DNA from: Basidiobolus meristosporus CBS 931.73
Taxonomy: Eukaryota; Fungi; Basidiobolomycota
Assembly (NCBI GenBank): GCA_002104905.1
Contig: MCFE01000486.1
Location: forward strand, 1 to 64,000
Reading direction: 5' to 3'
Length of the DNA: 64,000 nucleotides
Shown: positions 1 to 64,000 of the stretch, in pieces
Layout: each line of letters starts with the position of its first letter
How positions within the stretch are numbered: position 1 is the stretch's first letter
Translations under genes and position numbers: made by a program
Notes under the pieces: generated by a model
Databases searched by the model: none
Told to the model about the DNA's origin: nothing
Seen by the model: the letters and a program-made list of their open reading frames with translations, nothing else

Positions 1-46
1 CTGTTCTCCATGTGCCAACTCATCACATCCATGACAGACTTAAAGG

Positions 47-977
47 TCATATTCTTGATGAGATTGGGATATGGTAGTATCTGCAACTTGACTTGTCTCC
101 TATCTCCCTACACATCCGCTCCATAGGAAGCCCCCAAAAGGTGAAGTAAGGTCCAATATTCTCCACACACTGTGCAAGATGGAGTAGAGAATGGATACAG
201 CAGTGGCAGAGATCTACACATTCAGCTTTATGTTTGTAGTATAGCTGCTCAAATCCTGTCACAAACTCCTTGTACAACAGCTGTAGATGTGTCAAGTTTG
301 CATTGGTGATCCGCTTCTGGAGGAATATTCCTACAATGTCCACATATGACTCCCAACACTTCCAATGTACTCTTGGTAGGAATGACTTAAGAACACCAGC
401 TGAATAAATACATATCCAGTTCATCCAGTCTTTGCATATGTATTGTTGCATATGTGTATGAATATTAATTGGAGCCCAGGAGAGATACTTAGGGTAACAG
501 ATACTCTGTAATATCTTGCCAATTCTTTCAAATTTCCCTAGTATTCCATAGGGCTCATTTAGTTTGGAATGCCCAGTGTACAACTTGGTCATCAGTATAG
601 GGATATTGTTGAAAAGCAAATGCATTGCTCCCAGTGGAAAGCTTTTGCTTCAACAGATACCCTCTATCTTAAATGTCACCAGTTTCCAATTGATTCCATA
701 GTCCAACCAATGGCTTATAGCTTGCCAACCTTGCTGCAATTGCATGCTAACTTCTGTACATTTTCTCTTTGGAAAGATGATGTTCTTAGTGCTGGTATTT
801 TGGGTAATAATAATGTGTGTGAGTTATGGAGTAAATCCCCTGGATCTCACACATTTGACAGCAAAACCTTCCATTGTGCCCAGAAAAGCCTGCTATCTTG
901 CTGATGGCTGGGGTATTTCCAATGCATATAATAATATGCAAGTTTTTTGTGAAATCTGGGGTGCAATTATTTTTCAA
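47..977 (-). pseudogene. Degenerate CACTA/En-Spm (Transposase_21/Tnp2-like) transposase
   Basis: Fragments read IGNTPAISKIAGFSGHNGRFCCQMC and HSLLHLAQCVENIGPYFTFWGLPMERMC. These match the D-x-PA..K..G..GH..C..C and H.L.H......GP....W.F..ER motifs of CACTA transposases. Frame is broken and CpG is absent. Confidence 0.65.
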
Positions 978-1086
978 TAGTCACTGGACAGTTTCCTGAC
1001 AAGATCAGTACCTCTTAGTCATGGGACTTTAACTTTATGACATCCTTTTGATGGGATCATCTCAATAATTTTTCATAGGGGATCTA

Positions 1087-1640
1087 CACTTGGCCACAGA
1101 GTGTGGAATATAGATCTTCATGCAAAGCAGCACCTGTGTTTCACCCATTGTGCAGCAGAAAATCTAATTTTTGACCTTTTTTTTGGGATGAATATTGTGT
1201 ATGACCTGTATGAGGACAAAAGGACTGAAGACATGCATATGGTACTCAATACCCATGGTACTCTGAATCTAGCTCCTGTGGCATGTAACATGTCTCAAAA
1301 ATGCATGGCACTATCTTGGTCTACTGGAACTATCTGGCACTATAAGTACATTGTACAGGTTTTACTTTAGGGATAATATTTAAATACAGTGCCTGAGAGT
1401 GCCTGTGGACTAAGATAGTGCCATGCATATTTGTTACATGTTACAAGCCATGGGAGCTAGATTCAGAGGGCCATGGGTATTCAGTATTAGATACATGTCT
1501 TCAGTCCTTCTATGCTCTTACACATCATGCACTACATTGATTGCAAAAATAGGGAAAAAATGGACTTTCTCCAGCACAATGGGTGAAACACAGGGGCTGC
1601 TTTGCATGAAGATCTATATTCCACACTCTATGGCCAAGTG
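1087..1640. mobile_element. Fold-back / MITE-like hairpin element flanked by TA
   Basis: Structure is TA-CACTTGGCCACAGAGTGTGGAATATAGATC ... GATCTATATTCCACACTCTATGGCCAAGTG-TA. Imperfect inverted homology continues about 250 bp inward on each side, leaving a loop of about 45 bp. Confidence 0.7.
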
Positions 1641-3320
1641 TAGAAATTAGCTGATCTTTCATCATCTTGTGCAAATGATAAAATTGATGTGCCCAAATCT
1701 CCTGTGCCAAAAAATTGGTGTTTCTTCATTTAAGTTACTTGTAGTGGCCTCCAGATATGATGGAATAAAAGTCAACTTGTATAGACTCTGATCTCTGATA
1801 CCCAAAGCAATATGGGCACCATTTTGATCAGTGATCTTGCATCCAGAATTGTCAAAGCTGAAACTGAGTCCTTTGGCTGTGACCTTGCTTACAGATAGTA
1901 GGTTCTTGGCTATTTCTGGTACATAAAGTACTTCTTCAAAGGTCAGTGTATGGCTTCCTTCACTGCTTCAAAGGCTTACTTGGATAGCTCCTTCTCCCAC
2001 TGCATCAAGTGTTCTATTGTCACCTATGAAAACCTTCTTAATTGGAATTTCTTGATATTAGGAAAATAGTTCTTTTTGGTGTGTAAAGTGTTGAGATGCT
2101 CCAGAGTCAATATACCATGTATGAGAATTCTTGTTTGTGCTCATATTTAGTGCCAATATGAATAGTGTATCTTCAGTTGTTGCAGCATTTCTATATTCAG
2201 GCATTTTCTGCTGACTATCTCTCTTTTTAAAGCACCAGTCTGAAGTGTATCCTTTCCTTTTGCAGTAGTTGCAAAACAGGTTGCTATTGCCTTTGTAAGG
2301 TCTTGGGTAGCTCCTTTGTTGGTTATCATTGCTTATTAAAGCATTTTCTTCTTCCTTCTTATTGGCACTTGATTTTCTTAATTCTTCATTCAGGAGCCTT
2401 CCATATATGTAATTTAAGGTCAAGTCTTCAGTTCTGGACTCTAGGGCTGATACAAGGCCCTGAAACCTGTCTGTCAGGCTATTCAGAATGGTAACTATTA
2501 CATCCTCATCAGTTGTTGGTACACCCACAGATTCCATCTCATCTACAAGCAGGGTAATTCTATTAATTAGATTTTTCATTTCTTCTCCTGGCAGCATCTT
2601 TGTAGTAAAGAGTTTTTGTCTCAGATATATTTTCTTAGCAGCTGAACATGACTGGTAGGTGTCTTCTAATGCCTTCCAGGCATTCTTTGCTGTTTTTGCT
2701 CTTGATCATTGAATTAGCAATTTGTCCTTAATATTAAGGCAAATGCAGTTAAAGGCACTTTGTTCTTTCTTCTGGTACTTTAAGGCTTCCTCTCCCACAT
2801 TTTTAGGAGGGCATTTTTCTCCCATGACAGTGTCCCAAAGGTCTCTCTCTTGTAGCAGCATCTTTAGCTTCACCTTCCACACTTGGCAGTTAGATCCATC
2901 CAACTTTTCAGCAGAGGGGAAAATCCCAGTAATAACAGTAGTAGACATTGCAGAGAGTGACAGCTTGGGGCTCATAGCCTGTTATAAGAGTCTTGGAGAT
3001 ATTGGAAGTGATTGGGATAACAAGTAGATTATGTGGTTTTGACTTAATGATCTATTGAATGTAAAGTAGTACTTATACTTTTACATGGTCTTGGCATAGG
3101 AAACACATAGAATAGGTTGCGGATGATCCCAAGAACATGTGTGCAAAGTTTGGGGCTGCTTGGACAACTTTGAGAATTTCATGTTCTGGGCATCTGGTAT
3201 TCTGTGAATATATTCCAAGTAAATCCAACAAGGAATTTGGTCAGTATTCTCTAGGATGTGAAGGTAATGATTTAAATGACTAGGCTAGGTAATATTTAGG
3301 TGGAATCACAAACTTTACCA
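1641..3320 (-). mobile_element. Decayed 5' half of a Copia element (LTR 2980-3320, gag, protease, GAG-pre-integrase start), same family as 42372-47058
   Basis: Colinear with about 45370-47058. Contains WYIDSGASQH and a zinc-knuckle remnant. Stops and frameshifts are present, with many CG->TG/CA changes. Confidence 0.9.
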
Positions 3321-3329
3321 CGGATGTGA

Positions 3330-4990
3330 CCTTGATTGACTGTTAGTCAAGCTTTCAGATGCGGTATTATCCTGAATTGCCAAAAAAAAATATGGATCAT
3401 TATTGAATGATTACCCAAGGAAAATTTTACCAAGTCTGTTGCCAGTCAAAATAAGGCTGAGAATGCAAGTACTAGAGCTGTTAACTGCCAATTTGGACTA
3501 CCTATTAAAGGAAGAAGGTCTCAGAAACAAGTTCCTTGAACTGTAAGGATTCTCATGATAAATAATACATATATATCAACCTGGAGTACAGATATGTGCT
3601 ACACAATCCAATGGAAGAATGCTATACTTGTATCAAGTGTTTTGATTCTGAAACCAGTGTACCAGGAGCTATATGTGGAGCTGTCAGACATACTATCTCT
3701 GTGGTTAAGTCTCAAAACAGTGGGAGAAAGTATTAGACAAGTTAAGCAAAATCAACTCAAGAAGACTATACAGCCAGCCAGAAAAAGTGAAGCAAATGAT
3801 TGCAAGCCTAATTGAAGTATTTAACCATAGGCCATTCAGAAGATAATATAGTACTGTATACTTGTTATATATATATTACTTAGTACAGTGGGAGAAAACT
3901 CTTGGTGACATTTGGTTCTCTGTATCAGATCAGAACAATTGTGATTGATCAAGTCATTGCCAAGCTCTGCAACTCAAAAAGCTGCTATATTGAAGTCTGA
4001 TACCAAAGTACTGATGAAACTAGCTTTCAAATGCAGCTTATTTGATCAAATTTGGTCAGCTCTATAAAAGTTATGATTGATCTAAGTGGATGCCAATTTT
4101 GATTATATCAAGCTCAAATAGTCAGATATTCTGGACCAATGATGTCATGAGGATTTCTATGCTAAAACACACTGTGGTACCACCTGTAAGGAAGTCCAGA
4201 ACTATCCCACAAAAGGAACTTCCTTTGGATAATCAGCAGAAAAAGAATAAGAAAAAAATGGGAAAATACTACTAACACAAATTAGGGTACTTTCCAAATG
4301 GAGCCAAAGCCTATGTAGGCTATATTTGGACTATCATATATGCTCCATGGAGCCCCTTTCACAAAGTTCTCAAGCCAGAAACCCCAAAGAGCCTGGAAAT
4401 TTCAACAAGATCTGTCAGATATTGTGGTATATATTTGAGCAGATTATTTGAAGCAGCAGTCTTGATGTCTGCTGTCTATGGAGCTGAAAGAAAAAGGTGC
4501 AAGGATCATCCTAATGGTTTTTGTAGATTCTGAAGACACTGAATAGAGCAGTTAGCCTTGCACACCAAGCTCAAGGCTGAAAAATAATTATTCAGGAGAA
4601 TAAGAATAAAGCCCTTGTTAACAAGATTTCACTTCCAGAAAAGCACCAGTATCTACTCTACAAGCGTATTCTGATAAGACAAAAGCAGCTGTATTAATTC
4701 AAATCAGTAGAAGCTACTCTAAAAATAGCTACCAAACAACCTATGGTACTTTCTGATACCAGACTGGGTAAATCAAGAAGCAAATGGACTTTGAGTCTGC
4801 CATAAATGAAGTGATCAATCCAAAGAAGGTTGCTGCTACTTAAGGAAGACAAAGAGGACCACTCTGGATCATTTTTGTGGATCTGAATCACCAAACAGAT
4901 GGGGTTCAAGTGGGAGCAGGCCATCCCAGCTCAGAGTTGAGCAAAAACCTTTTTTTTCATGTTGTATGTGCCACAATGCTAGGAAATGAG
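3330..4990. other. Unclassified CpG-depleted degenerate repeat / TE relic
   Basis: Almost no CG dinucleotides. Only short broken coding-like stretches (e.g. KQWEKVLDKLSKINSRRLYSQPEKVKQMIASLIEVF); no family recognised. Confidence 0.3.
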
Positions 4991-4996
4991 GATAAT

Positions 4997-5355
4997 CCAG
5001 ATCAGGCATAGATGACAAAACCTTAACTTGGCCCAACATAGGTCATTTCTTTTACCTCATATAGTGTCTATATGATGGAAGTAGCTGTCCCTGAGCTTAT
5101 TATGGACATACAGTGAAGTTGTCTAAATGAATTAGACTTTTGCCTGTAAATAAGGAAATTCCAGATCTGCTGTAAATGACAAGCCTTGACTTGGCCCAGT
5201 ATAGATCATTTCTTTTACCTCATATACAGTCTATATGATGGAAGTAGCTGTCCCTGAGCTTATTATGGATATACAGTGAAGTTGTCTAAATGAATCTAGA
5301 CTTTTGCCTGGAAATAAGAAAACTTCAGATCTGCCATAAATGACAAAACCTTTAC
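4997..5355 (+). repeat. Tandem repeat, 164-bp period, about 2.2 copies
   Basis: ATGACAA(A/G)CC recurs at 5012, 5176 and 5340, with near-identical intervening sequence (tatatgatggaagtagctgtccctgagcttattatgga). Confidence 0.85.
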
Positions 5356-5705
5356 TTGTTCAAAAGTGGGTCAATCTTGCTCAAATAAGAAGCATCCAAT
5401 AGCCCAGAGGCTATATATCATTATTATAATCTGACAATCAGACTTAGCTCACTATTGAAGCCTGTACAACTGATCAAAGATGATGATAAGTATTTTGATC
5501 AGATCATTCTGATTTATAGGCATACTATTAAGTAGGTATGCACATTGAATACAAGTTACTTGCTCAATTAAGTTGAACACAAATGCATATACTGTTGGAT
5601 AATATATTAGTCCATTATGCAACACATTTAAATTTTATATGCTTATTACAGATTGCACACTCTCAATATGTATTTATTACTCATGAATATTTTGTTGAGT
5701 GGGAG

Positions 5706-6673
5706 TGTTGTAATTATTAGGTTGTCACCTAAATATTCATCCTAACTTAGTTACATAGATCTTATTCTTTGATTAGCATTCTGTCATGATCAAATTTCTT
5801 GTTGGGACTCAGAACATTTTCACCAAATTATTGGGTACCCAGATTATGATCTTTCTCAAAGTCATCCAAAAGCCCCCAAACTTTGTACACATATTCTTGG
5901 GACCTTCCTTAACAAACTTCACATGTTTGTTTGCTCTACTTTATCAAAAGTATAAATACCATGCTTTTGATCAATAAATCTACAAGTGAATAACATGTAA
6001 ATCCTCTAATTCTCCACATCGCTTCCAATACTCCTCAGAATATTGCAACACAAACAGCCACAAACTTTACACATATGCTCTTGGAACCTTCCTAAGCATA
6101 TTCAATGTGTTTGTCTTACCATGGCCATGTATAAGTATGAATACCACTTTTATGCTCAATAAATTATGGAGTGAAAACCACATAATCAACTTGTTCTCCC
6201 AATCATTTCCAATATCTCCAAAGCTCTTACAACAAAATGTAGCTTTAGGATGTGCCAACAGATCCAGAACAGATATGGCAGATCTGTGACTCATGGTTGA
6301 AAAATACCCACCACTTTTGGGCCAAATCAGTTGCTGGAGCAGTATACACCAAGTATTGTATTTGCACCTAAATACTCCACCAACTTGGTTGATTAGATCA
6401 CAACAAATAAGCCCCCGTGCTTGCTGACCAGATTCCTTTCGGGAACGTACCAAAATTTATACCCCTAAACACCAAGATTCTCACGGCAATCTAAGCCCCC
6501 CTCCCAAAAACAACTTTGCACAAATGCTCTTGGGACCTTGTGTAGCATATGACTATGTTTGTATTACCAAGACCGTAGAAAAGCATCAACATCACTTCTA
6601 CATTTAATAGGCCATCGAGTGAAAATTACTTGATGTCCTTGTCCTTGCAAGATATCCAAGACTCTTATAACAA
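5706..6673 (+). mobile_element. Cluster of Copia LTR-related copies (about 5706-6050 preceded by PPT gagtgggag; partial 6051-6234; partial about 6500-6673)
   Basis: Segments resemble the reverse complement of the 350-bp LTR (tgttgta...cacctaaatattca; ...ccaagactcttacaaca). Confidence 0.7.
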
Positions 6674-6986
6674 CGTGTGCCTTAGATATGGGAGCTTTAA
6701 AAAAAGTGCACGATGCTTATTTTTTGGGTCACTGCAGTACAAGTATGTTCTATAGACTCTACAATACCATAGCCAAAAAGCAGCTCAAATGAGCGTGAAG
6801 CCAGCCAGTCAACCAATGGGCAACTACGGCGAGCGCTGTGCCACTCGACCAGATCGCCCTTCGAATAACCCCCTCCCCCAGATTGGCACGTGGCCCTTGA
6901 CGCGACTGTGCCACCCAAACCAGGCCTCACCTACGGTGCCACCAAGTATACGATGAAGTGAGCACGATTTAATATTACTGATTGAC

Positions 6987-7070
6987 GATGGAAATGGCAA
7001 TGACAATGGCAATGGAAATGGAAATGATGGAAATAGACATGGACATGGGCATGGACATGGATATGGGGAT
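6987..7070 (+). repeat. Low-complexity hexamer-like repeat (would read GNGNDNGNG...HGHGHGHG)
   Basis: Visible ggaaat/ggcaat/ggacat repeats; the surrounding frame contains stops. Confidence 0.55.
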
Positions 7071-7156
7071 ATATGGTCACGGTCGATGCCGGATGAGACT
7101 CTAAAGGTGGGGACGGCTAATAGTACACAAAGTAACACGAACCGGAAGCTCTAACA

Positions 7157-9302
7157 CTAGCGGATCGGCTTGTACATCACCTGGGCGACCTCCTCCTCCT
7201 CCGCCTGTTTCTTCTGTCTCAGGCTCTCCAGGAGACGGGTGAGCTGCGGGCCCATCTTCTTCTTCTGCTTGTCGTTGACCCCGTCCGCGGTGTAGTAGAA
7301 CTCGGCCTGTCTCTTGCGGACGCTCTCGTACTGACGGATGAGCTCCCGCTGGCCGCTCTTGATCTCCTTGAGGGTGTAGTTGAACTCCCACTCGTCGGAC
7401 CCGTTGGACGCGAGGTCGAAATGGCCGTCCACTCGACGGTTATTCACCCTGGAGTAGCTGTTGATCTGCCATCTGGATACCTGGGCGTTGTCGTCCACCT
7501 TGTAGACGGGCAAGGATTTGACGGTCTCCTCGGCGCTGGGGGAGTAGCCTTGCTCCTCGTTCATTGCCTCGACGTACACATCCATCGTTGGGGAGGTCTC
7601 CTTGGTGTCGACAGTCACCAGCAAGCTCTGAGAGGGGGAGGGAGAAAGAAAGGGTTAGGAGGATGCTGGGCAGTTGGGTGTGGATGCTTACCTGGTTGGG
7701 ATATCTCTCGGTGGCGGTGTTGAGGATCCTTCCGAGAAGCTTGATGGACTGGCTGAACACCTGCTCACCCATGACCGGGTTGCCGAACAGACGGGTCTCC
7801 ATCTCGTCAAGGGAGATGTACTGGAAACCGAACACCCGGGCGGTGTTGTGGTAGCAGACGAACACTCCGTCCATGTTCCCGATGCGCACCTGGATCGAGT
7901 ACTTTAGGAACGCCGAGCGGATCATGTCAAAGTACTCTCTCTCGAACGACTCGAACAGTCCGTACCGCTTCTTAATCTCGTAGATGCTGTTGTTGAGGTA
8001 GTTGTACTTGTCCAGTCGGATGGGCATGGCCGCGCGCGTCTTCAGGTCGAAGGTCTTGCGGGGGAGTCGTGGGTCCTGACAATCCAGCTGTGCGCGGAGT
8101 AGGAAGTCCTCCACCTTCGCGTAGTGGTACGGCTCCGGCGTGTTCCGGAGGTCCTTGATCTTCCAGGAGTTGTCCTTGTGGAAGTTCCGGAACTCTTCGG
8201 GTGGCAAGGTGAGCATCTTCTCCATGGATTTCCCGAGCACCACCAACACACCGTCGGTGACGTCGAAACTCTTGTCCGCATCGATGGCGTACACGCCGTC
8301 TTTCAGTCGAAGGCACACCGAGGCCGGAAGCTTCATGGACCGGGTGTACCCGCGTGGCTGGGGGAAGAAGAAAGGTGAGAAAGGCGGAGTCGCGTACGAC
8401 GCGTCGGTAGGGAAACCAGGTCTACCTCATTCCAGAACGAGGCCGAAAGCACCGAAGCGTTGATGGGCTTGAAGGCGGTGGTGAGGAAGTACATGTGGGA
8501 CAGGAGGTGGGAGGTGGAAGAAGTCGAGCCGACGTATTTCTTCCCGTGCTTGATGGCCAGCTGTCTGAGATTCTACAAAATAGAGGACCGGTGAGTTGCG
8601 TTGGCCCCCGCATTCTCGACCAGCCATGGGCCCATACCTCATCCTTGGAAGAAGTGATGTACGGTTGCAACGCGTCGAAATCGAACTCCGAGGGGGACAA
8701 GATGTTTTTGAGGTACGGGTCGAAGTTGTACACCTTCGAGCGGGGATCCTGAAGAAAATGAACCCCGGGGCTGCGCGGGTGGTTAGATGCGGTGGACTAT
8801 GGTGGCCTGGTATCCAGCTCGCCTCGATACTTACTTGAAAAGCACTCGATCCAGGTCGTGTGCAAGATGGGCGATATCGGTCAAGGGCCCTTGGACAGCT
8901 GGAAAGGAAAGATTTCGGTAAGTGTCGACCCTAGCTCAGAAGGATTGCTCTTCAAAGTGCTCACGTTCGTAGAGGAAGGGGTATGCTTTGGTGGAGGTGT
9001 AGTTAGCGTCGGAAGCGGCCTTGGGAGCCTTCTTCTGGGCTTGCTTCACGGAGTTGCTTACATTCTTCACGGCATTCAGCATCCTCTTGTTCTTCGACTT
9101 CTCTGGAAAGCAAGGCTGATGGTTAGCGAAACAAGGGTCACTTCGCATGCATGGCTTTCTGAGGAGGCGTACTTTTTTTCGAGCTGAAGTCCCGCTGCTG
9201 GGTTTGCAAGTTGCTCAGCATAGACGTGGGTTGGGTCAAAGCCCACCTGCCTGGGGTGGACTTCACCAGGCCAGAAGATCGGTTCCAAAGCTGCTGCAAC
9301 AT
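7157..9302 (-). CDS. PET127: Mitochondrial RNA 5'-processing exonuclease Pet127 (multi-exon)
   Basis: Motifs LAHDLDRVLFN, DFDALQPYITSSKD, YVGSTSS, LLRAQLDC.DPRLP.KTFDLKTRA and ESFEREYFDMIRSAFLKYSIQVRIGNMDGVFVCYHNTARVFGFQY. MTS-like N-terminus and GT-AG introns. Confidence 0.9.
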
Positions 9303-9658
9303 CGTATACACCGTAGATAGAAGATGGGAATCGCCCACCGGACGTTCACATTATACAAATTTTTGCGAAAAAATCCATAACCAGTCACTCCCAATAGGCT
9401 TGCGGAGCAGAATTTTATTTTCCATTTAAGTAGATTGGTTAAATGGGCATGAATCCTCGGTGCCAATGTAAATTTCCTCCGGCCGGCCACCACAGCTGTC
9501 TCGCTGGATTCGCCTGGTAGCACAAGATGCTTGCGCCCTGAAGGATTTTCATTGGCAGGAGGCGAAGGAAAATGGCCGTCAACGCGGGGGGGGGGGGCAA
9601 AAGACTATGGATTTTGGGATTCTTTACTACAACTCCAATGGATAAACGGGGCTCCAGT

Positions 9659-10166
9659 TTACTGGTTGGCAGAGCCTGCGTTGCCAATCATGGTCAGCAT
9701 CGCCCTGGTGTTTTGTATCAACTGATCGCGTTGCTTGAATAAGCTCTCCACAGAACGAACTTTCTCCTCGGTCAATCCGGCCACGTTTTTCGCCTCCGGC
9801 TCTACACTAGACAAGGTGAGCAAGCCCCCTGCATTGATCCTGGTCTCCAAGTGCTCGATAGACTTCAACAAAGTGCTTGCATCGGCTAGGCAGGTGGTAA
9901 CGAACGAATGATTAGTGGCATACACGTCGCCATCGTTTCTCGTGTGGGGACATACCGTTGGCTTGGTTTGAGGTGTATCCTGTCAGGGGTGAGTGGCTTC
10001 TAGATAAAGGAGACGGGTGTTAAAGAAAGGAAAGGGAAAAGAAGCGAGTTGGAGGGGTAGCGAACATGTTGGTGAAGAGCTCGGCCCCTAAACTGTCTAT
10101 GGCATTCACCTCCTCAAGCAAGGAGTCAATCAGCTTATGTTGGTCTTGCAAAGTCTTGATGGACAT
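9659..10166 (-). CDS. Hypothetical small helical protein (about 120 aa, 3 predicted exons)
   Basis: GTTCGC..TAG and GTATGT..TAG introns join ORFs into MSIKTLQDQHKLIDSLLEEV...QRDQLIQNTRAMLTMIGNAGSANQ. No family recognised. Confidence 0.5.
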
Positions 10167-10509
10167 TACTGGAAGCAAGTTTGGCTCGCCGTGCATGACA
10201 CCACTTTTCAATGGTTCCAGAGTTAATTTCAATTAATCAGTATCTCAGATCTACGGGATACTGATTACGTAGATTAGCCACGTAACTCGGGGTGGCCAAT
10301 GGATGTCACGCAGTATGTTGTATAGTACAGCTGATTTTATTAAGAAATCGGTAACAAATATAAAAACATCGTTAAATTATTTGACAAATTGTCCTCCTTT
10401 TCCCAATCGGTGTGACAGATGACTTCTCACACGACTGATTGGAATGCTGCCAGGATTCAATCGAGTGGTACGTCTCCTCGGATAGGATTGAAGACGTGTC
10501 TCGTGCGAT

Positions 10510-11489
10510 TCAATGGCCAGCCTCAGAGCCGTTATCGGAATAGACAGATGCGGGCTTGTAGGCGCTGTGGATATCGGGCTGATGGTCATCTTCAAAGTCG
10601 GGAGGGATCTCATACACACCGTAGAGCACGGAGGTGGGGACGAATGGAGATGCCTCAATATCAGCCTTGGTGGCGACACCACTGAGCACCAACACCGAGT
10701 CAATCTCGGAGTTCACTCCGGCAAGGACATCAGTATCGATTCTGTCACCAATGATGCAGGTCTCCTCACGAGTACATCCGAGAATACGTTGGGCGTATCT
10801 CATCATCAAACTGCTGGGCTTGCCACAGAAGAAGGCGTTCTTCTTGCTGGCCAGCTCGATGGCGTTGGCGAAGCAACCGCAGGAGGGATGGAGGACACCG
10901 TTGGCATCGGGGCCGTTGACGTCCAGGTTGGTGCCGATCAATTTGGCTCCGCCGGAGCAGAGTCTGACGGCCTTGGCGATCTTCTCGTAGTTGTAGCTAC
11001 TAGACTCGCCCACGACAACGAAGTCGGGGTTGACGTCGTTCATGATGAATCCATGCTCGTAGAGAGCGTAGGTGAGTCCGGGCTCGCCGATGGCATAGCA
11101 AGACCCACCGGCCTTTTGGGTTTGTAAGAACTTGGCGGTACAGATACCGGAGGTGTAGAAATGCTCCTCGCCAACCTCGATACCAAGACGGGCAAGCTTC
11201 TCGGACAGCTCCCTAGGGGTAGGGGCGGAGTTGTTTGTCAAGAAGAGGAACTTCTTGTTCTCGCGCTTCAGCCAGTCAACGAACTCCTTGACACCCTTGA
11301 GCAAGTTGTTGCCCTATCATAACAAAAGCCCGCGGTTAGTAAATGGTTGGGAAAGCCGGCTGCGCGAAGGATACTCACTCTGTAGATAACGCCATCCATA
11401 TCGCAGATGAAAGCCTTCTTGTTACGAATCTTCTCCAAGGCATCGGCGTGCAACTTGGGATCAAAGTAAGTATGCTCAATATCAAACAT
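10510..11489 (-). CDS. HAD-superfamily subfamily IIA hydrolase, NagD-like (intron 11314-11378)
   Basis: Motif I CDMDGVIY, FLFLTNNS, CGKPSSLMM and IGDRIDTDVLAG. Confidence 0.9.
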
Positions 11490-12093
11490 GGTAGTGTATT
11501 AGGGATTATGTAGGTAAAAACGTCTATAACACAAGTGTGTTGAGATGCAGTTGTGTCCACGAGCAGCCGTATTTATAAGTGTGATTCACTCAAACCCACA
11601 GGACACCAATTACCGAATCGCTCTGGACTACTCGTCTCATGCCGCATTCCCCACCCCCAGATAAGACGATGATATCATGAAGTATCGATGAACGTGGTTA
11701 GCAAATGATGAGCTATCAATTAATCGATAGATGGATCGACCGCACCAAGCAGAAACTAGATTCGAACTGTCCAAAACACACTACGAATTCTAGGCATCTC
11801 TTCGTTCCCGATTACTCTACTGGTGAAGGGCCAGAGCCATTCTAGAAAACCCTGCATGCTTGCTATCCTAAAAGATACGCATTTCGCCCAAGACCGTAAT
11901 GGCCAACCTACATTCAGTCGCTATTCCTGGTAACCGAGCTTCTATCCAGGAATATTATTGTTGGCTAGGATTCAACATGCGTGCTGCTAAATCATAAATT
12001 AAGGTTAAAACCATCCGTTCATTTGCTCGATTTATTTTGTGAATTACAATAATATAGTTGATGTCTATGGTATATGACAGCCGTGGCTATTGA

Positions 12094-12543
12094 TTAGTCC
12101 CAGGCCTTCTTCCCTATTTGCTTCTTGATGGATTTCTCGGTCTGTTTGTCCATACGTTTCTCCACCTTCTCCACTGCCACGATGGCCTTCTCCAGGAGCT
12201 TTGCTTTACGCTTCTGTGCTTTGGTGGAGACTTGCTTCTTTTTCCCCTTTTTGACTCCACTATATGTTAATTGATCGGTCAGTGCTATATGACGGTGAGT
12301 GGATGATCCGTCGTGAGACATACCCTTGGTTTGAACGTTGTTGGAGTTGAGCTATTTGACGTTCGACGACTTCCTTGTTTGAAGTCCCTGGGTGAATATC
12401 GTATTAGTACTTTATGAAGACACCATGGTTTTGCTTCGATGTACATACCCTCAACATCGACTTGCATCTTCTCTACATTTTCCAAACGTGTTAATATTAA
12501 CTCACGTGCAGATTCTCTGGGCTTTACGTACTTGGTTTTCCCA
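12094..12543 (-). CDS. Small basic protein (about 88 aa, 4 predicted exons), possibly Alb1/Ecm1-like ribosome biogenesis factor
   Basis: Spliced product MGKPKKMQVDVEG...KQVSTKAQKRKAKLLEKAIVAVEKVEKRMDKQTEKSIKKQIGKKAWD; Lys-rich C-terminus ending in W. Confidence 0.5.
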
Positions 12544-12926
12544 TGGTGAAGTAATTGATACGCTGCAGAGGCCGGGTGGAATGCTGGTGTCGGTGATGGT
12601 AGTGGTGATGATTGCAGAAGGTAGTCTCGTGGCTGTGATTTTTTTTTCTTTGTGAAACCCCTTCGACATCACGTGACACCCATTGACAAACAGGTGTGGG
12701 ATGCACAGAATCAGGAAGACATAAAAATATCCTTTAATCAGATATTGTTCATGATTGATTAACTCAAAGGCGAATCAATCCTGTAGGGCGATGGGATTAG
12801 TCACACTGGTTTCATACATCGAAATTCCGGAATCGTATTAATAGAGGTTGAGGGGATGAAGGCATATAAGAGTGTTTGTGAGTGCTTCCCTAAGCTAAAT
12901 TACATCGAGGCACCACTGTTGACACC

Positions 12927-14200
12927 ATGGATTTGGAAAGCCTTCCATCGATTGCCTACACAGACAGAAATCAGGGCACTCCGTCGCCCGTTCTAACGAA
13001 CAGCTCCCGCTCCACTTCACCAATAGCCACACCAACTCCCTCCCGTCGCCTAAGTTTCTCTTCCAATCCCACCCAACTTCACACTTCAGGTACGCTGCTC
13101 AGCTCCAGCGCGCTAGCAAGTTCACTGTTCAACTCGCTCACCATTAAATAGAACACAAATATCCGCGCGCTTCACCGAGAACACTTCGACGGTTTGGCTT
13201 CGTGGACCCACCCCAACGCATCCTCAAGCCAGAGCCAGTAAGCATCGAACGTCCAGTGTTCAAACTATCACCACAGCGACCAGCACCAGCTCAATCTGCC
13301 ACGAAGCCTAGACCTGAATGGAACAACCATTTCAATTCAGTCTACGGGGACAAACGGCAAGTCAAGTTGATGACCAATCATTCGCCATGCGCCTTCCCTA
13401 ATTAGCCCTTACCATTCTAGGACGAGCCCGAAAGGAGCTGGAACGCCAAATGCAAACAGTCTCGATTCCCCAACGGATGCAAAGTAAAGGACACCTAGGA
13501 TAGGCGCTCGATCGCCGAGTTACTGACCTTGCTTTGGTTTTGTAGAGGTTTTTTGAAGCGTCGGAACTCCACTGTCGTCGATGGAGATCCAGCTCTGGTG
13601 GAGGTACGGTTGACGTGTGGCATTAGTTTTGTTGTCAGCCACTAACGGATGAGCCATCATCTTATAGCAATTGCAACGGAAAGTGGCGAAACTTCGAGAT
13701 AGAGTGGACCTCGGTAAGGAATAGGGAGCTGTTGTTGAAGCAACATGGCATGGCTGACATTCGAGGGAATTTTAGAAATCGAGAAACGCGACACCATCGA
13801 GCGCAATCTGATGATCGAGTTGGCATCTCGAAGGCGTTTCGAGGCGGAATGTCGTAGCAAGGATGAGATCATTCGGGAGCTTCGTAAGTTCTTCTCTATC
13901 ACCCCGATATGGCTGTCCACCCACTCAGTCGATTCTCTAGGGATCATGCTTCGACACATATCACAGAATCACGAAAATCTCGTGGTGAACGCCGACCGTC
14001 GGGAGCGTGATTTTGCCAATAGACTACGGGCCGAGCGCGAGATTCGCGTTCACCTGGAGAGTCAGGTCAAGCAGTTGGGGTCAATGTTGGCGCCTGAAGT
14101 TATGCTTAGAATGCTAGAGGAGCAGATCGAGGTATTTTCGTCCCCCCCCCCCACAGCAGCCACAGGGTTAACCGATTCTTCGTGTAGGCAATGGACATGA
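12927..14200 (+). CDS. Hypothetical multi-exon protein with S/P-rich N-terminus and coiled-coil C-terminus
   Basis: Consecutive coding segments separated by GT-AG introns, e.g. QLQRKVAKLRDRVDL/EIEKRDTIERNLMIELASRRRFEAECRSKDEIIREL. Exon boundaries are approximate. Confidence 0.55.
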
Positions 14201-14575
14201 TTGAGGAAACCATAAAACCTGAGTCTCTGTAAAGATCTACGCCCCTCATTGTGGGACGAAAATACCATTGTGGCCACAATAGCACATTGGAATTGTACTA
14301 TATAACTGTGGATAATCAACCAATAAATCATGAAACAAGAAATTCGGGGCGGGCGCTGGAAGTAACGAGTGATCAGATTATTGTGGGGTATTCTCAACTA
14401 CCAGGATGCATGAAACGTCCAGGTTTCGATTGTGATTTCGAAGAGAACAATGATCATTCACCATTATCGCGATGGAACAATCTCTGACGGGCTTTGCCAC
14501 CTTGGCCTGACCCAAAGATATATAAGAGAACCGCGTTACCTGGTGCAAGGTTTATCCCAACATAGATTAAATAGA

Positions 14576-14982
14576 ATGATCTCCTTTCTGGAACACCCCT
14601 CTGACTCGTGGGATGAAGGATTTGAGTTTGACCAGGAAGAGTTCGTGGTGCCTGATTGCATACAGCAAAGCCAATCGTCTTTTCGTCACCAGCGAGAGTC
14701 CCTGCTCCAGGTTCACCGGCTCTATCAAGGTATGTTGCTGTACCCTCCCACCCACACCGCGCCAACCTTGCTAAGTGTTGTGCTCCCACAGAATTAAAGC
14801 TTATCTACGAGAGGAATTCCAAATCCAACGACAAGATAGACCAGTTGATCCGCGCCAGGCAGCTACTGGACTTCGTCGAGGGAGATGCCCTTGTCCCTGA
14901 CATCACCCAAGAGACTGAGTTCTGCAGCGCCACCATGACCACTCTGATCCGACAGATCCAAGAGCTTATCGCCCACTTCTAA
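14576..14982 (+). CDS. Hypothetical protein (about 114 aa, 2 exons)
   Basis: Reads MISFLEHPSDSWDEGFEFDQEEFVVPDCIQQSQ...LYQ|ELKLIYE...IQELIAHF across a GTATG..CAG intron. The true start may lie further upstream. Confidence 0.55.
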
Positions 14983-15049
14983 CTGTACATCAATATTCCA
15001 TCCCTGTTTATTTAAGTTAATCACCTTCTTAACCATGGAACATGTAAAT

Positions 15050-15185
15050 TTAGACACTGTACATCACACTACATATACTACACTACATACATTACACCAC
15101 CCATCACATTACACATTACACATTACACATCGCACCCAACACCCCGCCCATCACATTACATTACACACCCGCCACTATCACATCA
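15050..15185 (+). repeat. Degenerate (ACATT/CATTACA)n simple repeat
   Basis: Repeated cattacacattacacattacac runs in the intergenic region. Confidence 0.7.
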
Positions 15186-15322
15186 CATTTCGCACCCAAA
15201 TCTCAAAACATAACATAATTACTTAACCCTATTTGAACGGATTAAACCAATCCCAGTCCCCTAACCGGATTTTTTTCCACCTCACCAACGCTACTCACAC
15301 AGTTCGACTCCTTTCCATACGA

Positions 15323-16084
15323 ATGCCAGATCCCACCACCTTTCAGTACATCACCTCTGGCTGGGAAGACGGGGAGTTTACTAATAAAGAGATGGAGGAG
15401 TTGGACAGATGGACCTTGCAGGCTGCGGACAACATCTCCGTCAAGCTTGGCCAGTTCACGTTGTCCTTCGAGCAGGATCCCCACTCGCCGCACCTGGGCG
15501 GGTACGCGTGGGGCTCCTCCTTCATCCTTAGTTGCTACTTGGAGTGTCTGTTTCGTAGAGGCGGGAAGGGGAGCAACCGGAAAAAGTGTTTGAACGTGGC
15601 GGGGAAGAACTGCCTAGAGTTGGGGGCTGGGATCGGGGTGCCGGGGATAGTGCTGAGCAAGTTGGAGGCCAACGTTATCATGACCGATATCCCGGAGCTG
15701 GTTCCTCGGCTGGAGCGAAACGTCGCCCTGAACCAGGCCAACGTCACCACCATGCCCTTGGTCTGGGGTAGGGGGTACCAGAAGGAGATCGACCGGATCA
15801 AGCAGGAGTTCCCCTTAGATTTCATTTTCGCCGCAGATTGCATCTACTCCGAGGCGAGTGCCACGGACCTGGTTTACACCATGAACGAGCTGTGCGACGA
15901 GCACAAGAAAACCACCATCTACTGCATGTCGGAGGTCAGAAACCAGGCGGCTCAGGACGCGTTCGTCGCCAACGCGAAGGAGCTCTTGAACCTGGAGATA
16001 TTGCCGACCACTGCCTGGCATCCGTACGTGCCGGAGCAGATGCGGCTGGATTTCGTCCGTTTCTATAGACTCACTAAACATTGA
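15323..16084 (+). CDS. Seven-beta-strand protein methyltransferase, METTL21/Methyltransf_16 family
   Basis: GGYAWGSSFIL, CLELGAGIGVPG, VIMTD, LVWG and DFIFAADCIY motifs. Confidence 0.9.
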   Translation: MPDPTTFQYITSGWEDGEFTNKEMEELDRWTLQAADNISVKLGQFTLSFEQDPHSPHLGGYAWGSSFILSCYLECLFRRGGKGSNRKKCLNVAGKNCLELGAGIGVPGIVLSKLEANVIMTDIPELVPRLERNVALNQANVTTMPLVWGRGYQKEIDRIKQEFPLDFIFAADCIYSEASATDLVYTMNELCDEHKKTTIYCMSEVRNQAAQDAFVANAKELLNLEILPTTAWHPYVPEQMRLDFVRFYRLTKH

Positions 16085-16295
16085 GTGGTCCGGGCTGCGA
16101 CCACAACATAGACCTGTCTGCTGTATATCAACTTCAATAAACTTCAATCCCCCCGCCTCCTCCAAGCCTGTTGTGGAACATCGTTTATGTGTCTGTGTGG
16201 GTGGGTGAATGAGTGGGTGTGCGTGTGGGGTCCGGTGTGATGGTGGTGCTACATCCGCAACATGTATATGCGCTCTGGACAAGGCTAGGCTACCA

Positions 16296-17869
16296 CTACA
16301 GAAAGTTCACCCATCCGCTGAGATATCCGACCGCCTGCTTCCCCTTCTCGGTCATCGCACTTTTACTCCAATGCTCGATATCTAGCGTCTGACTCGGCGT
16401 GGGCGGTAGCACCACCTCAACCAGATCCCAGGTTTCGTTGGTATCTTCGTCCTCCTCGCTGGATGCTTCCTCAGCGAAGTTGAGCTGTAGCGCTTCATGC
16501 ACGCTCAGCGCATTTTCGGGGTTTCGTTTGGACTTGATGATTTGGTACACTTTGCTGACGTTAAATACAGGGACCTTTCGCGGATTGTTGTTAGTCCTAA
16601 GATGCGTGGGTTAGCTCGTCGGGCTGTCTGTTGAAGGAGTGCTCAAGGTGACTTACCGGCCTAGGTTATTGGACTTGCAGCACATGAGCAGGTTGCGCAA
16701 GATGTGGTGTATCTGATTGGGGGGAATCTCTAGCCCTTGGGAATAGCAGAGGCACAAAACGTTGTAACTAAGCATGGCCATCCCTGCTGTGAACAAGTCG
16801 TTATTGTCGTCTGTGTAGTAGAGTGGCATGGTTCCGCTGTACAGAGCCTTGGTCAGTATTGATTTGCAAGGGCCACCTCACTGATCATGATCATACCTTT
16901 CGGATGAGTTCTCCAACGCCACCCGGATATACGGAAGCGAGTCATTAAAAAGCACTTGAAGCGGCAGTTTGACGTTGAGATAGTATGCCATCAGACCGGC
17001 CATGTGAACAATGTGACCTACTCCGGCGTTCAGCTGGTCTCTAGGGCATTCTTTGATTCAAATGGCCGTTAGATTCGTTTGGATGTGAAGAGGTGCGGGG
17101 CTACTTACCAGGCCAGTTCCCGTTGCTTGGCAGGTAGATACCAGCGATAATATATCTGCATCGAAGATTGAATGGGTTCGAGTGCTGGTGATTTGGGTGG
17201 ACTGGATCATCACCTAACTGTCGTAGCTCGAATAAAGACAACAACTCCCACACTAAAACCCTCCTCGTATGGGCCAATATCTGCTGCGCGTGCTTCTTCT
17301 TCTCAAACAGTTTCGCCATGTAGGTCTCGTATCGAACCACCTCCTGCTCTCTGGAGGCTTTCAATCGAGCCTTCGCAGAAATCAAATTTTCCCGAAGCAG
17401 CTCGTTTCTAACCCTTAGTTGGTGCACCCGCATTTTCTCTGTACCAACCCCCAAAACACAATCCACGTTTAGTACCGAAGATATTGTGAGGTACGAAAGG
17501 CAAAATAGACGGGGATACCTAGGTCGATCAGTTTCTGTTTCGTCTCCAACTGCTCTTTGTATCGCAATAGGCTTCGCTCCAAGGTTTGTTTCTGGATGTG
17601 CTTCTTTTTCCCTTCCACCTGGGAAGATTTCATTGCGGTCTGGAACTTATCCAACACTTCACGGATACTGTTCGTGTAGCGGTTGGCCACCGCTTGATGT
17701 TTCCGTACTCTATGGTAGGTTTGGTTAGGAAAGAAGATAACTTCATCAGAACACTTTGACACCACAGTACATAAGCCCCGCCCAAAAATAGAAGAAAAAG
17801 AAACCTTTCTTGTATGCAAGAGGCGCAATAGAACCGCCGTTGAATGTTGCAGCATACTTTGCATTCCAT
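16296..17869 (-). CDS. ATG14: Autophagy class III PI3K complex subunit Atg14/Vps38-like (multi-exon)
   Basis: N-terminal CKVC..RRFYCASC, long coiled coil, RRVLVWELLSLF, GHIVHM..LMAYYLNVKLP and F..GMAMLSYNV..LC motifs. Confidence 0.8.
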
Positions 17870-18488
17870 CTCTGTTTTGGAACCGTACTCAAGTTGTGTA
17901 GGCTAAGGGTCAGGGTTGATGGGGCTTTGAAAGGTTGCTTTACAGTATCTCGTTGAATAGAAAGTCTCCTCTAGAGCAGGTTTATACACGAGTTCTCTTT
18001 ATTACGCAGAGAGATCAATCCTCAGTATCACTGAAAGTCGCAGTGGTGAGCGCCTCACGTGACTAGGGCAGAACCAAATCGGTAGAATTTGTGACGTCCA
18101 TTATCCACTTCAGTGATTCATCCAGAGGCGAAAGCATGCGCCCCGGAAAGAAACGCATGGAAACATGTGCTGTCACATGCATGGGTCATCCATAACACAT
18201 ACGAAACACGGTGGGTGGGTGAGAACACATGTATAAGAGCGGAGGTGCAGGTGATGCCTTGTGACAAGCGGCAACGCAAGCGAAAGCCAATCTCAATCCA
18301 CATGAAGGAAAATTGATCCCCAGCGTTCATGATCCATACTAATTCATTTGTGGGGTTCATCCATGGTAAGCGATGGAAATTCATTTCATCAGCCAGCCAA
18401 ATGCGATCTCCTAAACGAAAAGTTGAGTAAACCTTGCAAATACACTGGCAGAGTTCGATTTGACCCAGTCGTTCCCCATTTCGTAAAC

Positions 18489-20892
18489 ATGTCAGCGGCA
18501 GTTGTCCATCAGCTACGCTACCTAAGGAAGCTCCCTTTACTACCCAGTAAAGCGAACTGTTTGGTCCCCCTGAAGGAGACTCTGCGTAGACCTGGTGCTT
18601 ATTATGCGCTATCTAGGTTCGCCACTTCCGCTGAGAAGCTCCCCCCAAACAACGAAACCGTCCAACAACGACTCTCGAAAACGCTTGGCGATATCAACCA
18701 ATTGCAACTAAAACTAGAGGAACAGAGCTCGAGCTGGATCAAAAGAACCGCCACCGCAATTCCAGAGTTAGACGCCATTTTCCGGGTCGCCGGTATGTAT
18801 GTCGCGGAGCAATTGACGCATACCAACCGCTTTCATGACCCGCTCTATCTTTTCACGTTTACTAAAGCGATTTCCACGCTCATCACGAAACCTCAGTGAT
18901 CGGCGAGGCTAGGACTGGCGGAGAATCTTTAATTAACGCCCTCCTGGACAACCCATTTGGGGAGAAGGAGGCATCAGATGCTATCGCACTCCGTACCACT
19001 GCCCTGAAGACCGGAAAGGTCCATCGTATCTGGTATTTGTGCGCTTTTAGAATTCAACGTGGCATCCCCTATTGACGAGGATTTCCATGGTTTTTAGCTT
19101 CGGACAGACGCCTACAACGGTGGATGTTGGTGATTGTGTCAACGTCAATGTCCCTACCGACTGGCTAAGAGCTCAGCATACAGAGCTGTACGAATTACCA
19201 GGTTAGGGCCGGGGGACATCTCGCATAGCATCGACATCCTTCGGTTACTCAACTTTCTTTTCTTCTCTAGCACTTGGAAGGGTGGATGAATCAGTGGTAG
19301 ATGATGTCATCCAGCGAAGTGATCTGGTGCTATTCATGACCGATACAGTCCGCAGATTCGAAGGGGCCGCGGAGCAGCGGTTCTTCAGAAAAGTGTTCAA
19401 CAAAAAGAACGTCCTCTTCCTGATCAACGAGGTGGAGGCTGTCGGCAACGAAGCCAACCGAGCTGAATCCATCATCGAAGAAATCCAAGCCGAGATGAAG
19501 ACGGTGGTGTCGGACTCGGCAGAGGATGGGCAGTTGCCCCAAATCTTCTATTTGTCTACCCGCGATGCGCTTGCTGCACAAGAGGCCATGAAGGCCACCG
19601 AGGTGAACGAGTATCAGAAACTGTGGATCCGCTCTGGGATCCAGCAGGTGAAGGACATTGTGTGCAAGACATTGACACCCCAGCAGATCCAGAGTATGAA
19701 ATACGAATCCATGGGATTCGTGGGGCTAAAAGCGCTCGAGCGTCTGACCAGGCAACAGAAGCGGATCCTGACAACCCTCGAAAGAACCGGCCTCGAGATC
19801 GGCAAGCTGTCGGAACGTGTTCAGGCCGGCAGGAAAAACATGGCCGACCACTTCGTGCACAAGGAGATTCTAATTGTCGATCGCAACATCATGGATGTCA
19901 AGAGCCGCATCCAGAATTACTTCAGCAGAGTCAAGTTCTATCAGGCATTCTTCAAATTCGGCTCAGTGGATATCGATCTGAGAAACGCGTATGGAGGCGG
20001 GATTCTTGAGGAGGCGGAACACAGGGTTTGTCACTCATTTCTGGCTTGATGGTGATTGCTACTAAATCCACCACCGTAGATGACTTACGCCACCGGTCGC
20101 TTCAACGAGGCCCTTGAGAGCGTTCGACTTGACCTGACTAGAGGACTTGACCAGCTCGCCACTGAACTGCCACATCAAGAAAACATGATCGGCCGAGAGC
20201 TCAAGGCCGATCTGGAGGGCTTGCAGTCGAAGCTGGAGAATGTTGATTTCATCAAAGAGTCGGACCCGTTCGTGCTCAGCAACATCGTATGGAGGCAGCG
20301 GCACAGCTTCGACATTGAGTCGCAATGTCAAGAGATTCACCAGAAAGCCAGCAATCTGGTTGCTCAATCAGCAGGGCTTCAGGTAGGTGCTGGCCATTCC
20401 CGCGGCCATGCTAAAACACTAACAACTTGACTACAGATCACCGCCCTGGGTATAGGCCTCTCGATGTACAGCCTCCACCTGCCTCTGACATTCACTCTGC
20501 CCAGCTACCTCGTGGCAGCAGCTACCGGTTCGTAGTTTCATCCCATCGATGGCGGTTCAATTTGTTGATGTATTTCGCTCACTCCCATGAATAATCCAGG
20601 CTTTGGTTACATGAATCTCCGTTGGGAGTATTTCGAAAAGAAGCTGCTCAAGACCCTCACGAAATTCGAGGAGAAGTTGAAGTCCGACCTGATCACAGTC
20701 TACGAGAGAGAGCTTGATGAGAAGCTATCCCAGCCCTCACTCAACGCACTTGAGGAAGCGCGCCACGCCATCGATAGAGGCACCCACAGAGTCCAAGAGA
20801 ACGAGGATGACATCAGGCAGACTCAAGAAGAACTGGCAGGGATTTTCAGCAGCATCAGTGCGCACCCACAAGACACCCCAACCAATAACTAA
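18489..20892 (+). CDS. Mitochondrial Mmc1-like degenerate dynamin/mitofusin-type protein (multi-exon)
   Basis: MTS-like start, degenerate P-loop region (GGESLINALL), DLVLFMTD, VLFLINE, IFYLSTRDALAA, and a C-terminal hydrophobic hairpin followed by a helical tail. Confidence 0.6.
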
Positions 20893-20961
20893 GTTGACGT
20901 CTCATTAAAAGCACATTTTGCGTTTGGTTCAACTGATTTTGTCCATATTGCATCCTACATA

Positions 20962-21041
20962 CCCCTTCCCGCCATGAAATAAATAGTGCATCAAGCTACT
21001 TGCCCCGTCCCACCACGAAATAAATAGTGAACCAAGCTACT
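20962..21041 (+). repeat. About 41-bp tandem duplication, each copy containing AATAAA, between convergent genes
   Basis: gaaataaatagtg(c/a)a(t/c)caagctact occurs twice. Confidence 0.7.
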
Positions 21042-21091
21042 TTATTAGAGTACATTTCTATATTGCTGATGGAATTCGATGCTGCATGAGG

Positions 21092-22683
<1,592 letters not shown>

Positions 22684-22989
22684 TCACGTCTGAAGAAGAA
22701 CCTTCGCTCTCCCAAAAGCCCCGGCCGCCACGGTCATAACCGTTTTTTTTCTGGGCGTCTGCTGGTGCTCAGATCATCTGGAAATGGAGAAAATCAAGAG
22801 GGAGGGATGATGAAAAATTCGTACGATCATGTGGACCCAATTAGGCTAGTGGGGCGGCTAGTTGGATGGAAATAATGGCCATCGTTGGCTCGTTCGGTAA
22901 GACTTGGGAAAATCGACCGAAATTAGCTCACCCCTTGTTGAGTGAGGGTGAGAATCCTGCCCATAGTGTTGTCACAAATGAGTAATTGA

Positions 22990-24716
22990 ATGCAATTTAT
23001 AGATCGGATGGAATTTCTTACCAAGAATACTTCTTGTATCATGACGGAGCAAAGCGACGCCGAGCCGGCCAACTCCCCCCTCACCAAAGAGATACTGGTC
23101 TACGTGTTTCAGTGGCTCCAGGACGACTTGGAAAGCCTTGCAAAGTGCTGCCTGATCTCCAAAAAATGGTGTCACGTTGCCAAGCCTCTGCTATGGCGCT
23201 CCCCCGTCTTCTATAAGTGTAAACAGTTTGAGAGATTCCGCAAGATCGTTGCTGGAACCCCGGGAGGTACATGCCACTTGTTCCTGAGCATACTTCTGCG
23301 CACGCGATTTAACCAGTTTATTTTCAAGTGGCAAAGCTGGTCCTGGAGCTGGACTGTGATGGGTACCGTCGAGAGATTATGGCCTATCTTCAAAAGCTCC
23401 TGAAGTTTCTACCCAACCTGGAGCAGGTGGTGTTCCCCTGTTTCGCCTCTCTTTCCCAACACTCCCTTGTACCGGTAGACTCCGGCTCCTTGAGCAAACT
23501 TCAGAAGATACACTACATAGAGGTGCTCCCTTCCGAGGAGGGGATCCCTTTCCTGACCACGCTGTTTGGCGAGTGCACCAAGCTGAAAGAACTGAGCCTG
23601 AAACTCTACGGCTTCTCCGGGATCTCTTTACCCATCTCTTTCCCCACCTCTCACTCGATCACCTTCATCGAACTCATCGGCGACGAATTCGAGGAAACCC
23701 TGATCAAGTCACTACTACAACGACTACCCAACCTGAACCGGTTCGAGCTGTGCGCAGATGACGTGCCTCGGAACCTGATCTCTTCCCTGGCTTCGCATTG
23801 CCCGAAGATCAACCAGCTCAAATTCGAGTTCACCGGTACTTACATGGACGTCACCGTCCACAACCTACTCAGACAAATGATCAAGAAGTTCGGGGGGAGG
23901 TTGAAGAAGGTGGGAATACTGTTCAGTCGGGAGGCTCGGGTATCCATACCGGAGGACCTGATCAACAAACTGTGGAGGTCCTTGGTGAAGCTGGAGAGCT
24001 TCTCTCTCTCCTACTTCATGATCACCGACATGCTCAACAAGCTGGCCAAGTGCGAGAAGAAGAGTTTGAAAGAGCTGGAGCTGGCCTACGTGTCGAACGA
24101 GGCCGCCTCTTTAAATACCTGGGAGAACTTCTTCAAAGCTTGCGGCGGCAATCTGACCAAGCTGTCCATCTCCTTCAGTAAACTGCCAGTGGACATTGGG
24201 GAGGTGATCGCGAGACATTGCCCGAACTTACGTGAGGTCTCATTGTACTTCACGAACATCTCCGATGCCAGCGTCATCCCCATCGTTCAAAGATGCCACA
24301 GCCTGCGCAAGCTTGACTTGAATACGACGGACATCACGGCCAAGTCGGTGGAGTCGATCAGCGAGCATTGCACCCAGCTGGAGTTCCTCATGCTCGACAA
24401 AGCAGACAACAACTCGTGCCCGTCAGAGGTGGAGCCGCTGTTCTCATACCTGCGCAAGTACGGTCATCGCATCCAGAGAGTCGGTCTCGCGGGCTGGACG
24501 ATGACGGACGAGCTTCTGCGGCTGATAGCCGAGACTACGCCATACCTGAAGGAGCTGCGAATAACCAATGGGGAATACGTATCTGATGCAGCCCTAGAGT
24601 ATCTCATAAACAAATGCGCCCGTCTCAAGCGGTTGCATGTTATCGGGAATTCCGATGGTGTGGGGATCTCCAAGGAGCTGCTCAAAAAGAGTGACCTTAT
24701 CTATTCTTGTAATTAA
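22990..24716 (+). CDS. F-box / leucine-rich-repeat protein (one intron near 23.3 kb; start may be 23041)
   Basis: F-box LTKEILVYVFQWL...LAKCCLISKKWCHVAKPLLW, followed by LRR units (CPNLREVSL, CHSLRKLDL, CTQLEFLML, CARLKRLHV). Confidence 0.85.
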
Positions 24717-25374
24717 ATGGCCTCTCCTCAGGCTACCGAATCTCATTAAATTTCCAATTGAGTTTATTTTCCATGTGAGAGGGTGGGATGCGCTCCTTGC
24801 CACTGGACGGCCAAGGAATAGGAAAGAGTGGGAGATGGCACACGACGACAAGGGGGAGTTCACCGAGAATCCAGCAGGATCATCGCGCGCAAAGGAAAGG
24901 TGTTTAGGAAGCGTACCGGGGAGCTTGTTCCAGCAACGGTGGCGATTTCCGGGGCAGACACTACATCCAGCAATGGCTCAGCTATCTTGCAGCATTCTAC
25001 GCGCTGGATCAATCGTGGTGGCTTTGGGAAATCCATCTCGCGCAAGGGAGAGTGAGGATGCAGTTGCAGAGGCCTCAGTGTTTATATAGTCAGTGATCCA
25101 TGTCTCTGACCCTAATCCAATTTAAGCACTGAGGGCCATCCTTTCATTACACTTGCTTCTATGCTCTCCCCTATCTTCAATAGTCAATGTGACACAGTGA
25201 GTAAGAGTCAAGCCAACGGGGTTGCAGGAGATCGCATTGCCATATATGGGCAATTGTCAGTCTCACTCCATGTGCACGTGATCTCCATTGGGATGTTTAT
25301 TGTTGAGGAGGGAAGGTATCTACAGAGGGATGTTCCAATCAATCTAGGAAAATTTGAAGGTCACAGAGGAAGGG

Positions 25375-28300
25375 TTAATTTGCGGGCGGCACTAGCTCCG
25401 ACTTCTCTTTGCATTCCCAGTAGCATTTATGGCAGATCTTCGAGGAGTCTGGCGTTTCCTTGGGTAGATTCAAGCCTTCCCTGGATACAGCCCCAACCTG
25501 CCACCACATGGGAGACACGTCAATGTTACATTTGGCACAATGCTGTCGTGGCAAGGAGCTGGTGGATAACCAGTCGATCTTCTTCGGTACCAATACCCGC
25601 TTTCTAGCACTGGCAGCTGCCAGCAACAGCTTTGAGAGTCGCATGGCTCCGGAAGTGGATGTTTCTGATTGTTTAACTTTGGTGTTGTACATATACAATG
25701 CAGTCTAAACGAAGAAACGTAAGTGGCTAGCTTTCAAGCAAAACCAAGTTGAGGTGCGTACCGATTTGGTTTCGGGATTGAGCGCTGTCATATCAACCAC
25801 TGTGTTGCTGCTAGGGATATGCTCCTGACACCATAGTTTGGGAGCTAACGTTGCGTTGTTTGCAAAGGTGTTTTTGGTAGCAGATTGGTTCGCTTTCTTA
25901 CCGCCCACAGGAAACACCTCGAATCCAAGCCTACAGCCTGCTTTCTGGGCACAATACACATGCATGGTTTTCTTACAGCTACTGCCTGCACAGGAGACAC
26001 ATGCGCCATCAGATATCCCACAAATGCTACACGTCTACATGAGCATAAAATAGATCAGCCGCTACATCCCAAAACCAACTATATTCATTTGGGCTCTGTA
26101 CCTGCTTCCATTTCGATGGAGCAATGACTCCTATCCCTTCGATCGGCTCGAGATGCTTGGCGTCGCCAAATGTGATTTCAGGTATCCAGGTAGCACAAAC
26201 CACATGACACCAATTGTTTCCAATGGTTTTTTTGAGAGCCTGATGTGGCTGAATGGTCTCCGGGTTTCTGCATAGCACACAATGGAAACTCTGGAAACCA
26301 TGAATACATTAATTAACTTCATGTCACCATCACGAAATTAACTAGGATCTCGATACTAACCAATGATGCCGAGGGCTTCTTAATGTTGGCGCAAGGATCA
26401 CAAACCCAGTCCTTTAGGCCGTTCTCTTGGATGCCATAACAGTCTTGGAAACTATTAGCGAACCGATATTTTGAGGCGGGGAAGCAAGTAGGATATAGTG
26501 CTTACCGCTGTGAACCGATAGCCCGCATTCCGAGCATGTCAGCAGGATCTCGGATCGATTCTCGAGACGACACACACCGCATGGCGTTGGCTTGAATGTT
26601 TTCTTGGGCGGCTCTCTAGCCTTGACCTAGAAAGAAGCGGGTTACGAAAAAGCCCCAAATTGGAAACATCCAGACTTCATAACGTACATCCAGAGATAGC
26701 TTCTTCCTAGATTTCTCCTGTAACACCTCGTTGCCTCTCTTCTTCTTTCCATTTCCTTTACCTACGTGCATCGTCAGCAAGGGCATTCTGCCTGCAGAGA
26801 AACTAGACATATGTACCATCTCTGTTCCTCTCGTATAGAGGTCTCAGCTCGCCATATTTCAGCCAATAAACGCCACACGCTTTACAAAGCGCCTTCTTTC
26901 CAATTTTAGTCGACATGAGCTGGCCAGGAGATCGATACCATTTCTCGGATTTCACAGCGGAGCAGTTGATGCAACGACGCGAGTTTCCCTCCAGCAACTC
27001 ATCATCGTCCACGGCAGGGCTCTTGGCGACTTCAGGCTTAGGTGAGTCCTCCTTTTTCTCCTCGCCATCTGCGCCGTTTCGTTTCTTGAATTTCTTGCTA
27101 ATCAGCCAAATCAATAAGGATGCCGTGCAACCAGTAAACACGCGAAATAGAAAATCAATCTACCTTGGCCGGTATTTTTTGGTGAATTGCTCATAGACCG
27201 GTTGGTATCTATCCGATTTCTTCCATAAATAGAAGTAGCGTACAATTTGTCCCATCGTTTTGGTAGAAATCTGATCAAATGATTAATCAGCACATGGGGG
27301 ATGGTGGTGACTTTGCAGATATGTTGCATACCTGTTTCTTGAACATTTGCAAGTCATGTCCATATGTGATGATGCCTCGTTCAAACTGCCCAATCTCCTC
27401 CTTGGTCCATTGCGCGGTGTTCAGATCTTCAGGCACTAGGTGGTGCATGTTCCCATACACCTCATCCCAGTTGAAGTTGGTTCTCTGCAGCTCTGACAGG
27501 ACTCTATCATAGACATCAGGGGAGTACGGGGAGACTGGCAATTTGATGTCCTGGACTTTTTTGATGAACTCGTCGACTACTCCGTCTGGTTAGCGTAGCG
27601 TGAGGAGACGGGCTACTGGAAATGGGACTTACGTTCTTCCGAGGAAACCTGATCCGGCTTCGAAAAGACCAAGGTGGATGTTTTCCCTATGCCACGTACG
27701 GGGAGCTTGACGCGCTCTAAAACCATCTTAGCTCCCTGGTTGAGATGTCGGCTTCTCAGGCTTACTTACCATCAGAATACTTCACCCCTCCGGAATACCG
27801 GCTGGATTTACGCTTCTTCGATGAGCTAGAGCGACTCTGGCTGGATTCTACCATGGAGTTGGGCGTGGGTGCGTTGGAATCGGACGCTGAATTGGCGGTA
27901 ATAAGGTCAGGGATGTTGGCCTGATACCTTCCCCCAATCCGAGAAGCAGCTCTGGGGTAGATTCGGTCGTCGTAGTCTAAAACAATCCCATCACATCAAC
28001 ACCAATTCCTCACCACAATCAGACGACGAAGCTTACCAAAAATGTCGTTCACCTTCGAGTGTATCCCGAAGTACCGAAAAGGCCATAGCTTGTTGGCTTT
28101 CGACATGTTCTCCGGGTCCTGCTCCGCCTTCTCAAGCTCGGCTTGTATGAAATCAATGGGTTAGCCAGGTGCGTGGAGGAGGGGGTTCAATTTTTCTGGA
28201 GGTACCTCGTATCTTAGCCTCTTTCTCCTGTTCCTGGTGCTTCAGCGACTTGGCCGAGGTCTGGTTTGGCTCGAGAGTCCCATCTGCCAATTTCCGAAGG

Positions 28301-29188
28301 CAAGGAGCACACTGCCAAGCATAGCCTTTGGCTAACTTCTTGGTGATTGGTGGAGAGGTACAACTCATATGATAGCTGTTGTAGCAAATCGCACACTTGA
28401 TGGCTTCAGAACTACAACAAAGAGATGAGTCAGTCAGCGCATACATACAATCAACGCACGTCCTGTCGATATGCAGGTTACAGTCACTTACCCAGGGCAC
28501 CACTCGTTGCACTTGGCACATACACGATGGGGGTTTTTGAAATCCAACGCCTTTGCCTCTTCGGCTAGGATGAATTTGTATCTCTGACGCAAGGCGACCG
28601 CAATATCCACTGGGACATTCTTGATGGTTTCACACGGAACAACCTCGTATGTGCGGCAAATGTATCGGTCAAACAGCTGGCTGTAATAGAAGTGGTCCTC
28701 TTTTTCTTTGTACTGCTCCAGGTCGGAAATATAGTGCAGGTGCTTCACCACGCACACGCTTTTGATATTGCACACTGGGTGGATGCTTGAATGCATCGTT
28801 GCGAACAAAACCCGATTATCGTTTTTGCGTCGTCCAGCTGTGACATCTTTGGGCCGGTAAAACCAGGCAACTCGAACCTTCAGGTCATCGTCGGTGCCGT
28901 CATATAGGAACTCCATCACGCGAGCGACAAAGTATGGCTCAGCAATGACATATTCCGAAGCCATGTACACATAGTCTAGAGGAAACGACAAACGTCAGCA
29001 CCAAACCGGGTCCAGAGGCGATCACGCCTCGCAATCAGCCATACCGCAATATCCATATGGTGACAGGCAGTTGATATACAGGCGTGACAGAGCAAGAGAT
29101 ATGTGGGATACATACCGTTTAGGTGAACTGGAGTGCCGTCCTCCAGGGTAACATAGGAGGGGGGTTCTTTCTTTTCTTCCGAGGACAT
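25375..29188 (-). CDS. SNT2: Snt2-like chromatin protein (BAH, PHD, ELM2, SANT, GATA-like finger, PHD, extended PHD)
   Basis: BAH (EPYFVARVMEF..KVRVAWFYRPKDV), PHD (CAICYNSYHMSC..PP), ELM2 (RIGGRYQANIP), SANT (WTKEEIGQFERGI..YG) and WCHVVCATWIPE ePHD. Confidence 0.88.
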
Positions 29189-30026
29189 AGCGCTATTTAT
29201 GTATGTATATTGGGGTACTGTGTCCAACAAGAGCCAAAAGAGCGATGTTCAGGCCAATTCTCTATCAGTAGTCACAAAGAAAAGGAAACGAGTATTATCA
29301 AGGGAAGGTCGCAAAAACCACAAAACTTGGGTTATCTTGATGGGATGTTGGTGGAATAAAGAAGGATGGAAGCGGATAAAATAAAAAAGGGATTGTTTAT
29401 CAGCAGCAGGAAATTTCAAAAATGAGATTTGCTAAATGAGATTTGGACGGATGGGAGGGGAATTTGAGATGAGAAGGGAATATATATAAATTTCATACGG
29501 ACTGGATGTCCACTGCGATGATAAAAAAGGGTATTTCCACAGGGTCACATTTGCATTGGTGGTCCTTGATGACACACTTGCCGCTCCCTGGCCCCATCTA
29601 ACAACAATTCCACACCCCGTAGCGCACTCCGTTCCACGCCTCATAGCACACTTCATCCCACACAACGCATTGGGATTCTCTGCTGCCTTGCCACCAAGCT
29701 AGGTCTCATGAGTATTCCTCGCGTTTATTATAGTGATGATTCAAGTATGACAACAACTCGCGAATATCCTGCCAATTTCTCCCTCACATGATCGAAGTGA
29801 GTGAGGTTGGATTTTTATGGTTGGAGCGATGGTTGAGGCAATGGTTGAGCCCCAAAATAGTGACTGAGTGAAGGGTGATATGGATGTTTAGAACGCGTAC
29901 GCAAAATTTACAACTAAGAATTGAGGGAGGGGCGTATATATTTGGGGGCGATGAAGTAGATGTTCGAGATAATAACGTGTGGAGACTACTTGGGATGTAG
30001 TGCGGGGGTGCGATACAAAGAATGGC

Positions 30027-31159
30027 CTAGAAGCTCATATCTGGTAAACTCTGCACTGGGCCAAGCTCCGCAAGCTGCTTATCGAGAAGCTCAAGTCGGA
30101 GCTCCAGCTTTTCCACAGCAAGGGTTGACACACTGACATCAAACTGCGCTTTACGAATCAGCTCCTCGGTGCGTGCTTCATCTTCTCGCATCCGCTTACG
30201 CTCCAGGTTGAATTTAGCCATCTGTGTTGTTTCAATGGGGTTGGTGAATGTTGTGCAAAATATAGGCAAGCAATACGAACCTCGCTCTCAAACTCCTTCA
30301 CCAAATTCTCTATAATTGCTTCGTGCGAGAATGGCTCGTATCCCTTGGAGGACCGACGGGGCGTATACGGGCTAGTGTGATTCTGAGGAAATTCTCTACG
30401 GTAGAATGGCGGAGTTTCTGGTACACGAGGCGACAAATCATGGGGTGGGACAAATTTTGAAGGGCTGGGCTCTGGTGGGGGGATGAATTCTCTACGTGGT
30501 GGGTATGGGCTGGAAAGCTGTGGCGGAGGGGCTGAGTGGGATACAGGTGCGGGGGACGAATTGCGAGCCACAGGCGGAGGAGGTCGACTGTCGTAGGGTG
30601 GTATGGCTTCTGGCGGAGGTGGGGGCGGGGGCAGCTGAGAGTAATGAGGGCGATAGGAATCATATCGAGCGGGAGGAAAGTCAGACTCATATGCCCCTCT
30701 TTGCAGTTCGACGGCTTCTCTGGCGTGTCTAGATAGAGAAGGTGAACGGGAACGACCGTTTTGGTCCCACTCTCTGTGATAACTTTGGCGGGGCAAGTCT
30801 CGATCGTGCTCACTATACCGCCGACGATACTGGCTGCTGCTTCTCTCGCGCTCCCGGCCCCATCTTTCCCGGCTACGGTCTCTACTCCGGCCATCATGGT
30901 CTCTACCAGACTCTCGGCTACTTCTATAGTAATCTCTATCTCGATGATCACGCATCATCTCTCGATCTCTGTCTCGTTCACGCTCGCTGTACCTTCTGTC
31001 TCGCTCACGATAGCGATCCCGATCCCGATCGTACCCATACGGCTCTCCGGCGTAGGAGTACGAGCGTGAACCATAATATCTAGAAAAGCCTGCTGAGGAA
31101 CTGTGGGATGGTGAAGCATATCTTCTGTCTGGATGATAACTATCCCCACCACGATCCAT
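30027..31159 (-). CDS. Hypothetical RS/RD-rich and Pro-rich protein with C-terminal coiled coil (2 exons)
   Basis: Long low-complexity ORF joined by a GTTCGT..CAG intron to MAKFNLERKR...LELLDKQL. Confidence 0.65.
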
Positions 31160-32203
31160 TTACCTAGATTATAGCAAAAAAGTTCTTAAATAATTCAGAC
31201 AACGCAAAGGTCTTTGTCTTTCGCCCAAGAGATTGCACAAAGTATCGGGCGAAGTAATCGGCGAAGAGAAGGACAAGAGAAAAAGAGCCTGGAAAGATTG
31301 TACGCCTGGAGTGGTGTTATTGAAATCCGTGAATCCTGAGGCATTAAGAGTTTGATATGAGCTCAAAATTAGTCAGAGATTGTTTCACTCCCACATCAAT
31401 ACTATGATCAAAATTGAGCCTTGCTAATCATACTATGATCGCGCAAATCCCCCGCAGACCGTTCCCGTTTGCCCCCCAGCCGCTCCCTTGGTAGCTCGCG
31501 TGTAGTTGAACGACCGCGCCAAGGTTCGCCACATTATGGGGTGCTTCTAGCTCGTCGGTGATGGCTAGGGTTAGGTTTTATTGAAGGATCTGTCGTCGAG
31601 AGCTCGCGTTCACCCTTCTCTTCATCCAGTAAAGCATCATTAGAATACAGAACTCGGCAACTCTAAGATTACCATTAGCAGGTGTGGCACAGACACACAG
31701 CGACTACCAAGAAAATACCCGGGTTGTGGTCAGGGTTTTTTGTGCTGTGTCCCTTGTGCTGCGTGCTGTGTGGAAAGCAGAGGAACGAAAAATAAGAATT
31801 AATTGGAAAGCAAAAGAGAAATTGAAACTGAAATTCATATCGTCTGATTAACTGATCGGCATCCATCATATAAAAGCAGTGATATTGGATCTCGCTCCCC
31901 CCACTCCTTACACCTCAGCCGTGCAATTCTCTTCATGAATTGGCCACCTGATGAAGAGAAGGAAAGAGCAAAGGTAAGCCTAGACATCGCACAATGATGC
32001 TGGCTGTTCCTGCTGGGTTTGGCCGCTCTAAACCTATGTTTTCTTTGAGCTGGTGCTTAGTAACGGGAACCGACAAATGTTGTGAATTCATGGAATGATT
32101 AGGGTTAGGGCTCATATCCCTAAAAGGGCCCATATCCCTAAAATATTCAATTTATTTTTTGCTGCTATACAAAGAAGCAGGCTTGATTGGGACCTTACCT
32201 TTG

Positions 32204-33087
32204 ATGTCTTCCACTTTCGAGCAAGCGGCCTCTTACAGTGCTAAACGCTTCCAACGGATAGAGGACGCTTACGAAGAAGTTTTTGAACTATACACCGAAG
32301 GTTCACGTAATGGCGATTGGGTGCATAACAAATTTGCTCAGCAAAAACTGGCCCAAGTGGAAGTGGAGTTGGAGTGTATTTTCGCGTCTTATCTTATTGC
32401 GTGATTCTCCCATTTATGTGTTTCTGAATATTTCTAGTTGGGAATAAGGCGAAAACTCTACACTTCCTCCAGAATTCAAGTATCCAAACTGCCAAGGGAA
32501 TCACCGGAGCGGTTGTTTGGGACTCAAGCATATGTCTAGCCCACTTTTTGTGGAAGAACTTCAGTTGGTTGGGAGTGGAAAAAGGAAAGTCTTGCCTAGA
32601 ATTAGGCTCGGGCTGCGGTGTGGCAGGCATCACTTGCTATCATTTGGGTAGCAATGTTCACTTCACAGACCAGGAAGTTATGTTGAAACACCTGGAAAAG
32701 AACGTAAAACTGAATGCGGTAAAGCAAGCCAATCCATCTAAAGATAGACGAGAAGAGGTTCATCTGCCCAACGTTGAGCTCTCGGAATTAATGTGGGGCG
32801 AGAAGCTCCCGAAAGACATCAGCGAGCAGGAGATAGACTTTGTACTAGCAAGCGATTGTGTTTACAACGAATTCATTGTCCCAAAATTGATCGACACTCT
32901 CAAAAAGCTCTCTACAGTCAAAACCATGTTTATCATTGCGCAAGAATTACGCTCGGACTCGGTTCATTTATTATTCCTGGAAGAGCTACTGAGGGATTTC
33001 ACAGTTTTCCGCGCCGTTCAAGAGGAGAAATTCGCATCTTCCTGTGTAGTGATATATCTGGCGTGGGCAACAGCAGAACGCCCTTGA
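32204..33087 (+). CDS. Second METTL21/Methyltransf_16-family protein methyltransferase (Rkm5-like)
   Basis: GITGAVVWDSSICLAHFL, CLELGSGCGVAG, VHFTDQ, LMWGE and FVLASDCVYNE motifs; intron in the 5' part. Confidence 0.85.
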
Positions 33088-33100
33088 TAAAAATAAAGAA

Positions 33101-34708
33101 TCATTGCAAATCAACTGGGCTAGTGCGGGGAAAGCTCGCTGGCTGGGGAAGTCTGTATTCTGCCACGGAGACCTGGAAGTGCGGGCCGGTGGGATTTGCG
33201 ATGCTACCTGGGACGAAAGTAAAATGGCCTTTCATTGAATATACCTTATCAGCAGCGTTCGGGCTGTCGGCGCAGATTGAACAGTACTCGAAGGTTGGTG
33301 TAGACCCTGGCAAACAGTTAGCCACAGGATTCCACTCGCATGATCATATGTGGGTGCTCCTTACTGCTCAGCAACGGATACTCTCCTACAACTAATGAAT
33401 GGCTAAGTGGCTGTTCACATGAGCCGCCTGGTCCAACCTCTACTTGCCTGCTTCCCCCTCCACCTCCTCCACATTGCCGCTCTGGAAGCGGATCAGCCAG
33501 TAGCGGCTAACCAGCTGGCATGATGCATAGCCCAACGTCTCTGCGTTCAATAAATTCATCCGAATACGGTATATAAACTGAGTGTACGGCCGCCGAGATT
33601 CGCTGGCAAAAATCGCCGACGCTCGGATTTCGATGCCTGGAGTGTGGTGGTTAGATAGATCCCATCCCTGAGCTGCACGTGATCTGTGTACCCTTGGTAA
33701 CCGCCCGGCTGGTTCCTAGCCCTTCGTTCGGGAACATGAGGATTTGTTTCTGTGCGGTCAAGTCAAACACTCCCATCTCGAGGTTGTCGACATACTCCTC
33801 GATGAAATCCATGAAGAGGCCCTTGTCGTGGTATTTGTACGTGATCTCATCAAACTCAATGACATGATGCAACAGATGCGGCTGCAAGGGTTTTGGGCAA
33901 CTAGTCACCAGCGCCAGACTTTTTCCGGTGTATCGGCACCACCCGAAAATACTAAAGATCGTGTAAGCACTTAGCGGGGAAAACCTTGCCTGGGAAACCT
34001 ACACTATTTCGAGCGACCAGATTTTGTACGTTCGCAAGTGGCTATCCGAGCCAAACGTTAGCATTCTACGTGAAGGTTAACTAGTGCATTCAGGGCTTAC
34101 GTCGAAGGGATCCACAGTAAACAACAAAAAATCCCTTTGCGAGAAATGTTAGGCCAGCAGCAAAGAATGTTTTCATACTCCACAGATTACCATAGCAATG
34201 ATAGACCCCAAATAGCCCACCAGTGTACCCTCTTTCCCCATCGTGGAAATGATACCACAATTCAAATTCCTTGGGAAAGTGAACTTCCGCACTTATCAGC
34301 GTCGTCTTCCACTTAAGCGGTGGAGCTAATGTTGCAAAAAGTTGAGGTGCCTTTTTTTGCAGCCATTTCTCTAAGCGCTGCATGCATCTCTTCACCTTGG
34401 GAAATGCTTCAGTGTATCCACTGTATGTAAGGCGGAATAATCTGTAGGTTTCTTGGTAGGTCTGTGGGGTTGGCTGGAAAAGTTGAGGTGTGATTTCTGC
34501 TCGCTTACAATGTGGCAACCAGAGGTTATCCCCAGTACTTGCTTGATACAAAGCTCTGCAGGTCTACAATTGGACGGAAGTAAGCCTCTAGCTCCGCAAA
34601 AAGGGCAAACTCCCGACTTACCAGTCCGCAGGCCGCCAATTCCTCCGGTCGGTGTATGTATTTGAATATCGAAGTAAGAATGTCCGCTGGAAGATTTTGT
34701 ATATTCAT
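33101..34708 (-). CDS. F-box + SMI1/KNR4-like + ApaG protein (FBXO3/SKIP16-like), multi-exon
   Basis: F-box LPADILTSIFKYI; SMI1-like PKEFELWYHFHDGE..GGLFG.Y; ApaG-like CQLVSRYWLIR..G.VEEVEG and FEYCS..MKGHFTFVPGS. Confidence 0.8.
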
Positions 34709-35623
34709 AGCTGTCTGCAGCTGTCTAGTTGAGAACTCTATTGCGTGACTGGATTCGAAGTTGGGCTGATGTAATTATCGTTCTGTATCACATGATCGGG
34801 TGAGATGCTTAATTTTATTCTTGCGTAGTTACTATTGCTTAGTATTATTGCCATGAATCACTGCGAGTTATCTTCAACATCAATGGGCCAGTCTCTGAAG
34901 TAGCACCAGTTGCAAGTAGCTATCCTAATGCCAAATTATTTCCTGATTATCATTTCTTAAATCTTGCATAAATCTCCAGGTTACTTAAGTGTCCCCATGT
35001 TTTGTGCACTTCATTCCATCACTTTATTCTCATATTGCTGAACTTTTACTCAATTAGCTAACGAATATAAACATACTCATCTATTCCAAGTCCTGTTTCA
35101 ATTTCCAACTATGCTAAGCTAATGTACGCATTAGAGTGCAAATCATACTCTATTCTGTGGAGTCACTATCCGACGTTGGAGACGATGCAGCACAACCAGT
35201 CTGGATACCTGCCATATGAATATAATCTACGATTCTTTCGATTAGGAACCATATGTTTGCCTTTCCATAAACTGCAAAGGGAGAGTTGGGTGAGATTCTT
35301 GCTAAGATTCTTGAACCATAGACACAAGATACAAATTACTCATGTATATGTGCATATAATCAATAAATGCAACTGCAATGAGAGGAGCCAGTTATCGATC
35401 AAAACCTTCATATTCCTGATCTCTACCACTAAAGTCATGTACGTATTCTTTTGCCTGATGTATTTAAATCAGGAGAAACGCTAGCTTTATTGTAGTAATC
35501 AACCGCAATTGGCTAATTTTTTCATATCCTTCAAGTGTGCAATCACTTTCATCTCGATTGGAGTTACATGGAGCGACTGACTAAACTGGGTTGCTTTCTA
35601 GCAATTTTCTGCACATTGGGTTA

Positions 35624-36091
35624 CTAACAGTTGTCAACACACTGGGTCGTCTCTACAGGTGCTGAGTATTCAACTTCGGGCTGCATATAAACGTAAGGAT
35701 ACGCGGTACCATCCTCTGAGTGTTCAGCTCCCTTCTTCTTGGCGTACTCCGAAGCGCCAGCTGAGCCCTCCAATTCAAGGCTAGGGCCTGCTTGATATTT
35801 AACATTTAGGCCCTTTCCTCTCTCGGCATGGGCAACATTTAAGTTGTCATGCTTCCGAGTAACCGTAGTGAATACTTGTCTCAACAACGGGACCTCGGCC
35901 ACCGGAGCCGATGGAAGTACGAAGGTTCTTGTATTAGAGTGGCATGGTATCGCATGCTGACCGCATGGCACTCGGCGAAGATAGACCTTTTTGAACGACT
36001 GGGTGTATGGTGAGCTGTAGCCAGCAGGAACAGCGGTGACTACCTCAAGAGTAACCAAGCCTAGAATAGCAGCCAAGATATAGAAGTGCAT
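35624..36091 (-). CDS. Small secreted protein of unknown function (intronless)
   Basis: Signal peptide MHFYILAAILGLVTLEVVTA; TATA-like TATATATAG about 40 bp upstream. Confidence 0.65.
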   Translation of the reverse strand: MHFYILAAILGLVTLEVVTAVPAGYSSPYTQSFKKVYLRRVPCGQHAIPCHSNTRTFVLPSAPVAEVPLLRQVFTTVTRKHDNLNVAHAERGKGLNVKYQAGPSLELEGSAGASEYAKKKGAEHSEDGTAYPYVYMQPEVEYSAPVETTQCVDNC

Positions 36092-37025
36092 TGCGACAGA
36101 TACAACTTGAGATGGTCTACCTCACTCTATATATATTGTCAAGAAACTATCTAACAGAGTTGGAGCTTATTTAATCATCTTCCAACTACTCAATTCGTGA
36201 ATATCATGTGCGTTGAGCTGGTCCGCTTTATTAGACTCCATTTGACGAGACGCGTTGCAGTATGTTGTTGAATGTGAATTGATTCTGAAAGCTGTGGAAG
36301 TAAACTCAGCGTTATCAAGTGCTACTAATAATATAATATTGGGCTGAGTTAAGTGCAACGAACAAGAAACACCCGAAACTGAGCCCTCGCAGGGCAATAA
36401 AAATACATGGAAAAGGGCTCTCATTGGATGCAACATTCATGTTTCAGGACTCAGTTACTGATCATATCAGTTAGCATTCTTACTGTTTCAATTATGATAT
36501 TCAACGGTGGTAATATATATAGAACATAAAAGTACTATAAAAAAAGGGTTGAAACAACTAACAACCAGCATTCGTTCCCAACAAGGTGGAGGGTTTGATT
36601 TACCGTAATTTCGTCCATTTGATTTATGTTAATAAAAGTAATGTATGAACTCCCGACCCTCACAACATCGTAGGAACAGGATGTCATGAAAGGGTGCTAA
36701 GATGCTCTTTTCGTCTACGCTTATGTTGACGCTCTTCAACTACAAGTAGTAACAAGCCTATGGTGCTAAGAGGCTTATGAGCAACACGGATTATAAGCGG
36801 TGCCGCACGATAGGGTTTCACTATTCGCAGGCTACAAGTTTTATTTTGTTGATCAAGATATGGGAATTCCTCGAATTTATGATCCCATTTCTATTTTTAT
36901 CGGAAATTGCCCGAGCACTTGCTTTGTTATTTTGCCAGTCTATGGTATAGAATCTATCCATTTTTCATCCTCATTACTATGTTTTGTCTTCATTGAATCA
37001 CCCGCCTCATCTTTTGGCAAGTATC

Positions 37026-39096
37026 TATTGTAAGAGTTTTGGAGATATTAGAAGTGATCGGGAGAACAAGTAGATTACGCAGTTTTCACCTAATGATTTA
37101 TTGAATGTAAAGTAGTGTTTATACTTTTACTTGGTCTTGGTAAACAAACATGTAAAATATGCTTAGGAAGATCTCAAGAGCATGTGCGCAAAGTTTGGGG
37201 GTGTTTGGACACCTTTGAGATTTTTTATGTTCTGGGTACCAGATATTTTGGTGAAAATATTCTAATTATATCTCATCAAGGAATTTGATCTAAATTCTCT
37301 AACATCTGTAGGTAATGATGTAAGTGACTAAGGTGAATATGTAGGTGTAATTACGTATTCTACAACACTCCCACTCAACAAAATACTCATATCAACTAGT
37401 CCTAATTGTGACCTAGAACATTCAAGTTTGTCTCTAGCTAATGGTTTGGTCAATATGTCCGCAATCATTTCACTTGTAAGATAGTGAGCTAAGTTAACAA
37501 AGTGATACCCTATGTTGTAAGAGTCTTGGAGATATTGGAAGTGTTTGGGAGAGCAAGTAGATTATGTGGTTTTCATTTAATGATTTATTGAATGTAAAAG
37601 TAGTATTTATACTTTCACATTGTCTTGGCATATCAAACACATAGAATAGGTTAAGGGAGGTCTTAAGAACATGTGTGCAAAGTTTGGGGCTGTTTGGACA
37701 ACTTACCTAATTTTCATGTTCTGGGTAAGTATTCTAAGTAAATCCCAACAGGGAATTTGGTCAGTATTCCCTAGAATTTCAAGGTAATGATCTAAGTGAC
37801 TAAGTTGGATGAATATTTAGGTGGAGTTACAATTTTTACAACACCCTATAGCTTCACCAATGAAGTGATGTGTAAAATCTATGTGCTCAGCACTAGCATG
37901 CAATGTTGGATTTCTACCTAATTGTATACATTCTTGATACTCTTGAAATAATGTAGTAGACCCTTTCTGATATAATCCCAAGTCTTTTAAAAGCTTTTTT
38001 AACTACATTGCTTTTTTTTAGGCTCACTGGCTACCATATATTATGGCTCTGTGGTTAAAAGTCATATGGCTGGTTGCTTTCTCATATTCCATGAAATTAC
38101 CCCATTACAGTAAAGAAAGGTGCACTCTACAATGGATCTTCTATCTTCTAAATTTTGTTCCCAATCAGCATTGGCATATCCCAAAATATCCTGATCTGAA
38201 TCATTATAGGTATATCTTAAGTAGATACCAGCAGTTCCTCTTGGGTATCTAAAAATTCACTTAAATATTGCATAATGCTCATTCCATAGTTCTGATAATG
38301 CTGACTAACAACTCCTGTTGAATATGAGATGTCTGAACATATTTTAAACATGATACACATCAGACTGCTAATCATATATTATTAAGGGGATTTGGGGCTC
38401 TTAGATGACACCAAGCTCTATTGAGCTGGTTGAGTTTTGACCAAGTTATGGTTTTTCTCCATTGGGGTGGCTGCTAGTTTACAGTCTTCATTTGGTACTT
38501 CTCAAGTAACTCTTGGATATACTTGGAATGGCTTAGGGCAATAGTGTGGGTACATCCGTCTATGGAGAACTTTATCCCAAAGTGATAGCTGAGCACTTAT
38601 ACATTGGACATCCTGAACTCCTTGGATAGGCTTGCTTTACTATCTTGGTATAATTTCTGGTTATTGGTGGCTATAATAAAATCATCCACATGTCAAACTA
38701 ATACTACTGGGCTTACTTCATCTAACTTATAGTACATGCCATGGTAAATAGTACTTCTTTACAAACTCTAAGACTATAAATAAGAATCTATCTTTTAACT
38801 CCAGGCTCTTGGTGATTGTTTGAGACTGCATAGAGATTTTTAAGCTTGCAGACCAAATGGCGGCTATCTTAGTCAGCAAACCCACAAGACTGACTCATGT
38901 ACACATCTGCATCAAGTTCCCCAATGAAAGATGCCTTTTTATATGTATTTGATGAGTAAGGAGCTTATTCTTTGCTGCAATAGCAATATTAGTCTGATAG
39001 ATTAAACCTGAATACCAATCAAAATTTCAGTCAGGTCCAGTCTCTTTGTTTGAGAACATCCTTTGGCCACAAGTCATGCTTTGTATTGTTCAATTA
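37026..39096 (-). mobile_element. Decayed Copia 3' part (3' LTR 37026-37367, PPT, RNase H/RT remnants), oldest layer of the nest
   Basis: LTR homology followed by ctcccactc. Broken RT/RNase H remnants (EQYKA*LVAKG). Interrupted at 37513 and 39097. Confidence 0.8.
37513..37843 (-). mobile_element. Solo LTR with 5-bp TSD CCCTA
   Basis: TG...CA ends, homology to the 350-bp LTR, and cccta on both flanks. Confidence 0.9.
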
Positions 39097-41537
39097 TATT
39101 GTAAAATTTGTAACTTCACCTAAATATTCACCTAACTTAGTCACTTAGATTATTACCTTCATATCCTAGGGAATGCTGACCAAATTCCTTTTTGTGATTT
39201 ACTTGGAATATTTTCTCCAATATATCAGGTACTCAGAACATGAAAGTTTTCAAAGTTGTCCAAACACCCCCAAAACTTATACACATGTTCTTGGGGCCTT
39301 TCTAAACCTATTCTACAGGTTTATTATGCCAAGACCATGTAAAAGTATAAATACTACTTTTATATTCAATAAATGATCAAGTGAAGACAACAGTATCTAC
39401 TTGTTCTCCCAATCACTTCCAACAGGTTATGAGCCCCATGCTGCCACTCTCTGCCATGCTGATTACTACTATTACTGAAATTTTTCCCTCTGCTGAAAAG
39501 CTGGGTGGATCTAACTACCAAGTGGGCAAGGTGAAGATGAAGATGCTGCTACAAGAAAGAGGCCTTTGAGATAATGTCATGGGAGGAGAATGACCTCCTA
39601 AAAGCATGGGAGAGGAACTCTTAAAGTACCAGAAGAAAGAACAAGGTGCCTTTAATGCATTTGCCTCAATGTTGAGCATAAATTGCTAATTTAATGCTGC
39701 AGAGCAAAAATGGCAAAAAAAGCCTGGAAGGCATCAGAAGACACCTACCAGTCATGTTCAGCTGCTAAGAAAATACATCTTAGACAAAAGTTGCTTACTA
39801 CAAGGATGCTCCCATGCAAAGGAATGAAAAACCTAATTAACAAAACTATCCTATTAGTGGATGAGACAAAATCTCTGGACGTGCCAACTACTGATGAGGA
39901 TGTAATAATAACCATCCTGAATAGCCTGACAGATTGATCTCCAAGCTAATTTGGAGCACTGTGAAGCGTGTATATATGGGAAACAAGATAGACAGCTGTT
40001 CAAGAGCTCTGGGCTAATCAATACTAAGAAAAAATTAGATCTAATTCACTCAGATCTGTGTGAACCAGGATAAGATATGTAATCATGTTTATTGATAATT
40101 ATACAAGATACATGTGGGTCTACTTTATGCAGAGAAAGGAAGAAGCTCTGTGTAAGCTCAGGGAGTTTAATGCCATAGTGGAGAGAGAAATTGGCAAGAA
40201 TATTAAGAAAATATGCTCTGACAATGGTGGGCAATACACCTCAAAACTCTTCATCCACTTCTGCAAGATTCATGGGATAAATCAAGAGACTATTGAACCA
40301 TACTCCCTATAGCCAAATGGAGTAGCAGAATGTGCAAACAGATCAATAATTGAAATGGAAAGATCTATATACCATAATCAAAAATTATCCTATGATTTCT
40401 GGGTGCAATCAGTTACCACAGCTGTATGCCTTAAAAATAGGAGTTGTAACAGACTACTTTGTGATTCTACACCATTTGAAGCATGGTATGGATACAGACC
40501 AAGTGAAGAACATCCAAGAATGTTTTGGTGTACAGCATATGCCAAGAAACTGCCTGGAAATCAGTCAATATCTGAGCCAAAAAGTGTAAGTGCATATTTC
40601 TGGCTACTGCAATGAGAGTAAAGCGTACAGGCTCTACTGTACCAAAGCAAGAAGCTGACCAAGTGCAGGAATGTGTTGTTTGATGAATACTCAAGATTTT
40701 CAAGAAAATGGCAATAGATGATGACAAAAGTCTGATCCCAAGTCCACCAATTGTCAGGATTGATCTAAAGCAAAACAATGAAGATTCTTTCACTCCAGAG
40801 AACTCTATAGCCATGTGTCAGCCTGAAGCAGAGCCTAGTTAAATCCCCAAAGTGATCATTGCAGTATCAAATGCCTGGAGAACCAACCAAAGAAGAAATA
40901 GCCCAAATCACTATATCAATGAGGGTACAAATTTAGCCTATGCCTATTCAGTCCATATTAGTGAGCCTCAGACTGTATAAGAGGCCCTGAACCACCCTCA
41001 GACAAAGTTTTGGAGATCTGCATTGACTGAGGAATATCAGGTGCCAATGGAGAATCAAACTTGAGTCTTAGTCAAATTACATATCAACCAAATTCAATTG
41101 GATGCAGATGGGTCTTTAAGACAAAATACAAGGCTGATGGTACATTTGAAAGATACAGAGCAAGACTTGTAGCCAATGGATATGCTCAAACAAAAGAACT
41201 TGACTATACTGAGACCTTTTCACAGGTAGCTGGGTTTGATTCCATCAAACCAGCATTGACTATTGCAGCCAAATATGCGTTTTTATACATCAAATAGATA
41301 TAAAAACTGCATTTTGAATGAAGAACTTAATGTGGACATGTATATGGACCAGCCTGATGTGTTTGCTGACCAAGATGACCCCCATTTGGTAAGCAAGCTT
41401 AAATAGTCTCTGCATGGATCCAAATAACCACCAAGAGCCTGGAACTGCAAAATAGATTTTCATTTGGAATCTTTATGTTTCAAAAGTAGTAATACTGACC
41501 ATAGTATATACTATAAGCCAGACTGTAAACTGGCAAC

Positions 41538-41886
41538 TGTTGTAAAAATTTGTATTTCCACCTAAATATTCACCTAACTTAGTGACTTAGATCATTACCT
41601 TCATATCCTAGAGAATACTGACCAAAATCCTTGTTGGGACTGACTTAGAATATTTTCATCAGAATACCAGGTACCCAGAACATGAAAATTCTCAAAGTTG
41701 TCCAAACAGCCCCAAACTTTGCACACATGTTCTTGGGACCTTCCTTAACCTATTTTATGTATTTGTAATGCCAAGACCAGGTAAAAGTATAAATACTACT
41801 TTTACATTCAATAAATCATTAAGTGAAAAACACACAATCTACTTGTTCTCCCAATCACTTCCAATATCTCCAAGACTCTTACAACA
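41538..41886 (+). mobile_element. Solo LTR with 5-bp TSD GCAAC
   Basis: tgttgtaaaa...cttacaaca flanked by gcaac on both sides. Confidence 0.9.
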
Positions 41887-42371
41887 GCAACTACCCTAAT
41901 GGATATAAACCTTAACTTGGTCAAAACTCAACCAAATCAAGAGAGCATGGTGTCATCTGAAAGCCCTGACTTTCCTTATGAAACTGTGGTTGACAGTTGG
42001 ATATATACCATGCTTGCAGTATGCCCAGATATCTCATGGTCAGAACTATGGATCTGGTCATATTGCGGCAGTTAAGCAGATTTTCAGCTACTTAAGGAAC
42101 TGCTGATATCTGCTTAAGATACACTTATAGGGACTCAGAATAGGAGCTTGTGGGATTCTCTGATGCTTAATGGGGACAAAATTTAGAAGACAGAAGATCC
42201 ACCACAGGATCCACCATTCTTTACTATAAAGGAGCAATATCATGTAATTCACAAAAGCAGCCAACCATAGCACTTTCTACCACAGAGGCAGAGCATATGG
42301 CAGCCTGTGAAGCTACAAAAGAAGCTATATGGTCAAGGAAGCTTTTTAAAGATTTAGACCAATGTCAAATA

Positions 42372-45300
42372 TGTTGTAAGAGTCTTGGAGATATTGGAAG
42401 TGATTTGGAGAACAAGTAGATTATGTGGTTTTCACTTAATGATTTATTGAATGTGAAAGTAGTATTTATACTTTTACATGGTCTTGGCATTACAAACACG
42501 TAGAATAGGTTAAGGAAGGTCCCAAGAACATGTGTGCAAGGTTTGGGGCTGTTTGGACAACTTTGAGAATTTTCATGTTCTGGGTACCTGGTATTTTGGT
42601 GAAAATATTCTAAGTAAATCCCGACAAGGAATTTGGTCAGTATTCTCTAGGATTTGAAGGTGATGATCTAAGTGACTAAGTTAGGTGAATATTTAGGTGG
42701 AAAATACGAATTTTTACAACACTCCCACTCAGCTAAATGTTCATACTGACTAGTCCTAATTTTGACCTAAAATATTCAAACTTGTCTTTAGCTAATGGTT
42801 TGGTAAATATGTCTGCAATCATTTCATCTGTAGGACAGTAAACTAAGCTAACTAAGTTATTCTCTATAGCTTCACGTATGAAATGATGTCTAATATCTAT
42901 GTGCTTGGTTCTAGCATGAAAAGTTGGATTTCTATCTAATTGTATACATCCTTGATTATCTTGAAATAAAGTAATAGGCGTTTTTTGACATAGGCCTAAA
43001 TCTGCAAAGAGCTTTCTTAACCACATTGCTTCTTTTGTAGCTTCACAGGCTGCCATATACTCTGCCTCTGTAGTAGAAAGTGCTACGGTTGGTTGCTTTC
43101 TTGAATTCCATGAAATGGCTCCTTTACAGTAAAGAAAGGTGTATCCTGTGGTGGATCTTCTGTCTTCTAAATTTCGTCCCCAATCAGCATCAGAGTATCC
43201 CACAAGATCCTGTTCTGAATCCTTATAAGTGTATCTTAAGCAGATATCAGCAGTACCTTTTAGGTATCTAAAAATCCGCTTAACTGCTGCAATATGATCA
43301 GATCCATAATTCTGATTATGTTGGCTGACAACTCCCACTGAATATGAGATATCTGGACGTGTTCCAAGCATGATATACATCAGACTGCCGACCATAGATT
43401 GATAAGGAAAGTCAGGGCTTTCAGATGGCACCAAGCTCTCTTGATTTGGTTGAGTTTTGACCAAGTTAAGGTTTGTCTCCATTGGGGTAGCTGCCGGTTT
43501 ACAGTCTTCCATTTTGTACTTCTTTAGTATATCTTGAATATACTTGGATTGGCTTAGGGTAATAGTCTGGGTACTTCTGTCTATGGAGAACTTAATCCCT
43601 AAGTAGTAACTAAGTTCTCCTAGATCGGACATCTTGAACTCCTTAGATAGGCTGGATTTAGTCTCTTCCAATGTTTCTAGGTTATTGGCGGCTATAATAA
43701 GATCATCCACATATAGAGCTAATAGAACTGGATTTGCTCTATCTGGCTTATAGTATATACTATAGTCAGCATTACTCCTTTTGAAACTCAAAGATTCCAA
43801 ATAAGAATCTATCTTGCAATTCCAGGCTCTCGGTGATTGTTTGAGACCATATAGTGACTTTTTAAGCTTGCAGACCAAATGGGGGTTATCTTGGTCAACA
43901 AACCCATCAGGCTGGTCCATATACACGTCCTCATCAAGTTCTCCATTCAAAAATGCAGTTTTTACATCCATTTGATGAATAAAAAACTTATATTTGGCTG
44001 CAATAGCCAATATTAATCTGATGGAATTAAACTTGGCTACCGGTGCAAAGGTCTCAGTATAGTCAAGTCCTTTTGTTTGAGAGTAACCTTTGGCTACAAG
44101 TCTTGCTTTGTATCTTTCAATTGTACCATCAGCCTTGTATTTTGTCTTAAAGACCCATCTGCATCCAATTGATTTTTGGTTGATTGGTAATTTGACTAAG
44201 TCCCAAGTTTGATTTTCCATCAGGGCCTGATATTCCTCAGTCATTGCAGATCTCCAAAACTTTGTCTGAGGGCTATTTAGGGCCTCTTTTACAGTCTGGG
44301 GTTCATCAACATGGACTGAATAGGCATAGGCTAAGTTTGTACCCTCATTGATATAGTAATTTGGGCTATTTCTTGTCCGATTGGATCTCCGGGCATTTGA
44401 TACTGGAATGATCACTTCTGGGATATTCCTGGGCACTGATTCTGGCTGAACCACGGTTGTAGAGTCCTCTGGAGTGAAAAAATTTTCATTGTTTTGCTCT
44501 GATTCAATCCTGACAATTGGTGGACTTGAGATCAAATTTTCGTCATCATCTGATGTCATTTTTTGTGAAAATTTTGAATTTTCATCAAACAACACATCCC
44601 TGGACTTGATCAGCTTCTTTGCTTCGGTATTGTAGAGTCTGTATGCCTTACTCTCATTGCAGTAGCCCAAAAATATGCATTTTACACTTTTTGGCTCAAA
44701 TTTTGACTGATTTCCGGCCAGTTTTTTGGCATATGCTGTACACCCAAATATTCTTAGATGTTCTGCACTTGGTCTGTATCCATACCATGCTTCAAATGGA
44801 GTAGAATCACGAAGTATTCTGTTATAACTCCTATTTTTAAGATATACAGCAGTGGCAACTGATTCCGCCCAAAAATCATAGGATAATTTTTGATCATGGA
44901 TCATAGATCTTGCCATATCAATTATTGATCTGTTAGCTCGTTCTGCTACTCCATTTTGCTGTGGGGAGTATGGTACAGTAGTCTCTTGCTTTATCCCATG
45001 AATTTTGCAGAAGTGGATGAAGAGTTTTGAGGTATATTCTCCACCATTGTCAGAGCGTATTTTCTTGATTTTTTCACCAGTTTCTCTCTCCACCATGGCT
45101 TTAAACTCCCTGAGCTTAGACAGAGCTTCTTCCTTTCTCTCCATGAAGTAGACCCATGTGTATCTTGTATAATCATCAATAAAAGTGATTAAATACTTCA
45201 TCCCGCCTAAGGATAAATTTTGCATAGGTCCACACAGATCTGAGTGAATTAGATCTAATTTTTTCTTAGTTTTGATTAACCCAGAGCTCTTGAACGGTTG

Positions 45301-47058
45301 TCTGGCTTGTTTCCCATATATGCAGGCTTCACAGTGCTCCAAATTAGCTGGGGGATCAATTTTCACTCCAGAAATTAGCTGATCTTTGATCATTTTACGC
45401 AAATAATCAAAATTGATGTGTCCAAATCTCCTGTGCCAAAGCATTGGTGTTTCTTCATTTAAGTTACTTATATTGGCTTCCAGATATGATGGAATATAAG
45501 TCAACTTGTATAGGTTCTGATCTCTGATGCCCGAAGCAATATGAGCACCATTTTGATCAGTGATCCTGCATCCAGAATTGTCAAAACTGAAACTGAGTCC
45601 TTCTGCTGTGGCCTTGCTTACAGAGAGTAGGTTCTTGGCTATTTCTGGTACATAGAGTACTTCTTTAAAGGTCAGTGTATGGCTTCCTTCACTGCTTCTA
45701 AGGTTTACTTGGATAGTTCCTTCTCCCACTGCATCAAGTGTTCTATCGTCACCCATGAAAACCTTCTTAATTGGAATTTCTTGATATTGGGTAAAAAGTT
45801 CTTTTTGGTGTGTAAAGTGTTGAGAAGCTCCAGAGTCAATATACCACGTCTGAGAATCCTTGTTTGTGGTCATATTTAGTGCAGATATGAATAGTCTATC
45901 TTCAGTTGTTGCAGCATTTCCATATTCAGGCTTCTTTTGCTGATAATCTCTCTTTTTGAAACACCGGTCTGATGTGTGTCCTTTCCTTTTGCAGTAGTTG
46001 CAAAATAGGTTGCTGTTGCCTTTGTAGGGTCTTGGGTACCTCCTTTGTTGGTTATCATTGCTTATTAAAGCATTTTCTTCTTCCTTCTTATTGGCGCTTG
46101 ATTTTCTTAATTCTTCATCCAGGAGCCTTCCATATACGTAATTTAAGGTCAAATCTTCAGTTCTGGACTCTAGGGCTGATACAAGGCCCTGAAACTCGTC
46201 TGTCAGGCTATTCAGGATGGTAACTATCACATCCTCATCAGTAGTTGGTACGCCCACAGATTCCATCTCATCTACCAGCAGGGTAATTCTGTTAATTAGA
46301 TTTTTCATTTCTTCTCCTGGCAGCATCTTTGTAGTAAAGAATTTTCTTCTCAGATACATTTTCTTGGCAGCTGAACATGACTGGTAGGTGTCTTCTAATG
46401 CCTTCCAGGCATTCTTTGCCGTTTTTGCTCTTGAGCATTGAATTAGCAATTTGTCCTTGACATTAAGGCAAATGCAGTTAAAGGCACTTTGTTCTTTCTT
46501 CTGGTACTTTAAGGCTTCCTCTCCCACGTTTTTAGGAGGGCATTCTTCTCCCATGACAATATCCCAAAGGCCTCTTTCTTGCAGCAGCATCTTCATCTTC
46601 ACCTTCCACACTTGGTAGTTAGATCCATCCAACTTTTCAGCAGAGGGAAAAATTCCAGTAATAGCAGTAGTAGACATTGCAGAGAGTGACAGCTTGGGGC
46701 TCATAACCTGTTGTAAGAGTCTTGGAGATATTGGAAGTGATTTGGAGAACAAGTAGATTATGTGGTTTTCACTTAATGATTTATTGAATGTAAAAGTAGT
46801 ATTTATACTTTTACATGGTCTTGGCATTACAAACACGTAGAATAGGTTAAGGAAGGTCCCAAGAACATGTGTGCAAAGTTTGGGGCTGTTTGGACAACTT
46901 TGAGAATTTTCATGTTCTGGGTACCTGGTATTTTGGTGAAAATATTCTAAGTAAATCCCGACAAGGAATTTGGTCAGTATTCTCTAGGATTTGAAGGTGA
47001 TGATCTAAGTGACTAAGTTAGGTGAATATTTAGGTGGAAAATACGAATTTTTACAACA
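42372..47058 (-). mobile_element. Intact Ty1/Copia LTR retrotransposon (LTRs 42372-42721 and 46709-47058; TSD AAATA)
   Basis: 350-bp TG..CA LTRs with 2 mismatches seen by eye. PBS at 46696-46708, PPT gagtgggag, and an uninterrupted gag-pol. Confidence 0.97.
42733..46836 (-). CDS. Copia gag-pol polyprotein (gag, CCHC knuckle, protease, integrase, RT, RNase H); true start may be the MSPK at the PBS
   Basis: CNYCKRKGH, WYIDSGASQH, LWHRRFGH..CEAC, IHSDLCGP/SDNGGEY/NGVAER, LYVDD and GYSDADW/TEAEY/DNQG/ADIFTK, in Copia order IN-RT. Confidence 0.97.
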   Translation of the reverse strand: MFVMPRPCKSINTTFTFNKSLSENHIIYLFSKSLPISPRLLQQVMSPKLSLSAMSTTAITGIFPSAEKLDGSNYQVWKVKMKMLLQERGLWDIVMGEECPPKNVGEEALKYQKKEQSAFNCICLNVKDKLLIQCSRAKTAKNAWKALEDTYQSCSAAKKMYLRRKFFTTKMLPGEEMKNLINRITLLVDEMESVGVPTTDEDVIVTILNSLTDEFQGLVSALESRTEDLTLNYVYGRLLDEELRKSSANKKEEENALISNDNQQRRYPRPYKGNSNLFCNYCKRKGHTSDRCFKKRDYQQKKPEYGNAATTEDRLFISALNMTTNKDSQTWYIDSGASQHFTHQKELFTQYQEIPIKKVFMGDDRTLDAVGEGTIQVNLRSSEGSHTLTFKEVLYVPEIAKNLLSVSKATAEGLSFSFDNSGCRITDQNGAHIASGIRDQNLYKLTYIPSYLEANISNLNEETPMLWHRRFGHINFDYLRKMIKDQLISGVKIDPPANLEHCEACIYGKQARQPFKSSGLIKTKKKLDLIHSDLCGPMQNLSLGGMKYLITFIDDYTRYTWVYFMERKEEALSKLREFKAMVERETGEKIKKIRSDNGGEYTSKLFIHFCKIHGIKQETTVPYSPQQNGVAERANRSIIDMARSMIHDQKLSYDFWAESVATAVYLKNRSYNRILRDSTPFEAWYGYRPSAEHLRIFGCTAYAKKLAGNQSKFEPKSVKCIFLGYCNESKAYRLYNTEAKKLIKSRDVLFDENSKFSQKMTSDDDENLISSPPIVRIESEQNNENFFTPEDSTTVVQPESVPRNIPEVIIPVSNARRSNRTRNSPNYYINEGTNLAYAYSVHVDEPQTVKEALNSPQTKFWRSAMTEEYQALMENQTWDLVKLPINQKSIGCRWVFKTKYKADGTIERYKARLVAKGYSQTKGLDYTETFAPVAKFNSIRLILAIAAKYKFFIHQMDVKTAFLNGELDEDVYMDQPDGFVDQDNPHLVCKLKKSLYGLKQSPRAWNCKIDSYLESLSFKRSNADYSIYYKPDRANPVLLALYVDDLIIAANNLETLEETKSSLSKEFKMSDLGELSYYLGIKFSIDRSTQTITLSQSKYIQDILKKYKMEDCKPAATPMETNLNLVKTQPNQESLVPSESPDFPYQSMVGSLMYIMLGTRPDISYSVGVVSQHNQNYGSDHIAAVKRIFRYLKGTADICLRYTYKDSEQDLVGYSDADWGRNLEDRRSTTGYTFLYCKGAISWNSRKQPTVALSTTEAEYMAACEATKEAMWLRKLFADLGLCQKTPITLFQDNQGCIQLDRNPTFHARTKHIDIRHHFIREAIENNLVSLVYCPTDEMIADIFTKPLAKDKFEYFRSKLGLVSMNI

Positions 47059-47469
47059 AAATAATGCCTATTACTTTATTTCCAGATAATCAAGGATGTA
47101 TAGATTTAGGTAGAAGTCCAGCTTTTCATGCTAGAACTAAGCTCATAGATATTAGACACCATTTCATATGTGAAGCTATTAAGAACAACTTAGTCAACTT
47201 GGCCTACTATCCTACAGATGAAATGATTGCTGATATAATCATCAAACCATTAGCTAGAGACAAGTTTGAATATCTCAGGTCAAAATTAGGACTAGTGAAT
47301 ATGAGTATTTAGCTGAGTGGGAGTGTTGTACAAATTTGTAATTCTACCTAAATATTGACCCAACTTGTCACTTAGAAAATCACCTCCAAATCCTAGAGAA
47401 TAATGACCAGAATCCTTATTGGGATTCCCTTAGAAAATTTACACCAGTATCTCCAAGACTCTTACAACA

Positions 47470-50400
47470 AATATAAGCCTACTCTTCATCAATACACTCA
47501 ACAGCTTCATAGATCTTCAATGTATTTTGACTTTAAGGCTTGGGTATAAACACAACAGTCTATCCCTCCCATGCTATGTTAGATTTTTCTGCAGGCTTTA
47601 TTGTTGGGCACTGTTGTTGTGCTTCAAAGGCCATACCATGTTCCCCTATTGTCACATTGAGAAATGGCTCAACTCGTAACTGTGATATTGAGCTACTTGA
47701 GCTCCTTCTTTGCAGTAAAGATACTGCAGTCTCTGCTTGGGGTACTGATTGCTCTACATGTATTATCCTCTTATCCTGTCACTGGACTATTCCCTGATTT
47801 CTCTGGGCTTTTGCATCTGTCCATCAGTCACTGCAACTAATTGCCTCATTGATGATTTGGCATGAGCTAACAACATAGTTGCCAATACTGGCAGTGGTGA
47901 TGTTACAATGGCTACTGTACCGCTTCTTGCTTGGGCAGACTGCTTTCATTGACCTATCCATTGTCCTCTACCATAATCACTGCCAGATGTGTTACTGCTA
48001 CTTTGCCTGTATGCTGCTTGCAATGTGCTAGGAGTTTCATAGGTAAGTACAGCACTGCTGCATCTGTTTCTGCCTGCTTGTCCTTTAATAGCACTCTTCT
48101 AGCTATCAGACATCTTTCTGCCACTTGATCTCAGCTTTGACAGGGATTGTGACTGATTCATGAGGCAGCTGCTGGCTTTTAGCTATGACAGCCTTGTACT
48201 TCTGCTTTGAAAGTTTCTGCTGTTCTTGCAATATTTGGTTAGCATATCATTGCTGGCCCAAAATGAGCCCCCTACTGTGAAGAGGTCACATAAGTCCATT
48301 AGAGCTTACTTATCTAACTAGATGAAAAAAGTATGAATAAAGCTTGCTGAACCTTGTGATTTAGTGTGTGTCTCAACAAAATTAAGATTGTGTCTCAGCA
48401 AAATTAAGATTCAACAATTCTGTTCTAGTTTCCATTCAAGCTTAGCATATCTAGCACTCCCAGGAACACCAAGCCTAAATTGCATAGCAATCCAACTCTG
48501 TTGCCATTATAGCCAAACCATGCCCTATGCGAGACTAACATCCAATCAGAATCTCTCTGCTAATATTTCAGCCACTCTCTGACAATTCTAGGACTCTGCA
48601 CTTAAGGTTTGCACTTCTGGTTAAAATAACAGAGCTGGTGCTCCAATGTCACCCAATGAAGTATATGGATTGTCTTTTTTAGGTCTTTTTTGAAATATGT
48701 CATAGGTTTTACTGCAGTGCCCAGTGCCTAGCTCATGTAAGCACCAGCAATACTAGTGAGTACATCCAGGCAGTAGGTGGGTAGTCTTCAACCTAGATTC
48801 TAATAAGTAGTGACTCTTCTACACATGGCTTTCCCTACTGATTCTAGACGTACCTGGCAATCTTTTCAACTTTGAAAATCCATTATTACCCAGTGATGCC
48901 TTTATATGGGCACTAGACTGTTGTGCTTGCCAAGCATATAGATCCTGCTCTTTGACCATATGTGCTGCTCTTTACCTATATACAGCACTTAATATTGGGG
49001 ACTCTGGGCAGTGCAGGCTTGCATATATATCTCACTATGGCCAAAGGTTGCTTTCAGCTAGCAATCAAGAAAGCTTGAGACACAAACTGTGTGGGTTATT
49101 ACTGACTGTACTTGGTGAGTGGGAGAGCTTGTAGGTCAAGTCAGTACCACTTGGTTCAGAATAGCTTCCAATAGGAGGTAGTAAGGTAATAAAGACTTGT
49201 GTTTATTTTGTCCCAAATCTCCTTGTTCTCTTGCTTGGTTCAATTGGGTAGATATATATCACTTGGGGGCTTAGATAATAGACAATGTGTTATAAAATAG
49301 GGGTGTGAACACCTTCCTATTATGGTAAGTGTTCTAACTAGATAAGGGCAGGGATAGGAGGGAGGGCACGTGGGGGAATCATAGGGAGGATACTGGGGGA
49401 CTTTGGGTAGGACTCTGGGGAGAACTCTTGGGTGAAGAGTGGGTACTGCATTTAGTACTCACAAACTGCAGTCATTTATAAATATAACTCATTCATATCT
49501 TTCTTCCTTTGAAAGTATCAGCAAGAGCTGAGGTGAAAAGGGGTTAGTAAAGCAGCTAGTTAGTCAAGTGAAGCTCTGTAAGAAGATAAGATCAGAAAAG
49601 ATCAGCACAATACTGTAATACTGTTAGCCAATTGCTAAGTTTTGCAACCCTTAATATATGAGATACTAAGTATTTGACAAATAGGTATTTCTGTCTTCCA
49701 ACAGATGAGTGAGCCTGCCAGCATTCATACCAAATATGTTAAACAACTACTCACTACTCCCACCAAAAGTTGCACCTCCAAGTTTAGAGAAAAAACACTG
49801 GGTGAATGCCAGCAAAAACCTGAGAGAATACCATCAAAATACTGGCAAACTATCAGATGGACTTCCTGTTAGAGGTTTTTGATAGGGACTATGTCTATAA
49901 TGCTCAATAATAGAGGTCAAGTGAGCAAAGACTTGAAAACATCTGAAACTGGCAAGTGTGCATGGATGCTCATTAGTAGCTGTCAGGACAAAGCTAGCCT
50001 ACCACTAAATTTTTTGTTTTCATATTACACAATGTGGACTCATAACTTTTGTAGCCAGCATACACCATAGAGGCAGTGTCCTGGGGTAAATATTAGTTTT
50101 GGCTAGTTGCAACTATTAGATGTAATTTGCTGTAGCATGATTATCACTGGGCATTTGCATTGATCCTAATCTAGTAATCTGCTTAGCCTATGCACACTAT
50201 ATTATGGCTGCTAGCTAGTAAAGTTATTTACAAGTTCTGGAAATAGCATCCTAGCCACCCTTGACATATGTATTGCTGAATATACTTCTATGTCATCATG
50301 CCACTGCTCTCACTTAAGATTGTATTACTCACCTCCTTACTTTGTTAGCTAGAACTTGCTGCTACTAGAATATTTAATATTAAGGCATGTATACAAGCTG

Positions 50401-50550
50401 CCAGCTGAGGGATGATGATTTGGGGCTGTTGCTGTTTAGGTAGATAAAGGGTCTGCTAATGGCCTGTACTTGAGCAAGCTGATAAAATTTTGATAGTGCA
50501 TTGGCCTTACCAAACAAATGGCCATTGATGATGAGCTTCAAAAATAGGAC
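47470..50550. other. Unclassified CpG-depleted TE-derived relic
   Basis: Very few CG dinucleotides and no intact ORF; family not recognised. Confidence 0.3.
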
Positions 50551-51511
50551 CATTACAACCGTGATTACTCACTTGTTAGAATTCACTCACACATATCTGA
50601 GAAACCTTACTTCTCAATCAATGGCAGGTCTTCTTTGCTGAAAGCTAACGTCTCCTGATAACAGGCTCCCAACCACTGAGCACATAGCTTGTTGGTATAA
50701 AATATCTGAGATTAAAAATATGGGATTGGTGCAACAAGCAAGAGGAAGGAAAGCTGGGTGACCACGTGGCAACTTCCCTCATGAAATTGACAACCTTCTG
50801 CCACTTTCTCTATGCCACTCAAGCTACTAATTAATTATTAATAATGGAAACAGTACTAGCGCGTATGACACCAACAGCGGTAGCAGCGGTAATAGCAGTG
50901 CTGGGAACGGAGGGACTAGCAATGGTGGTAATGACGGGAATGCAGGAAACAGGGCTGGAGGCTGTGATTCTGAAGGTGGTGGTGCCGGGGATAGAGGTGC
51001 TGGCATGGAAATGATAAATAAGTAATGGCAATAACGATGTCAACAAAAGCGGAGGCCAGTGTAACTAAAATGTAACATAGAATTGTTTGTAACTCAGTAA
51101 AGTATCTACCATTTCAATGGCCCCAGGATTCAGGCCAACATGCACTGGTGTACTCAGTATATACTGCTTTTCATGATTCTATTTGGCTCTCCCAGATTAT
51201 CCAAAATAACAGCATAGATAAACTGCTGCTTACGACACTCTGTAACAGGCTGCACTTGAAACAACAGCATATGTAGCCTCGGAAATGCTTGGCATTCCTG
51301 GTATCGGGTTTTGCAGTCAGAAATACATATAACAATAACCATGCAACTTTTGTTCGTTTATTAGTCAAAACAAGTAAAGCCATATTTCTTTGGGTTATCC
51401 TTGCATAAGTTACTAAAATGTACTTAGGCACTGTGCGTAGTGGTCTTCGTTTCATACAATCAATCTGGACAGAAGCCAGGCACCAGAAATCCATTGGCAG
51501 TGTTTACATGA

Positions 51512-52180
51512 CTAATAGTCATAATTCTCGAAAGGATTCATGGTAAACGGAGCTTTGTAGCCATTTTTTGGCATCATGGGTAACACCACACTACTGCGAA
51601 GTCCATTCTTGATCATATTTTCGGTGGCAGGGATGATTGTGTTATACTGAGATCCAGGACCATGTGGGATCATACAAACACGTTCTCCGACACAGTTGGG
51701 TTCGCTATAAAAGCAATAGATGGCTTCGGTAGGCCAGTAAAGGACAAAGCCTCCGTTATTCTCAACGGGGTCAATGTTTGCGCACTGCCTAAACTCAGGA
51801 TACGTGATGGGGAAGCCATCCACGCCGCTGGCATCACTGGCTAAAGAAATTGTCGCAGTTGCGGCAACAGTTTCGTTGACATCGTTGTCCTCAATGGCTG
51901 CTTGGTTGGCCGGGCTACTCCAGATCAAAAACCTTGCATCCAGCTCTGATGCCACCACCCCGGAGAACCATGCAGGGTTGCAAACAGGAAAGCCTCCATA
52001 TAGATTCTGCGCCTCTTCGGAGTTGTTACAAGGAGCATCAACAGGGTACTCTTGCTCAATCGGTGTGGAAGTAAGCGCAGGAATCTTCCCCGTGAGGTCA
52101 AGAGTGATCCCGGTAGGCTTAGCTAAGGCAGAAGCAGCAAGCACGGTCCAAACAGCTAGGGCGGTCAAGCGAAGTTGCAT
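51512..52180 (-). CDS. Secreted protein of unknown function (intronless, about 222 aa)
   Basis: Signal peptide MQLRLTALAVWTVLAASALA; Cys motif YCFYSEPNCVG near the C-terminus. Confidence 0.7.
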   Translation of the reverse strand: MQLRLTALAVWTVLAASALAKPTGITLDLTGKIPALTSTPIEQEYPVDAPCNNSEEAQNLYGGFPVCNPAWFSGVVASELDARFLIWSSPANQAAIEDNDVNETVAATATISLASDASGVDGFPITYPEFRQCANIDPVENNGGFVLYWPTEAIYCFYSEPNCVGERVCMIPHGPGSQYNTIIPATENMIKNGLRSSVVLPMMPKNGYKAPFTMNPFENYDY

Positions 52181-55100
52181 ATTAATCTTTGGGGTTGGGA
52201 TGCTCCACAAATACACGCATAGCATCTATTATATACCGATGATGCCCCTGCTTCCCTCCGTTGTCTGACTGATGCCTTATCGCAGTGGAAAATTCCATCC
52301 GTCTGATTTTTGCTTGCTATCATTTTTCCACCTCATCCTACCAGACACTAGGTGGCAACAGCATCTTGACCACGCCAAGCAGCCGCAGAGGTATTCATGA
52401 AAGTGGAATATTCTATTACGCTACTCAATATAGTAATGCAAGTGGTTGTTTGTCAGTACAACATTCTAGCTGCTTCCTACCGACCAACTTGGTGGAGTGG
52501 TGGTCAACACTGCAACACATGTGAAAAAAGATAGATTTACCAAAAGGGGCTAGTCAAAGAAGTAGATATCAAATGAGAGCACGAGTGAGGTATATCCTTG
52601 TATATATGTCATGTATCTACTTGCTCCTACAAAACTGACCCGATGTGTAAGATGCAAATTTATTGGTCTTACCAGGTCTGTTGTTATTGACCCAAGGATG
52701 AGGGATAATACAGCCAGTGTGAAATTATTTGGTGTGTCACAAGATCGCACAATATGAATATTGATGCACCATCTGAGTTGTACATTAGCCTTGAACGCTG
52801 CCTTCTAAGCTTCATGTTATGGATAGCCTCAGTGAGGAGAATTGATGGTCTTTTTTTATTCATAGAATCATCATATTCTGCGCCTAGCCAATGGTCTATT
52901 GTAATTTGGCTTCTATTTTCATTGCTCGTAATACTTGTATGTACTTCCATTTTTGGCGAAATTCGCCGATAAGGAATAAATATGGTTTGAGAATGTAGTT
53001 ATCACGAACAATCTTTATTACTAATCCCAAGTAGCTCGATCAATCTGTATGAACTTGTATGGGCAAATGGGGTTCAAGAAATTGGCATTTACATCATCAT
53101 TGCGGTGCTGAGCTCTTCAAACAATGCATAAAGGAATGAGTCAATTTCAGATGGCAATTAGAAGTAAATAAGCTCGATTGTAGCTAATACCGAGCTCAGA
53201 GATGTCAGTGACTTTTGATAAAACAACAGTAGCTCAACATGAATGGATGGGAGCGGTAGCATTTCAACCAGAATTTGATGATCATACTGCCATTGCAGTG
53301 AATCATAAAAAACGCTTTGCCCCAAGTCGAAGTATTTTGCTACAATATGTGAGAAAACTAAACACACCAAGTGCTGCTGATAAGTGTGGTTTCTCAGGGA
53401 GATATGGGATATTGCAATATAATCAGCAAAACCGCTTTTTTATTATCTCTCATTGTTAGTTGGACTGGGGGAAGACACAGCTCAAATGCTGCATAGACAA
53501 GTTGTTTAAGAGGAAACTCTATTCTAGACGGTTATTTAGATACAGTAATCACTCCCACAAGCATGTGAAGTGCTCAGATGACAAGTACTATGCTGCTCCG
53601 TAAATGCATCATTGTGATGAAGTCTTTAGTGAGGGTAGGAGGGTGACAGTCACCATAAAGTGAAATCTTTATTTCAATAACTCATAATAACGAAGCAAAG
53701 TGCGATATGTGTAGCTTTTTAACAAGTGAACAAAGAGAGGTATCTTTTTGCGACAGCTTATATAAATGACTACTAAGCTGAAAAGGAGTCAAGACAGGGT
53801 TAAGTGGCTGTGGGGGTATAACTGAAGGAGGTAATGGGTTATTGAGAGGAGCTAATGATATTTCATATAACAAAGTCATTTTTGGCTACATCGGCGGTGA
53901 CCTACCAAGGTGGATCGCCGCGTGATAAACAGAATCTGTTGATCAACATTTAGATGAATAGCCTCTCATTTGCAGTTGTAAATACCGATACTTTCATCTT
54001 CCAAATCGTTTTCTGGATTGAATTTTATGAAGGATTTACTGTTTTGTCGACTACATTGCCGGATTTTGAGTCATGCCTCAAACGGTACTGAATTTATTTC
54101 TACCACATTAATTCAGTTTTTTATTGAGCAGTTAGTAACAGGAAGCTGTCGTACGCACACGGCAAAGTACTGACGCTGCTAAGTGTATGTTTCATTTGAT
54201 AGCGATGGTGTGCTTACTAACTTGGACCTGGCTTAGTGCTCCATTTCTTTCGATTCCTTTTGACGCGACTCGGTCAGGCGCTATTAATAAGTATATATTA
54301 AAAGAAATAAGTACCTGAACCAGTACCTATTTGAGCTATATATGTACAAATCAACATTCAGTAATGCACTCGAAAGGGCTCGAGAAGTGGCGTTAAATAA
54401 AATCTCTTCCCAATTTTCTTACTGTATATTCGTCCATGGATTAACAAATCGATCACATATACTTGTCATCCGCAAGCAGAAGTAGCCGTAGCAAGAAACG
54501 AAACCTCCAGGATTTGATTGGATGGCTTGTAAAGCATCATCATTAGCGGCAATTCTATACAGCCATTCACCCACACTGACTTTCGTTTAGAAGACGAAAT
54601 GGACCTTAGACTCAGCTCAGAGGTATATGAAGCCTATATTAGCTCTCATGAAGTCCAAGAATCTATTGTCTGCCACAGTTACCTAGAATATACATTTTCT
54701 TCAATAGATTCACGATTGAACCACTGTACCATGAACGTTTTGATTACGGGAAAGGCTTACAATTGGCCTATAACAACCTTTTGAGCACCAATAAAGATCC
54801 CTGTTGGATGATTTAGTAGAAGCCAAATTTCGTGGTGGCTCTGTTACTTATTTCGGACAGTAATCATGATGAAATATGGGTGATAATCCATCTCAAGCAA
54901 CGAACGGATATCCTGTAAGCTGCCATGACAATTGTTTTACTGACGTAAAGACTGTCCAAATCAATTTTCAAGTGCGATTCTGGAAGCCCAGACCAAAATG
55001 CATGCTCAAGGTGGGTAAAGATATTGTCTACACTACCTCAATTGTCAAGGAGAGGCATAGTGCCGAGTCTGAGTTAGCGGGCATCAAAGCCACCGCCTAT

Positions 55101-55729
55101 CATTTCCATCAATCGGTAATCGAGATATCCGACGCGCAACATATGGTAACCAGTTACCGAATTGAGTGGTGATACATGGAAACTTGTGATAATATTCAAG
55201 TCAAACTACAAATAGAAGCGTTTCAATGGATACGTTTTATCATCCGAAGGATATACTAACCACATGTGCATGCCATATTTTTCATAAAATTGCCTGCAAT
55301 GCACCCTGAGACCAATCTACTGAAATCCAGCTAGTCGGGAGTGATACACGATATAATCTCAAATACCATCTTAGAGCTAAGTAGTTGATCAAAAACCCGA
55401 TCCGGAAATCGTACACAGATCTACACAGATATTCGGTGGTCATTGGCTGGCTCCAAATTTATTTGGCACACTGCGGAACCCAGAAAGTCAACTGAAATAA
55501 CCATATATGGCAATGATGGAAATAACGACCAGGCCTTCAATTGCCAATATCAGACAGAAAATGTGATCTAACCAGCACAGGCTAAAACGCCGCTCATAAA
55601 AAGTTTGATCGTAATTGTCGGTGCAACACGTGATACCTGAATTTATTGATGGTAGTTCGCAAAAACGGTGTAAACGCATTACACTTGGTGACGAGCAACA
55701 CGAGAGTGCTGAACATGTAAAGGGCACAA

Positions 55730-56722
55730 TTACTGTGCCTTTGCGGTCTTCTTGACTTCGAACCGGCGGTTGGTCGCAGGGGCATCATATTCCAGTTTAG
55801 TGGAGCCTTTACAGTAAGCATCAGTGGTGCCACAGTAGCCATAGCTGGAGCAGCAGTAGCCAGGTTGGCACTGACGCATCACATCTCCAAACCAGCCACA
55901 ACGTCTATCAGTTTGATTTGCAACAACAATGTCTATTCCCAAATTATTGGGATCGTATGGATACCACTGCCATTGTATGGGTTTGTTGTTATATCCATCG
56001 TAGCCAGCCGGGCCGTTGATAGACATCCAGATAGCCGTTTTATTATCTGCGAAGCCTGCACCCCATGTGCCGTCGGGACCAGGATATGTATAAGATATTG
56101 AGCCACCGAGCGAGGGGTACCAATACTTGGCGCCATTATGTTTGTAGGCTTGTTTACTCCAAACGCCCACGCGCATTCCATTGTCGAGTCCCTGGGGATT
56201 TTCGAGAAATTGGTCGAAGCGGCCAAGACCATTGCTTAGGTTGTCGTTGATAACCCGCAGTTTACCAAATAGCATCCATTCGTCATCAATACGTAGTTGG
56301 GCTGTGTAGATCAAATAATCACCATCCTCCTCGTAATCAATCTGGAAGCCGTAATCCACTCCATCAAGCCATGGATAAAAGTACTGCATGTGGGACCCAG
56401 TGCCCTCGTGGCCAAAGCGACTAGTCACACACTCCTTGCATGTCTCCACTACGGTTGCTCGTCCTTTGGAGTTGTCCCAGAGAGAGAAGAGGAATACACG
56501 TTTTTCGGCCCATGTCTGCATTCCCATATATCCGTTGTTCCAGCCGATGGCCTCCCAGTAAGTTTGGTTGGGACTAAATTCAGGAACAGACCTAACGTCA
56601 GTCTGAAAGGAGATAAACTTCTTCCCATCATCGGGGAGACTGGCATGGTTGTGCATTGCCTGCGAGAGCACCTTTGCTGCGAACAGCGAGGTAAGCGAGA
56701 GGAAAAGAGTTGGAAGCTGCAT
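55730..56722 (-). CDS. Secreted DUF3472-like + hevein/CBM18 chitin-binding protein (copy 1)
   Basis: Signal peptide; GW..GYMGMQ..RVFLFSLWD, FGHEGTG..YPW..G..Y.F and QFLEN (DUF3472-like); C-terminal CG.....CQPGYCCSSYGYCGTTDAYC (CBM18). Confidence 0.8.
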   Translation of the reverse strand: MQLPTLFLSLTSLFAAKVLSQAMHNHASLPDDGKKFISFQTDVRSVPEFSPNQTYWEAIGWNNGYMGMQTWAEKRVFLFSLWDNSKGRATVVETCKECVTSRFGHEGTGSHMQYFYPWLDGVDYGFQIDYEEDGDYLIYTAQLRIDDEWMLFGKLRVINDNLSNGLGRFDQFLENPQGLDNGMRVGVWSKQAYKHNGAKYWYPSLGGSISYTYPGPDGTWGAGFADNKTAIWMSINGPAGYDGYNNKPIQWQWYPYDPNNLGIDIVVANQTDRRCGWFGDVMRQCQPGYCCSSYGYCGTTDAYCKGSTKLEYDAPATNRRFEVKKTAKAQ

Positions 56723-57789
56723 GATATTCTACCGAAACATGGAACTCGACCATGCTTATAAAGCAGTTCCATTTTGCCAACACAACGATCACGTTTCGTT
56801 ACAAATTATGAGAACAAGCAGAGATTTCACCCTGATTTAGTAGTGGATGATTGTGCTCTACTATTGTGGCAACTCGGGTAGTTGAGTACCACTTAGTATG
56901 AAATGAATGGATCCTCAATGGTGATCCACGGATAAATAACATCGTTGATGATGGTTTCATGCGGCTTATAGAAGATTCCAAAACTAAAGGTATCTTACAT
57001 ACTGGTCTTGATAAATGACGGTCCAAGGAAGGATTATCTGAATTCGGATGTAGCTGCTCCTACAGTGCACACATGACGCATTAGTATACAGTCAGTGAAC
57101 CTAGAGTGTTCTATCATAGCGCGAGGAATTCGGAACTACAATAATGGCATAGGCTATAAGCAGTAACTTGTGCACAACCCTCTTTCTTCTCAGCAATTGT
57201 GAAGCTCGGAAGAGGCTATACCAACACCACAGCCATCGAGGGTCAAATCCAACGCTTCAGTTAGGAAATATAGACATTCTTCACCATGCGCCAAGGAGCA
57301 CGAGCATGGCGGATGCAATATCCTGGTGAGACAGTTTGCCAAAGATGAGTTGTAATGTGCACACTACTCCAGAACGTCAACACATTCTAGCATATCTACT
57401 AATAATGATCAGTGTCTAAAATGCGGTGGCGATAGCCTGTCCACTGCTCATTTCACAAATTACTCACACATTTGGAATATAGTTTAGCCATACCGCACGT
57501 GATATTTCAGCGTTCCTCGCGTATCATACCTTCATAGACACTCTCATAGAACTTCATAGTATCCGGGTGTATAAGGTTAAGGTTCCGATTGCTTGACTTA
57601 ATAAATGTTCCGATTAAGGTTAGTTCAATGTGGCCAATAGATTACCTAAAATAATCTTTGTCGAGATTCCGATTTAGAGTTAGCATTATGTTTCAGTAAG
57701 GAGCTGAGCATCATGGAAAATCACACTAAACTCCATTTTTGACCAAGCCGATAAACACATAGATTTCCCTTTTCTGAAAGTATCATTTG

Positions 57790-58120
57790 ATTTGGTTGAT
57801 GCAACCAGGGTCCGATTGGTGGTCGACAAATGTGGGATGGAGGATTGATAGGTGATGCGAGATAGAGGTATCTGCGGGCTGGCCAAGCCTTTTGATCTTG
57901 CCAAAGATTTGCTTATATGGAAAACCCCACTTAAAAATATGGCTTAGGGGCTCGTCGGAACACTTTGAAAGATAAACATTTGCGCAGACCCGACATACTC
58001 CCCATTTCCAGGGCTTCGTGACAGATCTTGCATCAGCTTCCTGTTCCGTCAGAAGTAAATCTGGAAAATACCAAAATTTCCCGGATTGATTGAACTGGAA
58101 CAACATGACTTATGACCAAC
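57790..58120 (-). pseudogene. Remnant resembling the N-terminus of an MFS monocarboxylate (Mch-like) transporter; mirror copy at ~59110-59440 (+)
   Basis: NFGIFQTYF and YVG(S/P)AQMFIF resemble SFGVFQxYY and WIGSxQxF. In-frame stops are present in both copies. Confidence 0.4.
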
Positions 58121-60504
58121 ATTCAGCAAACTCATTGGGCAATTGGGATACTGAAGCCACTGTTTAGTGCTTCGGGGCGTAAGTATGTGGCCAATCATTA
58201 TCAATATTAATAAAGAGAAAAGTTAGGATGCGGGCATTGTGGTAATGGCCAGGTGAGGGAAAGCCACCAGTATAGTGAGATCTTTATCTCACTCAGTATG
58301 TACAAAACTACTAAAGCTAAGGTAAGGAAGCCAGGAAAGTGTTACTCACCATCCCAAGTAAGCAATCTAGAACTTTGTTTCTTGGTTACGTTGCCCTGAA
58401 TTGAATGAAGCCACTTACTCAAATGGCTTGCAGCTATTATTCTTACTTGCTCCAGCTGTGTTACAACCAGTATCTATTTCTAGAGCTTCTGTGTTAAACT
58501 ATGTACTGTTGTCATCCTGTAAAAGCACTAAAATTCTCACCATAAGATGTACATCCCTACCGGCTTAAATTTTTGCCATATTTTTGACTGCAAATATAGA
58601 TCTCACCAACTCTTATTGACTTTTCCTCCTTCCTAGCGCTAAGTAGCGCTCCCACAAGATTTCATGCTGGCATATCTTTGCCGACTTTGTGCCAGTTACT
58701 GTTCTAGCTGTAAAGTTACTGAGAGCAGAAAAGCCCAAACTGTATTATTTATTCTATAGAAAAATGCCATTTATAATATGTAATTTCCCAACGCACTTTG
58801 ATTTTCTCTTCTCCTGAGAGTAACCTCATATAATTCAGTGCAATATCACCCAAGAAACAAAGCTCAAGTTAGACTATTTACTAATGATATTCAATTAATC
58901 TTTGCGGCCTTCTTTACTTTAGCCTTGGTAACTTTGTACCTACTTAGTAAGATAAGGATCTCACCATACTGGTGGCTTTCCCTCCCCTGACTGTTACCAG
59001 AATGCCTGCATCTTAACTTTCCCCTCTATTGATGCTAATAATGATTGGCCGCGTACGTGCACCTGAAGCACGGAACAATGACCTCGGTATTCCAGTTGCC
59101 CAATGAGTGATTGTGTGTCGATTGTTGATAATAAGTCATGTCGTTCCAGTTCAATCAATCCGGTAAATTTTGGTATTTTCCAGACTTACTTCGGACGGGA
59201 TAAGAAGCTGATACAAGGTCTGACACAAAGCCCTGGAAATGGGGAGTATGTTGGGCCTGCGCAAATGTTTATCTTTCTAAGTATTCCGACTAGCCCCTAA
59301 GCCATATTTTTAAGTGGGGTTTTCCATATAAGTAAAATTTTGGCACAACCAATAGGCTTGGCCAGCCCGCTGATACCACCATCTTGCATGACCCATTGAT
59401 CCCCCATCACATATTTGTTGTCCATCAATCAGACCCTGGTTGCATCAACCAAATCGAATGATACTTTCAGAAAAGGGAAATCTATGTGTTTATCGGCTTG
59501 GTCAAAAATGGAGTTTAGTGTGATTTTCCATGATGCTCAGCTCCTTACTGAAACATAATGCTAACTCTAAATCGGAATCTCGACAAAGATTATTTTAGGT
59601 AATCTATTGGCCACATTGAACTAACCTTAATCGGAACATTTATTAAGTCAAGCAATCGGAACCTTAACCTTATACACCCGGATACTATGAAGTTCTATGA
59701 GAGTGTCTATGAAGGTATGATACACGAGGAACGCTGAAATATCACCTGAGGTATGGTTAAGCTATATTCCAAATGTGTGAGTAATTTGTGAAATGAGCAG
59801 TGGACAAGCTATCGCCACTGCATTTTAGACACTGATCATTATTAGTGGGTATGCTAGATTGCGTTGACGTTCTGGAGCAGCGCGTACATTGCAACTTATT
59901 TTTGGCAAACTGTCTCGCCATGCTCGTGCTCCTTGGCGCATGGTGAAGAATGTCTATATTTCCTAACTGAAGCGTTGGATTTGACCCTCGATGGCTGTGG
60001 TGTTGGCATAGCCTCTTCCGAGCTTCACAATTGCTGAGAAGAAAGAGGGTTGTGCACAAGTTACTGCTTATAGCCTATGCCATTATTGTAGTTCCGAATT
60101 CCTCGCGCTATGATAGAACACTCTAGGTTCACTGACTGTATACTAATGCGTCATGTGTGCACTGTAGGAGCCGCTACATCCGTATTCAGATAATCCTTCC
60201 TTGGACCGCCATTTATCAAGACCAGTATGTAAGATATCCTTAGTTTTGGAATCTTCTATAAGCCGCATGAAACCATCATCAACGATGTTATTTATCCGTG
60301 GATCACCATTGAGGATCCGTTCATTTCATACTAAGTGGTACTCAACTACCCGAGTTGCCACAATAGTAGAGCACAATCATCCACTACTAAATCAGGGTGA
60401 AATCTCTGCTTGTTTTCATAATTTGTAATGAAAAGTGATCTTTGTGTTGGCAAAATGGAACTGCTTTATAAGCATGGTCGAGTTCCATGTTTCGGTGGAA
60501 TATC

Positions 60505-61497
60505 ATGCAGCTTCCAACCCTTTTCCTCTCGCTTACCTGGCTGTTCGCAGCAAAGGTGCTCTCGCAGGCAATGCACAACCATGCCAGTCTCCCCGATGAT
60601 GGGAAGAAGTTTATCTCCTTTCAGACTGACGTTAGGTCTGTTCCTGAATTTAGTCCCAACCAAACTTACTGGGAGGCCATCGGCTGGAACAACGGATATA
60701 TGGGAATGCAGACATGGGCCGAAAAACGTGTATTCCTCTTCTCTCTCTGGGACAACTCCAAAGGACGAGCAACCGTAGTGGAGACATGCAAGGAGTGTGT
60801 GACTAGTCGCTTTGGTCACGAGGGCACTGGGTCCCACATGCAGTACTTCTATCCATGGCTTGATGGAGTGGATTACGGCTTCCAGATTGATTACGAGGAG
60901 GATGGTGATTATTTGATCTACACAGCCCAACTACGTATTGATGACGAATGGATGCTATTTGGTAAACTGCGGGTTATCAACGACAACCTAAGCAATGGTC
61001 TTGGCCGCTTCGACCAATTTCTCGAAAATCCCCAGGGACTCGACAATGGAATGCGCGTGGGCGTTTGGAGTAAACAAGCCTACAAACATAATGGCAGCAA
61101 GTATTGGTACCCCTCGCTCGGTGGCTCAATATCTTATACATATCCTGGTCCCGACGGCACATGGGGTGCAGGCTTCGCAGATAATAAAACGGCTATCTGG
61201 ATGTCTATCAACGGCCCGGCTGGCTACGATGGATATAACAACAAACCCATACAATGGCAGTGGTATCCATACGATCCCAATAATTTGGGAATAGACATTG
61301 TTGTTGCAAATCAAACTGATAGACGTTGTGGCTGGTTTGGAGATGTGATGCGTCAGTGCCAACCTGGCTACTGCTGCTCCAGCTATGGCTACTGTGGCAC
61401 CACTGATGCTTACTGTAAAGGCTCCACTAAACTGGAATATGATGCCCCTGCGACCAACCGCCGGTTCGAAGTCAAGAAGACCGCAAAGGCACAGTAA
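60505..61497 (+). CDS. Secreted DUF3472-like + hevein/CBM18 chitin-binding protein (copy 2)
   Basis: Mirror copy of 55730-56722, differing by two residues (S12W and an A->S in HNGAKY). Confidence 0.8.
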   Translation: MQLPTLFLSLTWLFAAKVLSQAMHNHASLPDDGKKFISFQTDVRSVPEFSPNQTYWEAIGWNNGYMGMQTWAEKRVFLFSLWDNSKGRATVVETCKECVTSRFGHEGTGSHMQYFYPWLDGVDYGFQIDYEEDGDYLIYTAQLRIDDEWMLFGKLRVINDNLSNGLGRFDQFLENPQGLDNGMRVGVWSKQAYKHNGSKYWYPSLGGSISYTYPGPDGTWGAGFADNKTAIWMSINGPAGYDGYNNKPIQWQWYPYDPNNLGIDIVVANQTDRRCGWFGDVMRQCQPGYCCSSYGYCGTTDAYCKGSTKLEYDAPATNRRFEVKKTAKAQ

Positions 61498-64000
61498 TTG
61501 TGCCCTTTACATGTTCAGCACTCTCGTGTTGCTCGTCACCAAGTGTAATGCGTTTACACCGTTTTTGCGAACTACCATCAATAAATTCAGGTATCACGTG
61601 TTGCACCGACAATTACGATCAAACTTTTTATGAGCGGCGTTTTAGCCTGTGCTGGTTAGATCACATTTTCTGTCTGATATTGGCAATTGAAGGCCTGGTC
61701 GTTATTTCCATCATTGCCATATATGGTTATTTCAGTTGACTTTCTGGGTTCCGCAGTGTGCCAAATAAATTTGGAGCCAGCCAATGACCACCGAATATCT
61801 GTGTAGATCTGTGTACGATTTCCGGATCGGGTTTTTGATCAACTACTTAGCTCTAAGATGGTATTTGAGATTATATCGTGTATCACTCCCGACTAGCTGG
61901 ATTTCAGTAGATTGGTCTCAGGGTGCATTGCAGGCAATTTTATGAAAAATATGGCATGCACATGTGGTTAGTATATCCTTCGGATGATAAAACGTATCCA
62001 TTGAAACGCTTCTATTTGTAGTTTGACTTGAATATTATCACAAGTTTCCATGTATCACCACTCAATTCGGTAACTGGTTACCATATGTTGCGCGTCGGAT
62101 ATCTCGATTACCGATTGATGGAAATGATAGGCGGTGGCTTTGATGCCCGCTAACTCAGACTCGGCACTATGCCTCTCCTTGACAATTGAGGTAGTGTAGA
62201 CAATATCTTTACCCACCTTGAGCATGCATTTTGGTCTGGGCTTCCAGAATCGCACTTGAAAATTGATTTGGACAGTCTTTACGTCAGTAAAACAATTGTC
62301 ATGGCAGCTTACAGGATATCCGTTCGTTGCTTGAGATGGATTATCACCCATATTTCATCATGATTACTGTCCGAAATAAGTAACAGAGCCACCACGAAAT
62401 TTGGCTTCTACTAAATCATCCAACAGGGATCTTTATTGGTGCTCAAAAGGTTGTTATAGGCCAATTGTAAGCCTTTCCCGTAATCAAAACGTTCATGGTA
62501 CAGTGGTTCAATCGTGAATCTATTGAAGAAAATGTATATTCTAGGTAACTGTGGCAGACAATAGATTCTTGGACTTCATGAGAGCTAATATAGGCTTCAT
62601 ATACCTCTGAGCTGAGTCTAAGGTCCATTTCGTCTTCTAAACGAAAGTCAGTGTGGGTGAATGGCTGTATAGAATTGCCGCTAATGATGATGCTTTACAA
62701 GCCATCCAATCAAATCCTGGAGGTTTCGTTTCTTGCTACGGCTACTTCTGCTTGCGGATGACAAGTATATGTGATCGATTTGTTAATCCATGGACGAATA
62801 TACAGTAAGAAAATTGGGAAGAGATTTTATTTAACGCCACTTCTCAGAGCCCTTTCGAGTGCATTACTGAATGTTGATTTGTACATATATAGCTCAAATA
62901 GGTACTGGTTCAGGTACTTATTTCTTTTAATATATACTTATTAATAGCGCCTGACCGAGTCGCGTCAAAAGGAATCGAAAGAAATGGAGCACTAAGCCAG
63001 GTCCAAGTTAGTAAGCACACCATCGCTATCAAATGAAACATACACTTAGCAGCGTCAGTACTTTGCCGTGTGCGTACGACAGCTTCCTGTTACTAACTGC
63101 TCAATAAAAAACTGAATTAATGTGGTAGAAATAAATTCAGTACCGTTTGAGGCATGACTCAAAATCCGGCAATGTAGTCGACAAAACAGTAAATCCTTCA
63201 TAAAATTCAATCCAGAAAACGATTTGGAAGATGAAAGTATCGGTATTTACAACTGCAAATGAGAGGCTATTCATCTAAATGTTGATCAACAGATTCTGTT
63301 TATCACGCGGCGATCCACCTTGGTAGGTCACCGCCGATGTAGCCAAAAATGACTTTGTTATATGAAATATCATTAGCTCCTCTCAATAACCCATTACCTC
63401 CTTCAGTTATACCCCCACAGCCACTTAACCCTGTCTTGACTCCTTTTCAGCTTAGTAGTCATTTATATAAGCTGTCGCAAAAAGATACCTCTCTTTGTTC
63501 ACTTGTTAAAAAGCTACACATATCGCACTTTGCTTCGTTATTATGAGTTATTGAAATAAAGATTTCACTTTATGGTGACTGTCACCCTCCTACCCTCACT
63601 AAAGACTTCATCACAATGATGCATTTACGGAGCAGCATAGTACTTGTCATCTGAGCACTTCACATGCTTGTGGGAGTGATTACTGTATCTAAATAACCGT
63701 CTAGAATAGAGTTTCCTCTTAAACAACTTGTCTATGCAGCATTTGAGCTGTGTCTTCCCCCAGTCCAACTAACAATGAGAGATAATAAAAAAGCGGTTTT
63801 GCTGATTATATTGCAATATCCCATATCTCCCTGAGAAACCACACTTATCAGCAGCACTTGGTGTGTTTAGTTTTCTCACATATTGTAGCAAAATACTTCG
63901 ACTTGGGGCAAAGCGTTTTTTATGATTCACTGCAATGGCAGTATGATCATCAAATTCTGGTTGAAATGCTACCGCTCCCATCCATTCATGTTGAGCTACT

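Follow-up and report, generated by a model that had tools for sequence, protein, structure and literature searches.

The window analysed here, positions 1-64000 of contig MCFE01000486.1 from Basidiobolus meristosporus CBS 931.73, carries a head-to-head pair of genes with a DUF3472 and a CBM18 (hevein) domain on the opposing arms of a large palindrome. The left copy (55730-56722, minus strand) is a single exon encoding 330 aa with a hydrophobic N-terminus, and the right copy (60505-61497, plus strand) is a hybrid whose 5' end is of right-arm type and whose 3' end is of left-arm type. Further out lies a gene (51512-52180, minus strand) for a 222-aa product that belongs to no Pfam family and has a hydrophobic N-terminus; the mirror copy of this gene is found beyond the window at contig positions 65048-65716. 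The only other relative is contig MCFE01001198.1, at 84% identity. The idea that the 3.8-kb centre might conceal a protein gene was rejected, as this region holds short open reading frames only and no called genes, and neither the centre nor the perfect island described below had Rfam matches or a tRNA, which disposes of an RNA gene. Of mobile elements, the closest is a copia element that lies apart, at 42.4-47.1 kb; a transposon with long terminal inverted repeats was likewise dismissed, given this separation and the ordinary predicted secreted-protein genes borne by the arms.

As assembled, the left arm (49502-58414) mirrors contig positions 58824-67699 around a unique spacer of ~410 bp (58415-58823), in which arm-to-arm identity is ~50%, the level of unrelated sequence. 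The inverted repeat is far above chance expectation, ruling out chance or low complexity as its source, and its long inverted arms and short unique spacer are those of a Y-chromosome-type palindrome. The palindrome described in an earlier note on this DNA is thus present in the assembled sequence; its arms, put there at 5.2 kb or more, reach at least 8.2-8.9 kb as assembled, while the spacer of about 380 bp was slightly underestimated. Self-alignment beyond 64 kb traced the mirror identity to the contig end at 67,699, which falls within the right arm, truncates the arms and mirrors position 49,502. The outer limit of the left arm is therefore imposed only by the opposite contig end, and position 53228 is merely the mirror point of the window end, not the left limit of the palindrome. 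The right arm consists of an inner part (58824-61097), a switch interval within codons 198-205 of the right gene copy (61097-61119), right-arm type on its inner side and a mirror of the left arm on its outer side, and an outer part (61119-64000, extending beyond the window to the contig end) that is a near-perfect mirror of 49502-56108.

The identity profile of the arms was obtained from a gapped alignment of 53228-58640 with the reverse complement of 58601-64000. From the outside inwards, identity to the opposite arm is 100% over 53228-56126 (a single 1-nt indel at 54381/62846), 95-100% over 56127-57226, 87-94% over 57327-57526 following a 17-nt indel between the arms at 57311-57327, 100% over 57521-57787, 82-95% over 57788-58123, 74-84% over 58124-58319 and 65% over 58320-58414. 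The outer arms (53.2-56.1 and 61.1-64 kb) are, as assembled, essentially identical, just as had been noted by eye. The stepwise fall towards the centre that had also been noted is real in being non-uniform; it is not monotonic, because a perfect island of 267 bp, overlooked at the time, interrupts it. This island (57521-57787, mirror 59457-59723) has the same sequence in every one of the four arms (two contigs) compared below, contains three TTCCGATT motifs and folds no better than shuffled sequences (z = +1.7 and +0.35). Considered as possible traces of RIP-like mutation, the differences between the arms are unremarkable in type (transitions:transversions = 91:41), with a polarity that cannot be set for most of them.

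A second contig of the assembly, MCFE01000226.1, carries the same palindrome, allowing a four-way comparison of arms. The two contigs are 98.4-100% identical over 51,147-61,118, and the inner part of the palindrome has the same arm-to-arm profile in both, with 163 of 170 inner arm differences in common. In the sister contig, identity peaks at 99-100% over a 1.8-kb block at the DUF3472-CBM18 gene and drops in both directions, the outer arms being the most diverged part (80-93%). Arm-to-arm identity of the outer part is 100% in MCFE01000486.1 and 80-97% in MCFE01000226.1, so that near-identity along the whole arm is not found in this independent copy, whose arms are 80-97% alike outside the 1.8-kb block. 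The perfect outer arms are private to MCFE01000486.1, and its outer right arm is related to the arms of the sister contig exactly as its left arm is; of the 71 outer sites at which the contigs disagree, 69 have one and the same letter on both of its arms, which is also what a fold-back copy predicts. Between the contigs, the right inner arm shows no differences in 2274 bp compared with nine in 2281 bp for the left inner arm (Poisson P ~1e-4), and the right inner arm of MCFE01000486.1 is therefore not an independent lineage. Nothing in the sister palindrome resembles the left flank at 49.5-51.1 kb by more than 75-80%. A search leftward along the sister contig for an allele of the window's left flank met no called genes, and an open reading frame look-up gave no match. 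The right flank is assembled in neither contig.

These comparisons reveal an inverted duplication that is old, head to head and at least 8 kb long; each arm bears two genes, and the arms have drifted to 75-93% identity. Within it, gene conversion between the arms has either maintained or restored 99-100% identity in a 1.8-kb block and in the 267-bp upstream island, and the whole structure, including every step of the inner gradient, is common to both contigs. The block (55534-57310, mirror ~59917-61693) spans the DUF3472-CBM18 gene with ~0.2 kb downstream and ~0.6 kb upstream; in both contigs it is 97.5-100% identical between the arms, compared with 80-93% further out and 62-92% further in, and it is thus far more alike than the duplicated flanks on either side, the signature of gene-centred concerted evolution. 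Synonymous divergence tells the same story: the DUF3472-CBM18 copies differ at just 6 of 993 nt (0.6%, 3 synonymous), whereas the copies of the 222-aa gene on opposite arms of the sister contig have 51 differences in 669 nt (7.6%, 27 synonymous), so that it has been erased in the former pair relative to its duplicated neighbour. The age of the palindrome and the occurrence of arm-to-arm conversion, both proposed in the earlier note, are borne out by these two genes. Its view that conversion acts on whole arms and fails near the loop is not, as identity in the sister contig peaks at the gene and is lowest in the outer arms; the pattern is one of gene-centred conversion, not of failure at the loop. 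Nor do the inner steps reflect ongoing conversion: with the great majority of inner differences shared by both contigs, the steps were inherited unchanged and do not record ongoing events in MCFE01000486.1.

What sets MCFE01000486.1 apart is its right end. Its right arm is identical to that of the sister contig up to 61,097 and then, within 21 nt inside the gene, turns into the mirror of its own left arm, continuing as such to the contig end. The switch falls in the 99-100% block, where the true arms are indistinguishable, and the mirror reaches the contig end, both as in a fold-back. The mirror is not letter-perfect, with two substitutions in the right arm that have the sister-contig state, a 1-nt indel and a 26-nt deletion, and its last 1.1 kb holds 11 substitutions and one indel, a divergence of 1% as against 0.04% in the adjoining 5.5 kb. 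With these differences of its own, the outer right arm must derive from molecules distinct from those of the left arm; they fit a real second arm as well as an allele. The contig ends ~9 kb past the last locus-private letter (58,569), about the length of one long read.

Short-read data were available as Logan contigs (k-mer contigs with bubbles popped) of two runs of the same strain, X1 and X2. An X1 contig of 1264 nt and an X2 contig of 1097 nt cross the spacer together with both diverged inner arms, confirming the palindrome centre in the same strain; the outer arm lies beyond the reach of these contigs. The word content of the two runs covers 0.97 of the words sampled from a single-copy stretch and 0.79 of those from the palindrome core. 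A third paralogue behind the unmatched read variants was rejected, MCFE01001198.1 being too distant at 84% for most of them. At 55500-55507 the letters of MCFE01000486.1 have a depth of ~148 compared with 231 for those of the sister contig, in contigs that are bubble-popped and carry no single-copy baseline, and at 55375-55378 the former letters are absent from these bubble-popped contigs. Two copies should show a double dose; these values do not, and they lean, weakly, against two copies. A run of a related organism, X3, yielded only three short contigs on the DUF3472-CBM18 gene.

Taken together, the perfect outer arms do not appear to be a property of the palindrome itself and are probably an assembly fold-back, which we suspect because they are private to one contig, start at a sharp switch inside a gene and run into the contig end. 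We consider it probable that no single DNA molecule carries both of the left-type outer arms. There are two ways in which the mirrored end could have been assembled. By the first, which is a serious possibility, the assembler would have folded back in silico through the 99-100% identical gene block by way of a false overlap. Against this, a purely in-silico misjoin would require a tangled graph, as PacBio reads normally span a 1.8-kb repeat. By the second, which is rather unlikely, the assembler would have merged the palindrome's two inversion isomers. In one of these the centre would have been flipped by crossing-over between the gene copies, with breakpoints inside blocks identical over more than 31 nt, and this flipped molecule, read backwards, would run through the inner left arm, the spacer, the inner right arm, a hybrid gene and the mirrored left outer arm. 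A flip-flop invertible segment, also raised in the earlier note, may exist and would itself explain the mirrored end. That any real junction exists, inversion isomers included, has in our estimate somewhat less than an even chance.

A missed-adapter hairpin read is excluded by the 410-bp spacer and the diverged inner arms. An unlikely alternative to the assembly fold-back is that the mirror is real and lies on one molecule, unequal sister-chromatid recombination between the inverted gene copies, or break-induced replication from the gene block, having put a copy of the left outer arm and flank in place of the right ones and so produced a longer palindrome, or a chromosome arm mirrored as in an isochromosome. 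Such recombination between repeats predicts a junction in register within the longest identical block, as is found; the outer right arm, with its own substitutions and indels, would be a physically distinct copy; and the distance of the contig end from 58,569 would be expected of an assembler stalling in a long perfect palindrome. Basidiobolus has, moreover, been reported to be at least diploid, with numerous small chromosomes and copy-number differences (PMC3281927). Against this reading stand the weak hint from the bubble-popped short-read contigs that the private outer letters are not at double dose, and the complete agreement of the right inner arm with that of the sister contig. Its products would be unbalanced, dicentric or acentric, and the jump in divergence over the last 1.1 kb of the mirror would require a second event.

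It is very improbable that the two contigs are simple alleles and the mirrored end nothing more than the other allele in the wrong orientation. Their near-identity over 51,147-61,118 would suit such a relationship, and allelic variation has been reported in the genus, but to the left of 51,147 they share only 75-86% identity or cannot be aligned, over a distance of at least 11.8 kb, and a tandem duplicate of the 222-aa gene is present in the sister contig only; they are therefore not ordinary alleles. Least tenable of all is the idea that continuing conversion holds the whole arms of one old palindrome identical and fails progressively near the loop, for although conversion is real in the gene block and the outer arms of MCFE01000486.1 are near-identical, the sister copy is least similar in those outer arms and peaks at the gene rather than at the arm ends, the mirror takes in the left flank at 49.5-51.1 kb that has no close counterpart in the sister palindrome, its boundary is a single sharp switch with no gradient, and the inner steps are unchanged between contigs.

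The gene-centred pattern has a close parallel in the inverted Amy pair of Drosophila, in which concerted evolution by conversion is reportedly confined to the gene. In both cases the coding region and its proximal flanks are near-identical, the remainder of the duplicated segment has diverged and synonymous sites are homogenised; the Basidiobolus locus differs in its arms of at least 8 kb, in a second duplicated gene that has escaped conversion and in the separate upstream island of 267 bp, converted or conserved. The palindromes of the human and ape Y chromosomes, said to be maintained by arm-to-arm gene conversion, resemble it in having large inverted arms around a short unique spacer and paired genes that bear signs of conversion between arms, but they are more than 99.9% identical along the whole arm, unlike the sister contig with its 80-93% outside the 1.8-kb block.

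The mirrored end has parallels of its own. Isodicentric Y chromosomes are reported to form through inverted-repeat recombination, and the i(5L) isochromosome of Candida albicans reportedly goes with long-repeat breakpoints; as in such products, the assembled right end is a hybrid repeat copy followed by the mirror of the other side, although here the mirror molecule is only a putative one and the dose hint leans against two copies. Inversion isomers arise by inverted-repeat recombination in the flip-flop of plastid genomes and in the yeast 2-micron plasmid. Two long near-identical inverted blocks around a 5-kb centre, and a hybrid junction such as a flipped isomer would show, recall these systems, from which the Basidiobolus locus differs in being nuclear and without a dedicated recombinase. 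With fold-backs at the ends of long-read contigs it shares a mirror that meets the contig end, begins where the true arms cannot be told apart and is missing from an independent copy; it departs from the typical artefact in that its axis is not a missed-adapter hairpin but a natural, spacer-bearing palindrome, and in the few substitutions that are the mirror's own.

The identity gradient of MCFE01000486.1 is thus a composite of ordinary gene-centred conversion and a mirror copy at a contig end, the latter probably not real in its assembled form; for now the finding serves chiefly as a warning. The part that stands firm is a clear instance of concerted evolution in a fungus of an early-diverging lineage: a predicted secreted DUF3472-hevein pair within an old palindrome has been kept 99.4% identical over a much longer time than the neighbouring gene. 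That the hybrid junction is real as a mirror molecule, and that head-to-head pairs kept alike by conversion are hot spots of recombination at which the centre flips or mirror-image chromosome arms arise, is unlikely. Were the junction found in long reads, the locus would exemplify naturally occurring inversion or mirror duplication by way of a palindrome, in a fungus whose chromosome biology is unusual, and such events may then help to account for the numerous small chromosomes and the copy-number differences reported for Basidiobolus.

The giant inverted repeat claimed at the end of the window is borne out by the sequence, and gapped alignment of the two arms upholds the identity values that the earlier note had judged by eye. 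In left-arm positions, the arms are 100% identical from 53228 to 56126 apart from a single 1-nt indel, and 95–100% identical over 56127-57226; beyond a 17-nt indel (57311-57327) come 87–94% (57327-57526), a 267-bp island of 100% (57521-57787), 82–95% (57788-58123), 74–84% (58124-58319) and 65% (58320-58414). The profile is thus non-uniform, running from 100% down to 65% and then into unrelated sequence, but the fall is not the steady stepwise one described, being broken by the island; transitions outnumber transversions 91:41 among the arm substitutions. A unique spacer is present, of ∼410 bp (∼58415-58823) rather than ∼380 bp. The right arm of contig 486 (MCFE01000486.1; 67,699 bp) reaches the last base of the contig, the mirror of position 49,502, so the proposed arm limit at 53228 is only the window edge and the arm is actually bounded by the contig end. 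Neither this contig nor a sister, contig 226 (MCFE01000226.1), which carries the same palindrome adjoining its own contig end, includes the right flank in its assembled sequence.

Each arm holds two genes. The inner one, a single exon encoding 330 aa, joins DUF3472 (PF11958) to a hevein-type chitin-binding module (PF00187, CBM18), and its copies (55730-56722, minus strand; 60505-61497, plus strand) lie head-to-head, their start codons separated by 3.8 kb in which no called gene, Rfam family or tRNA was found. The outer gene encodes 222 aa without a Pfam family. The DUF3472-CBM18 family is small in the genome, comprising the four palindrome copies, a 463-aa paralogue (84%) and a 278-aa paralogue (68%), with a paralogue site on MCFE01001198.1 (3745-5136 of the stretch L006); outside this genome there were no matches at E <= 1e-5 among hits of 0.55–1.75 times the query length. 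Elsewhere in the window lies an apparently intact Ty1/copia retrotransposon (42372-47058), whose 1367-aa gag-pol ORF (42733-46836, minus strand; RVT_2, integrase and gag domains) is flanked by long terminal repeats of ∼330 nt each, 99% identical; the family is also represented by older copies and by solo repeats at 1-6 kb, at 37-42 kb and on MCFE01001198.1.

To compare the two loci, we aligned all four arms (A and A′, left and right arms of contig 486; B and B′, those of contig 226). In the inner part (55.5-58.6 kb, from the gene inward) the A–A′ and B–B′ profiles are equal at each step (97.5, 91, 100, 88.5, 89, 80 and 62%), and 163 of the 170 differences between A and A′ are common to both contigs. 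The inner steps are therefore inherited and are no record of activity in contig 486, contrary to the ongoing conversion read into them earlier. The 267-bp island shows no differences among the four arms. The TTCCGATT motif occurs six times in the 64-kb window (∼1.9 expected by chance), and every occurrence lies in the island, three within 92 bp on each arm (57583-57674 and 59570-59661), at 0.86-0.95 kb upstream from the DUF3472-CBM18 start codon on that arm. Either conversion along a short tract or constraint on a control element accounts for the island, and the motif clusters could be a shared control element; a search for unusual RNA folding in the island found none.

The outer part (51.2-55.5 kb) behaves differently between the contigs: A and A′ are 100% identical, B and B′ only 80–97%. 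A′ stands in the same relation to B and B′ as A does, and carries the letter of A at 69 of 71 outer sites where A differs from B. Arm identity in contig 226 peaks in a block of 1.8 kb (window equivalent 55534-57310), made up of the DUF3472-CBM18 gene with 0.6 kb of upstream and 0.2 kb of downstream sequence, and is lower on both sides. Within contig 226 the copies of this gene differ at 6 of 993 nt (3 synonymous); for the neighbouring gene of 222 aa the count is 51 of 669 nt (27 synonymous). Purifying selection is unable to remove synonymous differences; conversion has homogenised the gene block within a far older duplication. The arm-to-arm conversion proposed earlier is thus real at the block, but centred on the gene; conversion of whole arms, failing only near the loop, is very improbable. 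Both arms of contig 226 carry a tandem duplication of the 222-aa gene region (L001 14343-17309 and L003 7795-11161, stretches of that contig; periods ∼2.07 and 2.2 kb, 95% identity between copies), versus a single copy per arm in contig 486. At the start of contig 226 (L001 18553-18575), 180 bp from the contig end, three interstitial TTAGGG units adjoin sequence resembling the end of an element.

The right arm of contig 486 is a chimera. From the spacer to 61,097, A′ and B′ show 0 differences in 2274 bp, against 9 in 2281 bp between the left inner arms and 2 in the spacer (0 when 9 are expected, Poisson P ∼1e-4). A′ still has right-arm letters at 61096/61097 and has the left-arm letter at 61119, where B′ differs, placing the switch within 21 nt, in codons 198-205 of the DUF3472-CBM18 gene. 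Beyond it A′ mirrors A up to the contig end, including a left flank (49.5-51.1 kb) whose best likeness in contig 226 is only 75–80%. The mirror is imperfect, with two substitutions where A′ has the state of B, one 1-nt indel, one 26-nt deletion, and 11 substitutions and one indel in its last 1.1 kb. The genome was sequenced with PacBio (PMC7466969), and these mismatches look like natural variants rather than PacBio indel noise; outer A′ is built from other molecules than those behind A, whose source could be a genuine second arm or a different haplotype. In the genus, a ploidy of at least two and numerous small chromosomes have been reported (PMC3281927). Across the left inner arm and spacer start (56378-58569) contigs 486 and 226 differ at 10 sites; at six of these (56378, 56708, 56908, 56988, 57361 and 57366) the window has A/T versus G/C in the other three arms, and short-read contigs, where they cover these six, have only the G/C state.

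Two short-read runs from one sample (X1 and X2), a possible source of this DNA and assembled as Logan contigs, contain 0.97 of the words sampled from a single-copy stretch of the window and only 0.79 of those from the palindrome core. In a comparison with 55300-61200, an X1 contig of 1264 nt and an X2 contig of 1097 nt run across the spacer together with the two diverged inner arms, so the palindrome centre is real. At sites private to contig 486, both inner (56908, 57361, 57366, 57907, 58569) and outer (55375, 55378), the contigs carry the 226-type letter. At 55500/55507 a 486-type contig occurs in X2 only, at a depth of ∼148 versus 231 for the 226 type, a weak argument that the 486-type outer arm is not present at twice the dose, these being bubble-popped contigs with ∼25% depth variation between equivalents and no single-copy baseline. 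Read variants at 55875, 55907, 56527, 56646, 57006, 57028, 58767, 58792 and 59998 match none of the four arms, and the genome therefore contains haplotypes beyond those assembled; the 84% paralogue is too distant to be the source of most. At 58767 and 58792, in the spacer, the window has C and the same-strain short-read contigs T (contig 226 has a gap and C, respectively), suggesting either an error in the PacBio consensus or one more haplotype. Over the three markers of the switch region X2 has only the 226 right-arm form; the hybrid was unseen, an absence that is uninformative in Logan contigs.

Three routes would each yield exactly contig 486. We tentatively favour a false in silico overlap, in which the assembler would have joined the arms through the identical 1.8-kb block, flanked by 92–97% sequence in a graph tangled by two 99% similar loci. 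A real inversion isomer is somewhat unlikely: a crossover between the gene copies would flip the centre, the flipped molecule would read, backwards, inner left arm, spacer, inner right arm, hybrid gene and mirrored left outer arm with its flank, and the assembler would then merge the flip and flop forms. Under both, the left-type outer arm would be single-copy, as the weak depth signal suggests. More doubtful is a real mirror molecule, its left side duplicated through unequal recombination of the inverted gene copies or break-induced replication; it too yields the contig, but would leave an unbalanced chromosome and need a further event for the 1% divergence at the far end. This and the inversion would both require a real junction. 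Anything else is improbable.

In architecture the palindrome resembles those of Y chromosomes, but the whole-arm identity that defines them is absent from the independent copy in contig 226. The mirrored end of contig 486 matches both what palindrome-mediated isochromosome formation would be expected to produce and a contig-end fold-back artefact; long reads alone could separate the two. The solid part is concerted evolution of an inverted gene duplicate, of a known kind, in which conversion is limited to the gene.

What the first reader, a model, noticed from the sequence alone, without database searches (positions are those of the whole stretch)
55730..61497. Secreted fusion of a bacterial-type DUF3472-like domain with a eukaryotic hevein (CBM18) module, held in two head-to-head copies
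Seen: intronless 330-aa ORF with signal peptide, a DUF3472-like motif set and a C-terminal hevein Cys pattern. Established: DUF3472 is mostly bacterial, usually paired with DUF5077, and functionally uncharacterised; CBM18 is a eukaryotic chitin binder. Inference: a possibly horizontally acquired domain re-targeted to chitin, e.g. an arthropod-cuticle, nematode or antifungal effector or an unrecognised glycan-active enzyme. The two copies differ at about six nucleotides, all in the 5' two-thirds, and both are intact.
Basis: partly seen in the sequence, partly recalled or inferred. Interest (0 to 1): 0.8.

Follow-up and report, generated by a model that had tools for sequence, protein, structure and literature searches.

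The report
Fungal mucinase-like enzyme with chitin anchor
The gut fungus Basidiobolus meristosporus carries two near-identical, head-to-head genes for a secreted protein that joins a domain of the recently characterised bacterial "di-glutamate mucinase" family (DUF3472) to a hevein-type chitin-binding module, a domain combination my searches found only in this fungus.

Summary
Two intact, intronless 330-aa ORFs (55730-56722 minus; 60505-61497 plus) each carry a signal-peptide-like leader, PF11958/DUF3472 (E 8e-39) and PF00187/CBM18 (E 2e-8). They differ at 6 nt (2 aa).

The window is B. meristosporus CBS 931.73 contig MCFE01000486.1. The pair lies in a palindrome with arms of at least 8.8 kb. 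A second contig, 98.4% identical, has the same pair with the same left/right differences, so the duplication looks real.

- DUF3472 is no longer uncharacterised. The modelled domain (pLDDT 86) matches HC7, a Bacillus cereus di-glutamate mucinase filed in PDB as a DUF3472 protein (Z 26.4).
- HC7 Glu200, mutated to Ala in the substrate complexes, aligns to Glu174 here (FLEN). The FGGEGTG Glu aligns to Glu106 (FGHEGTG).
- HC7 uses a CBM5; here a CBM18 takes that place.

Recent bacterial transfer is not supported. The genes sit in a Basidiobolus-only clade of at least 22 gene models. That clade lies within a clade of single-domain proteins whose identified members are eukaryotic or virus-like. Their composition resembles other long ORFs in the window.

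Best reading: a secreted O-glycoprotein-cleaving enzyme tethered to chitin. The scan also noted the paralogous copies elsewhere in this genome.

The parts
55730..56722 (-). Copy A coding sequence, 330 aa, single exon (leader, DUF3472 domain, CBM18, basic tail)
56657..56722 (-). Copy A signal-peptide-like leader, aa 1-22 (MQLPTLFLSLTSLFAAKVLSQA). Ser-Gln-Ala precedes the first modelled strand.
   Evidence: Read directly from the sequence. Relatives in alignment A3 have the same hydrophobic N-terminus. The model is low-confidence at residues 1-18 and its first strand starts at residue 21. No signal-peptide predictor was available.
55958..56662 (-). Copy A DUF3472 beta-sandwich (jelly-roll) domain, aa 21-255
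   Evidence: Pfam E 8e-39. AF2 pLDDT 86. 4QHX Z 29.6 and HC7 8PMU Z 26.4.
56405..56407 (-). Copy A Glu106 in FGHEGTG, aligned to HC7 Glu131 (FGGEGTG)
   Evidence: Glu at this column in 159 of 164 family domains.
56201..56203 (-). Copy A Glu174 in FLEN, aligned to HC7 Glu200 (the residue mutated in the E200A substrate complexes)
   Evidence: Glu at this column in 153 of 164 family domains.
55808..55903 (-). Copy A CBM18/hevein module, aa 274-305. It has six Cys (275, 285, 290, 291, 297, 304) and Ser292, Tyr294, Tyr296 and Tyr303 at the hevein sugar-binding positions.
   Evidence: Pfam E 2.4e-8. Alignments to pokeweed lectin-C, WGA and hevein. Residues checked.
60505..61497 (+). Copy B coding sequence, 330 aa (protein P0001). 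Glu106 is at 60820-60822, Glu174 at 61024-61026 and CBM18 at 61324-61419.
56723..60504 (.). Divergent 3.8-kb region between the two start codons. It holds the inner palindrome arms (99%, 92%, 81% and 76% identity stepwise) and a central spacer of about 560 bp (58340-58899).
   Evidence: A 1,264-nt short-read contig covers 58058-59321 with 3 differences.
49502..58339 (.). Left arm of the palindrome. Its outer limit is set by the contig end, not by a true boundary.
58900..64000 (.). Right arm of the palindrome. It continues to contig position 67699, beyond the window.

Best explanation
Each gene encodes a secreted two-module protein. The N-terminal module is an enzymatically competent member of the DUF3472 (PF11958) family, whose characterised member HC7 is a di-glutamate mucinase. 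That enzyme cuts the peptide backbone of densely O-glycosylated proteins, and it has a jelly-roll fold related to GH16 glycanases and to glutamic peptidases. The C-terminal module is a short six-cysteine hevein/CBM18 domain with an intact aromatic sugar-binding face.

Proposed mechanism (inferred): CBM18 docks the enzyme on chitin or GlcNAc-rich surfaces. Candidates are insect peritrophic matrix and cuticle debris in the amphibian or reptile gut, or a fungal wall. Glu106 and Glu174 then cleave neighbouring mucin-like O-glycoproteins, much as HC7 uses its CBM5.

The gene arose inside a Basidiobolus-specific expansion of single-domain DUF3472 genes by gain of CBM18. It was then duplicated as an inverted pair that is kept nearly identical within a large palindrome.

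Shown here: domain identities, fold, conservation of the two glutamates, purifying selection, phylogenetic placement, and the reality of the duplicate pair. Inferred: secretion, catalytic activity, substrate and biological role.
For: - Pfam hits well above the curated cut-offs.
- The AF2 model (pLDDT 86, pTM 0.85) matches 4QHX at Z 29.6 and HC7 8PMU at Z 26.4 over 233 residues. Next come neprosin at Z 14.6 and GH16 at Z 13.
- The family profile hits HC7 at E 1.5e-25. HC7 E200 aligns with E174, and the FGGEGTG Glu aligns with E106.
- Both Glu are present in 153 of 164 family domains and in every CBM18-clade member, while one Basidiobolus subclade has lost them.
- HC7 is described as a di-glutamate mucinase that uses its CBM5 to broaden activity (PMC13003899, citing Nat Catal 2024;7:386).
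- The hevein binding residues are intact.
- dN/dS among the CBM18 paralogues is 0.12-0.15.
- The tree puts the CBM18 clade at 100/100, its sister P0004 (no CBM18) at 100/99, and the Basidiobolus-only clade at 97/96.
- The left/right copy differences are shared by two contigs that are 98.4% alike.
Against: - No activity, secretion or firm expression data exist for this protein.
- That the first glutamate is catalytic in HC7 is my inference from the name 'di-glutamate' and from its conservation. The primary paper could not be read.
- The closest structure, 4QHW/4QHX, was deposited as a 'putative sugar hydrolase', so a glycosidase chemistry is not excluded.
- Identity to HC7 is only about 19%.
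- The one characterised Burkholderia member behaves as an adhesin.
- CBM18 ligand specificity was not tested.
- The only hint of transcription comes from a run whose type is not on record.
Confidence: 0.55

Rival explanations
1. The DUF3472 module is a glycoside hydrolase or transglycosylase acting on a polysaccharide (chitin, chitosan, beta-glucan or a glycan side chain), and CBM18 targets it to fungal or arthropod chitin. On this reading it is a wall-remodelling or antifungal enzyme, not a peptidase.
For: The fold is a GH16-like jelly roll (Z about 13 to lichenases). 4QHW was deposited as a 'putative two-domain sugar hydrolase'. Some bacterial members are fused to GH16 domains (PF00722). CBM18 typically accompanies chitinases (established knowledge).
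Against: The only member with a solved substrate complex (HC7) binds glycopeptides and is reported as a mucinase (PMC13003899). The match to HC7 (Z 26) is much stronger than to GH16 (Z 13).
Confidence: 0.2
2. The protein is a non-catalytic lectin or adhesin. Both modules bind glycans, and the protein mediates attachment of the fungus or its adhesive conidia to chitinous or mucosal surfaces.
For: The family member BPSS1860 is surface-located and needed for host-cell attachment in Burkholderia pseudomallei (PMC7998038). The beta-sandwich fold is shared with many lectins and CBMs. A Basidiobolus subclade has lost the glutamates, which shows that non-enzymatic use exists in the family.
Against: This clade keeps both glutamates and the whole invariant motif set (GYxGxQ, FSxWD, FGxEGTG, FLEN, R184) under purifying selection.
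Confidence: 0.15
3. The second copy is an assembly fold-back artefact at a contig end, so there is really one gene.
For: The right arm runs exactly to the contig end. The outer arms are 99-100% identical.
Against: - The centre has a 560-bp unique spacer and diverged inner arms (76-92%), unlike a fold-back artefact.
- A short-read contig spans the centre.
- A second contig, 98.4% identical, has the same head-to-head pair.
- The four left/right-specific differences (CDS 35, 312, 592, 593) recur in both contigs.
Confidence: 0.05

Closest known systems
HC7, the Bacillus cereus K8 di-glutamate mucinase (PDB 8PMU, 8PN3, 8PN5; Narimatsu et al., Nat Catal 2024;7:386, cited in PMC13003899)
   Same: Same Pfam family (PF11958) and same jelly-roll fold (Z 26.4, 233 residues). 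The two glutamates and the surrounding invariant motifs are conserved. In both, the catalytic domain is joined to a carbohydrate-binding module from a family best known for binding chitin.
   Different: About 19% identity. HC7 is a bacterial 659-aa multi-domain protein with CBM5; this is a fungal 330-aa protein with a single six-Cys CBM18. No activity has been shown for the fungal protein.
BACCAC_02064 (PDB 4QHW/4QHX), Bacteroides caccae DUF5077+DUF3472 protein
   Same: It is the best structural and sequence match among solved structures (Z 29.6; profile E 1e-50).
   Different: It has an N-terminal DUF5077 domain that is absent here, has no CBM18, and its function is untested.
BPSS1860, Burkholderia pseudomallei surface attachment factor (newer Pfam versions name PF11958 after it)
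   Same: Same Pfam family, extracellular location, and a role at a host surface.
   Different: It was characterised only genetically, as an adhesin and virulence factor. It is bacterial and has no CBM18.
Centipede venom DUF3472 proteins, and the 'nematoblast specific protein' name given to a Tetrahymena DUF5077+DUF3472 protein
   Same: These are eukaryotic members of the same family. The centipede proteins are secreted into venom (PMC7864903).
   Different: They are mostly two-domain (DUF5077+DUF3472) and group with bacterial sequences. The Basidiobolus genes are single-domain and fall in a separate clade whose identified members are eukaryotic or virus-like.
M60-like/enhancin mucinases with CBMs (for example BT4244, and baculovirus enhancin)
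   Same: They have the same logic: a mucin-backbone-cleaving enzyme steered by a carbohydrate-binding module. Enhancin targets the chitin-plus-mucin peritrophic matrix (established knowledge).
   Different: They have an unrelated fold and chemistry (zinc metalloprotease).

Membership tests
DUF3472 / PF11958 (di-glutamate mucinase family) | Significant match to the family profile | tested here: met
   E 8.4e-39, 134 bits against a cut-off of 24.8.
DUF3472 / PF11958 (di-glutamate mucinase family) | Jelly-roll beta-sandwich fold as in HC7 and 4QHW | tested here: met
   AF2 pLDDT 86. Z 29.6 to 4QHX and Z 26.4 to 8PMU. Foldseek E 2e-19 and 1e-14.
DUF3472 / PF11958 (di-glutamate mucinase family) | Two conserved glutamates (HC7 Glu131 and Glu200 by chain numbering) | tested here: met
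   E106 (FGHEGTG) and E174 (FLEN) align to them. That Glu131 is the second catalytic residue is inferred, not read from the primary paper.
DUF3472 / PF11958 (di-glutamate mucinase family) | Cleavage of O-glycosylated mucin-type peptides | not testable with these tools
   This needs recombinant protein and glycopeptide or mucin reporter assays.
CBM18 / hevein (PF00187) | Profile match and cysteine framework | tested here: met
   E 2.4e-8, 34.5 bits against 27.8, covering profile positions 1-31 of 38. Six of the eight canonical Cys are present (275, 285, 290, 291, 297, 304). The last Cys pair is absent, as in the short Amaranthus-type heveins that also match.
CBM18 / hevein (PF00187) | Ser plus three aromatic residues of the GlcNAc-binding face | tested here: met
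   CCSSYGYCG...AYC aligns to CCSQWGYCG...EYC of pokeweed lectin-C and to WGA. This places Ser292, Tyr294, Tyr296 and Tyr303 at the binding positions.
CBM18 / hevein (PF00187) | Binding to chitin or chito-oligosaccharides | not testable with these tools
   This needs a pull-down or ITC with the recombinant module.
Recent bacterium-to-fungus horizontal transfer | Nesting within bacterial sequences, a close bacterial relative, or foreign composition | tested here: not met
   The gene nests in a Basidiobolus-only clade (97/96). That clade lies inside a clade of single-domain proteins (92/95, below the tool's own star threshold) whose identified members are eukaryotic or virus-like. The best non-Basidiobolus hit is 35% identical or less. 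CDS GC is 0.49 and GC3 0.54, like other long ORFs in the window.

The most novel reading that the evidence does not exclude
These genes encode the first eukaryotic (fungal) di-glutamate O-glycoproteases. They are anchored by a hevein module to chitin-associated mucin-like matrices, such as insect peritrophic matrix in the prey-filled gut or vertebrate gut mucus reached from the fungus's own chitin wall. The Basidiobolus expansion to at least 22 gene models, which includes a branch of likely pseudoenzymes, would then be an adaptation to its gut-passage lifestyle and possibly to gastrointestinal basidiobolomycosis. A virus-like contig is the nearest outgroup, and DUF3472 genes occur in an insect bidna-like virus. 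Both would fit virus-mediated spread of the family among eukaryotes.
Probability: 0.3. Interest if true: 0.7.

Novelty: new variant of a known kind. Interest (0 to 1): 0.5.

Why it matters
- Mucin-backbone-cleaving enzymes are known mostly from bacteria. I know of no characterised fungal member of the di-glutamate (DUF3472) family, though I ran no literature search aimed at that question.
- Basidiobolus lives in amphibian and reptile guts and occasionally causes human gastrointestinal disease. A chitin-tethered mucinase-like enzyme, present in several nearly identical copies and in a large lineage-specific family, is therefore a concrete candidate for how it deals with mucus, insect peritrophic matrix or competing fungi.
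- Bacillus cereus joined the same catalytic domain to CBM5 and Basidiobolus joined it to CBM18. This independent pairing with CBM families best known for chitin suggests a shared functional logic that could be tested.
- Such enzymes are also of practical interest as glycoproteomics tools.

Tried and rejected
- Single-sequence AF2 of the full protein gave pLDDT 35 and was discarded. Only the alignment-based model of residues 1-270 was used, so the CBM18 and the inter-domain geometry were not modelled.
- A Pfam scan of all 150 hits failed on the size limit. I replaced it with a regular-expression and HMM check in a script.
- The third word search, with alignment A4, returned almost only bacterial single-domain DUF3472 proteins (Planctomycetota, Acidobacteriota) and no fungal names, so it did not map the fungal range.
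- The ESM Atlas feature search points to Ascomycota DUF3472 clusters, but at scores below 0.9. That is a lead only.
- The bacterial promoter and terminator scan is irrelevant for a fungus and showed no excess.
- The primary HC7 paper is not held.
- The P0002 C-terminal extension has no counterpart downstream of the window copies.
- The fold-back-artefact reading of the palindrome was considered and rejected.
Full report
**What is there.** The window is positions 1-64000 of contig MCFE01000486.1 (67,699 bp) of Basidiobolus meristosporus CBS 931.73, assembly GCA_002104905.1.

Two open reading frames face each other with their 5' ends:
- Copy A is 55730-56722 on the minus strand.
- Copy B is 60505-61497 on the plus strand. 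The ORF lister starts it at an upstream ATG (60487), but the deposited gene call and all homologues start at MQLP.

Each is a single 993-nt exon encoding 330 aa. Both hit Pfam PF11958/DUF3472 (E 8e-39, aa 14-241) and PF00187/Chitin_bind_1 (E 2.4e-8, aa 274-305), each above the curated threshold.

The copies differ at six nucleotides, at CDS positions 15, 35, 312, 345, 592 and 593. This gives S12W in the leader and A198S.

**The duplication is real.** The genes lie in a palindrome.
- The arms are 49502-58339 and 58900-67699, 97.9% alike over 8,846 nt.
- Arm identity falls stepwise towards a spacer of about 560 bp: 100%, 99%, 92%, 81%, 76%.
- The right arm reaches the contig end, so the outer limit is unknown.

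Four things argue against a fold-back artefact:
- The centre is diverged and asymmetric.
- A 1,264-nt contig from short-read-like runs of the same organism spans 58058-59321 with three differences.
- A second contig (MCFE01000226.1), colinear at 98.4% over 11.8 kb, carries the same head-to-head pair.
- The left-versus-right differences at CDS 35, 312 and 592/593 recur in both contigs. The inverted duplication therefore predates the split of the two haplotype-like contigs.

**The N-terminal domain.** A single-sequence model was useless (pLDDT 35). With a 15-sequence alignment the model of residues 1-270 reached pLDDT 86 and pTM 0.85.

Its structural matches are:

| Match | Score |
|---|---|
| 4QHX (Bacteroides caccae BACCAC_02064) | Z 29.6 |
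| 8PMU, the apo form of HC7 | Z 26.4, 233 residues, rmsd 2.9 |
| neprosin (glutamic peptidase) | Z 14.6 |
| GH16 lichenases | Z about 13 |
| 4QHW, by Foldseek | E 2e-19 |
| HC7 chains, by Foldseek | E 1e-14 |

The PDB names the HC7 chains 'DUF3472 domain-containing protein'. A profile of the Basidiobolus-type sequences hits them at E 1.5e-25.

[quoted passage not shown] I could not read the primary paper.

Comparing the wild-type and E200A chains places HC7 Glu200 in the FQED motif, which aligns to Glu174 (FLEN) here. HC7 Glu131 (FGGEGTG) aligns to Glu106 (FGHEGTG).

Across 164 family domains Glu is present at these columns in 159 and 153 cases, and at both in 153. All CBM18-clade members keep both glutamates, together with GYxGxQ, FSxWD, W118 and R184. 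One Basidiobolus subclade has lost them.

Another family member, BPSS1860, is a surface attachment factor of Burkholderia pseudomallei (PMC7998038).

**The C-terminal domain.** Residues 274-305 align to pokeweed lectin-C, WGA and hevein.
- Six of the eight canonical cysteines are present (275, 285, 290, 291, 297, 304). The last pair is absent, as in the short Amaranthus-type heveins that also match.
- Ser292, Tyr294, Tyr296 and Tyr303 occupy the hevein sugar-binding positions.
- A basic 25-residue tail follows.

**Origin.** An exhaustive phmmer search of 1.84 billion representative proteins with the N-domain found only 310 clusters at E <= 1e-3 and 11 at E <= 1e-10.

Of the ten best non-self representatives I looked up, four are Basidiobolus (three B. 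meristosporus paralogue clusters and one B. ranarum cluster) and one is Chlamydoabsidia padenii (Mucoromycota). That Chlamydoabsidia gene sits on a 1.1-Mb contig between Argonaute, aconitase and kinase genes. The other five are unnamed environmental sequences. A second look-up named nine more hits from the same tree clade as Basidiobolus. One unnamed group lies as a tandem array next to a copine gene on a 76-kb eukaryote-like metagenome contig.

A careful ML tree of 64 domains (LG+C20 PMSF) gives these groupings:

| Grouping | Support (UFBoot/SH-aLRT) |
|---|---|
| CBM18 clade | 100/100 |
| CBM18 clade plus sister P0004 (B. meristosporus, no CBM18) | 100/99 |
| Basidiobolus-only clade of 16 rows | 97/96 |
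| Virus-like contig protein P0075 as next neighbour | 91/86 |
| 31-row clade of single-domain proteins (identified members eukaryotic or virus-like) | 92/95 (below the tool's star threshold) |

Both B. meristosporus and B. ranarum occur in two subclades of the Basidiobolus-only clade. P0075 sits on a contig with PolB and a faint A32-like ATPase hit. The single-domain clade is separate from the Bacteroidota DUF5077+DUF3472 proteins.

The named look-ups give at least 22 DUF3472 gene models in this assembly, some probably allelic. CDS GC (0.49) and GC3 (0.54) resemble other long ORFs in the window, while the flanks are AT-rich at 0.41.

A recent bacterial transfer is therefore not supported. The family is nonetheless overwhelmingly bacterial (1,809 hits at E <= 1e-8, mostly Planctomycetota-type single-domain proteins; Bacteroidota two-domain forms). 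An ancient entry into eukaryotes remains plausible, as argued for centipedes (PMC7864903).

The CBM18 fusion was found only in B. meristosporus: the four palindrome copies, P0002 and P0003. No hit in any list carried PF00187 with PF11958 apart from these. Limits of that statement: only the best 150 of the 310 phmmer hits were inspected, and the word search sees only close relatives.

**Function and selection.** dN/dS among the CBM18 paralogues is 0.12-0.15, so they are maintained as proteins.

One run of a coded related organism, of unrecorded type, covers only the coding parts at very high word depth. Its variant letters match paralogue P0002, and it has one near-identical 479-nt contig at depth about 11. 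This would fit a transcriptome in which P0002 is highly expressed and the window copy weakly expressed, but it is not proof.

**Mechanism.** My preferred reading (confidence about 0.55) is a secreted glycoprotease of the HC7 type, docked by CBM18 on chitin or GlcNAc-rich material, cutting mucin-like O-glycoproteins nearby.

The rivals are:
- a GH16-like glycanase (0.2);
- a non-catalytic lectin or adhesin (0.15);
- an assembly artefact for the second copy (0.05).

Bacillus cereus (CBM5) and Basidiobolus (CBM18) each paired this catalytic domain with a CBM family best known for chitin. The domain also occurs in an insect bidna-like virus (bioRxiv 10.1101/2020.10.16.342956). Both facts point, by analogy with enhancins, to chitin-plus-mucin matrices such as the peritrophic membrane. 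This last step is inference only.

**Verdict.** This is a real and well-defined pair of genes. It is a new domain-architecture variant of a family whose chemistry has recently become known. It is not a recent bacterial import. Interest is moderate (0.5).

The scan also flagged the paralogous copies on other pieces of this genome. No operator restriction on human-like or broken toxin sequence was triggered.

Noticed in passing
window 42372-47008: An apparently intact Ty1/copia LTR retrotransposon. Its 300-nt LTRs (42372-42671 and 46709-47008) are 99% identical. They flank a 1,416-aa gag-pol ORF (42736-46983, minus strand) with gag, integrase and RVT_2 domains. It lies in an AT-rich, repeat-rich block (about 36-48 kb) next to the palindrome.
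   Followed up: partly
window 51512-52225 (-): A 237-aa ORF (gene aa) with a hydrophobic N-terminal leader and no Pfam hit. It lies in the palindrome arm and is duplicated in the right arm beyond the window (contig 65048-65716). Contig 226 has further diverged copies (84-89%).
   Followed up: partly
L007 210-884 (metagenome contig ERZ27280177 k141_1660391): The DUF3472 protein P0075 sits on a virus-like contig with a type-2 DNA polymerase B and a faint Pox_A32 ATPase hit. It groups as nearest outgroup to the Basidiobolus clade (91/86). Drosophila Vesanto virus also encodes DUF3472 proteins, so viruses are a possible vehicle for the family among eukaryotes.
   Followed up: partly
proteins P0062, P0069, P0094, P0008/P0155 (B. 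meristosporus and B. ranarum): One Basidiobolus DUF3472 subclade has replaced the FGxEGTG and FLEN glutamates and other invariant motifs. These are likely pseudoenzymes or lectin-like derivatives. Four of them (P0069 and three near-identical members) lie on a single 181-kb contig.
   Followed up: partly
L005 3745-5136 (contig MCFE01001198.1): Paralogue P0002 (K493DRAFT_364892; 84% identical at the protein level, 85% at the DNA level) reads through the position of the window genes' stop codon. It adds a 133-aa Cys-containing C-terminal extension with no Pfam hit and no counterpart downstream of the window copies. A run of unrecorded type covers coding parts only, at depth 2,000-7,800, with letters that match this paralogue.
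   Followed up: partly
L003 (JGI metagenome 3300047123, contig Ga0499899_0084): An unidentified eukaryote-like contig (low gene density, copine neighbour) carries at least six DUF3472 genes within about 17 kb. This is another lineage-specific expansion of the single-domain form.
   Followed up: no
window 56723-56900 versus 60327-60504: Divergence between the two copies rises towards the palindrome centre. There are 0 differences in the last 400 nt of the CDS and the 130 nt downstream, 6 in the first 593 nt of the CDS, and 5 in the 178 nt upstream of the ATG. A TATAAG motif lies about 40 nt upstream of each ATG.
   Followed up: partly
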